Part shown: piece by piece, positions 1 to 64,000 of the stretch
Layout: each line of letters starts with the position of its first letter
How positions within the stretch are numbered: position 1 is the stretch's first letter
Source: an uncultured candidate division Zixibacteria bacterium
GTDB lineage: Bacteria; Zixibacteria; MSB-5A5; UBA10806
Assembly: GCA_963801605.1 (NCBI GenBank)
Contig: CAWDFP010000006.1
Coordinates: forward strand, 1-64,000
Reading direction: 5' to 3'
DNA: 64,000 nt
Position numbers and translations under genes: made by a program
The notes under the pieces: generated by a model
Told to the model about the DNA's origin: nothing
Seen by the model: the letters and a program-made list of their open reading frames with translations, nothing else
The model's database searches: none

Positions 1-1
1 C

Positions 2-325
2 CTTCCCCAAAATTAAGGCATAGAAAACCAACAAACGGCATGAACGCAGTGAAAGGATAGGATAGAGCAGTGGAGCACGAGCGCAGGGGGGTTTTTAACG
101 CCACAACAATATTCTTAGTAGCTTGCGTCACGACCCCGGCAGCGTGCGTATCATGAACGGGGCAGGCAGCTTCCAGAGGCTTCGACAAAGGGGAATGCAA
201 TGGGGTCTGGCAGGAGAGAATTCGCAAGGCACCTAGCTGTTCCACGAAGATCGAGCGGGTTGTGTTGTGGCTAAAAAACCCCCGTGCGCTCTAGTAATGA
301 CAGCTATATAAAATTTTGGGGGAAG
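2..325. repeat. Nested imperfect inverted-repeat element (MITE-like or structured non-coding element)
   Basis: 79-108 (gagcgcaggggggtttttaacgccacaaca) is a near reverse complement of 263-291; 2-14 (cttccccaaaatt) is a near reverse complement of 312-325; no long ORF inside. Confidence 0.55.
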
Positions 326-517
326 CCCTGATATAAATACCTTGACCTCTCCGCTCAAGCTGAGGTACCTCTTTTCAATGGGAAACGATAGCGCTATAAT
401 ATGTTCTGACGCACGACGGGGATTTTGGTGCAGCGCGTCAGAACAGGAATACAGGAGTATGCGGCGGTGAAGTACGAAAATGAGCTAATTAAAATTAAAA
501 ACAAGCTGTTGTCTGAT

Positions 518-1912
518 ATGAGCACGCGGGTATTTTCTATGGTCATGATACTTGCCGTGATTTCTTTGGTCGCGTCAGGATGCAGCACGGAAAATGTAAA
601 AACAGGGCCGCCGGGAAAAATCTCGGCACAGCGGGCAGAGCCGCACACTGAAGAGGGGCCCAAATCATTTGTGTATGCCATAAAATCAGCGGTCAATTTG
701 CGGTCAGGCCCGGGCACCCGCTGCCTCACACTGGAACAACTTGACCAAAACCAGACACTGGGTGTTCAGGCCAAAGAAGGTGACTGGCTGCGCGTTAAAA
801 CTGCAGCCGGCACTAAAGGGTATGTGCAGCGGGACATGGTATCTGATACATGGATAAAGGTGCATAAGAAGGAACGTAAGTTATACCTGCTCAAACAGGA
901 TACGGTTTTAAAAACCTACCGCATCGGCCTGTGCCCGGATAACCCGCTCAGCGATAAATGCCGGATGGGAGACGGCGGTACACCCGAGGGCAGATTTTAC
1001 ATCTGCAGCATGGACGGCGATCCTGCAAAGCTTAAATACGGGCCGCGTTCAATGCTTCTCAGCTACCCTAATAAAGAAGATGCCCGGCGCGGCTTTCAGG
1101 AAGGTTTAATAGATTATCAAACCTATCCTGATATTTTGCAGGCCTTGAAAGATGGCCGCGCACCAAGCCAGAAGACCCGCCTGGGAGGCCAGATCCGCAT
1201 TCACGGCAGCGGCGGCAAATTTGACTGGACGAAAGGATGCGTGGGCCTTGAAGATAAAGATATCATTGATCTCTACCGGATGGTTTCCCGGGGGACCAGG
1301 GTTGAGATCTACAAATCCGCGCAGCAGGACCGTGAATTGAACAGCCCGACATATCTCAGCCGGAAAATCCTTGCAGGAGCAAAAAAACAGGTTACCGGAC
1401 CGGCGCGCTATGCTTTTCAGCCCTCTGCGCTCATTCAGTCTGATTATCCTGCGGGAGGCAGCATCGTCAGCCCGCCGGCAACTGCTGATGCACTGCTGCG
1501 GGTACTGCGCTCCGCAGGGATTGACCTGCAGGCGCTGATTAATGAAGAACTGGCTCTCTATCCCTGGCGCTATCATTCATGCAGTAACAACAAGCAGAAG
1601 AACAGACTCCAGCCGTGCCATATCAACAGCTATCTTTATCATCATGCACAGGTGATACCCAATGCCGCGGGTGCTAAAGACGCTCACTATCTGCAGCCCG
1701 GTGATATTGTGATCACCGGCAGCGCTGCTAACACCGTCGCCTATGGCGACCGCATCGGTATTGTTGATGATACCAATAGCAGTAACGGGATGCCCCGGCT
1801 CATCACCCTGTGGCAGCAGGACGGTAAGATTACGGTAATGGACCTGTCCGGCAGCAATCTTTCGTCCGTGCTGTATTGTTTCAGGATGACGCACCCGTTT
1901 GATTATCAGTAA
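518..1912 (+). CDS. Lipoprotein with SH3b and L,D-transpeptidase (YkuD) domains plus a DUF1287-like C-terminal domain
   Basis: Lipobox VASGC; SH3b-like VNLRSGPGT...GYV; YkuD motifs GDGGTPEG and IRIHG...WTKGCVGL; ATG at 518 chosen ahead of the signal peptide. Confidence 0.8.
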   Translation: MSTRVFSMVMILAVISLVASGCSTENVKTGPPGKISAQRAEPHTEEGPKSFVYAIKSAVNLRSGPGTRCLTLEQLDQNQTLGVQAKEGDWLRVKTAAGTKGYVQRDMVSDTWIKVHKKERKLYLLKQDTVLKTYRIGLCPDNPLSDKCRMGDGGTPEGRFYICSMDGDPAKLKYGPRSMLLSYPNKEDARRGFQEGLIDYQTYPDILQALKDGRAPSQKTRLGGQIRIHGSGGKFDWTKGCVGLEDKDIIDLYRMVSRGTRVEIYKSAQQDRELNSPTYLSRKILAGAKKQVTGPARYAFQPSALIQSDYPAGGSIVSPPATADALLRVLRSAGIDLQALINEELALYPWRYHSCSNNKQKNRLQPCHINSYLYHHAQVIPNAAGAKDAHYLQPGDIVITGSAANTVAYGDRIGIVDDTNSSNGMPRLITLWQQDGKITVMDLSGSNLSSVLYCFRMTHPFDYQ

Positions 1913-1947
1913 GTAAAGCTGTCAGCCGGCAGCTAGCAGCAATAAGC

Positions 1948-2207
1948 AACCACAGAGGGCACAGAGTTTTTCTCTGTGATCTCTCATGGAATTCATTGAG
2001 CGGCATACTCAAAAAATCAGGAACTTTATTATCTTTTTGAGTTCGTGAGCCAAAAAAATAGTTGTAATGGTGGCGTTTGCGGCTGCATGTTTTTTCAACT
2101 GAGAGTGTATGAAAACGAGAATAATGCTTTAGAGGACACAGAGCAACGGCAACAAAAAAACAGCGAGGACTTTTGAACATCATTATTTTTCTCCGTGCTC
2201 TGTGGTT
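1948..2207. repeat. ACCACAGAG..CACAGAG-type palindromic intergenic repeat
   Basis: aaccacagagggcacagag (1948-1966) versus ctccgtgctctgtggtt (2191-2207); internal hairpin cacagag-ttttt-ctctgtg (1960-1978); further cacagag at ~2137. Confidence 0.55.
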
Positions 2208-2231
2208 AACTCTTGGTTAGAGGAGATGAAG

Positions 2232-2813
2232 ATGAAAGTTGTGGCATTTAACGGCAGCCCGCGGAAAGGCGGCAACACGGAACAGGCAATCGAAACCATA
2301 TTCAGGGAATTGCAGGCCGAAGGCATTGCTACCGAATTGATCCAGATCGGCGGGCAGCCCCTCCATGGCTGTACTGCCTGCTACCAGTGCTTTGCCAGCA
2401 AAGATAAGCAGTGCGTTATTAAAAATGATGAACTCAACAGCTATGTCGCCAAAATGATCGAGGCTGACGGCATTATCATCGGTTCGCCCGTCTATTTCAG
2501 CAACGTCACCACAGAGGTAAAAGCCCTCATTGACCGTGCCGGGCTGGTCGGCCGGGCAAACGATAATCTGTGGAAAAGAAAAATCGGCGCAGCAGCTGTG
2601 GCCGTGAGACGGGCAGGGGGCACGTTCACCTTCTCGGCAATTAATTTCTTCTTTTTCATCAGCGAGATGATTGTGCCCGGGTCAAATTACTGGAATTTGG
2701 GCATCGGACGTGATCCCGGGGAAATTCAAAACGATGAGGAGGGCATCGCTACCTTTAAGCGGTTAGGCCAGAATATGGCCTGGCTGCTCAAAAAGATTCA
2801 CGCTATCCCGTGA
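2232..2813 (+). CDS. Iron-sulfur flavoprotein / multimeric flavodoxin WrbA-like family protein
   Basis: NGSPRKGGNT FMN-binding loop, CTACYQC...C cluster motif, GSPVYF; gaggag RBS. Confidence 0.9.
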   Translation: MKVVAFNGSPRKGGNTEQAIETIFRELQAEGIATELIQIGGQPLHGCTACYQCFASKDKQCVIKNDELNSYVAKMIEADGIIIGSPVYFSNVTTEVKALIDRAGLVGRANDNLWKRKIGAAAVAVRRAGGTFTFSAINFFFFISEMIVPGSNYWNLGIGRDPGEIQNDEEGIATFKRLGQNMAWLLKKIHAIP

Positions 2814-2955
2814 CCCGCTTCCGCCACGATACGATGGCAGTGATGTGCGGGAGAATTATGGGGAAAAAATATTGGATGATTTTGGTAAATTGTGGTACAA
2901 AGAATGGGAGTTTAAACATTATTTTATTGCAAACAGGAAAAGGAGGTTAGGTTAC

Positions 2956-4077
2956 ATGAGGCATAATAAAAACATTCTTTTTTTTCTGGTGCTGCTGCTG
3001 GCGGCCGCCTGTTTTATTGTGGGGCGGGCTGAAGCTCAGCAGGCGCAGCCACCGGCACCTGCAAAACCGGCACAAAAGCCCGGTGAAGCATCGAAGATAA
3101 AATTTACTGAAGTGAGCCATGATTTTGGCAAAGTGGAACAGAATGCCAGCCTGAAATATTCGTTTGTCTTTAAAAACGAAGGCAAGGGGACGCTCATCAT
3201 TGAAAATGTGAAAGCGTCTTGAGGGTGCACGGCAGCTCTGGCGTCTGCCAGAGAGATTCCCCCGGGCGGGGAAGGAAAAATTGATGCAACCCTGAAGACC
3301 AGTACCCGTGGCGGCAAGGTGACCAAAGTCGTTACGGTGACAACCAATGACGCTTCACAGCAGACTATAAAGCTCAACCTGATTGCAGACGTGCAGGTGA
3401 TGTTTGCCCTGGAGCCATTCATCATTAACTTTGGCCGTTACAAGAAAGGTGAGGCCCAGGTACGCTATGTAACCGTGATGGGTGAGGAAAAAGATAAGAC
3501 AAAAATCCTCTCGGCAACAGCACGGGGTAAAGAGATAAAGGTGGAGACCAGTCCCGACGGATATGACAACAGCAAGGACAAACGAATCAAGGTTTCCGTG
3601 CTCCCTGATGTGAAGGTGGGACAGTTCAGGGATGTTATTACGGTTACCACCGATCATAAGACCATTAAAAATATGACCATCAGTGTGTTCGGCGAGGTGG
3701 CCGGTGACATCACCGTCACGCCGCGTTCCTTTTCCTTCGGCTTTTTTGAGAAGGGTAAAGCTGTAGAGAAAGTAGTGTCGCTAAAAGCCAATCCGCCGGC
3801 GACCTTTAAAGTTCTAAAGGCAGAATCAACCTCGCCTGATGTGCAGCTTGATGTGGTTCCTGTTGCGGAAGGGAAAGAATATCAGGTCAAGGCCCGGGTC
3901 AAGGACACGTTTGACCAGGATTCCCTGCGGGGTAACATTGTCATTACCACTGATAATAAAGAACAACCCTCTGTTGAAGTGATGTTTTTCGGCAGGCTGC
4001 AAAAGGGGCCCATGACGGCGCCCGGCCAGCGGCCTCCGCAAGCAGTTCCGATGGTTCCGGCTCCTGCTGCAAAATAG
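2956..4077 (+). CDS. Exported DUF1573 / Ig-like domain protein, probable selenoprotein (TGA at 3220-3222 read as Sec)
   Basis: ORFs 2845-3222 and 3319-4077 share a frame, separated only by one TGA; read-through gives KAS-U-GCTAALASAREIPPGGEGKI, matching the sCGCT...iPPG motif of DUF1573; aggagg RBS and signal peptide. Confidence 0.8.
3236..3253 (+). promoter_or_regulatory. Candidate bacterial SECIS hairpin
   Basis: Perfect 7-bp stem ctctggc/gccagag with a gtct loop starting with G, about 20 nt after the in-frame TGA. Confidence 0.65.
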
Positions 4078-4166
4078 CGATGAGCACTGCCAGTACACGG
4101 GTAACCATACTGCACCCCTTTTCTCTTGTTATTGGGAAAAGGGGTGTGTTTTTTAGAGGTGTAACA

Positions 4167-4855
4167 ATGGCTTTTCAGGACCTCAGGGAATATATTGCTG
4201 CGCTTGAGTCTCAGCGTGATTTGAAACGAATAGCGGTGCCCGCAGATCCGGTACTTGAAATTACCGAAATAGCTGATCGCGCCGTTAAGGCGGGGGGACC
4301 CGCACTCCTGTTTGAACAGGTAACAGGCTCTCCCTATCCGGTGGCGATTAATTTATTCGGTACTTTGAAGCGCGCCTGCTGCGCTTTAGGTGTAACGAGC
4401 TTTGACGAGATAGCGGAGAGAATAGTTTCCTTTATTCCCCAGACGCCGCCCGATTCCCTTATGGACAAGGTAAAGTTCCTCTTTAAATTAAAAGAGATCG
4501 GCGGCTTTCAGCCAAAAAAAGTAAGCTCAGGCCCGGTCCAGGACGTTATCGAACGTACCCCCGACCTCTTCACGCTCCCGGTCCTCAAGTGCTGGCCGCA
4601 GGATGCCGGCCGCTTCATAACGCTGCCGCTGGTTATCACCGGAAATCCCCATACCGGACAGCAGAACGTGGGGATGTACCGCATTCAAATCCTCAGTGAA
4701 GATAAAGCCATCATGCACTGGCATGTGCATCATGACGGAGCAAACAATTTCCGCATGCATAAAGAAATGGGAAGGGACATGGAGGTTGCGATTGCCCTGG
4801 GAGGAGACCCGGCCACCATCTATGCGGCAACTGCGCCGCTGCCTCCGGGGCTTGA
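4167..4855 (+). pseudogene. ubiD: 5' half of a UbiD-family (menaquinone biosynthesis-type) decarboxylase, truncated at a junction
   Basis: MAFQDLREYI, LEITEIADR, GGPALLFE, INLFGT, CWPQDAGRFITLP, NVGMYRIQ, GGDPATIYAATAPLP; similarity stops at PPGL, roughly half the normal length. Confidence 0.8.
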
Positions 4856-6962
4856 AAATCTAGTTAATGGCATTGATCCGGGATTTGGATATGCTGTTCT
4901 AGCACAACTGATCTCACATGAAAAATATGGAAGGCATTGTAATGTAATTTTGACCACTAATTTCGATGATCTTGTGGCGGATGCATTATATTTATTTACG
5001 AATAAAAAACCCCTTATTATTTCTCATGAATCCCTTATTAGTTTTGCGAAAATTAGTAGAACTCGTCCAATGGTAATTAAGCTTCATGGCGACGCAAGGA
5101 TTTCCCCAAAAAATACCGAAGAAGAAACCACTAAACTTGATCAAACCGTAAAGTCGGTAACTAAGAGCTTCCTATGCGAAACAGGCATAATTTTTATTGG
5201 TTACGGAGGAAATGATAAAAGTATAACCGACCTTTTTAATAATTTTCCCCAAAAACCCTTTCCTTGGGGAATCTATTGGGTGGGTGATTATCTACCAGAT
5301 AATGCTTTTGGAAAGCTCTTAATTGATCATGAAATAATATGGGTAAAGCATTTTGATTTTGATGAATTGATGCTTCTGATCCGAGAGGAATTTAAATTTG
5401 AGCACCCTAATGATAAGAGATTTGACAAGATAATGGATTCTTACAATGAAACATTCGGTAAATTGAAAAATAAAATTGAGGGAAAAGCGGAATCTCCCGA
5501 AAAAGTGTTGTTAGAACAAGCCGCTAATAAAGCGGCAAAAGAATTTGCCAATTGGTTATCCGTTGAATTGGAAGCTAGGAAATATAAACTAATCGACAAA
5601 GAAAAAGCTGAAAAGATTTATCAAAATGGTATTATACTATTTCCAAAAAGTCGCCAATTATTAAATAATTATGGAAATTTCCTAAATGATATCCGTAAGG
5701 ATTATGATAAGGCAGAGGAATATTATAAGAAAGCCATAGAAGTCGATCCTAAATATGCACGGGCCATGAGTAATTTCGCCGTATTCCTGAAGGATACCCG
5801 TAAGAATTACGATAAAGCAGAGGAATATTTTATAAAGGCTGTTGAAGCTGACAACAATTATGCACCCGCTATGGGTAATTATGCAATATTCCTAAAAGAA
5901 ATCCGCAAGGATAACAATAAAGCTGAAGAATATTTTAAAAAGGCCGTAGAAGCCGACCCCGATTATGCGCCCGTTTTTGGCAATTATGCAATATTCCTAA
6001 AGGAAATTCGCAAGGATTACGATAAGGCGGAGGAATATTATAAAAAAGCCATTGAAGTCGATCCTAAATATGCTCGGGTTATGAGTAATTACGCTATATT
6101 CCTAAAGGATATACGCAAGGATTACGATAAGGCAGAGGAATATTTTAAAAGGGCTGTAGGGGTTGATCCTCAGATAGCTCAGGCATTAGGCAATTATGCA
6201 TTGTTTCTAAAGGAAATTCGTAAAGATTACGATAAGGCGGAGGAATATTATAAAAAAGCCATTGAAGTCGATCCTAAATATACCCGGGCCTTGAGCAATT
6301 ACGCCATATTCTTGTATGATATACGCAATGATAACAATAAGGCAGAGGATTATTTTAGGAGGGCTCTTGAAGTTGAACCTAAGGATGCTCGTGCTATGAG
6401 TAGTTATGCCTCATTTCTACGCGATGTCTTAAAAGATTACGATAAGGCGGAAGATTATTATAAAAAAGCCATTGAGGCCGATCCAAATTTCTCAATTATC
6501 CTAAACAGTTATAGCACTTTCCTGGGTGACATTCGTAAGGATTACGTTAAGGCTGAGGAATATTTAAAAAAGGCTATTGGGGCAGATCCCAATAACAATG
6601 TTGCCTTGTCAAATTACTGCGAATTATTATTCATTTTGGGAAGGCAGGAGGAAGCGATTGAAATTTTGCATAAGGTCCTTAGTATCTCGCCAGAAGGCGC
6701 GGCCATTCTTGATTGCTGGTTTTATTCTTACGCCCATTTACAAGAAGAAAAGGAACGCACTAAAGCCTTATCAAATATTAATAAATTAATATCTAAGGAC
6801 TTGAGAGCACCCAATGCAGATTTTGATAATAGTATTCAGTGCGCGATTCATAATGGCCACCCCGAACCCGAATTTCTCAAAGTCCTCGCTGATGTGATAA
6901 CGGATAAGGCTAAGGCCGAGGAATTAGATAAATTTCCGGTTTGGAAGAACATTAGCGCTTAA
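4856..6962 (+). CDS. SIR2-like domain plus TPR-repeat protein, N-terminally truncated and fused in frame to the ubiD fragment
   Basis: SIR2_2 motifs ILTTNFDDL, IKLHGD, IFIGYGGND, IYWV; the N-terminal GAGxS motif is absent; TPR array follows; markedly AT-richer than upstream DNA. Confidence 0.75.
5649..6593 (+). repeat. Nine tandem 105-bp (35-aa) TPR-like repeats
   Basis: Unit approx. YARAMSNYAIFLKDIRKDYDKAEEYYKKAIEVDPK repeated 9 times; long identical DNA stretches at ~6015 and ~6225. Confidence 0.9.
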
Positions 6963-7088
6963 TGTTAAAACCGCCAAGGGGTTTTGACCTACAATATAGA
7001 CTCCGTAGCGGGCATTCAATAGCATACCTCTCCCCTGGCAGCATCTTCTAAAGCATAAAATTTTGATTTTGGGGCAGGTGCTATTAAA

Positions 7089-7259
7089 GCGTCAGGTCTC
7101 GTCCCGATAAAATAGGGATACGACCTGACGCAACCTCAATAAGCTGCATTTTTCCCGGCTAAGGTCGGATAATACATGCTTACCTCGTTCTGAGGGACTC
7201 GGAAAGCATGCCACCCAGGTATGTTTTAAAGTGGCAGGTTCAAAGACCTAGCACCACAG
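7089..7259. repeat. Cluster of REP-like palindromes
   Basis: gcgtcaggtc...gacctgacgc (7089-7131) followed by aacct; catgctt...aagcatgccaccca (~7175-7217); both unit types recur at 8393-8522. Confidence 0.65.
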
Positions 7260-7270
7260 ACTTTTGAGGT

Positions 7271-8165
7271 TCAAAAGGTAATTTGTCTAATTTCCCCGCC
7301 GTTCCATTTATAAGTATACAGCCTTCCATAACCTTTGCGAGTATCAGTAAAAACAACTTTTTCGCCGTCGGGTGAAAAACAGGATAAATCGGCAAAGGAG
7401 CGCATCGGACGAGCCAAACTGCGTCCCGGGTCAACCGCCCAGATACTCTCAGACTCTCCAGGCTGAACGGCGCAAAACGCGATTCGCTTGGTTCGAATAT
7501 ATTTTCATTCCATAATAAGTAACAATGTTATTTTGCGGCGGCATTACTACTCGTCCGAAATAGCCGAGCGTATCCGATATGCAGATTGACTGCACCGGGA
7601 AATTTCTATCTTGATTTACATAAAGAAGCGAATCGCCGGTAATCCAATTGGGAAAATCACAATAGGGGACAGCCCTTCTTATAAAGCCGCTTTCCAAATT
7701 CATAATATAAATTCCCATTCTAAGGCTCGTGCGAACCGAATAGGCGATAAATCTTCCATCAGGAGACCAGACAGGATTCCAGCATTCTCCCTCAACCGGT
7801 AACGTATCCGCCTGGCCGGAAGGGTATGAAATTCTAACCAGCCTCCCATTGGAATTAGCGATTATATAATTGCCGTAGGGTGACCAATCGGGATCTGAGA
7901 TATACCAGCCTTGATAAAGGAGATTTTTGCCGCTGCCATCGGGATTAATAATATAGATACCGTTTGAGTCCGGATCGTCCGAGTCGACATATCTCTTATG
8001 AACATAGGCAATAATATCGTTTGCTGCGGACCAGGCAGCATAAGAATCTAATGTAGTTGTGGGCAGAATTCGATCAGGGCCTGTTGATTTATTTTCACAC
8101 CCAGCATCGACGAGAATAAGGGTAAGAAGCAAGAAACTGATAAGCTTGATTGAAAAATACTTCAA
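7271..8165 (-). CDS. TolB-like beta-propeller (PD40 repeat) lipoprotein, one frameshift near 7495
   Basis: Lipobox VDAGC; PDWSPYG and PVWSPDG repeats; after removing one base the frame continues ...CFSPDGEKVVF...IRQITF* to 7271. Confidence 0.7.
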
Positions 8166-8392
8166 AGCATATTCCTTTTCGGCCCCCTTAAATTGGAAAA
8201 AAATCAAATCAGGTCTGGAAAAATTAATTCTTGGATATGTGTATATATTATTCGGTAAAATATCAAGAAAAAAATAAATATTTATTGATCGAGGAATTTA
8301 GTCAGGCCGCAGGTCCCCCCGATAAGATACATCGGGGCAGGCAGGGGGCGACCTGAGCTACAAACACCAGTAAATTCCCCAAACAACATAAT

Positions 8393-8522
8393 CATGCTTA
8401 TCCCGTCTTCGACGGGACAAGCATGCCACCCAAATAGGCCCTGATAGCGCCAGGTTCGGGGACCTGGCGCCACGGGACATTAAATGCGTCAGGTCTCGGA
8501 AGCCTAAGACCTGACGCAACCT
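8393..8522. repeat. Second cluster of REP-like palindromes
   Basis: catgcttatcccgtc-ttc-gacgggacaagcatg, gcgccaggt...acctggcgc and tgcgtcaggtct...agacctgacgca (8485-8518) followed by acct. Confidence 0.65.
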
Positions 8523-8639
8523 GTGGGAAGGCCTCCCAATTCCGCTTGAAAAGTAGATAATTATCTCATATCTTCTTGTTCGGTCAAGCTACGACTGAAA
8601 CTATCGCAGGCGGCATTTCGTAGTTAAGAAGGAGCAGAA

Positions 8640-9203
8640 TTGGAATCGGAACAGGCGCTGGTAAATCTGGCCCTCGGAGGCGACCAAAAAGCTTATAAGG
8701 CGCTTTTCGAGATGCACCGGCAGGCGATCTTCCATATCACGGTCAAGATCGTCCGCAATCCGGATGAAGCCAACGACCTGGTCCAGGAGACCTTCATCAA
8801 GGCCTTCGGCTCTTTGAAAACCTACGACCATAATTACCGCTTCTCCACCTGGCTCTACAAAATCGCGGCCAATTCCTCGATCGATTTCCTGCGCAAACGC
8901 AAGATCGACTCCCTCTCGCTCGATAAGCCTATCGCCACCGCGGACGGCGACGTGCAGATGGAAATCCCCGACAACACCTACAACCCGGAACAAGATTTGC
9001 ACAACAGGGAACGCAGCGGGGGAATCGAGGATGCCATCGAGTCGCTTCCGGAGAAGTACAAAGAGGTAATTGTTCTTCGCCACAAAGAGGACAGGTCGTA
9101 TGAGGAGATCGCGAGCATGCTGAAGGTACCGGTGGGGACGGTCAAGGCCAGGATATTCCGGGCCAGGGAGCTCCTGAAGAAGAAGCTAAAATCGTTGAGG
9201 TAG
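8640..9203 (+). CDS. ECF sigma-70 factor (SigW/RpoE-like)
   Basis: DLVQETFIKAF, FSTWLYKIAAN, SYEEIASMLKVPVGTVKARIFRAR; TTG start after aaggag. Confidence 0.92.
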   Translation: MESEQALVNLALGGDQKAYKALFEMHRQAIFHITVKIVRNPDEANDLVQETFIKAFGSLKTYDHNYRFSTWLYKIAANSSIDFLRKRKIDSLSLDKPIATADGDVQMEIPDNTYNPEQDLHNRERSGGIEDAIESLPEKYKEVIVLRHKEDRSYEEIASMLKVPVGTVKARIFRARELLKKKLKSLR

Positions 9204-9232
9204 TCGAACCAGAGTCGACCAAGGAGGCCGCC

Positions 9233-10297
9233 ATGTTGAAGTACGCAATTGCAACAGCCATTATCGCCGCGATCCCCATAATTGCACGAGCTGAACGTGA
9301 GTATGAATTCCGCAATTCGAATAATTTTAATGGCTCCGCCATAGCAGCCATTAAAATAGATATGGATTACGGCGAGATCAGCGTTGTAAAGTCAAGCGGC
9401 TCCGAGGTCCTGGTGGATTACAAGAACACGGTCTATGCGAAAAGCGAATCCGACGCCAATAAAATAAACGATGAATGCAAATATAAAGCTGAGATGGCCG
9501 GCGACAGGCTCGTCATTAAGGTTGAACCGACTCACAATCGTCAAAGCACCAAAGGCATAATCACTCGCATCATCAACGGCGATTGGCATGATGATATATA
9601 TCCGATAATCAGAGTGAGCATTCCCGATAAAAAGGCAATTCAGATAAACTCAGCATCGGCCGATATTCAGGCCTCGGATGTTAGCTGCGATCTGACCGTC
9701 CAATCGGCGTCATCAGATGTCAGCCTTGAAAATACCACGGGCGACGTTGAGTGCAATATCTCCTCCGGGGATGTTGATGTCACGGGTCATCGGGGGCATT
9801 TGTCTATAAATGGCAACTCCTCGGATTTGAGATTTGCCGATATCGAAGGCGATATCGACGGCCATACGTCATCGGGGGATATCAATATAGATAAAGTCAA
9901 AGGCGCGATACAGGTATCAACATCCTCCGGAGACAGCCGGATATATGATGTTGATGGCAATCTCGATATATCCAGTTCGTCAGGCGAGATAGATGCCTCC
10001 GGCATTACCGGGTCAGTTCGGGCTGAGGCCATCTCCGGTGATGTCAAGTTAGCCGCACTTTCCGCCGCTCAGGGTGACTTTAATGTCGAATCGGTTTCGG
10101 GCGACGTCCAGGTTGAGATCAGCCGTGAATATGCCGGGCAGGTGCAGGCCAGATCGGTTTCCGGCACGGTAAACTCGCATCTAACAGGAGATCTCGAGAG
10201 CCATTCAGATTCGCAGATTCGCGGCAGCATTGGAAATGGCGAGGGGCGCCTTAATGTCTCGACAACATCGGGCGATATAATCATTGACAGGTTCTAA
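9233..10297 (+). CDS. DUF4097 beta-strand repeat exported protein
   Basis: Signal peptide and repeated xSSGDI/V units. Confidence 0.85.
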   Translation: MLKYAIATAIIAAIPIIARAEREYEFRNSNNFNGSAIAAIKIDMDYGEISVVKSSGSEVLVDYKNTVYAKSESDANKINDECKYKAEMAGDRLVIKVEPTHNRQSTKGIITRIINGDWHDDIYPIIRVSIPDKKAIQINSASADIQASDVSCDLTVQSASSDVSLENTTGDVECNISSGDVDVTGHRGHLSINGNSSDLRFADIEGDIDGHTSSGDINIDKVKGAIQVSTSSGDSRIYDVDGNLDISSSSGEIDASGITGSVRAEAISGDVKLAALSAAQGDFNVESVSGDVQVEISREYAGQVQARSVSGTVNSHLTGDLESHSDSQIRGSIGNGEGRLNVSTTSGDIIIDRF

Positions 10298-10300
10298 GGA

Positions 10301-11509
10301 ATGAAAAGTATCCTGACCATACTTCTTCTGATTTTTCTGGCAGTTGCGGGAATTGCCGGACCGCCGGAGCCGCCCGAGGCGCCAGAGCCTCCGGAAGCGC
10401 CGACCGTCAGGCTTCCCAATATCAAAATAAATATCGATACGCTAAAAATAGCCGAGGCGACGAAGAATCTCGACAATATCGACAACAAATTGGCCAGGCT
10501 CGAAAAGTTGATGCAAGAATTTTCAGACAGCATCACGATAAAAAACATGGCGATCGGCGGCGACAGCATTGTAATCGTCCTGAGTAACGACAGCATGTTA
10601 ATCCTTCAAACCAAATCCGACTCCGCTACACTGGCTCGGCATGATAACAGTTTTGTAAATGTTGGCTCCAAGTATACCGTAGACGAGGGTAAGACTATCA
10701 ATGGCAATATTGTAAATGTCGGTAATGACGTGATTGTTAAGGGGACTGTTAATGGCAGCGTCTGGACATTGGGGGGCAATATTTATGTGGCATCCACAGG
10801 CTTTGTGCGTGACGGCGCGGTTGCAGTCTCCGGAAAACTAAAGGTTGAACCTGGCGGGCGGGTTTCGAGTTTGAAGTTTGCGTTCAATGAATCCCGTCAC
10901 AATTTAGGGGAAACCGAGGGCAATATCTACCGGGTAATGTCAGTTGTATTTCTGATCATTTATATCATCTGGCTGGTCCTGGGGGCGACATTTACATCAT
11001 TTATGAAAGACAATGTTGAGCGAGTGTCAAATCTTGTAAAGATCAAGCCCCTAAAATCGTTTATCCTTGGATATTTAGCGTATGTCCTGGCATTTGGAGC
11101 CTTTATAGTTCTGTGTATCAGTATTTTAGGAATCCCTCTCGCGCTGGTGGGGGTACCCGTGGCAGTTTTTGCCGGCATGGTTATGGCGGTTACATCTCTG
11201 AGCAATCTGATCGGGCAAAAGCTTAGGGGAAATACTGAGATTTCGTTTAATAATTTCCTATATGGGAGCCTGGTATTGGCAGGCTTGCCGGGCTTATTTT
11301 TTGTGATTCAGTTTATAACAGGCTCGCTGGTAATCATGATTTTCAGTTGGTTGTTTATAGCCTTACTGCTATTCGTTATCGCGCCGCTGGGATTAGGAGC
11401 AGTACTTAAGACTCGATTTGGGACCAGGACCGGCGTAGAGGCGCCATCGCCGAATCCGCCGCTGCCTCCTGCGCCTCCGGTAGATATACGGTCGGCTCCC
11501 TCGATCTAA
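10301..11509 (+). CDS. Membrane protein with a polymer-forming (bactofilin-like) repeat region and C-terminal TM helices
   Basis: Signal peptide, Pro-Glu linker, G-N/D-V repeats, several hydrophobic helices, Pro-rich tail. Confidence 0.7.
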   Translation: MKSILTILLLIFLAVAGIAGPPEPPEAPEPPEAPTVRLPNIKINIDTLKIAEATKNLDNIDNKLARLEKLMQEFSDSITIKNMAIGGDSIVIVLSNDSMLILQTKSDSATLARHDNSFVNVGSKYTVDEGKTINGNIVNVGNDVIVKGTVNGSVWTLGGNIYVASTGFVRDGAVAVSGKLKVEPGGRVSSLKFAFNESRHNLGETEGNIYRVMSVVFLIIYIIWLVLGATFTSFMKDNVERVSNLVKIKPLKSFILGYLAYVLAFGAFIVLCISILGIPLALVGVPVAVFAGMVMAVTSLSNLIGQKLRGNTEISFNNFLYGSLVLAGLPGLFFVIQFITGSLVIMIFSWLFIALLLFVIAPLGLGAVLKTRFGTRTGVEAPSPNPPLPPAPPVDIRSAPSI

Positions 11510-11617
11510 TTCCAATTGACTCATAGCCCTAAGATTTGACTTGATTTTATCTTCATTGCCGATATACTAAACGCGGATTACATTTCAGGCGAGGTTAGCC
11601 TGAGAGAAGATTTCGAT

Positions 11618-11690
11618 GCCACGGTAGCTCAGTTGGTAGAGCAGCTGATTCGTAATCAGCAGGTCGACGGTTCAAACCCGCCCCGTGGCT
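11618..11690 (+). tRNA. tRNA-Thr (anticodon CGT), CCA not encoded
   Basis: Acceptor gccacgg/ccgtggc, D arm gctcagttggtagagc, anticodon arm ctgat-tcgtaa-tcag region, T loop ggttcaaac; one A-C mismatch in the T stem. Confidence 0.92.
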
Positions 11691-11869
11691 TTGTTAATTG
11701 GGGCAAGGACTTAGGAAGTTGGCAGCTCGCACAATTAGAAAATACTTGCCATTCGATAAAATCTCCCATACTATTATAATATAAGTGTTCAATTTCATTT
11801 GAAGAGGCCTGTTTATCGATTTATAGATGAGTCGAAAAGCGTTAGGCGCCAGCGATGAAGGGATGAATT

Positions 11870-12109
11870 ATGGACGAAATCTTTGCAACCGTCGGTATTT
11901 GTCTCTCGTCGATTATCGTACTGACCGGCTGGGTCAAGGTTTATAAGGCCTTCAGAACAGGCGTACGAAGTTTGTTGGACCCCGAATTCGCAAGATCAGT
12001 TGAAACGCGAGCTTTTCATACTCTAATAATCGCCGTTGTCGTGGGGGTAGGGTTGACAATAGCCTCGTTCTACATTGGAGTTTGGATAAACAAAGCCTGG
12101 CTAAGTTAG
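11870..12109 (+). CDS. Small two-TM hypothetical membrane protein
   Basis: 79-aa ORF with two hydrophobic segments. Confidence 0.55.
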   Translation: MDEIFATVGICLSSIIVLTGWVKVYKAFRTGVRSLLDPEFARSVETRAFHTLIIAVVVGVGLTIASFYIGVWINKAWLS

Positions 12110-12148
12110 CGCTGCTGAGCGTTAACTACAAGAAAATAGAAATTCCGC

Positions 12149-12970
12149 TTATAAATTTCCCAAATTCCGAACTTTCGCTTTTGTAAGCAGCGTCCTATTT
12201 CTATATTGATTTTGAAAATCCGGGTCTGGTTTTTCCGTCCTCGCAGTCATAGATATTAAAACCTCCCTTATTAACTTGCTGTACATCGGGGCATCCACGA
12301 CATCAGAGGATGTTAACAGGTATTTAAATTGAAGGTCCGTTATATTTTCCGCTAATATTTGAGGCGCCTCGCTATTCATTTGACGCATCAGGTTCGGGTG
12401 AGTGGAATCAGACTTATCAATATAATACTTAAATTTTACGATTTTAATTATCCTGCTTCCGGCCGGGTACGAATGAGTGAGAGCCGCCGTATTATGCCGA
12501 ATAATGGAATTTGAATAATCGATCGTGGTGGCCAATAGGTATTCCCCCGTTAATATAACGGGATCGGCTATATAAACAGATTCATTTTCCATGAGATTCG
12601 AAAGATCATGACCATCGCATTGCAGTGCAGCGGATGGGTCCGGCATATCTTGCTCTGTTTTCACATCGCCAAAATCGTGAGATGCATAGGCTAATAAGAT
12701 GGTGTCAGGATTTGTATCATAGGCTTGAATCGCAGGCAATTCTATTATTGCCTCTGGGAAATCATAACCAGCCAATCGAATTTTGGTAGCAAGTTCGGCA
12801 GTTGCAACCCTAAGACTCGATTGCATATCGTTAATCTCTTCCTGAACATTATACATCTTGTGTTGATTAAGATATAATGAAAACGACGCTGATAAAATTA
12901 CTCCAGCCATCAATATGGCTATCGCCAGCTCAATTAATGTCATTCCTTTATTATTACTGGATCATGGCAT
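12149..12970 (-). CDS. Type IV pilin-like (PilW-type) protein; leader peptide disrupted by a probable sequencing error
   Basis: NNKG-MTLIELAIAILM prepilin cleavage motif; the upstream leader reads ATG CCA TGA TCC or, removing one base, M-I-S-N-N-K-G. Confidence 0.75.
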
Positions 12971-13049
12971 ATCAGCCCCCCGTCAAGCTCCAATCGAGCT
13001 TCTTTGCTACTCATAGTTTCAAAATCAGAAATAGTCATTCGGAACCATT

Positions 13050-13331
13050 TCAATGAGATACGTTTAGAGATTGAACGGTTTCACTCTTTTGATTATGTGC
13101 TTGTTGGCAGAGTTCCTGGACTCTTTGTTCCAGCTCCATATTTCTTTCGATCAACTTTTCAGTTTTTCTCAAGTTTTTCTTTACCCATAGGCGCATTAAC
13201 AGACCCAATGATAACATGATAAGAATACCGGAGTTTATCATCCGCATCAACTCGCCAAAACCATAAAGCGAATCAAAAAAACCTAAAATACCGCAGGCGC
13301 CAACGGCCAAAAGCATTAATGTCCAAATCAT
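13050..13331 (-). CDS. Small membrane protein with coiled-coil tail
   Basis: ggagg RBS, two TM segments, heptad-like C terminus. Confidence 0.6.
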   Translation of the reverse strand: MIWTLMLLAVGACGILGFFDSLYGFGELMRMINSGILIMLSLGLLMRLWVKKNLRKTEKLIERNMELEQRVQELCQQAHNQKSETVQSLNVSH

Positions 13332-13524
13332 ATAATTCCTCCATTTTAATAATGATATCGACATTCTTTTTTAATATTATCTATTTGTTCAAATGTAGCG
13401 CCAAAACTGTTTCATTTTGTAACAGACCATAATTTTATGATAATGAATAGTAACCCGGTTGATGGCAGAATATTATAGCGCCCGATTGTTCAATAAGCAG
13501 GTCAATTTAAGCCCGGCCAACAAT

Positions 13525-13551
13525 AAAAAAGGGCTGCCCGCCGACAGCCCT
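13525..13551 (-). terminator. Intrinsic terminator
   Basis: agggctg/cagccct stem with an A6 run on the + strand (U tract on minus), downstream of 13639-13866. Confidence 0.6.
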
Positions 13552-13638
13552 GTTCTGGTTTAGAAACCATTCTCTTGTCCGGGGACAAAGAGAAAGCAAG
13601 ATTTCTTAAGCAAGTGATATTTTGATATTGACGAGTTT

Positions 13639-13866
13639 CTATTTGTCCGGCGTTCGCAGCCTCTCCCTTATCTGCCTTAATAACAGCACGATCACAAAAA
13701 TCATCAACATCACAGAAAATTCAAACATTCTGGCGGCCCCGTAAGGCATCCAGCTCCAGGTCATGCCGAAGATATTCAGGAGCTTATCGGAAACCGCAAT
13801 CAGGAAGAGAATAAAAGCCAGCGCCAGGAATATCCTCGACAAAATGCTTGTTAATTTATCGATCAT
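13639..13866 (-). CDS. Small two-TM membrane protein
   Basis: ggagg RBS; two hydrophobic helices. Confidence 0.65.
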   Translation of the reverse strand: MIDKLTSILSRIFLALAFILFLIAVSDKLLNIFGMTWSWMPYGAARMFEFSVMLMIFVIVLLLRQIRERLRTPDK

Positions 13867-13889
13867 TTTCTTAACCTCCAGATGAGCAT

Positions 13890-14168
13890 TTAGTTTCTTG
13901 TAATGGTTCTGATGTCGCTGAGCATCTGATTTTCAGTGAAACTGACTCTTATGATCCTGATTGTCCCTGTATTATCCTGGAACCACATTTGGACCCAATC
14001 CGGATAGGTCGGGATTGTGGTAACCGATATGAGATTGCCGTAAGACGCGGGAATCGCTTTGAGATCGACTCGATCCAAGCCGGCAGGTTGGGGATTGAGA
14101 CGCTGACAAGACAAAACAAATAGACACAGGATAAGAGCAAGACCAATAATCACGAATCTCTTGGGCAT
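13890..14168 (-). CDS. Small lipoprotein
   Basis: aggag RBS; signal peptide ending VLSC. Confidence 0.65.
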   Translation of the reverse strand: MPKRFVIIGLALILCLFVLSCQRLNPQPAGLDRVDLKAIPASYGNLISVTTIPTYPDWVQMWFQDNTGTIRIIRVSFTENQMLSDIRTITRN

Positions 14169-14595
14169 GATAAGCTCCTTTGTAACTACTGGTTAAAGGT
14201 TTGCTAAAAACTTAATCCCTGAAATACAAATCAGACCGTTCATCTTAGAATCGATGCCGGTATTTCTTTGGATATGGCGAAAAGCTCTCAATACGATAAG
14301 AGCCAAATATTCAAATCGATGAAATCTCAAGGATGAATTTTAGTAAACCAACAGATAATAATATCTCTATTTGGGTGCAAATTGTCAAGTAAAATAACGA
14401 GCATTTGCCTGCCGCCGCAGGATGGTTTTGCTTCAACTACTTATTAGCAATCAACGTACGAGGCCTAAGTATAATCGGCGGTTTGCGGGGACCTTGGAAC
14501 CTATTAAAATTGCTTGCGTTCTTAGTAATAATTATCGATAATATTCAAATTCCAGGGTTGCGGGGGTTGGGTAACTTAATTTAGCAGGTGATTTT

Positions 14596-16059
14596 ATGAA
14601 TGCTAATGTCATTTCCACCGTCGATATAGACGATGTCATGAATAAAGCTCTCGAAGCCGCCGCGGAATTTCGGAAGCTAAACCAGGAAGAGACAGATCGA
14701 ATCGTTGAGGCTGTCTATAAGGCCGGTTTTAATAACCGGGTCCGGTTGGCCAACTTAGCATACAGAGAAACCAAGCTTGGTGTCCTCAAAGATAAGATTC
14801 TAAAAAACGTAATCGCCACCAGATATGTATATGAGGATATCAAAAATCAAAAAACCGCCGGCGTCATCTCCGAGGACCCGGAAAAAGGGATAATCGAAAT
14901 TGCTCAGCCGTTAGGGCCGATCTTTGCCATAACTCCGATAACGAATCCGACATCGACAGTGATGTTTAAGATCCTGATCGCGCTAAAATCGCGTAATCCG
15001 ATTATCATCCGTCCCCACGGCTCGGCCAAAAAATGCTCCTGCGAGGCGGTCCGAGTTTGTCGTGATGCGGCGTTGGCGGCGGGAGCGCCGGAAAATAGCG
15101 TGCAATGCGTAAAGAACTCTACCGAGGAAGAGACGTTGAGATTCATGAGCCACAAGGCGACAGCCATGATTCTCGCCACCGGTTCGACGTCGCTGGTGAG
15201 GGCCGCCTACCGTTCGGGAAATCCGGCCATCGGGGTTGGCCCCGGTAACGTGCCGGTGTTTATCGGGAGAACGGCCGATGTGCCATTCGCGGTGGAACAG
15301 ATATTTAATTCGAAAACATTCGATAATGGAACGGTTTGCGCCAGCGAGCAAGCGCTGGTCGTGAGAAGCTGTCACGTGGAAGAAGTTATCCGGCAATTTA
15401 AGATGCGAAAAGCCTATTTCCTTTCGCCCGACGAAATCAAGCAGTTGGAGCCGGTTGTATATAACACCCATTCAAGATCGATGAGGACCGAAGTTATAGG
15501 CCAGCCGGCGGCAGATATCGCCAAAATGGCCAATATCGACGTTCCTCCGGATACGACACTACTTATCGCTCAGCTCGATGAGGTTGGAATTCAATCCCCG
15601 CTTTCGATGGAGATACTGGCGCCGATTCTGGCATTTTATATAGCCCACGATTTCGAAGAGGCGGCGACATTGTGCCGGAAGATTAATGTCAATGGCGGGT
15701 TGGGACATACGATCAGCATGTTCTCCAACAGCGAAGAGCGAATAATGCATTTCGCATCGGTGATGGATGCCGGGCGAATCCTGATCAACACGCCGGCATC
15801 TCAAGGCGCCATAGGCGGAACCTACAATGCCTTACGGCCGTCGCTGACATTAGCCTGCGGGTCGGGCGGCAAGAATTTCACCACCGACAATATCAGCGCC
15901 AAACATCTGCTTAATATCCAGCGGGTAGCCCGTCGTAAAGAGAGCCCGTGTATATCGTCGGATGTATTCAAGCTGTTATTCGATGAATCGGTGGATGCCG
16001 ATTCATTCGAGGAGCACTGCCGTTCTCATCCGTTGCAGGAAGCCGTTAAGACGGCTTAG
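14596..16059 (+). CDS. CoA-acylating aldehyde dehydrogenase (AdhE N-terminal domain-like, stand-alone)
   Basis: PITNPTST, ILATG, GVGPGN, SKTFDNGTVCASEQ, PSLTLACGSGG. Confidence 0.9.
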   Translation: MNANVISTVDIDDVMNKALEAAAEFRKLNQEETDRIVEAVYKAGFNNRVRLANLAYRETKLGVLKDKILKNVIATRYVYEDIKNQKTAGVISEDPEKGIIEIAQPLGPIFAITPITNPTSTVMFKILIALKSRNPIIIRPHGSAKKCSCEAVRVCRDAALAAGAPENSVQCVKNSTEEETLRFMSHKATAMILATGSTSLVRAAYRSGNPAIGVGPGNVPVFIGRTADVPFAVEQIFNSKTFDNGTVCASEQALVVRSCHVEEVIRQFKMRKAYFLSPDEIKQLEPVVYNTHSRSMRTEVIGQPAADIAKMANIDVPPDTTLLIAQLDEVGIQSPLSMEILAPILAFYIAHDFEEAATLCRKINVNGGLGHTISMFSNSEERIMHFASVMDAGRILINTPASQGAIGGTYNALRPSLTLACGSGGKNFTTDNISAKHLLNIQRVARRKESPCISSDVFKLLFDESVDADSFEEHCRSHPLQEAVKTA

Positions 16060-16063
16060 ACCG

Positions 16064-16762
16064 TCAGTTTTTAACCTCAATCCCACCCAAAATCGCCATG
16101 CCGGTGATAATAATCTTTTTGGGTTTGGCAGCAGCGGTATCTCCGCCGCGATAGGATGATTTATTATCCATTCCGCCCAAGATCGGAGTGCCGCGCATAA
16201 TAGTTTGCCAGGTCGCCGGCACCCAAAGTTCGATACCGCCCATAAACGCAAAGATGTCGACGGTGATTTCATCGGCAACCATATTTGCATCCCGCAGATC
16301 GATTGTACCGCCTCCTAAGATAGCGGTAATCTTGCCGCCTCGAAGGTCCTTGGAATCGAATTTGAACTCGCCGCCGCCAAGTACCATAGAAAGATCGAGT
16401 TGATCGGCTCCCGGCGCTAATTTGGTGTGCCGTCGAATGTGCCCGGTAATTATCATTAAGCCAACTACGATCAACAACAGCGGCCAAACAATTCTCCATC
16501 CAAAATTAATAACTTCTAAATTATGCAGCAGTAATAAAGCGCCAACTACGACCAGGATTCCCCCGGTTGTGATTCGATGTTGTTCTCGGGGATGGGCCAA
16601 TATTCCTATTCCGAAGATGATCAGGATAGCGGGCCAGTAGCTCCAAAGGCTCATACCGATATCGTATCCCAGATTCCGAAGAAATAGTAGAACTCCGAAA
16701 AGCAAAACCAACAGTCCAAACATAACCCTCAAATCAAAAAATGAAGCACGGTCATCAGACAT
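16064..16762 (-). CDS. LiaF-like membrane protein (DUF5668 + DUF2154)
   Basis: Four TM helices with WP motifs; C-terminal GG-x-IDLR repeats. Confidence 0.8.
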   Translation of the reverse strand: MSDDRASFFDLRVMFGLLVLLFGVLLFLRNLGYDIGMSLWSYWPAILIIFGIGILAHPREQHRITTGGILVVVGALLLLHNLEVINFGWRIVWPLLLIVVGLMIITGHIRRHTKLAPGADQLDLSMVLGGGEFKFDSKDLRGGKITAILGGGTIDLRDANMVADEITVDIFAFMGGIELWVPATWQTIMRGTPILGGMDNKSSYRGGDTAAAKPKKIIITGMAILGGIEVKN

Positions 16763-16939
16763 AATTTATCCTCCTGGCGCTAACGGTTATTCTTTCTAAT
16801 CTATACGATAAAAATTCAATAATGGACAGGATAAATTGACAGCTTTGGCTTGAAATCAGCAGGCAATTGGGAAGCCTATCAATCTGAATTAAATTCGGAG
16901 GGCTGCCATCAGAATACCGGATGGCAGCCCCTAACATCT

Positions 16940-17344
16940 TTAGATGCGGTTTCTCTGGAAATGCTTTTTATAATCGAGCTTTCCCAGATTCATATCGGAA
17001 AGGTTTGTTTTCAGATACTTTTGCAGGCCTTCCCAATAGGAGAATGCCGGGCAACATTCTTTGGTATCGCAAATGTTAATTTTGAACGGCCCCTGGGCGG
17101 TTTCAAGGATATCGAGGAATGAGATTTTGTCAGCGGATTTGGCCAGACGATAGCCGCCGGTTATTCCTCTGGAGCTGATCAAATAGCGTTTGTCGGTAAG
17201 GTGCTTGAGAACTTTAGCAAGGTATTCCCGAGGTATGCCCATATTCTCCGAAATCTCATTAATGCTTGCCGTCCGCGCTCCCTCGATGGAGGCGATGTAG
17301 ATCATGGCATGAAGCGAATACTCAGCTTTCTTAGAGATTTGCAT
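16940..17344 (-). CDS. Rrf2-family transcriptional regulator
   Basis: KAEYSLHAMIYIA, YLAKVL, SSRGITGGYRLAK, Cys cluster CDTKECC. Confidence 0.9.
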   Translation of the reverse strand: MQISKKAEYSLHAMIYIASIEGARTASINEISENMGIPREYLAKVLKHLTDKRYLISSRGITGGYRLAKSADKISFLDILETAQGPFKINICDTKECCPAFSYWEGLQKYLKTNLSDMNLGKLDYKKHFQRNRI

Positions 17345-17936
17345 AATTCACCCCTGGTTAAAGATTAGTAGTTTTCGATAATTTAATTTTAACGGAATTG
17401 ATACTTTCGACCCCCGCACTTCATCGTTAGGCATTAATACTTATCCAAATCTTTAGCGGGCATTACCAAAAAATGCTTTGCGGTACAACAATGGTTATAA
17501 ATGCCCAGTCGAGTATTGATGAGTCTTATTCGGCCCCAAAATGGTAATGTTTGGGCCGTTTATATTAATTCAATATAGACTTAGACTATTTTCTTTGTCA
17601 ACATAAAACTAAAAACAGAAATCGATCAAATTATCGGGCTATTATCAATAAATTCGCGCTTAGTAAGATAATTCGTAACTTAGGCGATGATGGGAAACAG
17701 GCATTTACTAACGGAATTGAATATGCAGTAGCAGCAATATTCCAATTCTGGAAAGCGGGGCATTTCTCCCCGGTGGTTCAAATATCATCGATTTTATCCA
17801 TATAATCGCTTTCTTGGAGCGATTTAGTCCAATATAATTAATTTGAGATTTTCAATTAATCTAACTCATTATCATTATTGTAATTATATATCTACTCCAA
17901 TCATGGCTGGGGAAATTTTACCCGCAAAGAGCCTAT

Positions 17937-17951
17937 TGGCACGCCAGTTGC
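17937..17951 (+). promoter_or_regulatory. Sigma-54 (-24/-12) promoter
   Basis: TGGCAC-GCCAG-TTGC is an exact consensus match about 90 bp upstream of the first gene of the operon. Confidence 0.8.
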
Positions 17952-18039
17952 CCTTAGTGATTGTGGCCAACCCTCAATTACCGGCCAAATAGGAGCCGGC
18001 ATGAAGGTTTAGAGGTTACAGAACCCAAGGAGGAAGGCA

Positions 18040-18408
18040 ATGACACGTTTTACAGCGCCAAAGAATAAGGCGGAAAAGACAGCGAAAAAGGCGGGCCTCA
18101 AGGTTGAGGTCACCAGGAAGAAACAAGATTCGGTATCGGAAGAGCCGGCTCAGTACCTGGGACTTTGCATGACCTGCATCCACACCAAGGACTGCGGATT
18201 CAGGAGAGATGTCTCCCAGGCCGTACTGGAATGTGATGAGTTTGATATTGGACAGACGCCTGAGACCGCTGTGATAGAGCAGCCGGCCGCCCAGCAAATC
18301 GCGCCGTCGACAGAATTCAAGGGACTTTGCATCAACTGCGATCTTCGGCAGGAATGCAAATTTCCGAAGCCGGCAGAAGGAGTCTGGCACTGCGAAGAAT
18401 ACGTTTGA
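18040..18408 (+). CDS. Small Cys-rich protein with two GLCxxC-x5-C-x12-C repeats
   Basis: GLCMTCIHTKDC...LECDEF and GLCINCDLRQEC...WHCEEY; aaggagg RBS. Confidence 0.75.
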   Translation: MTRFTAPKNKAEKTAKKAGLKVEVTRKKQDSVSEEPAQYLGLCMTCIHTKDCGFRRDVSQAVLECDEFDIGQTPETAVIEQPAAQQIAPSTEFKGLCINCDLRQECKFPKPAEGVWHCEEYV

Positions 18409-18464
18409 TCGTCATAATATAAGCCCCGCCGTTAGACCAGCAACCGATTTTTTGTGAAAGGCAA

Positions 18465-19316
18465 GTGATGAAAGCGGATGACATCGTGGGCATTCTGGAA
18501 AAGCATGACGGGGAGAGCGGCGGGCTGATCTCGATACTGGAAGCAATCCAGGCGAAATACAGCTACCTTCCCGAAGAGGCTCTCAAATTAGTGGCGAAAG
18601 AAACAGGTCGTCCTCTCGTAGATATCTACGGGGTGGCGACCTTTTATCGTTCGTTCAGCCTCAAGCCGCGCGGCAAGCATCTCCTGTCAGTCTGCCTGGG
18701 GACTGCCTGCCATGTCAGAAATGCCCCATCCATAGCAAAGGAAGTACAAAAGCAGCTTGGCGTCAAGCCGGGCGAGACTACTCCGGACAAGGAGTTTACC
18801 TTTGAGACCGTCAATTGCCTGGGCGCCTGTGCGCTGGGGCCGATTGTAGTCATTGACGGCCATTACTTCTCCAATGTCAAAGCCTCGATGGTAAAGGATA
18901 TTTTGGAGAAAGCTCAGCAAGGCCTCGACAACATCGGCGGAAAAGCCGGTGCGGGGGCTTTCCCGATTGAAGTTGGTTGCCCTCATTGCAATCATACTCT
19001 CATGGACGAGACTCATTATATCGATGGTTATCCATCGGTGCGGGTCACGGTATCATTTGGACGGCTGCACGGATGGCTGAGGCTATCCTGTCTTTACGGC
19101 CGAACTCCCGTGACTTATGAGCATCTCATCCCCAAAGATGCGGTCGTGAATTTTTTCTGTCCGCATTGCCATAGCGAGCTCAACGGCGCATCGCATTGCG
19201 CCGACTGCGGCGCCCCCATGGTGCCGATGATCGTGCGCCAGGGAGGGATTGTGCAGATCTGTTCCCGGCGTGGATGTAAGGGACACATTCTCGATCTGAC
19301 CGGCGTGAATATTTAG
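18465..19316 (+). CDS. NuoE/HydC-like [2Fe-2S] subunit with an extra C-terminal Cys-rich domain
   Basis: VCLGTACHV...VNCLGACALGP; extension containing CPHC, CPHC, CADC and CSRRGC. Confidence 0.85.
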   Translation: MMKADDIVGILEKHDGESGGLISILEAIQAKYSYLPEEALKLVAKETGRPLVDIYGVATFYRSFSLKPRGKHLLSVCLGTACHVRNAPSIAKEVQKQLGVKPGETTPDKEFTFETVNCLGACALGPIVVIDGHYFSNVKASMVKDILEKAQQGLDNIGGKAGAGAFPIEVGCPHCNHTLMDETHYIDGYPSVRVTVSFGRLHGWLRLSCLYGRTPVTYEHLIPKDAVVNFFCPHCHSELNGASHCADCGAPMVPMIVRQGGIVQICSRRGCKGHILDLTGVNI

Positions 19317-19330
19317 GAGAGGGAGAAACA

Positions 19331-22300
19331 ATGGCACAACTCAGATCGATAGATAATTTTAGAGCTCTTCGCGACCGCCTGATGTCTGTGATCGATCCCG
19401 AAATCCCCACCATTGTTATTTCGGCGGGGACTTGCGGACAGGCCAGCGGCGCAAACGATCTTATTAGAATCGCGAAGCGCGAAATATTGACTAAGAAATT
19501 AAACGGAAAAGTCCATCTGCGTATCACCGGCTGTCATGGATTCTGCGAAATGGAACCATCAGTCTTAATCGAACCCAGCGGCGTATTCTACCCTGAGGTT
19601 GGCCTTGAGAATATGGCGCGGATCGTTGAAGCGGTGGCGAAAGATGTGGTCCTCGAAGACTTGCCCTTTGTGGACCCCCAGACCGGACGGCCGGTGATAA
19701 GGCAGGTGGATATTCCGTTCTTTAAGAAGCAACTTCGCACCATCCTGTCACGAAACGAGAAAGTCGATCCCATCAGGATTTACAACTATATCGAAAACGG
19801 CGGTTATGCATCGCTGGCGGCAGTACTCGATATGGGCGATCCTGAATGGGTGACGTCAGAGGTTAAAGACCTCCGGCCTTCGCGGACGGGGCGGCGCGGG
19901 ATTCCCGACCGGCCTTAAATGGGAGTTATTAGCCAAACAAAACGGCAAGAACGGCAAATATTTAGTGTGCAATGCCGACGAGGGCGACCCCGGCGCGTAT
20001 ATGGACCGCAGCGTTCTTGAGGGCAATCCTCACAGCATTATCGAAGGGATGCTAATCGGAGCCTACGGCACCGGCGCCACGGAAGGCGTTATCTATGTGC
20101 GAGCCGAATATCCGTTAGCTATCAAGCATCTCATCATCGCTCTTCGGCAGGCGCGTGAACTTGGTCTTCTGGGCAAAAATATCCTCGGTACCGATTTTTC
20201 GTTTGATATCAGGCTGGTCAAAGGCGCCGGAGCTTTTGTATGCGGCGAAGAGACAGCATTGATTCGATCAATTGAGGGTAAAGTCGGCGAACCGAAGCAG
20301 CGTCCACCCTACCCGGTGCAGAAGGGTATTAATGGCAGGCCGACGGCGATTAACAACGTAGAGACCTGGGCGAATATCTCAGTCATTTTCGAGATGGGAG
20401 CTGAGGAGTTTGCCAAAATCGGCACCAAGAATAATTCCGGCACCAAAATTTTCAGCTTGGTCGGTAAAGTCAAATACACCGGTTTGGTTGAAGTACCGAT
20501 GGGCACCACGATCGAGACGATTGTAAATGAGATCGGCGGCGGACCATCGGGTAATGCCCGGATTAAGGCCGTTCAAACGGGCGGTCCATCCGGCGGCGCT
20601 ATTCCAGCAGCGATGTTCAATCTACCAATTGACTATGATAGTCTTGCCAAAGCGGGATCGATCATGGGTTCAGGCGGTATGATCGTCATGGATGAGAACA
20701 CCTGCATGGTCGATATCGCCAAATATTACATGAATTTCCTGAAAGATGAATCGTGCGGGAAGTGTTTCACCTGCCGCAAGGGCACTCAGCGGATGTTTGA
20801 AATATTGGACGATGTCACCAAAGGCAAAGCCAATATGGCCAGCTTGGATCTCTTAGAAGAATTGGCCGTAGTCGTTAAAGACACCACTATGTGCGGTCTG
20901 GGAAATACGGCGTCCAATCCGATTCTATCCACGCTGAAATATTTCAAGCATGAATACGAGAAACATATCTGGGATCAAAAGTGCGACGCGTTCGTCTGCA
21001 AAGACTTAGTTGGAGCCAATTGCCAATCGGCTTGCCCGATAGGGACCGAGGCCTGGCGTTATGTGGCTCATTTGGCTAAAGGCGAATATCAGGAAGCATA
21101 CGAAGCGATTCGCGAAACCAATCCCTTCCCATCGGTCTGCGCCAGAGTTTGCGATCACCGGTGCGAGAGACGCTGCAAGCTGGGAACCACCGGGCAGGAC
21201 CCGGTCGCTATCCGGGCGCTCAAGCGTTTCATCACGGACCGGATCGATCCTCTATCTTATAAGCCTGTCAGGGAATCAAACTTTAACGGTGACGCTCCTC
21301 ATGTAGCGATCATCGGTTCCGGCCCGGCAGGCCTGACCGCGGCGCATTATCTTTCGCTCAAGGGATACAAGGTTACGGTTTTCGAGGCTGAAAGCGAACC
21401 GGGCGGAATGCTTACCTGCGGTATACCATCTTATAGATTGCCGCGCGAAATCCTGAGGAAAGAGATCGAATCGTTAATCGATGAGAATGTCACTGTCAAA
21501 TGCAACAGCGTTCTCGGACGCGATATCACAATCGACGGTCTCTTCAAAAAGGGTTTTAAGGCGGTCTTCTTAGCCCTGGGCGCTCACAAGAGCCGCAAGT
21601 TGGGAGTCGAAGGCGAGGATATCAAGGGAGTCTACCCGGCCATTCAATTCCTCAAGGATTTTAACCTGAGAGGAAAACGGACGGCCAAGGGACATGTCGG
21701 TGTTATCGGCGGCGGCGATTCCGCTATCGATGCCGCTCGAGTGGCGCTTCGCCAAGAGGGCGTTAAGAGCGTTACGATACTCTATCGCCGAACCCGCTCC
21801 GAGATGCCGGCACTATCCGAGGAAATCGAAGCCGCCGTTCAAGAGGGTATCAAACTTGAAACTCTGGTCTCCCCTCTTAAGATCGAAGCCAAAGAGGGCA
21901 AGCTGACCGGAATCAGCTGTATCAAAAACAAGCTTGGTGAACTCGATGCCAGCGGCAGACGCAATCCTGTGGCGATTCCCGGAACGGAATATAAAGTGCC
22001 GCTCGATACGCTCATTATCACCATTGGCGACGTGCCCGATATCGATTTCATCTCCCAAATGGGAATTGAGATCACCGATAAGGGCACAGTCAAATACGAC
22101 CGCGAGACGCTTTTGACCAGCAAGCCCGGAGTATTCGCAGGCGGCGATGTCACCACCGGACCTAATACCGTGGTTCAGGCAATCGCAGCCGGCAAGAAAG
22201 CGGCTAAGATGATCGAGCGCTTCATCGCGGGTGAAACTCTGCGGCAGCCATCGTTAGCTTATCTTCCCGCCCACTATGTAGAACCGTTTACACTCAGCGA

Positions 22301-22493
22301 GGAAGAGGCAAAGGACGCCAAACGCGCTGTCCCACCCAGCATGCCGATAAAAGACAGACGGTCGAGTTTCTCTGAGGTAGAGATGACTCTATCGGAGGAC
22401 GAAGCTGTTTTCGAGGCTCGGCGTTGCCTGCGGTGCGACCTGGAGTTCACACAAAATCAGGATACTGAAAGCGTCGGAGGCAAGGTAGCGTGA
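19331..22493 (+). CDS. NuoF/HydB-like FMN/NADH subunit fused to a GltD-like FAD/NADPH domain, one frameshift near 19866
   Basis: [21 protein letters not shown] (after removing one base), [39 protein letters not shown]; then CQSACP, NPFPSVCARVC, IIGSGPAG, VIGGGDSAID, EARRCLRC. Confidence 0.88.
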
Positions 22494-23167
22494 TAAACTT
22501 AAGAATAAATGGATTAAAGGTCGCAGTCGAGGAAGGCTCGACCATATTAGAAGCCGCACGCTTTCTGGGATTCCCGATTCCTACCTTATGCCACATGGAC
22601 GGCCTGACGCCATACGGCGCTTGCCGGCTGTGCGTGGTTGAGATTGGAGTCGGCCCCAAGGCGAAACTGGTATCATCATGCACCTATCCGGCCGAGGAGG
22701 GTATGGTTGTCCGGACTGCCTCGAACCGGGTAATAAGAGCGCGCAAAATGGTGATTGAGCTTCTCCTGGCCACTTGCCCGCAATCGAAAGTGATTCAGGA
22801 CATAGCCTCATCGCTTGAGGTTCGCCAGCAGCGTTTCAAACAGGAGCATGAGGACTGCATTCTATGCGGTCTCTGTGTGCGGATGTGTTCGGAGCAGATG
22901 ATGGCGAAAGCGATCGGTTTCCGCGGGCGTGGGGAAAAGCGCAGCCTGGGAACACCGTTTGATGCTAAATCGGAAGTCTGCAGACTGTGCGGCGGCTGTA
23001 TTTATGTTTGCCCGGCCTGCCAATTGAGATGCACCTATACCGAAAAAGACAGCGCGATCTGCGGAGGCTGCGCCAATATCAGTCCGCCATGCATTGAAAA
23101 AGAAAAGTTCGACGACATGATGTGTTATATGAAGCCTTGTGTTGCCTGTGAAATTAAAAAGGATTAG
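22490..23167 (+). CDS. Short NuoG/HoxU-like Fe-S subunit with an 8-Cys tail
   Basis: IPTLC...GACRLCVVE...SC [2Fe-2S]; CILCGLCVRMC and CRLCGGCIYVCP; no catalytic domain. Confidence 0.85.
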   Translation: MINLRINGLKVAVEEGSTILEAARFLGFPIPTLCHMDGLTPYGACRLCVVEIGVGPKAKLVSSCTYPAEEGMVVRTASNRVIRARKMVIELLLATCPQSKVIQDIASSLEVRQQRFKQEHEDCILCGLCVRMCSEQMMAKAIGFRGRGEKRSLGTPFDAKSEVCRLCGGCIYVCPACQLRCTYTEKDSAICGGCANISPPCIEKEKFDDMMCYMKPCVACEIKKD

Positions 23168-23180
23168 AGGAGGATATTAA

Positions 23181-24827
23181 ATGTCACTTTCCCGGATTAA
23201 CGCCTCAGCCGCAACCTTGACCAAAAACAGAACTGAGGGGTCCGTAGTCCCTGCTTCGGGCATGTGCGTGACATGCGTGGACGGTTGCATCGGAATGTGC
23301 GAGATAGGCAAATCGGCCTACAGGGGACACGAGGTCATCTACCCTCAGCCGTTTGGGGTCATCACGACCGCGGCCGAGAAACTTTACCCAGTCGATTATT
23401 CCCATTTTAACATTATGGGTACCGCCGTAGGGGCGCATGGTATTGCCGCCGACAGCGATAAAGCAATTTTCCCGGCTGTCAATCTTCAGGTTATTATGGG
23501 ACACGATAAGGGACTCAAGTTTCGTTACCCCTGGATCATCCCCGGTATCGGTTCAACAGATATTGCCAAGAACAACTGGGAAGGCTTAGCCATCGGCTCG
23601 GCTCTGTCCGGCACCGGCCTGACTATCGGCGAAAATGTGGCCGGCATGGATCCCGAAACGATCATGAAGAACGGCCGTGTTGTCGATACCGCCGATCTTA
23701 AGCGGCGCGTGAAGCTTTACAAAGATTATCAGCATCACGGCTATGGCGCCATCATCGTCCAGGCCAATGTTGAGGACACCCGGTTAGCGGCGCAGGAATA
23801 CGCCATCGAAAAGCTGGGCGTCGAAGTTGTAGAAATGAAGTGGGGCCAGGGCGCCAAGGATATCGGCGGCGAAGTAAAGATTAAGAGCCTCAAGAAAGCT
23901 CAGATGCTTTATGAGCGCGGCTATATCGTTCTGCCGAATCCGACAGATCCAAATGTCATCGCGGCTTTTGAGCGCGGCGCATTTAAGGAGTTCGAGCGTC
24001 ACTCCCGCGTTGGGATGGTATCGGAGGAATCGTTTGCCGAGCGAGTAGACCAGCTTCGCAAAGCCGGCGCCAAGTATGTGTTCCTGAAGACCGGCGCGTA
24101 TCGTCCGGCGGACTTAGCTCGCGCAGTAGCTTTTTCATCGAAATATAAAATTGATCTGCTCACGGTCGATGGCGCCGGCGGCGGCACCGGTATGAGCCCC
24201 TGGCGCATGATGAATGAGTGGGGCGTTCCACCGGTTGAGCTTCACACCCTGTTATATCAATATGTCAAACAGCTTAGCGACAAGGGTAAATATGTACCAG
24301 CGATCGCCGTGGCCGGCGGCTTTACATTCGAAGATCAAATCTTCAAAGGCCTGGCGATGGGCGCGCCGTTTGTTAAGATGGTCGGTATGGCTCGTGCTCC
24401 GATTGCCGCCGCTATGGTTGGTAAGACAATCGGTCAGGCAATTGAAGCCGGTGAGCTTCCTGTTTACGTGGAACGTTTCGGCGGCAATAAGGACGAAATT
24501 TTCGTGACAGCCAGCGAACTTCGCAAAGAACTTGGCGAGAAAGAATTCGACAAGATTCCGTGCGGCGCACTCGGTCTTTACACTTACTACGAGAGACTGG
24601 CCCAGGGACTTCGGCAGCTCATGGCCGGCAGCCGTAAATTCTCGACGGAGTACATTTCGCGCGACGATATTGCGGCGCTGACTCACGAAGCATCCGATCT
24701 TAGCGGCATTCAATATATTATGGATGTCGACAAAGAAGAAGCAGAGAAAATTCTCAGCGCGAACGGGCATCGTACGGCAGTCAAACAGATCGGCAGTGCG
24801 AAGAAGCGCGTGACGCGCACGAGATAA
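23181..24827 (+). CDS. FMN-binding glutamate synthase family protein (stand-alone domain)
   Basis: EMKWGQGAKDIGGE, LKTGAY, TVDGAGGGTG, AGGF; N-terminal CVTCVDGCIGMC. Confidence 0.85.
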   Translation: MSLSRINASAATLTKNRTEGSVVPASGMCVTCVDGCIGMCEIGKSAYRGHEVIYPQPFGVITTAAEKLYPVDYSHFNIMGTAVGAHGIAADSDKAIFPAVNLQVIMGHDKGLKFRYPWIIPGIGSTDIAKNNWEGLAIGSALSGTGLTIGENVAGMDPETIMKNGRVVDTADLKRRVKLYKDYQHHGYGAIIVQANVEDTRLAAQEYAIEKLGVEVVEMKWGQGAKDIGGEVKIKSLKKAQMLYERGYIVLPNPTDPNVIAAFERGAFKEFERHSRVGMVSEESFAERVDQLRKAGAKYVFLKTGAYRPADLARAVAFSSKYKIDLLTVDGAGGGTGMSPWRMMNEWGVPPVELHTLLYQYVKQLSDKGKYVPAIAVAGGFTFEDQIFKGLAMGAPFVKMVGMARAPIAAAMVGKTIGQAIEAGELPVYVERFGGNKDEIFVTASELRKELGEKEFDKIPCGALGLYTYYERLAQGLRQLMAGSRKFSTEYISRDDIAALTHEASDLSGIQYIMDVDKEEAEKILSANGHRTAVKQIGSAKKRVTRTR

Positions 24828-24884
24828 TTATTGCATGAGTATTTCTGGATAATCAACACTCTAGCGACGTTAATTATCCTTGCC

Positions 24885-24912
24885 ATAGGGGCGTTCGAAA
24901 GAATGCCCCTAT
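24885..24912 (+). terminator. Hairpin downstream of the operon, probable terminator
   Basis: ataggggcgttc-gaaa-gaatgcccctat followed by a T-rich tract. Confidence 0.6.
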
Positions 24913-25007
24913 TTATTATTAGAAGAAAAGTTATAATAGTGTCGGGTTGATCATTTACGAGAGTTGGAAGCCGAGTTATTGAAAATCGGAATAATTTAAT
25001 TAAGCAG

Positions 25008-25030
25008 GGCACATCGAGATGTGCCTCTAC
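25008..25030. repeat. REP-like palindrome
   Basis: ggcacatc-ga-gatgtgcc followed by tctac (reverse complement of the GTAG foot typical of REP elements). Confidence 0.45.
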
Positions 25031-25136
25031 GATTGAACAGATAGAATTTATACAAAAATATTGTTTATTGCAGGCTTAGATTTCTCGATGTTTATAGGGT
25101 TAAGCGTTGGTGGACAAGTGTTCTGCAAAGTTCCTA

Positions 25137-26163
25137 TTACGCCTTTATTGGTACCTTCTCCAATCGCGAAAGGATAGCATCGGTAAATTCCGTGGTGGTG
25201 GCAGTGCCGCCCAGATCACGGGTGCGAATCTTACCGTCCTCGAGAATACCGGCAATCGCTCTTGAAATGTTAGCCGCGATATCCGGCATACCCAGATGCT
25301 CCAGCATCATGAAGACCTGAGAATATGAAGGCTATCGGGTTCGCGATATTTTTGCCAGCGATATCGGGCGCGGAGCCGTGCACGGCCTCGAAGATGGCGT
25401 AATCATCACCAAGATTGGCCCCCGGCACCACTCCCAGGCCACCCACCAGACCGGCGCAGAGATCGGAAATTATATCACCGTAAAGATTGGTCAGCACCAG
25501 AACCTCGAACTGGCTGGGATTGAGCACCAATTGCATGGCGCAGTTATCAACGATGACTTCACGGTATTCGATATCGGGATAGTTCTTGGCTACTTCCTTG
25601 GTAGCGTCAAGAAACATGCCATCGGTAAGTTTCATAATATTAGCTTTATGTACCGCGGCAACCTTGGTACGGCCATTTTTTCTGGCGTTTTCGAATGCGA
25701 ATTTGGCGATCCGACTGGAAGCCAAATAGGTGATAACTTTTATCGATTCTGTCACACCAGGCGCAATCAGATGTTCGATTCCAGAGTAAAGGTCCTCGGT
25801 ATTTTCGCGGACGATTATCAAATCGACATTATTGTAATGAGTAGGGATACCCTTAATCGAGCGCACCGGACGGAGATTAGCGTAAAGCTGAAGCTCTTTT
25901 CGGAGTGTTACGTTGGCGGATGAAAAACCCTTGCCCACAAACGTGGTTAGAGGCCCTTTATAGGCGACCTTGTTTCGCCGAATCGATTCTAACAATACGG
26001 GAGGCACCGGGACACCGTAATCTTTCATGGCCTCCAAACCTGCCGGCATAGTCTCCCATTCGATTAGAGCTCCAGCCGCCTCAAATATGCGGAGCGCTGA
26101 GGCGGTTATTTCGGGGCCTATGCCATCGCCCGGTATCAATGTCACTTTTTTTTTCATAGCCAT
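25137..26163 (-). CDS. NAD-dependent isocitrate/isopropylmalate dehydrogenase family protein, one frameshift near 25311
   Basis: IPGDGIGPEI, RENTEDLY, HKANIMK, NLYGDIISD, EAVHGSAPDIAG; corrected tail MMLEHLG...RTRDLGG. Confidence 0.88.
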
Positions 26164-26302
26164 TGCCTATATTTGTCCTTTAATAATATGGTTCATTAAT
26201 ATAAGAACTTTCGGAATAGGCTTAAGGTTGCCCGGTTATAATAATCGAGTATACAAAGCAAGGACGGCATGATATAAATATCGTAAATAACGGGAGATCG
26301 AT

Positions 26303-27187
26303 ATGAGAGTTATCGTAGCCGGGGGAACAGGCTTTGTGGGCAAGCCTCTAATATCCGAGCTTATTTCGAATGGACACCAGGTTGTCCTGCTGAAAAGGCC
26401 ATCGTCGAAAAATAAAGCCCTCGAAACATCGGGGATCGAGGTTCACGAAGTTGATATTGAAAAGCCAATAGTCTCAACTAATCTTGATGGCGATGCGGTC
26501 ATAAATCTGGTTGGAATTATCAGGGAGTTCCCGTCGAAAGGCATTACTTTTAATAAATCCAATTATCTCGTTACAAAACATCTGGTCGATATGGCTCGCC
26601 AGAACGGCATCAAGCGATTTTTACAGATGTCGGCTTTGGGGGTCAAACCTGAGGGACAGACCGGTTACATGCAATCCAAGTTTGCCGCTGAACGCTACCT
26701 TCGAGAATCCGGACTCGATTGGACCATCTTTCGGCCATCGATTATCGTCGGGCCTGATGGAGGGCTCATTCAAATATTGTCTGGTATGATTTCGCGGTTG
26801 CCGGTCGTTCCAGTTATAGGAGATGGCCGATATAAGGTTCAGCCAGTTTATTTGAAGGATGTCATCAAGGGATTTGTCAGGTCGCTGGGAAATGAAAAAG
26901 CAATCGGGCGTATTTTCGAATTCGGCGGCCCGGAGATTATGACGTTCAATCAGATGATCGATATTCTCGGAGATGCAATAGGCAAAAGCCGACCTGGCAA
27001 ATTTCATCAACCGATCCGGATAATTCGTCCGCTGGCGGCACTGTTCGGGCGCTTCTCTTGGTTTCCGGTTACAAAGGATCAAATAGTTATGCTGCTCGAA
27101 GAAAATTTCACGGAAGATAAATCTTATTTCGAGTTTTTCGGGATTACACCAACGTCGCTAAAACAAGCCCTGAAAGAATTTAGCTGA
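26303..27187 (+). CDS. NAD-dependent epimerase/SDR, NDUFA9-like
   Basis: GGTGFVG, INLVGII, YMQSK, FRPS. Confidence 0.88.
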   Translation: MRVIVAGGTGFVGKPLISELISNGHQVVLLKRPSSKNKALETSGIEVHEVDIEKPIVSTNLDGDAVINLVGIIREFPSKGITFNKSNYLVTKHLVDMARQNGIKRFLQMSALGVKPEGQTGYMQSKFAAERYLRESGLDWTIFRPSIIVGPDGGLIQILSGMISRLPVVPVIGDGRYKVQPVYLKDVIKGFVRSLGNEKAIGRIFEFGGPEIMTFNQMIDILGDAIGKSRPGKFHQPIRIIRPLAALFGRFSWFPVTKDQIVMLLEENFTEDKSYFEFFGITPTSLKQALKEFS

Positions 27188-27309
27188 TTCGGAGGCCCTT
27201 GCCTGCGGAGAAGGCAGCTTAGCGTATTCTATTTATCGAAACCCGGCATATCCAATTTAAGTTTGTATAGAGTTGATGATTACGATTAATAATCTTTAGA
27301 GGAGGAATT

Positions 27310-27768
27310 ATGATAGAAGTCGGTATAAAGGCTCCAGATTTTACGCTGCCGGATCAGGACGGGAAAATGCATAAGCTTTCGGATTATCGAGGTAAGCCGG
27401 TGGTTTTATATTTTTATCCCAAGGACGATACGCCCGGATGCACCAAGGAAGCTTGCAGTTTCCGCGATAATTTCATCCAGTTCAAGAGAGCCGGTATCGA
27501 GGTTTTGGGCGTTTCGGTTGATGATTCAAAATCACATTTGAAATTCAAAGAAAAATATGAATTACCGTTTACGCTGCTCGCCGATACCGAAAAGAAGGTC
27601 GTAAAGGAATATGGAGTCTGGACTGAGAAAATGAATTATGGCAAAAAATACTGGGGCACGGCCAGAACCACATTTCTTATAGATAAGAATGGCAATATCA
27701 TTCATGTTTTCGAGCGAGTAAAGCCGGAGGATCATGCGGCAGAGGTGTTCGAGAAATTATCTGAATGA
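27310..27768 (+). CDS. bcp: Thioredoxin-dependent peroxiredoxin Bcp
   Basis: [16 protein letters not shown]. Confidence 0.93.
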
Positions 27769-27800
27769 TTCAGCAAAAATATAACAATATCGGATGTATC

Positions 27801-27830
27801 AAAGCCCGCTATGCGAACAGCGGGCTTTTT
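27801..27830 (+). terminator. Intrinsic terminator
   Basis: aaagcccgct/agcgggcttt stem with a T tract. Confidence 0.8.
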
Positions 27831-28031
27831 GTATAGAAGCACAAATCATTATTTTACAAGGGACATTCTGCCGCTATCGGTATTTTTATCCGCCCTGATT
27901 TGATAATAATAGATTCCGGAGGCGCATTTGGATTCGTTCAAAATCCCTTGATAATAAACAGGTTGTCCGATAAATTGTATGACTTGAGAATAATTCGAAT
28001 TGAAAGTAAAGAAAGGTTCTGAAATCGCAAG

Positions 28032-28868
28032 TTGACAATCCTTGAATTTACAATTCTGGTGTTCCTGATAGCCGCGCTGGCCGGATTTTTAGGATCGCTT
28101 ACAGGATTGGGCGGCGGAGTGGTTATCATTCCAGCATTAACCCTGCTATTTCACGTTGATATCCACTACGCTATTGGAGCGTCGTTGGTATCCGTAATTG
28201 CGACATCATCAGGGGCGGCGGCGGCCTATGTAAAGGAGGGTTATTCCAATATCAGGATTGGGATGTTTCTTGAAATCGCCACGGTTACCGGAGCGCTGCT
28301 TGGGGCGGTACTGGCTACAATAGTAGCGCCATCGGCAATTGCAGTGATTTTCGGCCTAGTGTTGATTTATTCCGCCATACAATCAGCGCGACCCCGTCAC
28401 GAACATCCGCTCGATAAGCAACCTGATAAGTTCGCCACCAAACTTCGGATGAATTCCACATATCCCACTCCCGAAGGCAAGCAGGCATATTATGTCCGTC
28501 GGGTCCCAACAGGCCTGGGGGTAATGTTTGCGGCCGGATCGCTTTCCGGTCTTTTGGGAATAGGCTCAGGCGCTTTTAAGGTTCTGGCAATGGATCAGAT
28601 AATGCGAGTTCCATTCAAGGTATCAACCACTACCAGCAATTTTATGATCGGGGTGACGGCGGCGGCCAGCGCTGGAATTTATCTGAATCGAGGCTATATC
28701 GATCCCGGTCTGGCGATGCCAGTGATGCTGGGTGTTCTGGCCGGCTCTTTGAGCGGAGCGCGAGTCCTGATGGGAGCCAAATCAAAAACGCTTCGTCTGG
28801 TATTTGGGGCAGTCATATTTGTCTTAGCTGTTCAAATGATTTATAAGGGATTGATAGGAAAGATATAA
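28032..28868 (+). CDS. TauE/SafE (TSUP) family permease
   Basis: GSLTGLGGG, SGLLGIGSG, STTTSNFMIG; multi-TM. Confidence 0.88.
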   Translation: MTILEFTILVFLIAALAGFLGSLTGLGGGVVIIPALTLLFHVDIHYAIGASLVSVIATSSGAAAAYVKEGYSNIRIGMFLEIATVTGALLGAVLATIVAPSAIAVIFGLVLIYSAIQSARPRHEHPLDKQPDKFATKLRMNSTYPTPEGKQAYYVRRVPTGLGVMFAAGSLSGLLGIGSGAFKVLAMDQIMRVPFKVSTTTSNFMIGVTAAASAGIYLNRGYIDPGLAMPVMLGVLAGSLSGARVLMGAKSKTLRLVFGAVIFVLAVQMIYKGLIGKI

Positions 28869-28905
28869 ATGATCGTTACCGAATAAAACCCTAATCGAAG
28901 AGCGG

Positions 28906-29259
28906 ATGGATAGATTTATAGGCAACCTTCTCCGTACGGGGGTAATAATCGCCGGAATTATCGTACTGATCGGAGGGGCATTTTATTTAATTCGTCATGG
29001 AGGGGAAATCCCAAATTACCAGACCTTTCGGAGTGAACCTGACGATTTACGAACATTAGGCGGAATATTTAATAGTGTGATAGCCTTAAAAGCGTCAGCT
29101 ATTATTCAAATTGGCATAATTCTTTTAATCGCCACTCCGATTGCCAGGGTCGCGTTCTCAGTTTATGCCTTTATTATCCAGAAAGACCGGGTATATATAG
29201 GTATTACAATATTAGTTCTGGCACTTTTGATTTTCAGCCTTACAGGCGGGCATCTGTAG
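28906..29259 (+). CDS. DUF1634 membrane protein
   Basis: LLRTGV...GIILLIATPIARV; usual partner of TSUP genes. Confidence 0.82.
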   Translation: MDRFIGNLLRTGVIIAGIIVLIGGAFYLIRHGGEIPNYQTFRSEPDDLRTLGGIFNSVIALKASAIIQIGIILLIATPIARVAFSVYAFIIQKDRVYIGITILVLALLIFSLTGGHL

Positions 29260-29316
29260 AAAATATTTATTGAAAACAGCGACGCCTTTCGCTACGATTT
29301 GCTTTAGGAGTTTTAC

Positions 29317-30381
29317 TTATACGGAGTGTTTAGCGGCTGGAAAGGCGATTGAAAATTTCGTCCCTTGATCCTCGACCGTATCAATTTCGATCCGTCCGCC
29401 ATGCTCGGTGATGATGCTTTTTGCTATAGCTAACCCGAGCCCGGTACCATCGCTTTTAGTTGAAAAAAAAGGCTGAAATATTTTTGGCAAAACATCCTTT
29501 TTAATACCCGGCCCGGTATCCGAAATTTCAACCACAACACTACGGCTCGAATTATTCTCCGAGCGATAGCAATTGAGATCAAGCCGACCACCCTGGGGCA
29601 TAGCCTGCATGGCATTGATAAGGATATTTGAAAAAGCCTGGTAAAGCTTGCTATTATCCCCTTTTATCGGAGGGACCTCGACGCTTCTAACTGTCAAGCG
29701 AATTCCCTGATTGATACATTGCAGGCCGAGATGCTTGTTGAGGGCGTTTAGAGTTTCTCGAACATCTATCTCTTCAAGCTGCGGCGGAGTGGGTCGAGGA
29801 TAGGTCAGGAGGATTCGAACAGCGCCATCCAAGCGCTGAGCCTCATTTTCGATCACCGTCACATATTCGTCTTTCTGTTTATCGGAAAGCGATTTATCCC
29901 GCAGAATTTTGCTGGCGCCCATAATTGAGATTAGAGGATTTTTGAAATCATGCACGATAGAGGCTACCATTTGCCCTATAATCGAAAGCCGCTCCGCCTG
30001 ATATAGATTTTTCTGGGTTTCAGCCAGCACCTTTCTTAATCGACGATCTCGATCCAGGACCATTCCGGAAACAGCTCCGACCAGATAAAAAAGGATTATC
30101 TCAATATAGTCGCCGATGATATCACGAGGATTTAACGGCGGATTTGAAATCAGAAAAAGAAGTGAAAAAGCGGCAATACATGTAGTGGTAATAACAGCGC
30201 CTCGAAGCCCAAACCAGATGGCGGCCAGAACGATGGGGATATAACAGAGATCGGCCAACACGTGACGCATGAGATTAGACTGCGCCGTAGTCGTTACCAA
30301 TATTTCGCTATAGAAATGAAGAAAAAGGGTGACCGGCACCATGGCCGCCAAAATGATAACATATTTTTTGCGGCTTTCCAC
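29317..30381 (-). CDS. Membrane sensor histidine kinase
   Basis: VHDFKNPL H box, NILINAMQA, DTGPGI, FFSTK, GTGLGL. Confidence 0.9.
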   Translation of the reverse strand: MESRKKYVIILAAMVPVTLFLHFYSEILVTTTAQSNLMRHVLADLCYIPIVLAAIWFGLRGAVITTTCIAAFSLLFLISNPPLNPRDIIGDYIEIILFYLVGAVSGMVLDRDRRLRKVLAETQKNLYQAERLSIIGQMVASIVHDFKNPLISIMGASKILRDKSLSDKQKDEYVTVIENEAQRLDGAVRILLTYPRPTPPQLEEIDVRETLNALNKHLGLQCINQGIRLTVRSVEVPPIKGDNSKLYQAFSNILINAMQAMPQGGRLDLNCYRSENNSSRSVVVEISDTGPGIKKDVLPKIFQPFFSTKSDGTGLGLAIAKSIITEHGGRIEIDTVEDQGTKFSIAFPAAKHSV

Positions 30382-30602
30382 AAAGGAAAATCTAACAATA
30401 TTAAATTAAAAATCAAGGTTAATGCAGATAATGATTAGATATTCGGTATTATACCGGCGATAAACTTCATAAACGTAGAGCTATGATACTGCATAACGGC
30501 CAAACCTATTTCGATAATAGAATATAAATACATTCCCGATCCAGAGAATCGGATTATAAAATAGAGCGTATAAACGGTATGTGGATAGTCGCGGGGGTAA
30601 GG

Positions 30603-30962
30603 ATGAAAAAGATAGTTTTAGTAGACGACGATGTAAACCTTATGAAGGTATACAAGTTCTTTCTAAGTAAAGAAGGATATGACGTAGACACTTATTCCAA
30701 CGGGCATGAAGCTTTGCAGTTCGTATCATCCGGGCAACCGGCTGATTTATTTATCCTCGATGTCGAATTGCCGGATATGAGCGGGCTAAATTTGATGGAA
30801 AAAATCAAAGAAAATGCCATATATTCCCAGACTCCGATAATAATCAGTTCCGCATACGAGCAATACAGGAATGATTTTACTTCGTGGCTGGCCAGCGATT
30901 ATCTTGTTAAGCAGCCAGACCTTGGCGAGCTTGAAGCCAAGGTACGAAACCTTCTGCATTAA
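30603..30962 (+). CDS. Single-domain response regulator
   Basis: VLVDDD, ILDVELPDMSG, YLVK. Confidence 0.88.
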   Translation: MKKIVLVDDDVNLMKVYKFFLSKEGYDVDTYSNGHEALQFVSSGQPADLFILDVELPDMSGLNLMEKIKENAIYSQTPIIISSAYEQYRNDFTSWLASDYLVKQPDLGELEAKVRNLLH

Positions 30963-31004
30963 GCAGGTAATGCTAAATATCCTAAAAATAGAGAATCCAA
31001 TTAG

Positions 31005-31032
31005 AAAGGGAGCCTGGATCAGGCTCCCTTTT
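31005..31032. terminator. Bidirectional intrinsic terminator
   Basis: aaagggagcctg-gat-caggctcccttt perfect 12-bp stem between convergent genes. Confidence 0.85.
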
Positions 31033-31062
31033 GACTTAGTAGTATCAAGAATTGGATCATTA

Positions 31063-33211
31063 TTATTTAATCAGAAGCATTCTTCTGGTTTCTACGAAAT
31101 TTCCAGCGGTGATGCGGTAGAAGTAAACGCCCGAGGGACGATCCCCGGCGTTCCAGGTAATCTGGTAATAACCGGACTGCTGCTCTTCATTCAACAAGGT
31201 TACGATTTTCCGTCCCAACAGATCGAAGATCTCGATGGTCGTCAGCGCTTCCTGCGGAAGGCCATAACCGATAGTAGTTTGGGCGTTGAACGGATTCGGA
31301 TAGTTCTGAAGCAAGGTGAATTTAGACGGAATCGATTGGTTTGGGTCTGCGATACCGCTTGGATCTACGTAAATAAAATTAACGACCCTGGCGCTATCGG
31401 GCATTTCTGAGATAGTCACGGTCTGGGGCTGGGGCTGAAGAAGACCGGGAATATACGGCGTATCAAGAGTCCAATCACCGTCACAAAGCCATAGCGAGTA
31501 AGTACCGGTTATAGAATCGACATTAGTCCAGTTGGTGTAACCGTTGTTATTATTTTCAGTATGGGCGTTAACGAAAGGAGAATACGGAAGCGGCAACGGG
31601 ACGTTGATCAGGGTTCCTGTTACATTACAATGTGACCAATTTAGAACAAACCCAAGGCCTCCGGTGGTATCATCGGTAACATGCACATTTCGGAATTGCG
31701 GTTTGGACTGATAGCCCTGATAATAGGTACCCAGAGAATAGTATCCGGTATCGGCATAGATTGTAAAAACGCCATTATTATCGCATTGAGTATTAAATCC
31801 GGAACCCTCGCGGTACAAGTTAACCCCGACGTTATTCCAGAACACGGGAGGGTCACCGGGGTCAATGGTGACGGTATCCCGAATCATTTTTCCGTAAATG
31901 AAATTGAGATTGATGGTGTCTCCCGGATGGCGATTCCAATATTGACCAAGGCCATCAAGCACATATCCGGGCGGGATCGGATAACGGTCGTCCCAATTTG
32001 AGATACTAACATTCCATCCCGTTGGATCCATCGAGGAAATATATAGTGTTACCAGATTGGCAAGTCCCATGTCCGCTGATAGAATTTGTCCCGCATTGAA
32101 GACTATTTGATTGGGCCTGAACCATGTACTCGTGACTGGGGTTATTACCATTTTCGGTCACCCTGGCATAAATTACGGTATCGCTGGAGTAACAAACGAA
32201 ATCATGACGAAGGCTATGAATCACGGTATTATCGAACTCATAGCTATTCGGATACAGGTAGTCAGGATTTAGATCGCCCGGATTAATTCCGATATTCCAT
32301 ATTCCGTATTGCGAGGGTCCAACATAAAACTTGTAAGTACCATCGAGTATTTGAATTTCCCTGCCATTGCCGCCATTTCTGGGATAGCAGTAAACATACA
32401 TAGGTCTGATGAGCAGGGCGTCATTCTGATCCCTGATTTCGCCGTATATGCTGTCTGTCGGGGCGGAATAGGCAAAATTGACACCGTCAATGATACCGTT
32501 AGCGGTTCTCATTTGATCGGCGGGCGTTACATAACCCGGAATATCAGAGGGTTTAATCTGGAACAGAAGTCCAGTGCCAGCATCACCAATATTCATCTGA
32601 TAGAATCCGCTGTCATTGGTAAGAGCGCCCCATAACTGGGATTCGTCGCCCTGAGGCTTGCCTTCGATCCAAACATTGTGCAGAACCGGGTCGGGGGCAG
32701 GATGCCCCGTAACGGTTATCTGGCCGCGAAACATATTGGGGGGTGACAATAGCGGATTGCAATACAAGGCTCTTTGTGCCGAGGTGGCATCGGATTGGTC
32801 GGTGGCCTTGAATACGTAATTTCCCGGAGCAACTCCAAGCAGCATAGGCGGAGAAACGTACCAGCCATCCGGAACAGGATTGATGTCCGGCGGAGGGCCG
32901 TTTGAAAGAGTATCGCCATCAGCAATATTAAACGTAGCCAGCATCCTATCGGAGGAAGGTTCGATTATCGAATTGCCGTTCAGATCGATCCATATCTCCC
33001 AGGTTATCGTGGCGCCAACGGCGCAATTTGACCCCCAGCTTACCAATTCACCCTGCGTCATAGAGGTTCTCGAAGAATCTCCGTTGACGGAGAAGAAGAT
33101 ATAATTCGTAAGTGCCATCGCCGGTCGGAATGACAACAACACAAATAATAAAAGACCGATCGCAATCCAGGATTGCAGGCCTTTAGACTTAAGATTGGTA
33201 ACAGTTTTCAT
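31063..33211 (-). CDS. Secreted beta-rich protein with C-terminal T9SS-A/FlgD-like sorting domain, one frameshift near 32066
   Basis: Signal peptide ending AMA; overlapping ORFs 32006-33211 and 31063-32151; LLQNYPNPFN...SGVYFYRI...MLLIK. Confidence 0.8.
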
Positions 33212-33966
33212 ACTCCTCCATGTTTGTCTTTAATTATTGAATGTTACAATTAAGATTTTCGATCTTAAATTCCCTCAACTCCCAATACAGAAGGGGATTT
33301 ACTTAGAAGGATTTTTCCTGTGTTATATATCGGCAGAATAATGGTAATTATAAGTATCGGATAGAATTATGGACCGTCATTATCGGCGGCCAGATGAGAC
33401 TCATGTAACACCAGGGGTTACCCGGTTCCTTTTAGCGAAACTTGTTATTATGATATAGAGCATCATGTTCAAGTAATCGAAGCGAAAACAAGGAACTTGA
33501 AGGGCGGGCGCCGACAGCAGCCGAGTTTTGGAGATTATATCGGATACAGGCTTTCTTTGGATTTTAGCATATTTCAGATAACATAAATATGGTATCAAGA
33601 TTGAGGGAACCATGGATCCCGGCCAAATGAAATGCTTAACGCAGAAATTAGCTATACCAGGGAACTTTACTTGGGCATAATTCAGTTTTTTTCAAGAGAG
33701 GTTTCGTAAGGGAAACTTCGGTAATGGTAGTTTCGGGAGGGGTTTTTAATATTTAAGGCGAAAAGCTTGAGAAAGAGTGGGATTTGCGGATAATTACTAT
33801 ATGGCAGCCCGGCTCATAAACCCCTCTTGTTCATTAACATAACAACAGTTCACAGTGAGGTAAATCGCTTACCGCATATAGGGTAAAAACATAACGTAAA
33901 ATAAATCCAGGTTTTTGGTATTTGATAATGAATAGCAATATCAATTAGGGTTAAGGAGTACAATCC

Positions 33967-35094
33967 ATGATAAAGAGAATGATCATAATGCTGATATGTG
34001 TCCTGGTTTTTATAGGCGCATTAGGATTCACGAAATATCACCAGATCAAAACCGCAATCGCCCAAAATTCATCATACAAACCTCCGCCGGAAGCCGTAAC
34101 CACAGTGGTAGCGGCCCAAAATGAGTGGCAGACGATGTTGAAGTCAATCGGAACTGTGACGGCGGCGCAGGGCGTGGTTGTCAGCGCCGATCTGCCGGGT
34201 ATTGTAGCGGCAATAAATTTCGAATCCGGCAAGCGGGTAAAAACGGGCGACGTGCTCGTACATCTCGATACCAAGCAGGAAGAAGCGCAACTGGCCGGAG
34301 CGGTGGCCCAACAGAAACTGATGCATTTGAATCTCGACCGAGCGAACGGGCTTCGGGACAAAAATTTAATTGCCCAGGCGGATGTGGATCAGGTCAAGGC
34401 TGAAACCGAACAGGCCGATGCCGGCGTAAATGAGATTCAGGCTACTATCGAACGCAAGACGATTCGGGCGCCGTTCGATGGAATACTTGGTATACGTCAG
34501 ATAAATCTGGGTCAATATGTAACTGCCGGCCAGGCGATTGTGCCGTTGCAGGCATTGGACCCGGTATATGTCGATTTCGCGATACCTCAACAAGAGATGG
34601 CGGACGTGCATGTGGGCGATCAACTGGAGGTTGCTCTTGAGGGCACATCCGGGATAGCAGCAAAAGGGCAAATTACGGCGATCAATTCAGTCGTCGATCA
34701 ATCAACGCGCAATATTAATATTCGGGCAACTCTTCCCAACCACGATGGCAAGCTGTTCCCCGGAATGTTTGTGAAGGCGAGCGTGCTGGTAGGCAAAAGC
34801 AATCCCGTGATAGCGGTGCCGGCATCATCGATCGCTTACACCCCATACGGGGATTTCGTTTATATCGTTGATGATTTAAAAGCGCCAAACGGCGAGACAT
34901 ATAAAGGAGTCAAGCAGCAGTTGGTCAGGCTCGGCAGCGCGCGAGGCGATCAAGTGTCAATTGAAAATGGAGTTAGAATTGGTGAAGAGGTGGTAACCTC
35001 CGGCGTATTCAGGCTTCGCAGCGGAGCGGCTGTTGTAGTCAATAATGAAATTCAACCGTCCAATAATCCCACGCCAAAACCCGAGGAGAACTAA
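33967..35094 (+). CDS. RND efflux periplasmic adaptor subunit
   Basis: N-terminal TM, IRAPFDG, LFPGMFV. Confidence 0.92.
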   Translation: MIKRMIIMLICVLVFIGALGFTKYHQIKTAIAQNSSYKPPPEAVTTVVAAQNEWQTMLKSIGTVTAAQGVVVSADLPGIVAAINFESGKRVKTGDVLVHLDTKQEEAQLAGAVAQQKLMHLNLDRANGLRDKNLIAQADVDQVKAETEQADAGVNEIQATIERKTIRAPFDGILGIRQINLGQYVTAGQAIVPLQALDPVYVDFAIPQQEMADVHVGDQLEVALEGTSGIAAKGQITAINSVVDQSTRNINIRATLPNHDGKLFPGMFVKASVLVGKSNPVIAVPASSIAYTPYGDFVYIVDDLKAPNGETYKGVKQQLVRLGSARGDQVSIENGVRIGEEVVTSGVFRLRSGAAVVVNNEIQPSNNPTPKPEEN

Positions 35095-38000
35095 TGAAAC
35101 TTACGGATCTTTTCATTCGTCGCCCGGTCCTGGCCATAGTCATTAATCTGATTATACTGATCGCCGGGCTCCAGGCGATTCGATCTCTTAATGTACGGCA
35201 ATACCCCAAAAGCGATTTAGCGGTCATTACGGTAACGACGACTTACGTTGGCGCTAACGCTGATCTGGTGCGCGGATTTATCACTACGCCGCTGGAGAGA
35301 GTGATCGCGAACATGGATGGAATCGATTACATGGAATCGTCCAGCTCACAGAGCATGAGCACTATAACGGTCCATCTAAAACTTAATTATGATACCAATG
35401 CGGCACTGACCCAAATTCAAGCTAAGGTAGCACAAGTCCGAAATGATCTCCCCCCGGACGCTCAAGCATCAATTATTGAGCTTGAAACGGCCGAACATCA
35501 ATTTGCGGCCATGTATATCGGATTTGCGTCACAAACGTTCGATCAAAATCAGATTACGGAATACCTAACGCGCGTGGTGCAGCCAAAACTCTCGGCGGTT
35601 AGCGGCGTGCAGAGAGCCGATATTCTGGGCGGCCGCACATTTGCGATGCGTGTATGGCTCAAGCCGGATAGGATGGCGGCCCTGAATATATCACCGTCAC
35701 AGGTGCAGGATGCCTTGGCCAAAAACAATTACCTTTCGGCACTGGGATCCACCAAGGGATCAATGGTGTCCGTAAATCTCGTGGCCAACACCGATATCCA
35801 AACACCTGAAGAGTTTCGTCAAATGGTGGTCAAGGAGGATAACGGAGTAGTAGTGCGACTCGGGGAAATTGCGGATGTCGTATTAGGCGCCGAAGATTAC
35901 AACCAGGATGTACGTTTCAACGGACAAGGCGCGACGTTTATGGGCATCTGGGTACTTCCGACAGCAAATACGCTCGATGTTATCAAGCGTGTGCGTGAGG
36001 TCATTCCGGAAATCCAGTCTCAACTGCCGAACGGCATGACTGTAGGTATCCCCTATGATTCGACCGAGTACATCAAAGACGCCATCGGAGAGGTACTCAA
36101 AACGCTATCGGAAACATTGCTTATCGTAATCATTGTAATCTTCCTATTCCTGGGCTCTATCAGGGGAATGATAATTCCGGTGATAGCAATCCCGGTTTCT
36201 CTGATAGGGGCCGTGTTCTTAATGTTTATCGCCGGATTTACCATTAACCTGCTCACACTTCTCGCTATAGTGCTGTCGGTGGGGTTGGTTGTAGATGACG
36301 CTATAGTGATGGTTGAAAATATCGAACGGCATATACATCTGGGACAACGTCCGGTTCAGGCTGCAGTTCTGGCGGCCCGGGAGCTGGTGGGCCCGATAAT
36401 CGCGATGACTATCACGCTAGCGGCGGTGTATATGCCAATAGGAATTCAAGGCGGATTAACCGGTTCGCTCTTTCGGGAGTTCGCGTTTACGTTGGCAGGA
36501 GCAGTGATAATATCGGGTGTCGTAGCTCTGACGCTCTCCCCTATGATGGGCTCAAGGTTTCTTCGAGCGGGAGACACCGAGCGCGGTTTTGCGGGCATGA
36601 TCAACAGGCATTTTGAGGCAGTTCGCAGCCTGTATATGCGAGTACTAACCCGCATTCTGGCGTACCGTCCGGTGGTTTATGTCCTTTGGGGTATTGTGGC
36701 TTTATTAATGATACCGTTTTATATGTTTGCTCAGCGCGAGTTGGCGCCTGCTGAAGATCAAAGCGTGGTGTTCGGTATCGTGCAGGCATCGCCGAATTCA
36801 ACGCTGGATCAGACCAGGCTTTTCACTGATAAAGTAAATCAGGTTTATCAATCGCTGCCCGAATATAAAAATACATTCCAGGTGACATTTCCCACCGGCG
36901 GCTTTAATGGGCTGGTCACCAAGCCTTGGAGCGAACGGACTAAATCTACAAAACAGATACAACTGGACGTGGCCAGAGGTGTTTCGAAAATTGCGGGTGT
37001 TCGGGTGATCTCGTTGATTCCCCCGGCGCTTCCGGGCGGTGGAGATTTCCCGATAGACCTGGTAATAGCGTCTACGGCTGAACCCGAACAGCTTATTCAG
37101 TTCGCGAATCAGTTGGTGATGAAAGCATACGGCAGCGGCATGTTCATGTATGCTGACGCCGACCTTAAATTCGATCAGCCACAAGCAGAGGTGATATTCG
37201 ATCGTGACAAGATGCGCTCCCTGGGAGTGGATATGAGTCAGGCGGGCCGCGATCTTTCCACGCTCTTAAGCGGGAATTATGTAAATCGGTTTAGTTTCCA
37301 GGGCCGGAGTTATAAGGTTATACCTCAGGTTGAGCGAAGCCAGCGTTTAACACCTGATCAACTCGAGGGGATTTATGTGACGGGGCCGGCGGGACATCTG
37401 GTGCCGCTGTCTACTTTCGCCACTCTGCAATCCTCGACTCAGCCTCGCGAACTGAAGCGATTTCAGCAGCTAAACGCGGTGCGTATCCAGGGGGTGATTC
37501 CTCCGGGGGTTTCGCTCGATAAAGCGTTGAGCTTTCTTGAAGATCAGGCAAAGCAGATACTTCCACGCGGTTACACTATCGATTATGCGGGGGAATCGCG
37601 GCAACTGCGTGTTGAGGGCAGTAAGTTTCTCGGCATTTTCCTGCTTTCGGCTATTCTGATATTCCTCGTGCTGGCGGCACAATTCGAGAGTTTTCGCGAT
37701 CCGTTCGTGATTCTGGCGGGATCGGTTCCGTTGGCGATATCCGGCGCTATGATGTTTATGTTCCTCGGATTTACTACTCTTAACATTTATAGCCAGGTCG
37801 GACTGATAACGCTGGTTGGGCTGGTATCGAAAAATGGAATATTAATAGTCCAGTTTGCCAATCAACTTCAGGCCACGGGCAGAAATAAAATTCAGGCAGT
37901 CATTGAAGCAGCCGGAACAAGATTGCGTCCGATTCTGATGACCACGGCAGCTACAGTGGTCGGCCATTTACCGTTGGTCTTTGCACATGGTCCCGGCGCC

Positions 38001-38180
38001 GGGGCGCGAAATAGTATCGGTATTACGCTGGTAAGCGGAATGATTATCGGCACGGCATTTACATTATTCGTAGTTCCTGCGATTTACATGCTTGTGGCGG
38101 GCGTTCACAGGCCGGAGATTTCTATCGAGACAGAGCAGGAATTTGTGTCGGCCAAAGCCCTGGTAGCAGTACCGCAATAG
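35094..38180 (+). CDS. RND efflux permease (MexI/MexW-like)
   Basis: FIRRPVLA, GLVVDDAIVMVENI, KNGILIV, RLRPILMTT; 1028 aa. Confidence 0.95.
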   Translation: MKLTDLFIRRPVLAIVINLIILIAGLQAIRSLNVRQYPKSDLAVITVTTTYVGANADLVRGFITTPLERVIANMDGIDYMESSSSQSMSTITVHLKLNYDTNAALTQIQAKVAQVRNDLPPDAQASIIELETAEHQFAAMYIGFASQTFDQNQITEYLTRVVQPKLSAVSGVQRADILGGRTFAMRVWLKPDRMAALNISPSQVQDALAKNNYLSALGSTKGSMVSVNLVANTDIQTPEEFRQMVVKEDNGVVVRLGEIADVVLGAEDYNQDVRFNGQGATFMGIWVLPTANTLDVIKRVREVIPEIQSQLPNGMTVGIPYDSTEYIKDAIGEVLKTLSETLLIVIIVIFLFLGSIRGMIIPVIAIPVSLIGAVFLMFIAGFTINLLTLLAIVLSVGLVVDDAIVMVENIERHIHLGQRPVQAAVLAARELVGPIIAMTITLAAVYMPIGIQGGLTGSLFREFAFTLAGAVIISGVVALTLSPMMGSRFLRAGDTERGFAGMINRHFEAVRSLYMRVLTRILAYRPVVYVLWGIVALLMIPFYMFAQRELAPAEDQSVVFGIVQASPNSTLDQTRLFTDKVNQVYQSLPEYKNTFQVTFPTGGFNGLVTKPWSERTKSTKQIQLDVARGVSKIAGVRVISLIPPALPGGGDFPIDLVIASTAEPEQLIQFANQLVMKAYGSGMFMYADADLKFDQPQAEVIFDRDKMRSLGVDMSQAGRDLSTLLSGNYVNRFSFQGRSYKVIPQVERSQRLTPDQLEGIYVTGPAGHLVPLSTFATLQSSTQPRELKRFQQLNAVRIQGVIPPGVSLDKALSFLEDQAKQILPRGYTIDYAGESRQLRVEGSKFLGIFLLSAILIFLVLAAQFESFRDPFVILAGSVPLAISGAMMFMFLGFTTLNIYSQVGLITLVGLVSKNGILIVQFANQLQATGRNKIQAVIEAAGTRLRPILMTTAATVVGHLPLVFAHGPGAGARNSIGITLVSGMIIGTAFTLFVVPAIYMLVAGVHRPEISIETEQEFVSAKALVAVPQ

Positions 38181-38292
38181 ATAGACGGCTGAGATTATTT
38201 GGGGGCTGAATTACGTTAAACTCCGGGCATTGACGCTCTTTAGGAAAGCATCATTTGCCCGGGGTGTGATTAGCGATGCGAGACAAATTGCG

Positions 38293-38859
38293 ATGAGAAA
38301 AGTAATATTTGAAATGCTTATATCTCTCGATGGCTTTTTCGAGGGGCCAAACGGAGAGATTGACTGGCATAATGTAGATGCCGAGTTTAATGATTTTGCG
38401 ATTGAATTTCTGGACTCGGTAGACATGCTTTTATTTGGCAGGGTAACATACCAGCTAATGGCGGCCTACTGGCCAACTTCGGAAGCGATAAAGGACGATC
38501 CTATCGTGGCTGGCAAAATGAATAAATTGCCTAAGATCGTATTTTCAAAAACACTGAATAAGGCCGATTGGAATAATACCACGTTAGTGAAGGATAATAT
38601 TGCGGAGGAGATTTCAAAACTGAAACGACAAGCGGGCAAAGACCTGGTAATATTTGGAAGCTCGAATTTTGCATTGACACTGATTCAAGACGGTTTGATA
38701 GACGAGTTTCGAATAATGGTAAATCCGGTGGTATTGGGTAAAGGCAATCCGCTGTTTAGCGGAATAAACGGCCCGCTTAAATTAAAGCTAATCAAAACCA
38801 GGACGTTTCGTTCGGGAAATGTAATGCTCTATTATGAACCGATCAGAGAGAAAGCATAA
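38293..38859 (+). CDS. Dihydrofolate reductase / RibD C-terminal family protein
   Basis: ISLDGF, LFGRVTY, LIDEFRIMVNPVVLGKG. Confidence 0.88.
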   Translation: MRKVIFEMLISLDGFFEGPNGEIDWHNVDAEFNDFAIEFLDSVDMLLFGRVTYQLMAAYWPTSEAIKDDPIVAGKMNKLPKIVFSKTLNKADWNNTTLVKDNIAEEISKLKRQAGKDLVIFGSSNFALTLIQDGLIDEFRIMVNPVVLGKGNPLFSGINGPLKLKLIKTRTFRSGNVMLYYEPIREKA

Positions 38860-38898
38860 ACGGGCTTATTTAAAATTGTAAAAAATCTATCTGGATAA

Positions 38899-39517
38899 TT
38901 ATAATAGGCTTTTTCGCCATAAAAGCTGAATTTCGTAAGGCAAATCCGGGTAGGCGTCAGGCCGAACAAACGCTAATTCATAGCCATGATTAGCATAGAA
39001 CCTGCATGCCGGTACGTTGGTATTTTGAGTTTCGATTATTATAGCGATATTATTTTTTGCTTTAGCCCATTGTTCACATTTATCGAGAAGAATTGACCCA
39101 ATACCTTTTCCCCGCCATTCCGGCGAGATTCGGATATCCCATACGACAGCCTGATTAGCGGGCTTGTCGAGAATAATGAGGTCATCCGCTTTAAGAGGCA
39201 ATCGCCGCTGCCCCAACGGCCTTATTTCCGATCCGCACTGAAAATAATAACCACTCTGTCATGTCAAATCTTTTAGGCCAATCGGACGGGCTATTTCCCG
39301 GTAATTGATCGTAGTTTTTGAGATATGAGGTTTCCAATTTGCGTTCACTTTGCAGCAGGCTGCTCAAATTACAATCCGCATTGGGGGGAAATAAAATACT
39401 CGAAACATTGAAGGCAATTGATATCTGACAATACATATCGAGGAATGATAAGGATTCTTCACGTATTTCGAGCGGCGATGAGAGTGCTCTGCCATTACGA
39501 GGCATTTTATGGTTCAT
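38899..39517 (-). CDS. GNAT acetyltransferase, one frameshift near 39195
   Basis: WDIRISPEWRGKGIG, ETQNTNVPACRFY; two overlapping ORFs joined by removing one base. Confidence 0.75.
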
Positions 39518-39652
39518 AAGGATAAATTAATATCCTGATTATTTCACTGCAATCGATTTTGCGCATTAGAAGGCCGGAGTTCTCGGCCAGGTTCAAGGCA
39601 TTTTTGAAAGTCCGGGCGCTCAGGGCATCAAGATGCTGCAACTGATAAGATT

Positions 39653-40030
39653 TCAGGATCGATTTGCGCCGGCGAACATGGCGGCAAACGGCCGACCATC
39701 GAATGCCGACTCGACGTGCACGATCTTGCCGTTATTTATCTGATGCCATTCAGCAACCAGCGTGGTTGCCTCCGCCGGGGCCTTGGTTACCAACTCGAAA
39801 AAGACAGCCGCATTATTGCCCTCGGCAATTATTACTTTAATATCCAGCCGCGTGGTGACTGATAACAGGCCTGTTAGGGCTGTGAGATATTGATCGGCGT
39901 TACGATATGTTTCAAAAAGGCCAACAAATATAAGATCGTCGCTTAAGTATCTGCGGGCAGTAGTGAGATCCCTATTTATAACGGCCGCGTAAAAATTCTT
40001 TAAGGTATCCCCTGCGTTTGTCATAATCAT
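39653..40030 (-). CDS. SnoaL/NTF2-like protein
   Basis: FYAAV...YLSDDLIFVG...NGKIV pattern. Confidence 0.75.
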   Translation of the reverse strand: MIMTNAGDTLKNFYAAVINRDLTTARRYLSDDLIFVGLFETYRNADQYLTALTGLLSVTTRLDIKVIIAEGNNAAVFFELVTKAPAEATTLVAEWHQINNGKIVHVESAFDGRPFAAMFAGANRS

Positions 40031-40060
40031 GCTCCCCTTTTTATTATTTTATTAATATTG

Positions 40061-40492
40061 TCAATCGTATTCCAGCGCCTCCCCAGATTCCAACAGGCTT
40101 TTCATGCTGTTCAGGAGCTGCGGCCAACCCTCGCCAACATCCTCAAGGGCGTTAGCGCTGAGGTTTTCATGAGTGACAGTTAGCCTTACTACGAATTTCC
40201 CGGCTGGCGCGATTTCCATAGTTACAATCGAAGGGGCATCTTTCGATATAGCCGGCTTTCCTTCCAAGTGAAATGTATAGGAAAGTTTCGTAAGGGGCTG
40301 ATATATTAGCACTTTGCCCAGCCAATCGATTTTATTTCCGTCGTAGAGCGCTTTAATTTCCGAGCCAACTTTCCAATCCGTTGCCAAGCGACGGCCCCAC
40401 CAATATTTTTCGGTGAATTCCGGGTCGGTCAGTGCCTTCCAGAGTTTCTCCGAAGTTGTTTTGATATAGATTGCGTAAAAAAAGCGATCCAT
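40061..40492 (-). CDS. SRPBCC (AHSA1-like) protein
   Basis: IYIKTTSEKLWKALTDP, GWPQLLNSMKSLLE. Confidence 0.85.
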   Translation of the reverse strand: MDRFFYAIYIKTTSEKLWKALTDPEFTEKYWWGRRLATDWKVGSEIKALYDGNKIDWLGKVLIYQPLTKLSYTFHLEGKPAISKDAPSIVTMEIAPAGKFVVRLTVTHENLSANALEDVGEGWPQLLNSMKSLLESGEALEYD

Positions 40493-40589
40493 TTTTAGTC
40501 TCCATTTTACGAAAGGGGTGGATAGTTCCACCCCAATTATCGCCACTTATCCATTATCAAGGATATGTACACATTTTGGTTGATTGCCA

Positions 40590-41661
40590 TTATTTAACCA
40601 AAGTCATCCGTTTTGTTTCTGAGAAATCCCCGGCTCTAATATTATAGAAGTACACACCTGATGGTTTGTCGGCGGCGTTCCAAATCACAATGTGATTGCC
40701 GGCCGACTGGTTATCGTCTACGAGAGTTTCAATTCTTCGCCCCTGGATATCATATACGGTCAAATTGACGTCGGAGTTTATCGGTAGGTTGTATTGGATT
40801 GCCGTAGTTGGGTTGAATGGATTGGGGTAGTTTTGGGCTATGCTGAAATCGTTTGGCAAAGAGCCATTTTCAGCCACCGGGGTTTGCTGGCCCAGGAATT
40901 CGGCCGAGGCATCACTGCTATAGTTTACCGTATTAGAAGACACTTCCTTAGATACGCCAACCAGCGTATTAAAGCCCGCTCCAATGAAATTTGCCGTATA
41001 ATTATCGGATGTAGATGAAAAAAGCAGATTGTTCAGGCTGTCGTAGGTATTGAAAGTCATCCTTTCGTGAGACATAACGCGCAGGCATGAAACCGAATTG
41101 GTATTGTAGCGCGCAGTTCCCCAGGCGTTAGCGGAATAATAGGTCGTATCGAGAATATTGGTATGAAATAGTCCGCTATGCAGAGTCCAATGATGATATC
41201 CGGTCCACGAATTGCCGTAAGCGATGGGGAAAGTCCAATCGGGGGCGTTGTTTCTATAGACTACGATGGACCCTCCGTTTGGCGCACGGCTGACATTTCC
41301 CTCGCCGGTATATACGCTTGAATTGGATTGGTAGAATATCCAACTGGTATCCGTTCCTAAAATTGCCTTAAATACAAGATTGGCGTTCGGAAAACTATCG
41401 AGGGATGGTGAAGTACTGAGTTCAATTACAGTCACAGCGAAATTCCCTCCATATACCCGATTCGAAAAGTCCCAAGTCAAAGGCCCGCCGTTACCGTTGG
41501 AGGCGAAATAAAAAAGCGCACTATCGGCTTGAGCATCGCCACGGCTCTGAAGAACCGTGCCGGGTACCGGCTGAAAATTATTATTGATAGTGATCTGCGC
41601 CAGCGCCGCTTGTTGAAGAAACGGCCAACATCGTTAGTGCAGTTAAAAGCATTTTACGCAT
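40590..41661 (-). CDS. Secreted protein with C-terminal T9SS-A/FlgD-like sorting domain, frameshift near 41620
   Basis: MRKMLLTAL signal peptide joins ALAQITINN...TWDFS after removing one base; IAQNYPNPFN...SGVYFYNI...MTLVK. Confidence 0.78.
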
Positions 41662-42090
41662 AAGTCTCCCCCCTATTTATTAATAAGACGCGTTGCTCGT
41701 CGGATTGCACTTAAAGGTTTAGCCCGTAAATGCTCCTATAATTGATATATTTGATTTTAAACAACACTCCTGCGAAAAAGCATCGAATAATCATTGTAAC
41801 CATAAATAATTTGTTTACCTTAACGGCGACAAGTAATTTGGAGTTCCCTTCCGGTGGAAATATATCTGAAGATGAATAGGGGCAGACAACATTTTTGCGG
41901 CCAAATCGATTGTGAACAGAGTAGTTATTTAGATTGATATAATTGATACTGAAGAATGACAAAGTATTAAGAGATACCCGATATCGGGTTATTTTATGCT
42001 GAATTGGTAGGGATAAGAAGGCAATTTTTATCGTCCAACGGCGATATTGATGGCGGATCATAGCTGGCGTTAAATATGTTCCGCACCTTA

Positions 42091-42432
42091 TCAGTCGCGA
42101 TCGAAATGCGGCAGTTGATCGGGGATCGGAATTGAAATTTCCACATAACCCTGAAACTTCCCCGTTTCGAACAGCGGTATTTGATGGATGATTTTCTTTT
42201 GTCCGTTTTTCCTAATCGTATAATGATTTGGCTGGCGCGATTTATACATCGAGGCCAATTTAGACCGGGATGGTTCGGGATGGCAGACCAGGACATCGCT
42301 GCCGATCAAGGCGCTGCCGCCGTCAGCCGCGAAAGTAGAGACCGAGGCGGGATTCATTTCGGTAATTATGCCATTAGCATCGGTGACCGTGATTGCGATG
42401 GCGGCGTGATTGTTCCAGTTATCGGTAGTCAT
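42091..42432 (-). CDS. Stand-alone PAS-domain protein
   Basis: AITVTDANGIITEMN, LIGSDVLVCHP, YTIRKNG; aggag RBS. Confidence 0.75.
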   Translation of the reverse strand: MTTDNWNNHAAIAITVTDANGIITEMNPASVSTFAADGGSALIGSDVLVCHPEPSRSKLASMYKSRQPNHYTIRKNGQKKIIHQIPLFETGKFQGYVEISIPIPDQLPHFDRD

Positions 42433-42534
42433 TGAGTTTCTCCTACATAAATCTGTTTGCAGGGAAATATACGAGAATTTGCCATATGGCGCGATGGAAA
42501 ATGAGGGAATAATCATTCACATTTTGGTGAATTT

Positions 42535-42557
42535 TGGTGGAGGCGGGCGGAATTGAA
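42535..42557 (-). mobile_element. Isolated 3' end of tmRNA or tRNA-Ala, probable att site
   Basis: Minus strand reads ttcaattccgcccgcctccacca (T loop, T stem 3' side, acceptor 3' strand with U70, ACCA); the rest of the RNA gene is absent. Confidence 0.7.
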
Positions 42558-42997
42558 TCTCATTTTCAGCATACGGGACATAGACTTATTGACGGGGGAA
42601 CGAAAGTGGGATGAATTTCAGCCCATTTTTAATAAAAACAATGTTGGTGACCATCGGGTCCCAAACCCGAATATTGATCGCAAGGATAAATTATTGTTTG
42701 ATGATGTCATCAATGTCGCGTGAGCAATGGAAGCGTTTCTGTCACAAAGGATTATCCGCAGAAGCACCATCTGAATCATGCTCGGATGAGCGCTATTATC
42801 GCTTTCCTTATTTAGATAATTTCTTCAAAATATGTCCGTTGAAGTTCTGCATATTTAATATTTACGGCTCAATTATTTATTATTAAAAAATCTATGCCGT
42901 AACATATTAAAATAGTTTCGGATTATCGCCCTTAATTTCACAATAAAAGATCCTTATTAAGAATTCATTTTCAATTAATATCATTATTCTAAAAATA

Positions 42998-43028
42998 TAG
43001 TTGCAAGTGCAACTAAATGTATTATATT
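42998..43028 (+). promoter_or_regulatory. marR promoter with palindromic operator
   Basis: tagttgca-ag-tgcaacta perfect inverted repeat over a TTGCAA -35; TATATT -10 lies 16 bp downstream. Confidence 0.65.
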
Positions 43029-43072
43029 GCGTTTAAATTTGAAGCTGGAAAACGAACGGAAGGAATTTGAGA

Positions 43073-43576
43073 ATGACTAAAAAGCCAAACCCGGAAGCAC
43101 TGCGAGTGATGGTTCAGGCTTTTATCCATCGATTCGGATTGCTTGATCAGACGCGTACTCCCTGCGGTTTGGCAATCAGCGTATCTGACGCCCATGCACT
43201 TATGGAGCTATTGAACAATCCCAATATCGATCAAATGGACCTGTCCCGGCGGCTTGGTCTTTCCAAGAGCGCGACAACAAGATTGGTGCAAAGGCTAAAA
43301 AGACGCGGGCAAATTAATCGAACTCGAAGTCAGGCCGACGGTCGGGCTTACAATCTCCAATTGACGGAAAAAGGCAAGCGTCAGGCTCAAATGATTAACC
43401 GTGAGAGCCTGTCGACTTTCAGTTCAATCATTTCTGAGCTATCAGTAGAAACGGCTGATAAATTATTGGAATGTCTGCCGTATCTAATCGAGGCGCTGCC
43501 TAAAACGCATGGCGATAAAAATTCCCGTGATCTTGAACATAACGATAATGGTATTAAAGGAAAAATAAATGATTAA
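43073..43576 (+). CDS. MarR-family regulator
   Basis: LSKSATTRLVQRL, DGRAYNLQLTEKG. Confidence 0.88.
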   Translation: MTKKPNPEALRVMVQAFIHRFGLLDQTRTPCGLAISVSDAHALMELLNNPNIDQMDLSRRLGLSKSATTRLVQRLKRRGQINRTRSQADGRAYNLQLTEKGKRQAQMINRESLSTFSSIISELSVETADKLLECLPYLIEALPKTHGDKNSRDLEHNDNGIKGKIND

Positions 43577-44741
43577 TTTAGGGATTCCAATCAAATATCG
43601 AAAGCCCTTGATTTGGCTTGCGGCGATAGCGGGATTGATGATAATTCTCAACCTCACCATTATGGCCCCGTTGAGCATCCAATCAACAAATGTTATAAAA
43701 AGGGATTTGGTCGCCCAGGTATACGGCAATGGCACTGTCGAGGCCAAGGTGGTCGTGCCGGTCTCAAGTAAGGTTACCGGCCGAATTGAAATGCTTTTTG
43801 CCGATCAAGGCGATACCGTCAAAAGCGAACAAATCCTGGCACAACTTGAGGCTGAAGATTATCGGCAACAGGTTTTGGAAGCCGACGCCGGTGTTAAGAA
43901 AGCAGAAGCAGTTCTTGTGGTCGGAAATGCTGATAATCAAAAGGCGCAGGCTAATCTGGAATTGGCGGAAAAGAATTATGCTCGGATCAAAGCAATGGGA
44001 GATAAAAACCTTATTTCCCAGCAAGCTGTAGATGAGCAGGCGGCATTATTGGCAGTGGCTCAAAAGGAAGTTGAACGATCCGCTGCCGCTATTGATGTCG
44101 CCGGTAAAGACCAACAGGCATCGTTGGCCAACCTGTCATTTGCCGAAACCCGTAAAAATGACATGATAGTTGCAGCACCTGTTGATGGGATTGTCATCTC
44201 TAGAAACCTGGAAAAAGGTGCTACAGTGGCTCCCGGTCTTCCAATTTTTCGAATCGCCGATCCCTCCTTAGTCTGGGTCACGGCATTTATCGATGAATCT
44301 CAGTGCCGGGACTTGGCGCTAGGACAACCCGCGGCTATATATCTCCGTTCTTCACCGAAAAAGATGTTTAAGGGTCATGTAGCCAGGATTGGACTTGAAA
44401 GCGACAGAGTAACTGAAGAGCTTGAGGTGGATGTTGCCTTTGATCCTCCCTTACCCCCATTTCGAATTGGAGAACAGGCTGAGGCCTATATCACCACGGT
44501 TACGAAAAAAGATGTAACGGCACTGCCTGCGGGGGTGGTGGTATCCAAGGGCAAGCAACGAAATGTTTGGATTATTAAGGACGGTAAACTCAAGACCACA
44601 GACATTGTCGCGGGAATTGAGGATCGGACCGGTTTTGTCGAGGTTGTATCTGGAATAGACGATAAGTCATCTGTTGCTCTCGCTCCTTCCCCGATTATGG
44701 CCACGTTTAAGGATGGCATGCGAGTGAAGGTGAAAAAATGA
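43569..44741 (+). CDS. ABC-associated efflux periplasmic adaptor (HlyD/MacA-like)
   Basis: VSSKVTGRI, coiled-coil hairpin, IVAAPVDG. Confidence 0.88.
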   Translation: MINLGIPIKYRKPLIWLAAIAGLMIILNLTIMAPLSIQSTNVIKRDLVAQVYGNGTVEAKVVVPVSSKVTGRIEMLFADQGDTVKSEQILAQLEAEDYRQQVLEADAGVKKAEAVLVVGNADNQKAQANLELAEKNYARIKAMGDKNLISQQAVDEQAALLAVAQKEVERSAAAIDVAGKDQQASLANLSFAETRKNDMIVAAPVDGIVISRNLEKGATVAPGLPIFRIADPSLVWVTAFIDESQCRDLALGQPAAIYLRSSPKKMFKGHVARIGLESDRVTEELEVDVAFDPPLPPFRIGEQAEAYITTVTKKDVTALPAGVVVSKGKQRNVWIIKDGKLKTTDIVAGIEDRTGFVEVVSGIDDKSSVALAPSPIMATFKDGMRVKVKK

Positions 44742-45940
44742 ATTTGGCCATTCGAGATATACTTTATCATAAAGGGCGCTTTATACAGACCAGTTTCGGC
44801 CTCGGACTTCTCATTGCGGTTGTCATGAGTATGGGAGGGATTTATCGCGGCCTTATAGCCGATGCAACCGTTGCCTTAAAATCCACTGGTGCAGACCTCT
44901 GGGTAGTTCAAGAGAACACCGAAGGCCCGTTTGCGGCGGCATCTCGTCTTCCCGAAGATGCCGAATACCGAATTGCGGCGGTCCCTGGAATCGCCCAAGC
45001 CTCGGGATTGTCATTTCAAAATATGCAGATCACCCGATTTGGAAAGCCATTGCGATTTTTCCTGGTTGGCTACAAGCTGGACGGGCTTGGTGGCCCGCCC
45101 CTGATTATTGCCGGACGCAATATTAATCAGAAGCATTACGAAATGGTTGTTGATAAGAGCATGAAGATGCCCCTTGGCGAAACGATCAGGCTCGGATTAA
45201 ATGACTACACCGTAGTGGGAATCACCAAGGGAATGAATTCTGTTTCCGGGGACCCCTATGCTTATGTAAGCCTGGCTGACGCCCAGGACATCCAGTTCAA
45301 AGACGATAACAATGCCATTCGAAACAATAGAGACAGAATTGCAGATAAAATATCCAAAGTCAGCGTTCTTTCGCCAGCCCAGATAGTCCAATTTGTTCCG
45401 CTTGTGACTGAGATTGCCGGATCGACACATATTGTCAATACGGTGGCAGCCAAATTGGCGCCCGGAGCTGATATAAAACACGTGCAAGAGACCATTCATC
45501 GTTGGAATCATTACCGTGCCATCTCAACCGCTGAGCAGGAAAAGATACTCACCGCTGGCATGATTCAAAAATCCAAAATGCAATTATCACTATTTCGGAG
45601 CATCCTTCTGATTATCTCGGCCGTTATCATTACCTTGATAATTTACACCATGACAATGGAAAAAATACGGGTGATCGCTACACTTAAGTTAATCGGTTCG
45701 CCCAATAGAGTGGTCGCCGGCCTCGTACTTCAGCAATCCTTATTGATCGGGCTGATTGCTTATATTATAGGATACGTAATCATCAGCCTTACATACGATA
45801 AATTCCCTCGGCGAGTGGAATTGGTCACTTTCGATCTGGCCGCTCTTTTTGTCATTATCATGGTTATCTGTGTACTTTCAAGCCTGCTCGGGGTTCGAAA
45901 GGCCATGAAAGTTGATTCATCTCATGCTTTGGGAGGATGA
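44738..45940 (+). CDS. ABC transporter permease (MacB/FtsX-like)
   Basis: GADLWVVQ periplasmic domain, IATLKLIG, three C-terminal TM helices. Confidence 0.88.
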   Translation: MNLAIRDILYHKGRFIQTSFGLGLLIAVVMSMGGIYRGLIADATVALKSTGADLWVVQENTEGPFAAASRLPEDAEYRIAAVPGIAQASGLSFQNMQITRFGKPLRFFLVGYKLDGLGGPPLIIAGRNINQKHYEMVVDKSMKMPLGETIRLGLNDYTVVGITKGMNSVSGDPYAYVSLADAQDIQFKDDNNAIRNNRDRIADKISKVSVLSPAQIVQFVPLVTEIAGSTHIVNTVAAKLAPGADIKHVQETIHRWNHYRAISTAEQEKILTAGMIQKSKMQLSLFRSILLIISAVIITLIIYTMTMEKIRVIATLKLIGSPNRVVAGLVLQQSLLIGLIAYIIGYVIISLTYDKFPRRVELVTFDLAALFVIIMVICVLSSLLGVRKAMKVDSSHALGG

Positions 45941-45945
45941 GGTCA

Positions 45946-46641
45946 ATGTATGCTATCCAGGTAGAAAACCTTACAAAGAAATACGGTAAAGGGCATACGG
46001 AAGTGACAGCACTCTCGGATGCGACTTTGAGCGTGTCGCCGGGTGAGTTGGCGGCGGTAATCGGCCCATCGGGATCAGGAAAGACGACCATGCTCACAAC
46101 GATAGGATTGATCAATGAACCTTCAAAAGGAAAGGTGATCATCGACGGTATGACGGTGGCTAGCGATGGCTGGATTCCGGGCATTGACATGAAACGAATA
46201 CGCCGGGAAAAACTGGGATTTATTTTCCAAGCCTACAATCTAATACCATTTCTGACTGCTATGGAAAATGTGATGATTTCACTTAGCTTAAACGGCGTTA
46301 AGGGTAAAGAAGCGCGCAATAGAGCGGCTGAGTTGCTTGAAAAACTCTTGCTGGGGCGTGTCAAGAACAGCTACCCATCCGAACTTTCAGGTGGCGAGGC
46401 TCAGCGAGTAGCCATAGCAAGGGCTCTGGCAAACCGGCCAAAGGTAATACTCGCTGACGAACCCACCGCAGCTCTTGATACCGCCAATGGGAAAAACGTA
46501 ATGGATTTGCTAAAGAAGCTGGCTCAGGAAAATAATTCCGCCATTATGGTTGTCACGCACGATTCCAGAATGATCGAGGGGTTTGATAGAATTTATGAGA
46601 TCCACGACGGGCAATTAGTGCAAGAAGGAAATCATTCTTAG
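45946..46641 (+). CDS. ABC transporter ATP-binding protein
   Basis: GPSGSGKTT, LSGGEAQRVAIARAL, LADEPT, VTHD. Confidence 0.93.
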   Translation: MYAIQVENLTKKYGKGHTEVTALSDATLSVSPGELAAVIGPSGSGKTTMLTTIGLINEPSKGKVIIDGMTVASDGWIPGIDMKRIRREKLGFIFQAYNLIPFLTAMENVMISLSLNGVKGKEARNRAAELLEKLLLGRVKNSYPSELSGGEAQRVAIARALANRPKVILADEPTAALDTANGKNVMDLLKKLAQENNSAIMVVTHDSRMIEGFDRIYEIHDGQLVQEGNHS

Positions 46642-46712
46642 AATTATTTCTTTGATCAAGTTTTTTTGAATCGCCAATGGATTTATCACATAACAATGCG
46701 ATGGGAGAAGTG

Positions 46713-46898
46713 ATGAAGATACTGGTAATAATGAACGATCCACCATACGGGACTAAACGATCATATAATGGTCTTAGGCTGACAATATCGATGTCAAAGC
46801 AGGCGGAGTGCGAAGTGAAAGTATTCCTAATGGCCGACGCAGCATCGTGCGGAAAATCATGGCAGAACGCTTGGATGCTACCAGGTTTCAACTTTTGA
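46713..46898 (+). pseudogene. Truncated DsrE/YchN-family gene
   Basis: NDPPYG..RSYNGLRL...VFLMADAASC parallels the intact 47364-47714 protein, then stops at about half length. Confidence 0.75.
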
Positions 46899-46933
46899 AT
46901 ATTTACGGTAAATAAAGCTCTTTCATTTCAAGG

Positions 46934-47287
46934 TTAGTAGGAATGAGTACCTAAAACTATCTGGATATTAAATTTCTTCTCTATAGTAATTTTTAAATCC
47001 TCATACTCAATGGGACATTGAGCCGAATCCATAGCAAGTTTGATGCATGTCCCCAAATAAAGAACCTCCAATGGTCTATTCAAGCCGCCAGTTATTTCTG
47101 TTAAAAGTTTAACTCTGGGGACTACCAGGCCAGGGCAATCGCCGCAGTCCGTCATGGCCACCAGTTCAATCGTTTCATAGCGGGAGAATTCGCCGTTTTT
47201 CTCCTGGATACCCTTGAAGCATTTCGCGCAGGCGATGCACTATTGATCCTTTATTTTCTTGCAGTAAAGAATTGCTGCTTTAGCCAT
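46934..47287 (-). CDS. CGGC-domain protein interrupted by an in-frame TAG at codon 16
   Basis: MAKAAILYCKKIKDQ*CIACAKCFKG...TDCGDCPG...GTH; aaggag RBS before the ATG at 47287. Confidence 0.75.
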
Positions 47288-47363
47288 TAATGCTCCTTAG
47301 TTCTGTAGATCGTGCAGTATGCGCTATCTTTTGCGTATTTAGCTTTCATCTATGCCTCGCAGT

Positions 47364-47714
47364 CTAAAATGTAATAACCTTATCTGCCCATATTGTCCAA
47401 TCGGTCAATTCGTCCATATTACTTTTATGTACGCCTTCAAAAAGGTCCTCGGGCTTTAAGCCCCTGGCATCCATACATGAGCCGCAAGCGCTGATGGAGA
47501 TATTTTTAGAGGTTAGCGATTTTAACATTCTTGCAAGATTATAATAGCCAGACGGGGTCTCTTGCCCCGACTTGGCGCAAGAGACAGCGTCGGCCATAAG
47601 GAAGACACGAAGCTCAGTATTGGGCCTATTTGAAAAGGAAATCGCAAGCCTTAGCGCATTGTATGGTTTCTCGCTGCCATATGGCTGGTCGTTGATAATG
47701 ATAGTATACTTCAC
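47364..47714 (-). CDS. DsrE/YchN-family protein
   Basis: PYGSEKPYNALRLA, FLMADAVSCA, CGSCMDARG, WADKVITF; GTG start. Confidence 0.88.
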   Translation of the reverse strand: MKYTIIINDQPYGSEKPYNALRLAISFSNRPNTELRVFLMADAVSCAKSGQETPSGYYNLARMLKSLTSKNISISACGSCMDARGLKPEDLFEGVHKSNMDELTDWTIWADKVITF

Positions 47715-47745
47715 TCTCCTCCGAAAAATTACCTAAAATTCTATG

Positions 47746-48150
47746 CTAATGGGAACAGCACGACGACTCGCCGGATGAATCCAATTGGCCACGAGCATAC
47801 ATGGCGGCGGCTTCCTGTGCAGAAATGTCAGCGCTTATGATTGCTGGTTTGATTCCATTTGCCGCCAAATCAATCACTGCCCTTCTTCCCATACCGCGGC
47901 AAATGATAACCTGGCAGTCACTCAGAGCCCCGATAAACCCATCGTGGCTATGGTGACCCTCTCCATGCTGATGTTGACCTTCTTCATGCTCATGATTATG
48001 TTGACCATGTTGATGATGCCCAAAACTATTGGTTCGGTATTCAAGTTTTCTCACGCCATCGTTTTCTTTTTCAAAAATAATAAACCCCCCGCATCTTCCG
48101 AAATGCGAAGCTATGGAAATTTCATCATCTGAAGCTACTGCTATTTTCAT
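47746..48150 (-). CDS. NifB/NifX-family (FeMo-cofactor-binding-like) protein with a His-rich insert
   Basis: MKIAVAS, HFGRC, ICRGMGRRA; HHQHGQHNHEHEEGQHQHGEGHHSH. Confidence 0.85.
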   Translation of the reverse strand: MKIAVASDDEISIASHFGRCGGFIIFEKENDGVRKLEYRTNSFGHHQHGQHNHEHEEGQHQHGEGHHSHDGFIGALSDCQVIICRGMGRRAVIDLAANGIKPAIISADISAQEAAAMYARGQLDSSGESSCCSH

Positions 48151-48650
48151 GTTGTCTCCTTTTTTGATATTGCAGATCTACCCTGACGCCTTCGGCAACC
48201 CATACCACGACTACCGCCGCCAGCATCCTGACATCCTCGATCAGCATCGGATCGGTGCAGATTGGCGCTTCCACATTTCGGACAAGCCTCAGGTCTGCCA
48301 GTTCCAAAAGGCTCTTCCCAATTATGCTCGCAATCGGAACAGACAAAAACCCTCTTGTTTGGCATTTTAAATACACCTCCTTCTATTTTAATCGCCTTGC
48401 CATTTATGAGCGCGTCAGCGACTTTCTTGTGAGCCGATTCGATTATCCGTCCAAATGTTGGACGAGAAATTTTCATTTTGGAGGCAGCCTCCTCCTGATA
48501 TAAACCTTCAAGGTCAGCCAACCGGATGGACTCGAATTCATCAAAAGTCAGGGCCACTTCCTCCAACTCTGATAGAGGAATTGCGCGCGGTTTGAAGTAT
48601 TTAGTGCTGGGAAAACCCTGTATCAATCTGGGGCATTTTGGTCTTGTCAT
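48147..48650 (-). CDS. DUF134 predicted DNA-binding protein with C-terminal zinc ribbon
   Basis: RPKCPR, EFESIRLADLEGLYQEEAA, ISRPTFGRI, CSDC...CPKCGS. Confidence 0.88.
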   Translation of the reverse strand: MTRPKCPRLIQGFPSTKYFKPRAIPLSELEEVALTFDEFESIRLADLEGLYQEEAASKMKISRPTFGRIIESAHKKVADALINGKAIKIEGGVFKMPNKRVFVCSDCEHNWEEPFGTGRPEACPKCGSANLHRSDADRGCQDAGGGSRGMGCRRRQGRSAISKKETT

Positions 48651-48668
48651 GTATTACCTCTGCAATTA

Positions 48669-48688
48669 TTATAAGCATATGCTCATAA
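48669..48688. promoter_or_regulatory. 20-bp palindrome, candidate DUF134 operator
   Basis: ttataagcatatgctcataa (one mismatched pair) about 19 bp upstream of the DUF134 start. Confidence 0.65.
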
Positions 48689-48976
48689 CTTATCAAGCGA
48701 AAATTCATTTTAACCTCAATATTTGTCATTTTTAAACAAAGGATTTTACTATTTGCTATTAATTTTCTAACATAAAACGCGTAATACGGGACAATACCGG
48801 AAAAAACGACAAGGCGTAAGTGTTTGCCCTTGTTGTACTATATTGTTTGGTATTGTCCCGGGTTAGGGGGTTACATCCGGCTCATAACCCGAAGCACACC
48901 TCTTGAGAAAAAAAAGAGTATAGCACTGCGGGGGAAATTTATAAGCTGTGACCAAACGCCACCTAAGTATTTTGAC

Positions 48977-49480
48977 TTAATTTTCTGTAGCAAATATGTG
49001 GCACGTCCTGTAAAGGCTTGATACATAAGGGGCATTACAGGGTTCAAATCCCGGTCTCTTCGCCTGAGTCAATACCCTACAAATAGTTACATAATTTTTA
49101 ATCGGCTTGAAACCATAAACATTCGGATGCCTGGAGCTGAAGAATCTATAATGAACTGAACTTGTGACATTGGCCACAAGACCGATTTGTTTTTCGGTTC
49201 CTGTTGCAGCATCCTTGATCTTAATCTTCTCATGGCATATCAAGCATGTAGATTGATCTTCATAGGCCATGATACCGGCTATCCGGAAACGTTCGATTTG
49301 ATCGAATTGAGCGTTATAGGATTTGTTAAGATCATCAGCTATTAAAGAAAACACTTCCTGGCTTACTAGCTCGACGGGAAAAGAGATATTGCCAGGCCTG
49401 CTGTCCGGCGGCAGAATGAGGTTTATCATCCGAGGCTAAAAGGCGATTGCAGCCAAAGCCAATATTCTTCGCATCTTCAT
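48977..49480 (-). pseudogene. Remnant of an exported c-type cytochrome
   Basis: ggag RBS, MKMRRILALAAIAF followed by an in-frame TAG, one CLICH heme motif, SSVHY, then degenerate sequence. Confidence 0.55.
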
Positions 49481-49524
49481 AAAATTCTCCGCTTTTTTAT
49501 AATTAGTATTGATTTAGATAATTA

Positions 49525-49562
49525 TTGACATCAATTAGCTATGTGGCTATATTGCCACATAG
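49525..49562 (+). promoter_or_regulatory. Sigma-70 promoter with ArsR-type operator
   Basis: TTGACA-17 bp-TATATT; the -10 box is the spacer of a perfect inverted repeat ctatgtggc/gccacatag. Confidence 0.8.
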
Positions 49563-49574
49563 GAAGGTGATATT

Positions 49575-49898
49575 ATGACCAAAGATTACGAATTAGCTGA
49601 ACTCAAAGCCGATGTTTTAAAAGCCATGGCCCATCCTACCAGGCTCTATATGCTGGAGATGCTTGCAGGGGGCGAGCGCTGCGTGTGCGAGCTAAATGAA
49701 ATGGTCGATGCCGATCATTCGACTATCTCCAAGCATTTGTCTATTTTAAAGCAATCGGGACTGGTTTCCGATCGCAAGGATGGCCTCAAGGTCTATTACA
49801 AGCTTGAGGTGCCCTGTGTACTCGATTTCGTGAAATGTGTTACCAAAGTTATCGCCAAGAGGACTCAAAAACAGCTGACGGCATTAAGGGAAAGCTAA
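49575..49898 (+). CDS. arsR: ArsR/SmtB-family regulator
   Basis: KAMAHPTRL, GERCVCEL, STISKHLSILK. Confidence 0.9.
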   Translation: MTKDYELAELKADVLKAMAHPTRLYMLEMLAGGERCVCELNEMVDADHSTISKHLSILKQSGLVSDRKDGLKVYYKLEVPCVLDFVKCVTKVIAKRTQKQLTALRES

Positions 49899-49902
49899 TC
49901 CT

Positions 49903-50988
49903 ATGGCACAGGAATCGCTTATCGAATCTGAACCTAAAATTAAAAAGGAAAGCGCAGACGAAAGAAAGCCGCAAACACTGGGGCTTATTTCCAAACTCGC
50001 TTTAGGGGCAGTTGTTTGGGTCATCCTGTATTATTATCTGCAGCCTCTGACCGCTTGGCTATCAGTTTCCGTTCTGGGCCTATCACCCGAAAATCGACTG
50101 GGAAGCGCCTTCATTTTCTTTGTCTACGAAGCTCCGAAAGTGTTAATGCTTTTGGCTGGTGTGGTATTTATAGTTGGCGTCGTCCGTTCATTTTTTACCC
50201 CTGAGCGTACCCGCCAGATGCTCGTCGGACGGCGGGAGCTGGCAGGCAATTTCATGGCCTCTGCTTTGGGTATAGTCACCCCCTTTTGCTCCTGCTCGGC
50301 TGTTCCGCTCTTTATCGGCTTTGTAGAAACAGGCGTTCCTCTTGGAGTCACCTTATCGTTTTTGATTGCCGCTCCCATGATAAATGAAGTTGCTTTGGTG
50401 ATGCTACTGGGTATGTTCGGCCTAAAGGTTGCGGCCATTTATGTATCCACCGGCCTGGTTATTGCCATCATATCCGGGTTTGTCATTGGACGGCTACGCC
50501 TTGAACGCTATGTTGAGGAATGGGTGCATACGGTAAAGCTGGGGGATAGCCATTCGGACGAAATCAAATACACATGGCGGGACCGAATTGAAATCGGCAC
50601 TATCGCCACCAAGGAAATCGTCGGCAAGGTCTGGCCTTATGTATTGGGCGGTATAGCCGTTGGCGCTTTCATTCACGGCTACGTACCTGAAAACCTGATG
50701 GCATCATTTATGACTAAAGGCTCCTGGTGGACCGTACCCCTGGCAGTCTTATTGGGCGTTCCAATGTATTCTAATGCCGCCGGAATTATCCCCATCATGC
50801 AGGCATTGTTAGAAAAAGGGGTACCGCTTGGCACCACGCTTGCTTTTATGATGGCGGTCATCGGACTCTCATTGCCCGAGACGATTATTCTTCGGAAAGT
50901 GCTTAAGATTCAGCTTATCCTGATATTTGTTGGAATTGTGGCAGTAGGAATAACAATAGTAGGCTATCTTTTTAATTTAATATTGTAA
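49903..50988 (+). CDS. ArsP/DUF318-family permease
   Basis: TPFCSCSAVP, FLIAAPMINE, GVPMYSNAAG, GLSLPE. Confidence 0.88.
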   Translation: MAQESLIESEPKIKKESADERKPQTLGLISKLALGAVVWVILYYYLQPLTAWLSVSVLGLSPENRLGSAFIFFVYEAPKVLMLLAGVVFIVGVVRSFFTPERTRQMLVGRRELAGNFMASALGIVTPFCSCSAVPLFIGFVETGVPLGVTLSFLIAAPMINEVALVMLLGMFGLKVAAIYVSTGLVIAIISGFVIGRLRLERYVEEWVHTVKLGDSHSDEIKYTWRDRIEIGTIATKEIVGKVWPYVLGGIAVGAFIHGYVPENLMASFMTKGSWWTVPLAVLLGVPMYSNAAGIIPIMQALLEKGVPLGTTLAFMMAVIGLSLPETIILRKVLKIQLILIFVGIVAVGITIVGYLFNLIL

Positions 50989-51010
50989 GATACGTGAAAT
51001 AGGAAGATGT

Positions 51011-51505
51011 ATGAAAAATGCGTTTGGCAGTATCTGGTTAATAATTTTATCCTCGTTGTTTATAAACAGTGGATTAGGGCATAGCGCTTTGGCAGGTGGG
51101 GCTGATAACCCTGATAGCACGGCTGCTTTAGATTCAATGAAAATACATTTACAAACTGAGAACCTTCATCGCCTGCAGGCAGATCTGAAATCGGGCAAGC
51201 CGACTCTGGCCTTCTTTTACTACTCTGTAGCCTGCTCCTGCACGGCAGCCAGATGCCAGATTGCGGCAGCGGTCATTGACAGCATCCCAGAGCTTCATGG
51301 TAAAAATGATTCTTTAAATTATGGAGCGCTTGACGCCTACCTGGTGCCCGAAGCGGAAAGCCTTTATAATCTCATGATTATGCCGGCTGTAGTGTATTTC
51401 GATAAAAATGGTAAAGAGGTAAACCGCCTGGAGTGGGGCACCAGCCGAGATGCCATTAAAATGCTCATCGTGCATCCTGATATAAAACAAGTTCCCGTAG
51501 ATTAA
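51011..51505 (+). CDS. Exported thioredoxin-fold protein
   Basis: Signal peptide; CSCTAARC; MPAVVYFDKNGKEVNRL thioredoxin-like C terminus. Confidence 0.65.
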   Translation: MKNAFGSIWLIILSSLFINSGLGHSALAGGADNPDSTAALDSMKIHLQTENLHRLQADLKSGKPTLAFFYYSVACSCTAARCQIAAAVIDSIPELHGKNDSLNYGALDAYLVPEAESLYNLMIMPAVVYFDKNGKEVNRLEWGTSRDAIKMLIVHPDIKQVPVD

Positions 51506-51524
51506 ATTAGAAGGAGATAAAGAT

Positions 51525-51788
51525 ATGAAAATCCAGGTCCTTGGCACGGGCTGTCCAAACTGCAAAAAAACGGCCCAGATTATTAAAGATGCCGCGAAAA
51601 ATCTCGGTCTGACTGAGGGGTCAGACTATTCGTTCGAGAAGGTTGAAACCATGGCCGAAATCATGAAATTCGGGATACTCATGATGCCGGGTATTGTTAT
51701 CGACGGCAAAGTCATTTCATCCGGCAAGGTGCCGTCATTGGCAGAGGCTACAACCATAATCACCAACCGACTGGCGCAGGAGGGATGA
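51525..51788 (+). CDS. Small thioredoxin-family protein (MTH895-like)
   Basis: MKIQVLGTGCPNC, MPGIVIDG, GKVPS. Confidence 0.88.
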   Translation: MKIQVLGTGCPNCKKTAQIIKDAAKNLGLTEGSDYSFEKVETMAEIMKFGILMMPGIVIDGKVISSGKVPSLAEATTIITNRLAQEG

Positions 51789-52207
51789 TGAAAAGGAGTA
51801 TTCTCATTTCTCTAACAACAACTGCAGTCGTAGTATGCTTGGCATCTTTCGGTTATTCGGAGAAAACCGACAAGGCATCAAAAAAATCTTCGCCGGTCGC
51901 TATCAAGGCCCAAAGCGTATCCACAGCCAAACTTCCTCAGATCCTCGATCTCGGCAGCAAAAGCTGCATTCCCTGTAAGGCGATGGCTCCAATACTCGAC
52001 AGCCTGCGTCAGGAATTTAAGGGCAAGGCTGAAGTTTCTTTTATTGATATCAAAGAAGACCGGGCCGCTGCGACCAAGCATAAAATTACCCTGATACCGA
52101 CTCAAATATTCTTTGACTCATCGGGGACCGAAGTGTTTCGTCATATCGGCTTTTTCCCGGCTGACTCTATTACCATCCATTTGAAACAAGCGGGGGCAAA
52201 GCTTTAG
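51785..52207 (+). CDS. Exported thioredoxin-family protein
   Basis: Signal peptide; DLGSKSCIPCKAM; IPTQIFFD. Confidence 0.88.
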   Translation: MMKRSILISLTTTAVVVCLASFGYSEKTDKASKKSSPVAIKAQSVSTAKLPQILDLGSKSCIPCKAMAPILDSLRQEFKGKAEVSFIDIKEDRAAATKHKITLIPTQIFFDSSGTEVFRHIGFFPADSITIHLKQAGAKL

Positions 52208-52884
52208 TGGATTCCCTGGCGCTCTTTATCCAGAACAATCCGGCTTTCGCCATTGTCGCCGTCTTTGCTGGTGGCCTAGTCTCGGCCGCTTCGCCCTGCG
52301 TCCTGGCAGTAATCCCGCTGGTAATTGGCTATGTCGGTGGCTATTCCCAAGGGGATAAGAAGAAAGCCTTTCGCTATGCTTTGGTATTTGCGTTGGGCCT
52401 TGCAATTACATTTACATTAATGGGAGCCGCTGCCGGTCTTATTGGCTCTTTTCTGGGACTAACCGGCAAATATTTTTTCTGGGCCATTGCAGCAATTGCC
52501 GTTATAATGGGGCTATCGCTAATAGGCCTATTTGAAATCCGGATCCCATTTAAGGACAAACTTAAAGTAAAAACGGGCGGCTTGCTCGGGGCTTTTTTAA
52601 TGGGGCTGCTATTCGGGCTTGCATCCACGCCTTGTGCAACACCTGTATTAGTGGTGCTATTAGCTCTTGTCGCCACCAAAGGGCGAATACTATATGGCAC
52701 ATTTCTGCTATTCGTATATGCTATTGCTCACTGCGCCCTAATAGTATTGGCCGGAACAATAACCGGTTTTGTGGAATCTTTCGCCAAGTCGCGCGGAGCT
52801 ACCAATTTTTCGATCTGGTCTAAACGAATATCGGGAGCAATAATTATCTTGGTTGGCGGTTATATCTTCTATTTATATATATAA
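52207..52884 (+). CDS. ccdA: Cytochrome c biogenesis / DsbD-like membrane protein CcdA
   Basis: SPCVL and TPCATP motifs, about six TM helices; GTG start. Confidence 0.88.
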   Translation: MDSLALFIQNNPAFAIVAVFAGGLVSAASPCVLAVIPLVIGYVGGYSQGDKKKAFRYALVFALGLAITFTLMGAAAGLIGSFLGLTGKYFFWAIAAIAVIMGLSLIGLFEIRIPFKDKLKVKTGGLLGAFLMGLLFGLASTPCATPVLVVLLALVATKGRILYGTFLLFVYAIAHCALIVLAGTITGFVESFAKSRGATNFSIWSKRISGAIIILVGGYIFYLYI

Positions 52885-53002
52885 TGAATCGCTACATTTT
52901 TCTCAGTAATAGAGGTCTGCTTCTAACAATTATATGGAAGCGATTTAAAAAAGACCGCTGTTTTATTAACGTATTTAATTTTAAAAAATGTTGGATCAGG
53001 TT

Positions 53003-53458
53003 TTATCTGCCGTAGATATCCAATAGCTGAAGCCTGGTGGCGTCGAGGCGTTCTGCCATGATTTCCGTGAATATCTGCATCATTTTAAATCCAAGTCCGT
53101 TATCCTTCTCGCATTTTGTACGAAGGCATTTACCGTCAAGAGCGATGACCCGGGTTTGCTCAGTTGCCTTAGCGTCAAAACGCCATTTATATGGTGGAAT
53201 AAGCCACGACCAGCCAACGACGTCACCCTCGGTGCAAGTTTGAATGCAAATAGACCCTTGCCATGGGGAGAAAACTTCCACAATCACACGACCATGTCGG
53301 ATGACATAGAAAGTGTTAGCCTCCTCACCCTCTTTGAAAATATATTGATCAGAATTAAAGACAACATTGGAGGCGCATCCCACCATGAGTTTGATTTCGG
53401 CATCATTGAAGCTTTTAAAAAATGGATGAGATATTAGCAAAGGTTCAATTGTTTCCAT
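53003..53458 (-). CDS. Stand-alone cyclic-nucleotide-binding (Crp-like, no HTH) protein
   Basis: IFKEGEEANTFYVIRHG, GDVVGWSWL, RLDATRLQLLD. Confidence 0.85.
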   Translation of the reverse strand: METIEPLLISHPFFKSFNDAEIKLMVGCASNVVFNSDQYIFKEGEEANTFYVIRHGRVIVEVFSPWQGSICIQTCTEGDVVGWSWLIPPYKWRFDAKATEQTRVIALDGKCLRTKCEKDNGLGFKMMQIFTEIMAERLDATRLQLLDIYGR

Positions 53459-53972
53459 TTTTTTGCTCCTTATCATTGACTTTTTGCCTGATTGCCAGGC
53501 TATTCCCACCATTAAAACCGATCCAGTTTAGGATTCGATTTATGGCTGGTTCCAATGCTGCCTCTACCAGAGGGGTCAATTTCTCACTTAATGTCTGGAT
53601 ATCCATTGCTTCTATAGCAAGGACGTCAATCCTATCCGGCATGCTAATTCCCATTTCGCGACCAAATTTCAAAGCCGTCGGAAGGTTAATCTGATGACTG
53701 CAGGTCAAATTCTTTGAGGGTACAAAATGGCCCATTTCAGTAAAATGAAGAGTGCCCGGAACCGCTTCATCGGTTATGATAGTATCAACAATTAGCGCCC
53801 GTTCTCTGTCTTTCAATAAGTCAATGAGATTTAGCCCGCCCAAGGGCGAGAATTCAATATCTACTCCTCCATTAAAATCGTATTGCTCTATAAGATTGCG
53901 GGCAATTTTATAGCCGAATGAATCGTCTGACAAAATCTCATTCCCCAGGCATAATACAAGCGCTGGTTTCAT
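53445..53972 (-). CDS. Hydrogenase maturation protease
   Basis: LCLGNEILSDD, IVDT, SHQ. Confidence 0.88.
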   Translation of the reverse strand: MKPALVLCLGNEILSDDSFGYKIARNLIEQYDFNGGVDIEFSPLGGLNLIDLLKDRERALIVDTIITDEAVPGTLHFTEMGHFVPSKNLTCSHQINLPTALKFGREMGISMPDRIDVLAIEAMDIQTLSEKLTPLVEAALEPAINRILNWIGFNGGNSLAIRQKVNDKEQKNGNN

Positions 53973-55454
53973 TAGTTCCTCTTGATAACCTTGATTTTCT
54001 CGCCGCTGGCAGCATCATGAATAATTAATTCAAGAGGCATTTGCCCCGGCAATGAGTGAGTTGCGCAACCAAAGCAGGGGTCATAAGCTCGGAAAGCCAT
54101 CTCGATTCTATTGAGCATGCCGTCAGTAATTTCGCACCCCTTTTTAATCATACCCTCAGCGGCGCGCTTGATTGACATGGTAATCGCGGCGTTATTGTTC
54201 GTCGTCCCGACAATAAGATTAGCCTCGGTGATAATGCCGTTTTTATCCGTCCGATAGTGATGAGTTAAAGTCCCTCGAGGCGCTTCTACTATTCCAACTC
54301 CTTCACCAACAATGCTTGTGGGAGGATCAAGAATATGATCTGACGTGATCTCATCATCCTGCGCCTGTAAGAGAACCGACTCGCAAGCGAACATAAGCTC
54401 CACAACTCGCGCCCAGTGAGTCGCCAGAGTGGAATTTACCGGTATTTTGCCGGAACGATCCCCGGTCAGCGTTTCATAAAATCTTTCATATTCCGCTTGA
54501 GCCAGCGGTGTAGCCATGCCATCGGATACATTAAGACGCGAAAGGGGAGTTGCTTTATACACACCCGAATCCATACCGTCGATAAATCCCTTCCAACCGA
54601 TCTTTTTTAGGAATGGATATTTCAAGTAACTGTATGGCTCAACATGCTCGGCGACATATTCAAGATATTGTTTCGGTTCATATTTGGCGTGTTCTGTGCC
54701 GTCAGGCGCTGTTACGCGAACCATTCCGTCATAGAAATGAACCTTGTTGTTTGAATCTACCAGCCCCATATTATAAGTCTTATGGGCATATGAATCTGAG
54801 AGGATAAGATCGATATACGCCTTATTTGCCAGGACGACATCATTCAAAACTTTAATGGTAAATTTGGCAAATTCAACCATCTCCTGCCCAATCTTAATCA
54901 TTTCCTGCTGTTCTTCTTTGGTCACCCGTTTCGACATCCCGCCGGGAAGGGCGGTAACGGGATGAACCTTCTTGCCGCCGATTATTTCGATGACCCTCTG
55001 GCCGCGGGCTCTTTGGGCAATGACTTTCCTGCCGGCATCAAGGCCAACTTTGGCGATTACACCCAGGATATTACGCTCGGCAGGGAGGAGCATCTGGGCC
55101 ACAGACAAAATCAGGGCCGCCGAGGGCATAAAAATGCGTCGTATGGTCGCCGGCATAGAAACCGTTATATACCAATTCTCTCAGCTTAAAGGCCGCCGAT
55201 GGGATTTTTGCTCCATAGACTGCATCGGCGGCCTTGGCTGCTGCCATGTGGTGTGCATCCGGGCAAACGCCACAGATGCGGGTTGTGATGCGACACATTT
55301 CTTCAACGGGACGGCCCACGCAAAATTTTTCAAAACCTCGAAGTTCAGGTACCTGGAAGTAGGCATTGGCGAGATCTCCATCGTCATTAATAAACAAATG
55401 TATTTTACCGTGGCCTTCGAGGCGGGTTATCGGATCGATTACTATCTCTTTCAT
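53972..55454 (-). CDS. mvhA: [NiFe]-hydrogenase large subunit, group 3c MvhA-like, frameshift near 55085
   Basis: [38 protein letters not shown] plus a cleavable tail. Confidence 0.88.
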
Positions 55455-56426
55455 CTTTGTGCTCTCCTCAACATTGAATCGGGAAGGCTAAAGCGATAAA
55501 ATGTGCCGATGGGATCGGGAATCGTATCGATTATTGACTCTATTTCCTCCGGATTGGTTGAATCGATGATGCTGGCAATCGCGGAGGCCATTTTGGCTCC
55601 CTGGTCGCGCACATTGGAAGGCATCCCGTAACAGCCGCGGCAGGGGACTCCAGCCTTAACGCATTTGGCGCCGCATCCGCTTCTGGTAGCCGGTCCCATG
55701 CAAACTATGCCCTGCTCCATCAGACATAAATTTGGATCTGTCACCTTTTCAAACGGCCTGATAAACTTCTTTATCTTTCTTGATATTCCTCTCTCGCGGA
55801 CATTCATCACAGCAACTTTTTTCGCTCGCGCCCAAGACAGTCCCTTTGGGCGGAAGTGGCTTTCCGTTCTTTCAGGATATCGATAACCGCTCCAACCACC
55901 GCTGCGATCTGATCGGATTGCGGCGGGCAACCGGGAATGATGTAATCAACTTCCACAGTTTGCCCCAAAGTGCGCACCGTATTCCACAAATCGGGAATTC
56001 TGTATTTCACCCTCAGGGAGCGTTATAGATCGGTTGAGGTATCGTTTTTGTTGGATTATCTACAGAAGGCGAATTTAGATAGACGTAGTCAAATATTGCC
56101 TGCTTGCTATAAAGATTGGCCAGACCGGGAATGCAACCTTCGGCAGCGCAACTTCCAAAGGCACAAAGGACCACCGATTTCTGCCGCAGGAGCTTGGCGA
56201 TTTCATAGTTTTCATCGCTGCGAATTGCGCCGTTGAATAGTGTCAGCGTAATTGATTTATCGGGCATTTTTCTAACATCGTCGTACTTAAAATCAAGGGC
56301 ACAAGGCCAGAATATGGGATCAAAAAAGTCTACCACGCCAAGTATCTTCTCTTCAATATCAAGTATGGCGATATCGCATCCCCCACAAGAAGCAGCCCAA
56401 TATATTGCTAACTTTGGTTTTGCCAT
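55451..56426 (-). CDS. mvhG: [NiFe]-hydrogenase small subunit MvhG-like, several frameshifts
   Basis: WAASCGGC, AFGSCA, IPGCPP, CLMEQG.VCMGPAT..GC, PCRGCYG spread over successive frames. Confidence 0.85.
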
Positions 56427-56890
56427 AACATTTCTCCCAACGCCTTAAAGTCAACAGTCTCTTCTTTTTCCGGCGTAAAATTCAGTTCTTTCAACTGAAG
56501 CGGCCCCAATGCGCGGATATGCTCGGTAAATTCAGTAACGATCTTCTGAAAACGCCCTCCCTCTGATGCCGAGACCCATTCCAGGCGCAGCCGCTCCGAT
56601 TCGATACCCATGCTTTGGAGAATCCTTTTCGTAAGAGGCATCCGGCGCATGCATTTGTAATTCCCTTCCACATAGTGGCAATCGCCGGGATGGCAACCGC
56701 AGACAAGTATCCCATCGGCGCCTTTGCTGAAAGCGTGCAATATGAAGCCGGGATCGATTCGCCCGCTGCACATAACCCTGATACTTGTCATGTTTGGAGG
56801 ATACTTCATACGGGCGGTACCGGCCAGATCGGCGCCAGTGTAGCTGCACCAGTTGCACAAGAAGCCAACTATTTTGGGTTCAAAGCTCAT
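56408..56890 (-). CDS. mvhD: MvhD [2Fe-2S] subunit
   Basis: FLCNWCSY, RVMCSGR, GCHPGDCHY, WVSASEG. Confidence 0.92.
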   Translation of the reverse strand: MSFEPKIVGFLCNWCSYTGADLAGTARMKYPPNMTSIRVMCSGRIDPGFILHAFSKGADGILVCGCHPGDCHYVEGNYKCMRRMPLTKRILQSMGIESERLRLEWVSASEGGRFQKIVTEFTEHIRALGPLQLKELNFTPEKEETVDFKALGEMLWQNQS

Positions 56891-58645
56891 GATAGTATTC
56901 CTTCTATTTGAGCGTAAATCTGATCGTCGGTGAAGTGCTTGGCAACTATCGCGCCCGACGGACATGCTGCTACACATGTACCGCAGGCTTTGCACATAGC
57001 CGAGTTGACCGAGCTTTTCTTTTTCTCGCTATCAAATTCAATAGCATTATATGAACAAAGATCATTACAGATTCGGCATCCACTACATAAATCTTCAGTG
57101 ACCACCGGCAAAGGCGGCATCCATCAATATCTCTTTCTGACAAAGAAGTTTTAAGGCGTGAGACGCCGCCGCCCCGCCTTGCGCTACAGTATCGGGGATA
57201 TCCTTTGGCCCCTGGCAGGTGCCGGCGAGATAGATGCCATCTGTTGTAGTCGAAACCGGTCCGAGCTTGGGGTGAGCCTCAATAAACCAGCCATCAGCTC
57301 CTGTGGAAATGTTGAATTTGCGGCCAACCTCCTTGGCATCTTTTCGGGCTTCAAGGGCAGTGCAGAGGATTACCATATCGACGGGGATCTCGCGGAATTT
57401 CCCGACCAGCGTATCTTCGCAACGAACTAGAAGATATCCTTCCGATCCGCGATGGCTCGAAGATGGGACAATCTCAGCCCCTTTGCCGCGAATGATATTT
57501 ACATTCTCTTCCAGTATCCGCTGATAGAACTCCTCATAACCTTTGCCGAAACTTCTGACATCGATATAGAGCTGATAGACCTCAGCGCTGGTTTTCTCCT
57601 TAACAAGGTGCGAGAACTTGAAAGCGTACATACAACAGACGCGGCTGCAATACTTATGATAATTTTGATCGCGACTTCCGATGCAGTGAAGAATGGCGAT
57701 TGCGCGCGGTTCCTCACCATTCTCAAGAACGATTTTACCACCGGTCGGTCCCGCGGCGTTGTTCATCACTTCAAATTCCTCTGACGTGATAACATTGGGG
57801 TACTTACCATAACCATATTGTTTCATAGGAGAAGGATCAAAATTATCAAAGCCGGTGGCCATAATGACCACGCCAACATCCACTTCCTCAAATTGCTCGG
57901 TATCATCGTAATGAATGCAATCCTTGGGGCATACCTTGGAGCAGACTTTGCATGCCCCGGTCTTAAAATGAATGCAGAATTCGGGGCTAATTCGTGGCAC
58001 GTTGGGGACTGCTTGCCTGAATGGAAGCGAAATTGCAGAATTGGGCCCCAGCGCCACCTCGTGATGAATTATCTCGCGACCGTCAATGTCCTCTAATCTG
58101 ATATGTCCCGTAGGACAGACTTTGGCGCAGGCACCGCAAAGAATACAGTCCTCGCTGGCATCATCGAATGGAGTTGAGACCTTTCTATACACTCCCCGGT
58201 CGCTGAAGGCCAGAGCATGAGCGCCAACAATTTCATCGCAGACACGTACACACAGTCCGCACAGAATGCAAGTATCGTCGCCCGTACCCCAGCGCGGCTT
58301 TTCTATCCCGAACTGTTGGGCCAACTGCTGCAGAACCGGAGCTGGAGCGCAGCGGCTTAACAGCATTTCCAAATTAACCCTGCGAGCATTCTGGACACGA
58401 GGCGTATCGGTGAATATTTTCAAACCCTTCCAGACCGGATAATTACAGGATGTAACTATCTTCGACCAGTCCTTATCATCACGTGCCTCAACCACGCAAA
58501 TACGGCAGGCGGCATAGGGCGTCATGTAGGGATAGTAGCAAAGGGTTGGGATATTCACGCCCAGTGTCCTGGCGGCCTCAAGAACAAACGTTCCCTCTTC
58601 AACTTCAATCGGATGCCTGTCTATTTCTATTTTTATCATGCTCAT
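56887..58645 (-). CDS. hdrA: Fusion of a NuoG/HoxU-like Fe-S domain to the C-terminal half of HdrA, frameshift near 57112
   Basis: IPTLC...ACRICVVE, CILCGLCVRVC, CILCGACAKVCP; then PFRQAVP, VGVVIMATGF, HCIGSRD, YCSRVCCMY, AGTCQGPKDIP and a terminal 2x[4Fe-4S] domain. Confidence 0.88.
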
Positions 58646-58654
58646 AGATTTCTC

Positions 58655-60673
58655 CTATGCCACCGCCGATTGCTTTGATACTTTTACCGGTGGACGCCAG
58701 TCTACGCCGGCGATATTTTGGACACCTTCGCCCTCACCCCGTTTGGCTCTGGTTATGCCATCATATTTACAAATCTGATAACAGGCGCCACACTGAATGC
58801 ACTTTTACCTGATCTATCTTATGCAAATTTTTTAATTCGCCTGTGATCGCCTTACTGGAGCACGCTTTGACGCAGGCATGACATCCCGTGCATTTAGCAT
58901 TGATAGCGTGCGAAACCAGATCCTTACAGACTCCTGCCGGGCAGCGCTTATCCTTGATATGCGCCAGGTATTCCTGACGAAAATATCTTAGGGTGGATAG
59001 ATACGGATTGGGCGCGGAACCGCCGAGTTGACAAAGGCTGGTATCGATCATAACCTGCGAAAGTTCTTCCAACAATGACAGATCTTCCATTTTACCCTGA
59101 CCCTCTGGTAATCCGATCAAGAATTTCAAGCATCGTCCGCAGCCCCTCTCGGCAGGGCAGACACTTGCCGCAGCTTTCCTCCCTTAAGAAATTGAGGAAA
59201 TAACGGGCAACATCAACCATGCAGGAGTCCTCATCCATGACAATCATGCCGCCTGATCCCATCATCGAACCTGCCCTGGTCAAGCTCATCGAAATCGACA
59301 GGAAGATCGAGGAGACTGACGACTTCTTCATTGTCATGGATATCGCCGTGCGCTACGAGACTGTCATGAATTTTCTTCTCGCCGGTTTCGACTATCAAGG
59401 TTCCGCCTGATGGTCCCCCGGTTTGCACGGCCTTAAATTTTTTGTGGCCGCGCACTCCACCACCGATATCATAGAGAATCTCCCGCAAGGTGATCCCCAT
59501 GGGAACCTCTACCAAACCAGTATTATTGACCTTTCCTGTCAGACGCGAAAACCTTGGTGCCTTTGGAGCCTTCGGTCCCAATACCGGCATACCAATCGGC
59601 CCCCTTTTCAATAATGATTGGGACATTAGCCCAGGTCTCTACATTATTTAGAGTTGGATGGCTTTTCCCAGAGTCCAGCATCAACGGTATGAATATATTT
59701 GGCTCGCGGTTCGCCCGTTTTACCCTCTAACGATGCCATAAGCGCTGTTGATTCGCCGCAGACAAAAGCACCACCGCCCGCGACTAACCTCAATTGTAAA
59801 ATCAAAACCGCTTCCCAAGATATTCTTTCCCAACAGGCCATATTCGGTAGCGGCATTTATAGCGATCGAGAGATTTTTTACTGCTAACGGATATTCGTTT
59901 CTGACATATACAAATCCCTGGTCGCTGCCAATGGCGTAAGCCCCGATTATCATCCCCTCAACTACCGAGTGAGGATTGCCCTCCAGAAGCGAGCGATCCA
60001 TGAATGCTCCTGGATCACCCTCATCGGCATTGCAGATCACATATTTCGGGATTCCCCTTGGCTTTACGACAGGACGCCCATTTTTTGCCGGTGGGATATC
60101 CTCCGCCTCCTCTTCCACGAAGCCCCGATTTTTTTATCTCCTCGATAATTGCTTCAGGCACCATCTGGCCTAATGCCTTGGCTACTGATTTATATCCGCT
60201 CAAGGCGATGTAATCATCGATCGAAGTCGGATCCATAAAACCGTTTTTGCCGAAGATGAGTCGCATCTGCTTTTTATAGAAGGGAATATCGGCTTCATGG
60301 GTGATTGCTTGCTTGGTTTGGGGATCTTGATACAGAAGACGCTTAATGATCTGATTGCCTTTTATGGTCTGATCAATTATTAGTCTGACATCCGATGGTC
60401 TGAACCTTTTGATAAAAAATCCCTCCAGGTTGAATAACAACAAGTGGTCCTCGCTCACAAAAACCGTGACAACCTGTTGTTTTAAGCTCGACAGCTTCCT
60501 GAAGATTGTCTTGAATCAAGTTCTCTTTGAACGCAGTTGCAACCGCCTCACAGCCGCAGGCCAGACAACCGGTCCCGGCGCAAAGGGCTATAGTGGTTTT
60601 ATTTTCCTTACGCTTTCTGAGAAGTTCCTGGCGAAGCTCGCTCCAGATCTGCTGGCGATGATATAAATTTCAT
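58655..60673 (-). CDS. NuoF/HydB/HoxF-like FMN/NADH subunit, many frameshifts
   Basis: [79 protein letters not shown] and two terminal CxxCxxC motifs in colinear order across frames. Confidence 0.82.
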
Positions 60674-61185
60674 TCTTCTTCCTCCTCATCGCCAGCCGCT
60701 TCCTTGCCGCCAAGCTTTTCAATCATCCGCTCGACTTTGGACGCAGTCATGTTACCGTAGTAGATATCATTGGCAGTAACAAGCGGCCCCAGCGCACAAG
60801 CGCCAAGGCAGTTTACCGTTTCCAGACTGAAACTCTGGTCTTTGCTCGTCTCGCCGGCTTGGATACCAAGCGTGGTTTCAAGTCTATTAACAATAACATT
60901 CGCTTGCCTGACATGACAGGCAGTACCGGTACAAACACAGATATGATTTTTCCCTTTAGGCTTTAGGCTGAATGTGCGGTAAAAAGTAGCCACACCGTAG
61001 ATTTGTGCTATTGGAAGCCCCATCTTCTGCGCCACCAGTTTTAATGCTTCTTTGGGAAGGTAGCGATAATGCTTTTGAATATCTTGCAAGACCATGATTA
61101 GGGCCGTTGGCTTGGCCTGATAGTGATCCACAATATTGTGAATGGCTTGTTCGAGATCATAGTTATCATTGATTGCCAGGCTCAT
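60670..61185 (-). CDS. NuoE/HydC/HoxE-like [2Fe-2S] subunit
   Basis: YGVATFY, VCTGTACHV, VNCLGACALGP. Confidence 0.9.
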   Translation of the reverse strand: MSLAINDNYDLEQAIHNIVDHYQAKPTALIMVLQDIQKHYRYLPKEALKLVAQKMGLPIAQIYGVATFYRTFSLKPKGKNHICVCTGTACHVRQANVIVNRLETTLGIQAGETSKDQSFSLETVNCLGACALGPLVTANDIYYGNMTASKVERMIEKLGGKEAAGDEEEEE

Positions 61186-62155
61186 TTGGTACCTCCTCTC
61201 ACCGGAATTGCGACTGGTTCCGGCATCGGCTGCGCCCCGGTAAGAACTGTGAGATCATGCTCCGGCCCCATGATACCCGGATGCTTGATATCCAAAGCCG
61301 CACCCTCCTTGAAAACATTTTTGCCGAACATCAATCGCCGGTGCGATGGATACTGACGACTGGGGCAAGCTTCATAGCAAGTTCCGCAACTATTGCATAG
61401 GGTTGTATCGACATAGCGGGCTTTATGCCTGATTTTGACAGTGAAATTCCCGATGTAGCCCTTAACATTCTCGATTTCTGCCCATGTAATGAGTTTGATA
61501 TTGGGGTGCTTCCCCACAGAGACCATCTTCGGAGTCAGGATACAAGCAGCGCAATCAAGGGTTGGAAATGTTTTGTCGAATCGCGACATGTGGCCACCGA
61601 TCGAGGAATCTCTTTCGACTAAAACCACTTCAAAACCGGCGTCGGCTATTTGAAGGGCCGCTTCGATACCGGCAATTCCGCCGCCGACTATAAGGACTCT
61701 ATCCTTGATTGGTACTTTTCGCATTTCAAGAGGCTCATGAAATCTCACTCTGGCTATAGCCCCTTTTATAAGAGCGATTGCCTTGGTTGTGGCTAACTGC
61801 GGATTCAACGTAACCCAGCTGACCTGCTCTCTAATATTGGCCATCTCAAAGAAATAGCGATTGAGGCCGCCCGTCTCCACTGCCTTACGAAATGTTTGCT
61901 CATGCATCAGAGGGCTGCAGGCAGCCACGACAATTCTATTGAGACCAAGCTCTCGAATATCTTTTTGAATCAAGTTCCTGACCGGGATCGGAACACATGA
62001 AACGGTAATGACGCGAGATCGACAACTCCCGGCTGATCCTGAACCGCTTCGGCGACTTTGACCACATCCACCGTTTTAGCAATATTAGTTCCGCAATGGC
62101 AGACATAGACGCCAATGCGGATCTCCTTGCCGTTATCTGAATGGGTATTATTCAT
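61182..62155 (-). CDS. hdrA: N-terminal half of HdrA, frameshifts near 61975 and 62020
   Basis: IGVYVCHCGTNIA, FMCSDPG, VAACSP, IVGGGIAG, DKTFPTLDCAAC, RYVD..LCNSCGTCYEACP, then a non-HdrA tail and stop. Confidence 0.85.
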
Positions 62156-63036
62156 GCTCTGGCCTCCTTTAGGCCGACATAAAGTTCCTCCGGCTTAATT
62201 AATAGCTGGTCCATTCCCATTTCTTTCGGAGAAATACCAAGCGCTATTCCTATCAGATGACTGAAATAGACTATTGGCATTTTGAAATTTCGTCCGTAGA
62301 CTCGATTAATCTTCCGCTGGTAGGCCTCGAGGTTCATCTGGCAAAGCGGGCAGGCTGTTGCGATCATATCGGCTCCGTTGTCAAGTGCGCCATCCAGAAG
62401 CTTGAGATTCAGCTCCAGGGCAATCTCCTCAGCGGTGGTCATAAGCATCCCGCCACAACAGCGAACTTTGTAGGGATAATCAATCGGTTCAGCTCCCAGA
62501 GCGGCCAGCAGCTTATCCATCGTTACGGGTTGATCGACATCATCGAATTGCCCATGCGGACGGACTATCTGACATCCGTAGTAAGGAGCTACCTTTATTC
62601 CCTTTAAATTATTACTGACTTTTTTGGTAAGCGCTTCAAGGCCTAAATCGTTAACAAGAATATCCAGCGGATGACGCACCTCAACCAGGGTATCATAAGA
62701 TAGATTGGCTGCAGCAAGTGCCTGGTTAATTTTATCTCTTTCCTTGGGATCCCAGGCGATATGACGGTTGGCCTTGCGAAGGATCGTATAGCAACTGCTG
62801 CATGGCGCGCAAATTTGCATCCCCATGTTTTGAGCAAGAGCCAGATTGCGAGCGCTGATCGAATATCCTACGATTTTTTTGACTGACATATACATCGTGG
62901 CGCCGCAGCAATTCCAATCCTCAATCTCATGCAGGCCGATCCCCAGAGCCTTAAATACTGCCCTTATCGATTTATCATAAGGGCCGGCAGTGTGCTCCAA
63001 ACTGCATCCGGGATAATAGGCGTATTCCAGCATCAT
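62152..63036 (-). CDS. hdrB: Heterodisulfide reductase subunit B
   Basis: YYPGCS, WNCCG, PCSSC, YYGCQ, CCGG, ACPLCQMNL. Confidence 0.93.
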   Translation of the reverse strand: MMLEYAYYPGCSLEHTAGPYDKSIRAVFKALGIGLHEIEDWNCCGATMYMSVKKIVGYSISARNLALAQNMGMQICAPCSSCYTILRKANRHIAWDPKERDKINQALAAANLSYDTLVEVRHPLDILVNDLGLEALTKKVSNNLKGIKVAPYYGCQIVRPHGQFDDVDQPVTMDKLLAALGAEPIDYPYKVRCCGGMLMTTAEEIALELNLKLLDGALDNGADMIATACPLCQMNLEAYQRKINRVYGRNFKMPIVYFSHLIGIALGISPKEMGMDQLLIKPEELYVGLKEARA

Positions 63037-63620
63037 CCTTCTCCAAACTGATTGGCTTTATTAATAATGGCGCGAATCTCTTTAATCCGCTTCAAGCTCT
63101 TTGGCAGAAGCCCGAGGCGACGATTCTTGATCATGGTCAATCCAAAGCGAAAATTTGGGAATAATTTCACAATATTGGTGCTTAAAATATACTTCAAGCC
63201 GAGTCCCAATTCGTAATTTCTGCCGTATTTATAAACGTTATCCGTAAATGTTTTTGATAGAGTATGAACCGGGAAACGCAATGGATATATCTGCTTTTCC
63301 ATGGCGATTCGTTTGAGGGCATATAACGTATCGGTTATCTTAATCCCCACGGGACATCGTACCGTGCACGAATAGCATGAGGCGCATAGCCAGATCGCTC
63401 GACTCCGAAGGATATCTTCCATCATACCAGCCCTAAACAATGCCACAATTTGTCGAGGAGTAATATCCATTGCATACGAGACCGGGCACGAGCCCGTACA
63501 GGTACCACACTGAAGACAAAGCTTGATTTTGTCTCCTTCAGGGAAACTTCCGACCTGGTTCCAAAAGGCGGCACGCAGATCAGCTTCTTTTTTGGGGAAA
63601 GGCATTATAGCATCTTTCAT
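63033..63620 (-). CDS. hdrC: Heterodisulfide reductase subunit C
   Basis: CLQCGTCTGSCP and IWLCASCYSCTVRCP. Confidence 0.92.
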   Translation of the reverse strand: MKDAIMPFPKKEADLRAAFWNQVGSFPEGDKIKLCLQCGTCTGSCPVSYAMDITPRQIVALFRAGMMEDILRSRAIWLCASCYSCTVRCPVGIKITDTLYALKRIAMEKQIYPLRFPVHTLSKTFTDNVYKYGRNYELGLGLKYILSTNIVKLFPNFRFGLTMIKNRRLGLLPKSLKRIKEIRAIINKANQFGEG

Positions 63621-63810
63621 ACTACCCCGCTTGAACGCTTATAAATTTTCAATTTTCGGCCAGAATCTTCTGGCGGAAAGAGCCAGGATTTACAAATTCT
63701 GATATATCAGTAATTTCGTTTAGTAAAGTTGTCAAGAGGTTTGTTTTTTTCGCAAGCCATCTTGTCACCATCGACCGCCATAATGGCAGGACATATTCAA
63801 TAAAGTGAAA

Positions 63811-63828
63811 TTGATAATTTTTTCACAT
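63811..63828. promoter_or_regulatory. Possible Rex (NADH/NAD+ sensor) operator
   Basis: ttgataa-tttt-ttcacat matches 11 of 14 positions of TTGTGAA-N4-TTCACAA, upstream of hdrC, but in AT-rich DNA. Confidence 0.35.
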
Positions 63829-64000
63829 AAAATCATATTTTAAAAAAGTTCGCTTTTTATTTCAATATCTCATAACTTATTAAGGATTTTATAGATAAGT
63901 CATAAGATTCCATCTCCACTCTAATTATTAATAAGTATTACTAATACGAATATAGTACATAGTCACCATGCGGTGACACATATTTCTGCCTATCACTACA

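Follow-up and report, generated by a model that had tools for sequence, protein, structure and literature searches.

Five co-oriented genes form a tight operon at positions 18040–24827 of the window (the whole stretch of 64,000 nucleotides that was analyzed), with neighboring genes either overlapping or separated by 13–56 nt. They are represented by six ORFs because a single inserted base near 19868 disrupts the reading frame of the NuoF::GltD gene. All are located on the plus strand and encode, in this order, a small Cys-rich protein of 122 aa (18040–18408), a NuoE/HydC/BfuC-like [2Fe-2S] subunit (18465–19316), a fusion of BfuB (HydB/NuoF-type) with a GltD/NfnL-type domain (19331–22493; ORFs 19331–19918 and 19965–22493), a short BfuA of the NuoG N-terminal type (225 aa; 22490–23167), and an FMN TIM-barrel protein (548 aa; 23181–24827). 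A hairpin resembling an intrinsic terminator (12-bp stem with 6 G-C pairs and a T-rich tail; 24885–24912, plus strand) starts 58 nt past the stop codon of the FMN gene and closes the operon.

The sequence TGGCACGCCAGTTGC at 17937–17951 (plus strand) is an exact match to TGGCAC-N5-TTGC and lies 89 nt upstream of the ATG at 18040. The window contains two such exact matches, that of the operon among them; with one mismatch allowed, there are four, compared with a chance mean of 3.78, i.e., no excess. Of the 58 relatives whose loci comprise enough upstream DNA, 14 have the stricter motif TGGCA[CT]N5TTGC at most 400 nt before the first gene, the background in the relatives' loci being 0.016 per kb, and 14 of its 28 matches there (both strands) fall at the operon's upstream position. 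This recurrence renders 17937–17951 credible as a promoter of the sigma-54 (−24/−12) type, and both the exact consensus and the five co-oriented genes behind it, which had been proposed in a reading of the sequence alone, were borne out. Upstream of the operon, a gene for an NtrC-type sigma-54 activator was found in 43 and one for a kinase in 33 of 80 relative loci. The search of the window's genome for such an activator, which the sequence-only reading had suggested, yielded an orthologue of the operon-linked one away from the operon (contig C7), and PF00158 matched 17 times in that genome; the 87%-complete assembly yielded no match to the sigma-54 domains PF04552 and PF04963.

The operon is real and very widespread but apparently unstudied. 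No description of a NuoE / NuoF::GltD / short NuoG / FMN-protein operon was found in the literature searched, nor did the operon match an already characterized enzyme there, which the sequence-only reading had named as grounds for abandoning it.

Electron-transfer subunits

The 122-aa protein contains two C-x2-C-x5-C...C repeats and matched no Pfam or NCBIfam model. A homologue occupies the same operon position in 45/80 loci (median identity 35.5%); in the glnA-linked clade described below, none was detected. The only clusters that the Atlas offers for the protein are named "hypothetical protein". PF01257 matched the NuoE/BfuC-like subunit across residues 10–150 (E 1.1e-46), and the C-x4-C and C-x3-C pairs of the C1 cluster (NuoE-type, thioredoxin-like), as expected for the Bfu family, are visible in the translation. 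Its C-terminal extension of ∼130 aa contains four Cys pairs and is zinc-ribbon-like, with zinc-ribbon models scoring below their cut-offs. BfuC of the glnA-linked clade was matched only to residues ∼146–156, and the extension was not detected there. BfuA, the start of which overlaps the stop of the preceding gene by 4 nt, contains Fer2_4 ([2Fe-2S]) and Fer4_7 domains, two [4Fe-4S] motifs (dicluster), and a C-terminal tail with eight Cys. As had been claimed for this NuoG-like subunit, neither a hydrogenase nor a molybdopterin domain is present. Among solved proteins, it is closest to WorA (9mqx_A; E 2.1e-45, residues 2–193), and its median identity over 77 loci is 79%.

The fusion protein carries the motifs DEGDPGAYM and GGPSG and the domains Complex1_51K, NADH_4Fe-4S, Fer4_20, and Pyr_redox_2, in agreement with the proposed fusion of NuoF to a GltD-like domain. 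For residues 1–350, the best solved relatives are NfnB (the closest), HydB, StnB, and WorB, with 465–496 bits versus ∼285 bits for NuoF of complex I. For the GltD-type part (residues 348–825), they are NfnA (E 1.9e-103) and StnC (E 1.5e-86); TIGR01316 (gltA) scored 330 bits, under its cut-off of 471.75. Fer4_20 together with Pyr_redox_2 identifies this part as a GltD-type small subunit or domain of GOGAT. It is absent from 14 of 75 relatives, in which BfuB comprises 615–640 aa and ends in a canonical ferredoxin-type domain with 2×[4Fe-4S].

The Cys residues of the B1 [4Fe-4S] cluster are conserved, as in the Bfu family. According to PMC9304861, the B2 site consists of a Cys before B1 and His-x5-Cys-x4-Cys after it, and is absent from non-bifurcating homologues. 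H-x5-C-x4-C is conserved in the window and in 19/19 aligned relatives, and the upstream Cys is also present. B3/B4, the ferredoxin-type 2×[4Fe-4S] domain at the C-terminus of BfuB, serves as the docking place for ferredoxin (PMC12018979). Of the eight Cys columns seen in the short forms, the window and the five long forms aligned with it lack four; B3/B4 is replaced by the GltD-type Fer4_20 domain. The N-terminal domain (B5) only weakly matched 2Fe-2S ferredoxins (34.5 bits, below cut-off) and contains three conserved Cys and one His. The closest solved relatives and the B2 motif support, by sequence similarity, a module of the bifurcating (Bfu) kind.

The FMN protein and its genomic context

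PF01645, by which the synthase domain of GOGAT is recognized, matched the FMN protein with 51.6 bits (cut-off 20.4), albeit at profile positions 185–304 of 369 only; no NCBIfam model matched. The protein carries an N-terminal C-x2-C-x3-C-x3-C motif, and the 3Fe-4S motif of GltS (C-x5-C-x4-C), which is present in the canonical GltB compared, is absent from it and from its family. Its AlphaFold model (pLDDT 82.8) matched FMN-barrel folds at Z ∼26 and GltS (1ofd_A) at E 5e-9; IDI-2, α-hydroxy-acid oxidases, and flavocytochrome b2 matched as well as GltS or better. Searching with the single sequence retrieved no solved GltS at E ≤ 1; with the family profile, solved GltS was reached at E 0.1, and hhalign related the protein to GltB with a probability of 29.6%. 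The alignment paired VQ-N-ED-R, QGAK-GGE, ERH, and DG-GGTG-SP with the corresponding motifs of GltB, including the lysine of QGAK and the GE of the GEGG loop, whereas the residue following the QGAK loop is Gln in GltS and Glu in the FMN protein. By these comparisons, the protein appears to be a remote relative of the FMN (synthase) domain of glutamate synthase.

The short BfuA gene is the immediate upstream neighbor of the FMN gene in 78 of the 80 genome loci (the remaining two have less than 130 nt of upstream DNA) and in 53 of the 59 metagenome loci that extend 800 nt or more in that direction. Among the strong full-length BfuA matches listed for the window's phylum (E values as low as 3e-141, and 8e-135 for the copy in the window), the gene shares a contig with the FMN gene and adjoins it; 23–41 nt separate the two in the 12 pairs inspected by eye. 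Weaker matches (E ∼1e-55 to 1e-65) are N-termini of proteins of 440–640 aa. The 14 relatives with the short form also retain the FMN gene and the gene order. No other subunits are as conserved as BfuA and the FMN protein (median identities 79% and 82%, compared with 36–67% for the others); that of the FMN protein, 81.6%, extends across many phyla. The pairing of the FMN protein with a NuoE/F/G-like module, the subject of the neighborhood survey that the sequence-only reading had called for, is supported. Its statement that the operon contains no gene for a glutamine amidotransferase or for the C-terminal domain of GltB holds likewise, and for the whole genome as well: the class-II amidotransferase domain (PF00310; control positive in 13/14 reference genomes) and the GXGXG domain (PF01493; control positive in 14/14) had no matches in the operon or the window's genome (86.9% complete), which also answers the proposed search for separate GltB1 and GltB3 genes. 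PF00310 was found in 0/285 genomes of the window's phylum and in 1/10 other operon-bearing genomes. Among 201 genomes of another phylum, it was present in 4/32 carriers of the FMN protein versus 64/169 non-carriers (p = 0.004 by Fisher's test, with no correction for kinship). In the window's phylum, however, the absence of GOGAT is independent of the operon because 165 of the 285 genomes have neither the FMN protein nor GltB. The window's genome contains three GDH loci, through which glutamate could be made from ammonia anyway.

A GDH gene adjoins the operon in 10/80 loci. In a clade of ∼70% identity, a co-oriented glnA is located directly upstream of the operon (eight loci), and in a clade of FMN proteins lacking the module (56–66% identity), glnA and/or ANTAR regulators are neighbors in 8/14 loci, the other six being mostly short contigs; within 8 kb, glnA was found in none of the 80 closest genome loci. 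A paralogue of the FMN protein with 42% identity is flanked by a stand-alone gltD on one side and by canonical gltBD on the other. In a further paralogue clade (53% identity), a Haem_oxygenas_2-type protein is encoded alongside in 4/5 loci with upstream DNA, and in one of its genomes, RidA, of an imine deaminase family, and a GDH-racemase fusion adjoin as well. Via glnA, ANTAR regulators, GDH, and the NtrC-type activator, a link of the operon's relatives to nitrogen assimilation is supported.

A candidate glutamate synthase-like enzyme

With moderate confidence, we favor a Bfu-type, NADH/NADPH(/ferredoxin)-driven enzyme akin to glutamate synthase but devoid of the amidotransferase. The operon would encode an iron–sulfur flavoenzyme of the Bfu (HydABC-like) family, its five subunits forming a single complex. 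NADH would be bound by BfuC (NuoE-like) and BfuB (NuoF-like, with FMN); the GltD/NfnL-type domain, predicted to hold two [4Fe-4S] clusters, FAD, and an NADPH site, replaces the usual ferredoxin-type C-terminus of BfuB in the window's genome. Electrons, possibly by bifurcation or confurcation, could pass from the short, WorA-like BfuA to the N-terminal four-Cys cluster of the FMN protein and on to its FMN, where the imine that 2-oxoglutarate forms with ammonia would be reduced to glutamate. In this direction, the reaction would correspond to the "synthase" half of glutamate synthase, with no glutaminase half. Expression may be governed by the sigma-54 promoter through a dedicated NtrC-type two-component system, which is the control expected of a nitrogen-assimilation enzyme. 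Of the NADH/NADPH/ferredoxin-linked, glutamine-independent enzyme envisaged by the sequence-only reading, the Bfu-type module and the lack of an amidotransferase stand, but the relation to GltS turned out to be only remote (E 0.1; hhalign 30%); its substrate and its bifurcation are putative, and so is its ferredoxin link in the long form found in the window, in which the canonical ferredoxin-docking domain of BfuB is missing.

The same complex might reduce or oxidize a different 2-oxo, 2-imino, or 2-hydroxy acid or another amino acid, in which case the nitrogen neighborhoods would reflect amino-acid catabolism or a regulatory link, not glutamate synthesis. We regard this as somewhat unlikely. 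The remoteness of GltS leaves room for it, as does a fold equally near to α-hydroxy-acid oxidases and IDI-2, but the core loop motifs of GltS do align, and the fused GltD-type partner is another feature in common with it. The context is similarly divided: the 53%-identical paralogues with their Haem_oxygenas_2-type, RidA, and GDH-racemase neighbors hint at other chemistry, and next to GDH, a second glutamate-forming enzyme would be redundant, but the glnA directly upstream and the glnA/ANTAR neighbors of the module-less clade speak for glutamate. Furthermore, the FMN protein's ∼80% identity between phyla points to a substrate that is central and invariant.

It is improbable that the operon is decaying in the window's genome and the enzyme not made. 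Besides the extra base near 19868, which breaks the BfuB::GltD frame, the window has Ala in the GGPSGG-C motif where 19/19 aligned relatives have Cys; the relatives have a single ORF of 1057–1080 aa, with a spacing of 57 nt where the window has 58. However, the same assembly splits conserved genes elsewhere: in the window, a second NuoF (in at least four ORFs) and the NiFe-hydrogenase large subunit (in two), and elsewhere in the genome, two GDH genes and one activator gene. For this reason, the frameshift is probably an assembly error. The remaining operon is intact, with an FMN protein 91% identical to its nearest relatives. Public sequencing runs contained only relatives of 90–95% identity, and no contig across the site.

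That NuoE, NuoF::GltD, and short NuoG alone constitute an Nfn-Bfu/Stn-like NADH–NADPH(–ferredoxin) transhydrogenase, with the FMN protein separate and merely co-transcribed, is very improbable despite the closeness of the fusion to NfnA, StnC, and NfnB, as relatives without the GltD domain keep the FMN gene in the same order, short BfuA was not seen apart from it among the pairs compared in the window's phylum, these two proteins are the most conserved, and the NADPH domain of Nfn/Stn resides on subunit A, not B.

Comparison with known systems

The BfuABC core is shared with WorABCSL, the tungsten aldehyde oxidoreductase-Bfu of Acetomicrobium mobile (PDB 9MQX; PMC12318220), as is the Cys-rich C-terminal tail of BfuA and WorA. 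In this type ("Type 2" Bfu in PMC9304861), a short A subunit exchanges electrons with separate catalytic subunits. The catalytic module of WorABCSL is the tungstopterin WorSL nanowire, and WorB retains the B3/B4 ferredoxin-type domain; the window has a single FMN TIM-barrel protein from the GltS superfamily and a GltD/NfnL domain instead. The small Cys-rich protein and the Cys-pair extension on BfuC are additions of the window's clade.

Nfn-Bfu/StnABC (Thermococcus sibiricus NfnABC, 9N5U; Sporomusa ovata Stn, 8OH5), to which, among solved proteins, both halves of the fusion protein are most similar, likewise combine a HydBC-like core with an NfnL/GltD-type FAD/NADPH domain. In these enzymes (PMC12018979, PMC9304861), this domain lies within subunit A, whereas it forms the C-terminus of subunit B in the window, and they have no further catalytic subunit, whereas the FMN GltB-like subunit is always present in the window's family. 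The GltD domain takes the place of the ferredoxin-docking B3/B4 of Nfn-Bfu and is dispensable, compare the 14 short-form relatives. In archaeal hybrid [FeFe]/[NiFe] hydrogenase complexes, a HydB-type subunit is likewise joined to a domain of the type of the glutamate synthase small subunit (HydB::GltA-domain fusion), but partners hydrogenase subunits, not a GltB-like FMN protein (PMC11216029).

With GltS (NADPH-GltS, GltBD; Fd-GltS; PDB 1OFD, 1EA0, 2VDC), the window's enzyme has in common an FMN synthase barrel (PF01645) and a GltD-type [4Fe-4S]/FAD/NADPH unit. The two can be aligned at the loop motifs around QGAK and GGTG-SP and at the GE loop, and relatives have glnA neighborhoods. It differs from GltS in lacking the amidotransferase, central, and GXGXG domains, in having an N-terminal four-Cys motif instead of the 3Fe-4S motif, and in its predicted electron input via the NuoEFG/Bfu module. 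The operon joins the NADH core of bifurcating enzymes to a distant relative of the synthase domain of GltS.

Layout of the operon and its split NuoF::GltD gene

The sigma-54 consensus TGGCAC-N5-TTGC is matched exactly by TGGCACGCCAGTTGC at 17937-17951 (+ strand). Exact matches occur twice in the whole 64 kb window, and when one mismatch is allowed, their count is at chance level. The second one (50829-50843, +) lies within an ArsP_1 permease ORF (49903-50988) and is, therefore, probably a chance match. An ATG with a Shine-Dalgarno-like stretch is found 89 nt downstream of the first motif, at 18040, and six ORFs on the plus strand, with spacings of −4 to 56 nt, extend from there to 24827, followed by a strong terminator-like hairpin (24885-24912, +). 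They encode a Cys-rich protein of 122 aa, without family in Pfam or NCBIfam; a [2Fe-2S] protein of NuoE type, extended by 130 aa that contain four Cys pairs; a product of 195 aa with weak 2Fe-2S ferredoxin similarity; a product of 842 aa matching Complex1_51K (beginning at profile position 33), NADH_4Fe-4S, Fer4_20, and Pyr_redox_2; a NuoG-N-terminal protein of 225 aa (Fer2_4 plus dicluster); and an FMN protein of 548 aa, the sole Pfam match of which, to the GltS FMN synthase domain PF01645, covers 120 of 369 profile positions. No NCBIfam model matched the FMN protein, and an Atlas search with the Cys-rich protein returned unnamed clusters only. Convergent with the operon end is a gene of the isocitrate/isopropylmalate dehydrogenase family (25270-26163, −). 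Because its Pfam match ends at profile position 297 of 348, this gene, too, may be interrupted by a frame error; an isocitrate dehydrogenase, if encoded there, would be a source of 2-oxoglutarate.

The three reading frames of 19820-20020 show that the 195-aa and 842-aa ORFs are one NuoF::GltD gene. The first frame turns to nonsense past 'SEVKD', where the canonical NuoF stretch continues in the next frame, starting at the motif GLRGRGGAGFPTG. Relatives contain NuoF::GltD as a single ORF (1057-1080 aa), and the spacing between aligned blocks, 58 nt in the window compared with 57 nt in the relatives, indicates one extra base near 19868. As conserved genes are split elsewhere in the same assembly (in the window, a second NuoF in at least four ORFs and the large subunit of a NiFe-hydrogenase in two; elsewhere in the genome, two GDH genes and one activator gene), we think that the break is an assembly error. 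A search for reads yielded three runs of one wetland-metagenome sample (shares 0.15, 0.08, and 0.04), and no RNA data set was listed; at 90% likeness, the runs contained 90-95% relatives only, and neither a contig across 19868 nor indel rows were obtained.

The second NuoF belongs to another redox cluster (53003-63620, −), which comprises HdrC/HdrB-like proteins (Fer4_8, CCG), an HdrA-like fragment, NuoE, a 516-aa NuoG-type protein, MvhD (FlpD), the small and large subunits of the NiFe-hydrogenase, and a HycI protease. Its gene content resembles that of a NiFe hydrogenase linked to Hdr/NuoEFG, and its split genes show the indel-ridden state of the assembly. A 960-aa ORF at 4080-6962 (+) is an odd fusion of UbiD N-terminal and Rift-related domains, SIR2_2, and many TPR repeats.

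Conservation of the unit and its Bfu-type module

The FMN protein is represented by more than 8,000 clusters at 90% identity in public data (E ≤ 0.001) and, after clustering at 50%, by 1,091 representatives, numerous fragments included. Its best 120 relatives are 82-93% identical, and their source names range over many phyla; carriers amounted to 120 of 285 genomes in the phylum of the window and to 32 of 201 sampled from another one. Protein identity of ∼80% across phyla signals strong purifying selection on what would be a central reaction.

When one genome per species was scanned, FMN protein loci were found in those of at least 598 species, 80 of which were retained for neighborhood comparison. 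The short NuoG-type gene adjoins the FMN gene in 78 of the 80 (tblastn with the proteins of the window), the remaining two having less than 130 nt of upstream sequence, and the gene order Cys-rich/NuoE/NuoF(-GltD)/short NuoG/FMN is kept as far as the contigs extend. Median identity to the window was 81.6% for the FMN protein, 79.1% for short NuoG, 66.9% for NuoF-GltD, 62.5% for NuoE, 55.9% for the N-terminal part of NuoF, and 35.5% for the Cys-rich protein. Conversely, the strong full-length short-NuoG matches listed for the 285 genomes of the phylum (reaching E 3e-141; the own copy of the window, 8e-135) adjoin an FMN gene on the same contig, with a gap of 23-41 nt in 12 pairs compared by eye. 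Matches at ∼1e-55 to 1e-65 were the N-termini of hydrogenase/NuoG-type proteins of 440-640 aa. Thus, the co-occurrence of the FMN protein with a NuoE/F/G-like module, proposed in the sequence-only reading, was borne out from both sides.

The NuoF half scored 465-496 bits against NfnB, HydB, NiFe-HydB, StnB, and WorB, compared with ∼285 bits against NuoF of complex I. The nearest relatives of the GltD half are the NADPH domains of NfnA and StnC, and that of the short NuoG-type protein is WorA, from the tungsten aldehyde oxidoreductase-Bfu (E 2.1e-45). The motif His-x5-Cys-x4-Cys marks the B2 site of bifurcating BfuB, the NuoF-like subunit of the HydABC-like Bfu family, and according to PMC9304861, non-bifurcating homologues lack it; both the window and all 19 aligned relatives contain the motif. 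As judged from sequence, the NuoE, NuoF, and short NuoG proteins are, thus, a Bfu-type module. In 14 of 75 relatives, BfuB (615-640 aa) contains a canonical C-terminal 2x[4Fe-4S] ferredoxin-type domain (B3/B4) and no GltD part, which suggests that the GltD domain is an optional replacement of that domain. In Nfn-Bfu, ferredoxin docks at the C-terminal ferredoxin-type domain, and loss of the B4 cluster abolishes bifurcation (PMC12018979, accessible passages). With GltD in its place, the long form of the window lacks one defining feature of Bfu (B3/B4); on that branch it may use NADP(H), or ferredoxin via NfnL-type clusters.

Nitrogen-metabolism neighborhoods and regulation

A GDH gene adjoins the operon in 10 of the 80 closest genome loci, and a gene for a protein of ∼1000 aa (PPDK_N plus C-terminal nucleotidyltransferase) lies downstream of it in 10 of the 80. 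In the genome of the window, the PPDK_N/nucleotidyltransferase gene stands beside a GDH gene on another contig (C7:317870-323748); over its first ∼120 residues, the PPDK_N protein shares 41% identity with a portion of the sensor region in the operon-linked kinase. No glnA was present within 8 kb in any of these 80 loci, the link being seen only in more distant clades, further ones of which emerged when metagenomes were scanned with a 53%-identical paralogue as seed. A clade with 68-74% identity to the FMN protein of the window comprised 35 loci with the NuoE/F/short-G module, and in at least eight of them glnA was directly upstream and co-oriented, a lower bound because the 6-kb flank cuts several of the loci. 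In this clade, no Cys-rich gene was detected, and matches to NuoE extend no further than about residues 146-156. Another clade (56-66%) comprised 14 loci without the module, where the FMN gene neighbored glnA and an ANTAR response regulator gene (four loci), ANTAR only (three), or glnA only (one); at one further locus, the module was divergently oriented and a GAF-ANTAR gene was present. In one genome, a 42% paralogue is flanked by a stand-alone gltD and by canonical gltBD. In a third clade, that of the 53% paralogue, the partner was a Haem_oxygenas_2-type protein in four of five loci. RidA beside this paralogue, observed only at locus L103 and at one of six metagenome loci, is to be taken as a lead. 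L103 (G494:C19, 2700-12400, −) encodes, in this order, a kinase, an NtrC-type activator, a Haem_oxygenas_2-type protein, the 53% FMN paralogue, a RidA-family protein, and a 916-aa protein of GDH type fused to an Asp/Glu racemase-like domain.

Relatives encode an NtrC-type response regulator (REC, sigma-54 AAA+, HTH_8) upstream, in the orientation of the operon, at 43 of 80 loci, and ahead of it a GAF/HisKA/HATPase kinase at 33 of 80. Of 58 loci, 14 have the strict sigma-54 motif ahead of the first gene, ∼35 times the background; in the glnA-linked clade, it was found in none of eight glnA-nuoE spacers and neither of two regions upstream of glnA. Instead of the kinase/activator pair, the window has at this position an Rrf2-family (IscR/NsrR-type) regulator gene (16940-17344, −), divergent from the operon with a 590-nt spacer. 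An orthologous pair (66-67% and 51-56% identical) is present in the genome of the window. A search of the genome for a sigma-54 activator, as proposed in the sequence-only reading, thus found this pair, on another contig and without the operon behind it. No sigma-54 (rpoN domains) was detected in the assembly, which is 87% complete; the activator domain PF00158 had 17 matches in this genome.

The same genome contains two GS and three GDH loci, and no PF00310 (glutamine amidotransferase), no PF01493 (GXGXG), and no strong PF01645 match. As PF00310 was found in 0 of 285 genomes of this phylum, operon carriers (120) and non-carriers alike, GOGAT replacement cannot be judged within it. Among ten other operon-bearing genomes, GltB was found in one. 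In the other phylum (201 genomes, ≥90% complete), 32 had the FMN protein, 68 had PF00310, and 4 had both, compared with ∼11 expected (Fisher p = 0.004, relatedness ignored); of these four, one had a weak match and two the most divergent FMN homologues.

The FMN protein, its putative reaction, and known systems

The AlphaFold model of the FMN protein (21-row alignment, pLDDT 82.8, pTM 0.84) is an FMN-type TIM barrel. Its top Foldseek matches, lactate monooxygenase, glycolate oxidase, flavocytochrome b2, type-2 IDI, and Fd-GltS (1ofd_A, E 5.2e-9), were close together. The 50 of these listed after VIA-align were of the IDI-2, hydroxy-acid oxidase, and flavocytochrome b2 types (Z 25-26; about 26 for IDI-2 and flavocytochrome b2, rmsd 3.4-4.3 over ∼315 residues), and GltS was not among them. 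The single sequence retrieved nothing meaningful from solved structures at E ≤ 1, designed TIM barrels ranked first with the family profile, GltS reaching only E 0.1, and hhalign against the canonical GltB FMN domain gave a probability of 29.6%. The sequence tie to GltS is, thus, thin.

We take the operon to encode a putative Bfu-type complex with a GltS-like FMN protein as third-substrate module. The most likely reaction would be 2-oxoglutarate + ammonia + 2 e− = glutamate, under nitrogen control. Gene architecture, co-occurrence, and neighborhoods are directly observed, and complex formation, substrate, direction, and energy coupling are inferred. Tentatively, this might be the glutamate synthase that is missing from many anaerobic lineages with glutamine synthetase and without GltB: an amidotransferase-less enzyme, whose Bfu core would combine NADH with either NADPH (in the long form) or reduced ferredoxin (in the short form) and convert ammonia to glutamate without the ATP cost of GS-GOGAT, or would run in the other sense energetically, exergonic imine reduction making reduced ferredoxin from NADH. 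If so, it would represent a new class of Bfu third substrate and a new nitrogen-assimilation route. The barrel matches several enzyme types, and that another 2-oxo or imino acid is the substrate is clearly less probable than glutamate formation, but a serious alternative. Where all 19 aligned relatives (14 short and 5 long forms) have the Cys of the GGPSGG-C motif in the NuoF part, Ala is encoded in the window (about 20694-20700; residue 244 when counted in the frame starting at 19869); local decay of the operon in this genome, which would be compatible with the other readings, is improbable. Least probable is a stand-alone transhydrogenase with the FMN protein as an unrelated neighbor.

Should glutamate be made, the nitrogen assimilation that is inferred genomically for anaerobes of sediments and wetlands would change, many of these being otherwise scored as lacking GOGAT, and an amino acid-forming reaction would be added to flavin/iron-sulfur electron bifurcation. 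No description of the operon was found in full-text literature searches, nor in the accessible passages of PMC9304861, PMC12018979, PMC12318220, PMC11216029, PMC3362086, PMC6037941, PMC6349859, and PMC8097209, so that no match to a characterized enzyme emerged from these sources. The published catalogue of Bfu third substrates, as far as accessible, does not contain it (PMC9304861), and Supplementary Table 1 of that work (Bfu clades) could carry it under another name. Apparently new are the clade led by glnA, the glnA/ANTAR clade without the module, the negative association with GltB, and the interpretation of GltD as an optional B3/B4 replacement.

Compared with GltS, hhalign pairs the signature loops of the FMN protein, that is, the VQ..R.GV strand, K-x-x-QGAK...GG, a His-containing turn, and D/SG..GGTG..P. 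The catalytic residues of GltS include the QGAK Lys and the GEGG-loop Glu; counterparts of both are present in the FMN protein, and the Gln six residues past the QGAK Lys is replaced by Glu. The 3Fe-4S motif of GltS is absent from the FMN protein, which instead carries a nearly invariant C-x2-C-x3-C-x3-C at its N-terminus.

Follow-up and report, generated by a model that had tools for sequence, protein, structure and literature searches.

Hydrogenase operon with hdrA split inside its ferredoxin insert and genes for a HydBC/Bfu-type NADH module in the break, from an uncultured Zixibacteria-type bacterium

In the Fdh-Hdr-Fmd complex of Methanospirillum hungatei (PDB 7BKB), the low-potential branch of HdrA is hard-wired to a partner and does not serve free ferredoxin. 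Reduction of free ferredoxin is assigned to the inserted ferredoxin domain of HdrA in two sources, one of them a 2026 preprint on class II benzoyl-CoA reductase, BCRII (PMC9012536; bioRxiv 10.64898/2026.04.10.717634). BCRII, or Bam[(BC)2DEFGHI]2, comes from Geobacter metallireducens and is also known as “Bam-Bfu” (the same preprint; Schut 2022). According to the preprint, its Bfu part (BamGHI) is the input, with electrons passing from BamI through the C-terminal ferredoxin-like domain of BamE and then BamF to the FAD, and its inserted ferredoxin domain is the exit to a tungsten module.

The locus considered here is a hydrogenase operon from an uncultured Zixibacteria-type bacterium, contained in a 64,000-nt stretch of DNA (the window). 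Open reading frames and Pfam matches place all genes from hdrC to the maturation protease on the minus strand, within 53445-63620, in the order hdrC, hdrB, hdrA-N, nuoE, nuoF, a NuoG-N::HdrA-C fusion, mvhD, mvhG, mvhA and maturation protease. The gene order and identities proposed in the sequence-only reading were borne out by Pfam. HdrC (63033..63620; 195 aa) carries two [4Fe-4S] motifs (Pfam Fer4_8/Fer4_17, Fer4 dicluster) and along its entire length shares 78% identity with HdrC of L048, one of the related loci. HdrB (62152..63036; 294 aa) has two CCG domains (two stretches of Pfam CCG) and matches HdrB of 8RVU, 7BKB and 5ODC over its full length. Downstream of the fusion lie the [2Fe-2S] adaptor gene mvhD (56408..56890; Pfam FlpD, E 1.2e-56), whose start is at 56890 and not 56995 by alignment to MvhD of L048; the hydrogenase small-subunit gene mvhG (55451..56426; Pfam Oxidored_q6 on two pieces, with frame changes); and the [NiFe] large-subunit gene mvhA (53972..55454; Pfam NiFeSe_Hases), whose translation contains two large-subunit motifs. 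The best solved match of a clean MvhA homologue is 5ODC_F, with 7T2R_D at E 4e-109. The earlier list also took in the maturation protease (53445..53972; Pfam HycI) and a cNMP-binding protein (53003..53512, minus strand; Pfam cNMP_binding). Both neighbours are present, and of 49 related split loci 39 have a homologue of the protease; a homologue of the adjoining cNMP gene was found near the operon in 0 of the 49, and that gene lies outside the conserved unit.

Evidence for the position of the break came from alignment to solved HdrA proteins. The hdrA-N gene (61182..62155; Pfam FAD/Rossmann plus one Fer4 motif) encodes an N-terminal cluster domain, then the opening part of the thioredoxin-reductase-like FAD domain, then H1 (61365-61397), which is the first of the Cys motifs in the ferredoxin insert, and ends just past H1 with a tail of ~60 aa. 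Residues 13-265 of a clean HdrA-N align to 5ODC_A 5-258 and to 8RVU_a 13-266. The fusion gene (56887..58645; Pfam Fer2_4 and a Fer4 dicluster N-terminally, then the HdrA part) is read in one frame over 57095-58645, with another frame taking over to 56887. It picks up HdrA in the linker of the inserted ferredoxin domain, the stretch after motif X2 (LGPNSAISLPFRQAVPNVP) being HdrA linker, and its residues 166-584 align to 5ODC_A 245-650. The break therefore falls inside the ferredoxin insert, as had been claimed. Residues 4-191 of the fusion match BfuA-type proteins, best 9MQX_A (E 6e-34), followed by 8A6T_A and 7T2R_A, and contain a [2Fe-2S] motif (58496-58540), X1 (58238-58270) and X2 (58115-58147). 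The CxxCxxCxxxC-type motifs are invariant among relatives (H1 in 34/34; X1, X2 and X3 each in 40/40), as are the N-terminal-cluster cysteines, the TLDCAAC pair, the FAD-domain cluster and the C-terminal ferredoxin cysteines. A ligand comparison across relatives found no His-ligated cluster motif in the BfuA part. A natural single-chain form (P0134) has H1, the BfuA domain and X3 in one polypeptide, and this order shows that, in topology, the ferredoxin domain has the BfuA domain inserted into it.

The junctions and their conservation show that the split is a real and widespread operon design, far beyond chance. The hdrA-N stop and nuoE start overlap as ATGA (61182-61185), with GAGAGGAGG upstream; nuoE and nuoF also overlap as ATGA (60669-60672), and the fusion ATG at 58645 is preceded by GGAG. 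These are the junctions from which the sequence-only reading had argued for design over frameshift. A four-base overlap is also the commonest spacing at most operon junctions in the related loci. In polished relatives the genes are intact (hdrA-N 323-325 aa, nuoE 170-173, nuoF 669-677, fusion 583-588), and all 35 related split loci with enough upstream DNA (at least 3.6 kb) have hdrA-N, nuoE and nuoF in the same order. Among 285 genomes from the phylum, ~48 have the full-length fusion, and the split HdrA forms make up one clade. A search for the fusion elsewhere and a check of the hdrA-N/nuoE/nuoF synteny, both suggested beforehand, thus came out positive.

It is rather likely that the operon encodes one cytoplasmic supercomplex, a group 3c MvhAGD-HdrABC with a two-chain HdrA and a HydABC/Bfu-type module in the break, in which low-potential electrons would pass to a Bfu core for the reduction of NAD+ and ferredoxin. 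The sequences show the gene content, the break point, the fusion, the conserved ligands and the recurrence of the locus in other genomes, whereas the way the complex assembles, its stoichiometry, the direction of flow and the nature of the disulfide are inferred. HdrA-N would contribute H1 together with the N-terminal cluster and the opening part of the FAD domain. The ligation rules of 2x[4Fe-4S] ferredoxin folds then predict that each of the two clusters in the insert draws ligands from both chains. The BfuA-type domain has sites for one [2Fe-2S] and two [4Fe-4S] clusters; it would be placed between the two insert motifs and would dock the BfuB/BfuC core, which carries FMN, the NAD(H) site and the ferredoxin site. 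MvhA would oxidize H2; after bifurcation at the HdrA FAD, the high-potential electron would go through HdrC/HdrB to a disulfide. The low-potential electron, instead of being released to free ferredoxin, would move from the inserted ferredoxin domain through BfuA to the BfuBC core, which would reduce NAD+ and ferredoxin together. H2, NAD(H), ferredoxin and a disulfide would thereby be linked in one complex. CoM-S-S-CoB is probably not the substrate: for Zixibacteria RBG-1, no CoM/CoB biosynthesis is reported (Castelle 2013). DsrC was not found in the window's genome (86.9% complete).

Two considerations speak against this flow. The usual input of a Bfu core is mid-potential electrons (~-400 mV); feeding it from the low-potential branch of HdrA would waste driving force, and the benefit to the cell is not obvious. 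Moreover, in BCRII, the only solved enzyme with both HdrA and Bfu, Bfu confurcates NADH and reduced ferredoxin at the input. BfuBC might accordingly run in reverse in the same supercomplex, feeding electrons into HdrA by way of BfuA and the ferredoxin insert, with the HdrA FAD as relay or switch, either for H2 evolution during fermentation (as a NiFe counterpart of HydABC) or for NADH/ferredoxin-driven disulfide reduction. In favour of this, Bfu reactions are reversible, and genome papers see related bacteria as fermenters that need to re-oxidize NADH and ferredoxin. We nevertheless regard the reverse direction as unlikely: Bfu is attached at the low-potential exit of HdrA and not at its input, and the input path (C-terminal ferredoxin domain and MvhD) is already occupied by MvhAG. 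On thermodynamic grounds, electrons that come into the low-potential branch at ~-400 mV would presumably be unable to power H2 formation plus thiol oxidation, and HdrBC, always conserved in split loci, would be left without a role.

NuoE (60670..61185; 171 aa; Pfam 2Fe-2S_thioredx, E 1.4e-51) and NuoF (58655..60672; Pfam matches on pieces; ~670 aa in relatives) were initially labelled part of a “NuoEFG/HoxEFU-like NADH module”. An NADH module it is; judged by best solved matches and conserved ligands, its type is HydBC/BfuBC (bifurcating) and not Nuo or Hox, NuoE being the BfuC/HydC-like [2Fe-2S] subunit and NuoF the BfuB/HydB-like FMN/NAD(H) subunit. Over its full length, a clean NuoF homologue matches bifurcating HydB (8A6T_B, E 4e-224) and NiFe-Bfu (7T2R_B, E 3e-223), with Nqo1/NuoF far weaker (E 1e-111). 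Every BfuB marker is present in 38-39 of 39 sequences: the N-terminal [2Fe-2S] cysteines, the B1 cysteines, the B2 set with its marker His, and the eight cysteines of the C-terminal 2x[4Fe-4S] domain. The B2 set (C484/H571/C577/C582) has the spacing of C438/H525/C531/C536 in A. mobile, and the four cysteines of NuoE are kept in 32/32 relatives. That NuoEF is instead an ordinary NAD(H) diaphorase of the Hox/Nuo kind, without bifurcation, making the complex an H2:NAD+ or NADH:disulfide oxidoreductase with one bifurcation site (the HdrA FAD) or none, would fit the first label, the generic Pfam families (Complex1_51K, NADH_4Fe-4S, 2Fe-2S_thioredx) and the zinc that replaces a cluster at the B2 site in several solved Bfu enzymes. 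It is nevertheless very improbable, since the features found here are those that set bifurcating homologues apart from non-bifurcating ones, the latter being without the marker His and clusters B2-B5 (Schut 2022).

Gene neighbourhood alone does not prove binding, and the cassette of nuoE and nuoF can be exchanged: in five loci NuoF is of another kind, resembling that of HydBC operons, and in the three of these with upstream DNA (L005, L027, L040) DRTGG/CBS-HATPase/PHP genes precede nuoE. Two merely co-transcribed enzymes, an Mvh-Hdr complex whose HdrA comes in two pieces and a self-standing NADH:ferredoxin enzyme of the BfuABC kind, are still extremely unlikely: in every solved Bfu enzyme BfuBC docks onto BfuA, which in 49/49 split loci shares one polypeptide with HdrA-C, Pfam finds no separate BfuA gene in the operon, and nuoE and nuoF, matched in 43/49 and 45/49 split loci, accompany unsplit HdrA in 0/30. 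Two loci (L037, L044) do count against the proposed complex. They hold the split and the fusion with nuoEF absent from the locus, and a close BfuB-type gene was found in neither genome; the BfuA domain can thus serve without BfuBC.

The window copy itself contains at least 12 frame changes: two in hdrA-N (~62020 and ~61975), seven in nuoF, and one each in the fusion (~57105), mvhG and mvhA (~55084). A further one directly after the nuoF start brings nuoF to ~8, and mvhG is split over three reading frames. Several adjoin homopolymer runs; others do not. They are most likely long-read errors, and the split of hdrA itself is not a sequencing error, because all 35 loci have these genes intact and in this order. 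An assembly artefact or decaying pseudogene cluster, with the split arising from frameshifts, would account for this density (within ~9.7 kb) but is exceedingly improbable, given that polished relatives, whose frames are intact, have the same hdrA-N stop, nuoE start and fusion start, that the part of HdrA-N following H1 is conserved, and that the pieces keep 60-94% protein identity to L048, further window genes are likewise broken into adjacent frames, and the genome (14 contigs, 3.06 Mb, 86.9% completeness) fits uncorrected long-read errors.

Literature searches found no description of a split HdrA with an inserted Bfu module, in line with the sequence-only reading, and the architecture is apparently undescribed; the precedents then named, Bam and HdrL-type proteins, are real. 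The proposed supercomplex has parallels in several characterized systems. As in MvhAGD-HdrABC of hydrogenotrophic methanogens (PDB 5ODC, 8RVU), all six subunit types are present, here in one operon, and the two HdrA pieces jointly cover 5ODC_A 5-650 with cofactor ligands conserved. Unlike in the methanogen enzyme, HdrA consists of two polypeptides, and the BfuA domain with BfuB and BfuC would lie where that enzyme reduces free ferredoxin. The HdrA of Fdh-Hdr-Fmd matches both HdrA halves; it is unsplit, and its partner is polyferredoxin/formylmethanofuran dehydrogenase rather than a second bifurcating module. NiFe-HydABCSL of Acetomicrobium mobile (PDB 7T2R; NiFe-Bfu, type 3) likewise has a [NiFe] hydrogenase and a BfuABC module in one enzyme, but its hydrogenase feeds BfuA directly via the A3 cluster, whereas here the BfuA part is missing the His-ligated motif and a whole HdrABC plus MvhD module would stand between hydrogenase and Bfu. 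HdrA proteins with an NfnB-like domain in the inserted ferredoxin domain (some ANME-1 HdrA; HdrL-type) share the insertion point and place a nicotinamide-linked module at the low-potential exit; theirs is an FAD/NAD(P)H domain in a single chain, compared with a BfuA iron-sulfur domain, a separate FMN/NAD(H)/ferredoxin core and a split gene here. The sole characterized enzyme to unite HydBC/Bfu-type and HdrA-type modules, alongside an adaptor resembling MvhD and a subunit resembling HdrBC, is BCRII. Its HdrA is duplicated rather than split, and Pfam finds no tungsten module (BamBC) among the operon pieces here. The 2026 preprint gives two coupled bifurcation modules in one complex a precedent, in the opposite wiring: in the present operon the fusion places BfuA within the ferredoxin insert, on the output side, and MvhDGA holds the input.

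On the minus strand at 53445-63620, ten tightly packed genes encode, in order, hdrC, hdrB, hdrA-N (the first piece of HdrA), nuoE, nuoF, a fusion of a BfuA/NuoG N-terminal domain with the C-terminal half of HdrA (NuoG-N::HdrA-C), mvhD, mvhG, mvhA and a HycI-type protease. As described in the sequence-only reading, hdrA-N/nuoE and nuoE/nuoF overlap by ATGA, and GGAG precedes the ATG of the fusion at 58645. The next gene after the protease, encoding a cNMP-binding protein (53003-53512, minus strand), is a neighbour rather than a member of the operon, since a homologue is missing from all 49 related loci that carry the fusion ("split" loci). In 23 related loci, a small protein with a DnaJ-type CXXCXGXG zinc finger is encoded downstream of the maturation protease (e.g., L019, 13092-13493), and HypF is next in nine; the zinc-finger gene was not seen downstream of the protease in the window, where the cNMP gene occupies its place. 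A promoter and terminator scan returned 19 sites, no excess over the 17.5 expected from shuffled sequence; one of them, at 63865-63837, resembles a promoter and precedes hdrC.

The window copy of the operon is damaged. Alignment with the intact proteins of L048, a locus from a same-genus genome recorded as Zixibacteria RBG_16_53_22 (G260), reveals at least 12 frame changes: two in hdrA-N, seven in nuoF, and one each in the fusion, mvhG and mvhA. An additional frame change lies just past the nuoF start, and mvhG is spread over three reading frames. Given that the 3.06 Mb genome is a 14-contig assembly with an estimated completeness of 86.9%, and that further genes in the window are likewise broken into adjacent frames, the frame changes are read as probable uncorrected long-read errors. 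Elsewhere in the window, a single stop-free frame of 994 aa at 3978-6959 (plus strand) carries UbiD, SIR2_2 and numerous TPR repeats; given the assembly's indel errors, two or three separate genes may have been run into one here.

The split of HdrA had been proposed to reflect real operon design rather than a frameshift, and relatives with polished sequence bear this out: all of their genes are intact, with lengths of 323-325 aa for hdrA-N, 170-173 for nuoE, 669-677 for nuoF and 583-588 for the fusion. In a scan of one genome per species, 79 loci were kept. The fusion is matched over its full length in 49 of these (L001-L048 and L051), while the match in the remaining 30 (Chloroflexota, Thermoguttaceae and others) begins only at about residue 133-167, so these are ordinary HdrA proteins. 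Conserved synteny of hdrA-N, nuoE and nuoF, which the sequence-only reading had made a point to check, was found: all three genes are present wherever a split locus includes 3.6 kb or more of DNA upstream of the fusion (35/35). Overall, nuoE is matched in 43/49 and nuoF in 45/49 split loci, and neither in any of the 30 unsplit loci. A four-base overlap is the most frequent spacing at hdrB/hdrA-N, hdrA-N/nuoE, nuoE/nuoF, fusion/mvhD and mvhG/mvhA.

The fusion likewise proved to be present in other genomes: among the matches listed for 285 genomes of the window's phylum, 48 genomes have it at full length and three more in part; any HdrA match was found in 252 of the 285. Labels of the split loci also name Calditrichota, Eisenbacteria, Deferrimicrobiota, Electryoneota, GN15 and others, many of them being automatic labels of metagenome-assembled genomes. 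G260 carries a second, divergent full-length fusion on a different contig (G260:C9:12426-14195; 50% identity). In a protein library clustered at 50% identity, the BfuA-N::HdrA-C layout occurs in 12 of the best 150 representatives. Among these, P0129 is a fusion with MvhD joined at its C-terminus, and P0124 and P0128 (about 1090 aa) contain an additional FAD unit of HdrA type. When the HdrA-C part was placed in a quick tree of 78 rows, all 48 split forms fell to the same side of a long branch (SH-aLRT 100, length 0.48), and for this reason the split forms may share one origin.

The break lies where it had been predicted, inside HdrA's ferredoxin insert. Residues 13-265 of a clean HdrA-N align to methanogen HdrA (5ODC_A 5-258; 8RVU_a 13-266), and the alignment ends directly behind CxxCxxCxxxCP, the first Cys motif in the inserted ferredoxin domain; residues 166-584 of the fusion correspond to 5ODC_A 245-650. 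HdrA-N continues for about 60 residues beyond the HdrA match, in a tail that has no counterpart in HdrA and carries a conserved GPxHDLTxLTGAQPMPE motif. At the other side of the break, fusion residues 4-191 match BfuA-type N-terminal domains (9MQX_A, 8A6T_A, 7T2R_A). Four ferredoxin-type Cys motifs thus span the junction: H1 stands towards the end of HdrA-N, the BfuA part contains X1 and X2, and X3 lies immediately ahead of the remaining FAD domain. The origin of each can be assigned from its flanking sequence, since "ARYVD..C" before H1 is HdrA-like, "CPTGHI" after X2 is NuoG/HydA-like, and "LPFRQAVPNVP" before X3 is the HdrA linker. H1 is invariant in 34/34 sequences, and X1, X2 and X3 are each invariant in 40/40.

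In a 2x[4Fe-4S] ferredoxin fold, each cluster is held by three Cys of one motif and one of the other. By this ligation rule, H1 and X3 would share two clusters across two chains. A single polypeptide, P0134, contains a FAD domain, H1 (105-115), a [2Fe-2S] motif (185-199), X1, X2, X3 (380-395) and an HdrA-C part. The presence of H1, the BfuA domain and X3 in one chain shows that, in topological terms, the BfuA domain has been inserted into HdrA's ferredoxin domain. An AlphaFold2 model of the fusion alone, built from 26 aligned sequences, was unusable (mean pLDDT 52, pTM 0.33).

The NADH module had been labelled NuoEFG/HoxEFU-like, a label that has to be given up: the module is neither Nuo nor Hox, and the best solved matches of NuoF are the B subunits of bifurcating hydrogenases. 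NuoF aligns over its full length to 8A6T_B (E 4e-224) and 7T2R_B (E 3e-223), whereas respiratory Nqo1/NuoF matches only its core, with E 1e-111 or weaker. Four sets of ligands are conserved in 38-39 of 39 NuoF sequences: the Cys of the N-terminal [2Fe-2S] site (C33/C38/C70/C74), those of B1 (C501/C504/C507/C547), the B2 set (C484/H571/C577/C582), spaced identically to C438/H525/C531/C536 of A. mobile, and eight Cys in the C-terminal 2x[4Fe-4S] domain. In the account of Schut et al. 2022 (PMC9304861), the same ligand features, His included, divide BfuB subunits of the bifurcating NAD(H)/ferredoxin (Bfu) family from non-bifurcating homologues. NuoF has the BfuB hallmarks, namely the FMN/NAD(H) core, clusters B1-B5 and the B2 marker His. 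NuoE has the one [2Fe-2S] site of BfuC (Pfam 2Fe-2S_thioredx; C85/C90/C126/C130 in 32/32 sequences). For BfuA, in which clusters A1 and A2 are the minimum, the fusion offers one [2Fe-2S] and two [4Fe-4S] motifs, invariant in 40/40; a His-ligated cluster motif is absent from the BfuA part of the 40 fusion sequences. The three cluster sites equal in number those of type 2 BfuA as outlined by Schut et al. 2022, although we infer the mapping of cluster names. In sequence, the NuoEF and BfuA parts therefore fit the Bfu family, whose enzymes tightly couple the reaction of NAD(H), ferredoxin and a third substrate.

Most of these NuoF sequences share a further feature. A conserved insertion of 24 residues, present in 39/44 split loci and in none of the solved HydB chains (residues about 425-452 of the L048 NuoF, encoded at 5976-7988; about 59280-59400 in the window), may form an interaction surface particular to this complex. 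A pairing of the insertion with the HdrA-N tail motif was considered and is not cleanly borne out: by the pattern used, the tail motif is in 30/40 tails and the insertion in 39/44 NuoF sequences, and there are loci with only one of the two.

Two groups of loci depart from the usual layout. Five loci (L005, L021, L027, L034 and L040) have a shorter, different NuoF, and in the three of these with upstream DNA (L005, L027 and L040) about 3 kb separates hdrA-N from nuoE. In L005 (2301-6140), the only one of the three scanned, this stretch encodes DRTGG, CBS+HATPase, DRTGG, PHP and HATPase proteins, and NuoF is 609 aa long without the 24-residue insertion. It looks as if a classic HydBC cassette had been swapped in whole for the usual nuoE/nuoF. 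In L037 (2622-5317) and L044 (2304-4993), hdrA-N is followed directly by the fusion, with no nuoEF between, and the tail motif is missing from an HdrA-N that is also shorter. Neither genome, as far as it is assembled, yielded a close BfuB-type gene. In the tree, both loci are nested rather than basal, with weak support.

A second NADH-module cluster lies at 18423-24824 of the window (plus strand). It includes a NuoE-like gene, an 879-aa frame in which NuoF is fused to a GltD/NfnB-like FAD domain (Complex1_51K, NADH_4Fe-4S, Fer4_20, Pyr_redox_2), a small protein resembling NuoG-N, which shares 46% identity with the first 180 residues of the fusion, and a Glu_synthase-domain protein. The cluster may encode an Nfn-Bfu-like or Bfu-linked glutamate-synthase-type enzyme.

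The hydrogenase and most Hdr subunits are those of an MvhAGD-HdrABC complex, a group 3c [NiFe] hydrogenase:heterodisulfide reductase. The window translation of MvhA contains both the L1 (ICGxCxxxH) and L2 (AYDPCccCATH) motifs as defined in Poudel 2018 (PMC6085437), and its best solved match is 5ODC_F. MvhG, MvhD, HdrB with two CCG domains and HdrC with two [4Fe-4S] sites are encoded alongside, as judged from Pfam, comparison of HdrB with PDB structures, and conserved synteny. The HdrA cofactor ligands are also in place: the N-terminal cluster, the FAD fold, and eight inserted and eight C-terminal ferredoxin-domain Cys, all invariant in 34 HdrA-N and 40 fusion sequences. The Cys pair in TLDCAAC, around the equivalent of Cys197, is invariant, that equivalent being either of its two Cys. 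CoM-S-S-CoB would be an unlikely disulfide substrate, Castelle 2013 having reported that Zixibacteria RBG-1 has no CoM/CoB biosynthesis. A search of the window's genome (86.9% complete) found no DsrC, a candidate disulfide partner. The same genome encodes an ordinary HdrA (G000:C6:952673-953822), likewise broken into two frames, which shares 49-58% identity with the fusion's HdrA part.

HdrA is described as bifurcating electrons at its FAD, with one path leading to HdrBC and the other reaching ferredoxin by way of the N-terminal cluster and then the inserted ferredoxin domain (PMC9012536; bioRxiv 10.64898/2026.04.10.717634). In the window operon, the BfuA domain is built into this ferredoxin exit. 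On the simplest reading, which the gene layout and conserved ligands moderately favour, the FAD would be reduced by H2, one electron would pass to a disulfide, and the low-potential electron would enter the Bfu module, where NAD+ and ferredoxin would be reduced together. We hold with greater confidence that the gene products would join in one complex; the direction of electron flow and the stoichiometry are less certain than this assembly. In the main rival the complex is the same, and Bfu would act as an electron donor by confurcation, as it does in the class II benzoyl-CoA reductase (BCRII) of Geobacter metallireducens. That analogy speaks for it, while the position of the BfuA domain, at HdrA's ferredoxin exit, sits better with H2-driven reduction of Bfu; we regard the rival as unlikely. 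A stronger form of the H2-driven reading is put forward tentatively, at somewhat less than even likelihood: a four-substrate hydrogenase in which two unlike bifurcation sites follow one another, with wiring opposite to that of BCRII. The HdrA FAD would send H2 electrons partly to a disulfide and partly into a branch of very low potential, with no release to ferredoxin there, and this branch would act as the "third substrate" of the Bfu FMN/iron-sulfur site, to be split again between NAD+ and ferredoxin. That the operon encodes a plain MvhAGD-HdrABC complex has the subunits just listed in its favour and is nevertheless excluded, because HdrA is not a single four-domain polypeptide: it is encoded by two genes with nuoE and nuoF between them, as is true of 49 loci.

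Flavin-based electron bifurcation is the main ATP-free route by which strict anaerobes obtain low-potential electrons, and to our knowledge only a handful of bifurcating module types are known. Searches of the full-text literature turned up no account of a split HdrA that has a Bfu module embedded in it, with the HdrA(BC) review of Appel et al. 2021 and the supplementary clade table of Schut 2022 outside the scope. Among the entries of Table 1 in Schut 2022 there is no Hdr- or Mvh-linked Bfu type, and genome papers, where they mention such operons, label them simply MvhADG/HdrABC. Because of this annotation, metabolic reconstructions of Zixibacteria and neighbours probably misstate the H2, NADH and ferredoxin balance. 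The architecture bears on the role of "methanogen-type" Mvh-Hdr hydrogenases in bacteria without coenzymes M and B, and is a concrete target for purification and cryo-EM. If the four-substrate reading is true, many bacteria that are not methanogens would have group 3c hydrogenases in which H2, thiol/disulfide, NAD(H) and ferredoxin are coupled within a single machine.

Of the characterised systems, BCRII comes closest; it couples the same two module types and is presented in a 2026 preprint (bioRxiv 10.64898/2026.04.10.717634) as the first coupling of HydBC/Bfu with HdrA in one enzyme. The window operon would add another, independent way of coupling them, of much wider distribution, with the order reversed and a hydrogenase as the input. 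In BCRII, as the preprint describes it, electrons from the Bfu module BamGHI enter at the C-terminal ferredoxin-like domain and BamF and leave for the tungsten module through the inserted ferredoxin domain. With Bfu thus at the input and the inserted domain at the output of BCRII, the fusion of BfuA into the inserted ferredoxin domain in the window operon amounts to reversed wiring. Membership in the class II benzoyl-CoA reductases was rejected, in spite of the shared modules: no aldehyde-oxidoreductase/tungsten family (BamBC) was found by Pfam among the 22 reading-frame pieces of the operon, and Bfu is not at the C-terminal ferredoxin-like domain/BamF input. An NAD-reducing Hox hydrogenase (group 3d) or respiratory NuoEFG is dismissed by the B2-B5 ligands, the weaker core-only match to Nqo1/NuoF, and an MvhA nearest to 5ODC_F. 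A second precedent is the HdrA of ANME-1, in which an NfnB-like domain is inserted at the same point of HdrA (PMC9012536). HdrA's inserted ferredoxin domain would then, if the proposed wiring is true, be a general socket for an NfnB-like domain, the Bam(BC)2 module or Bfu.
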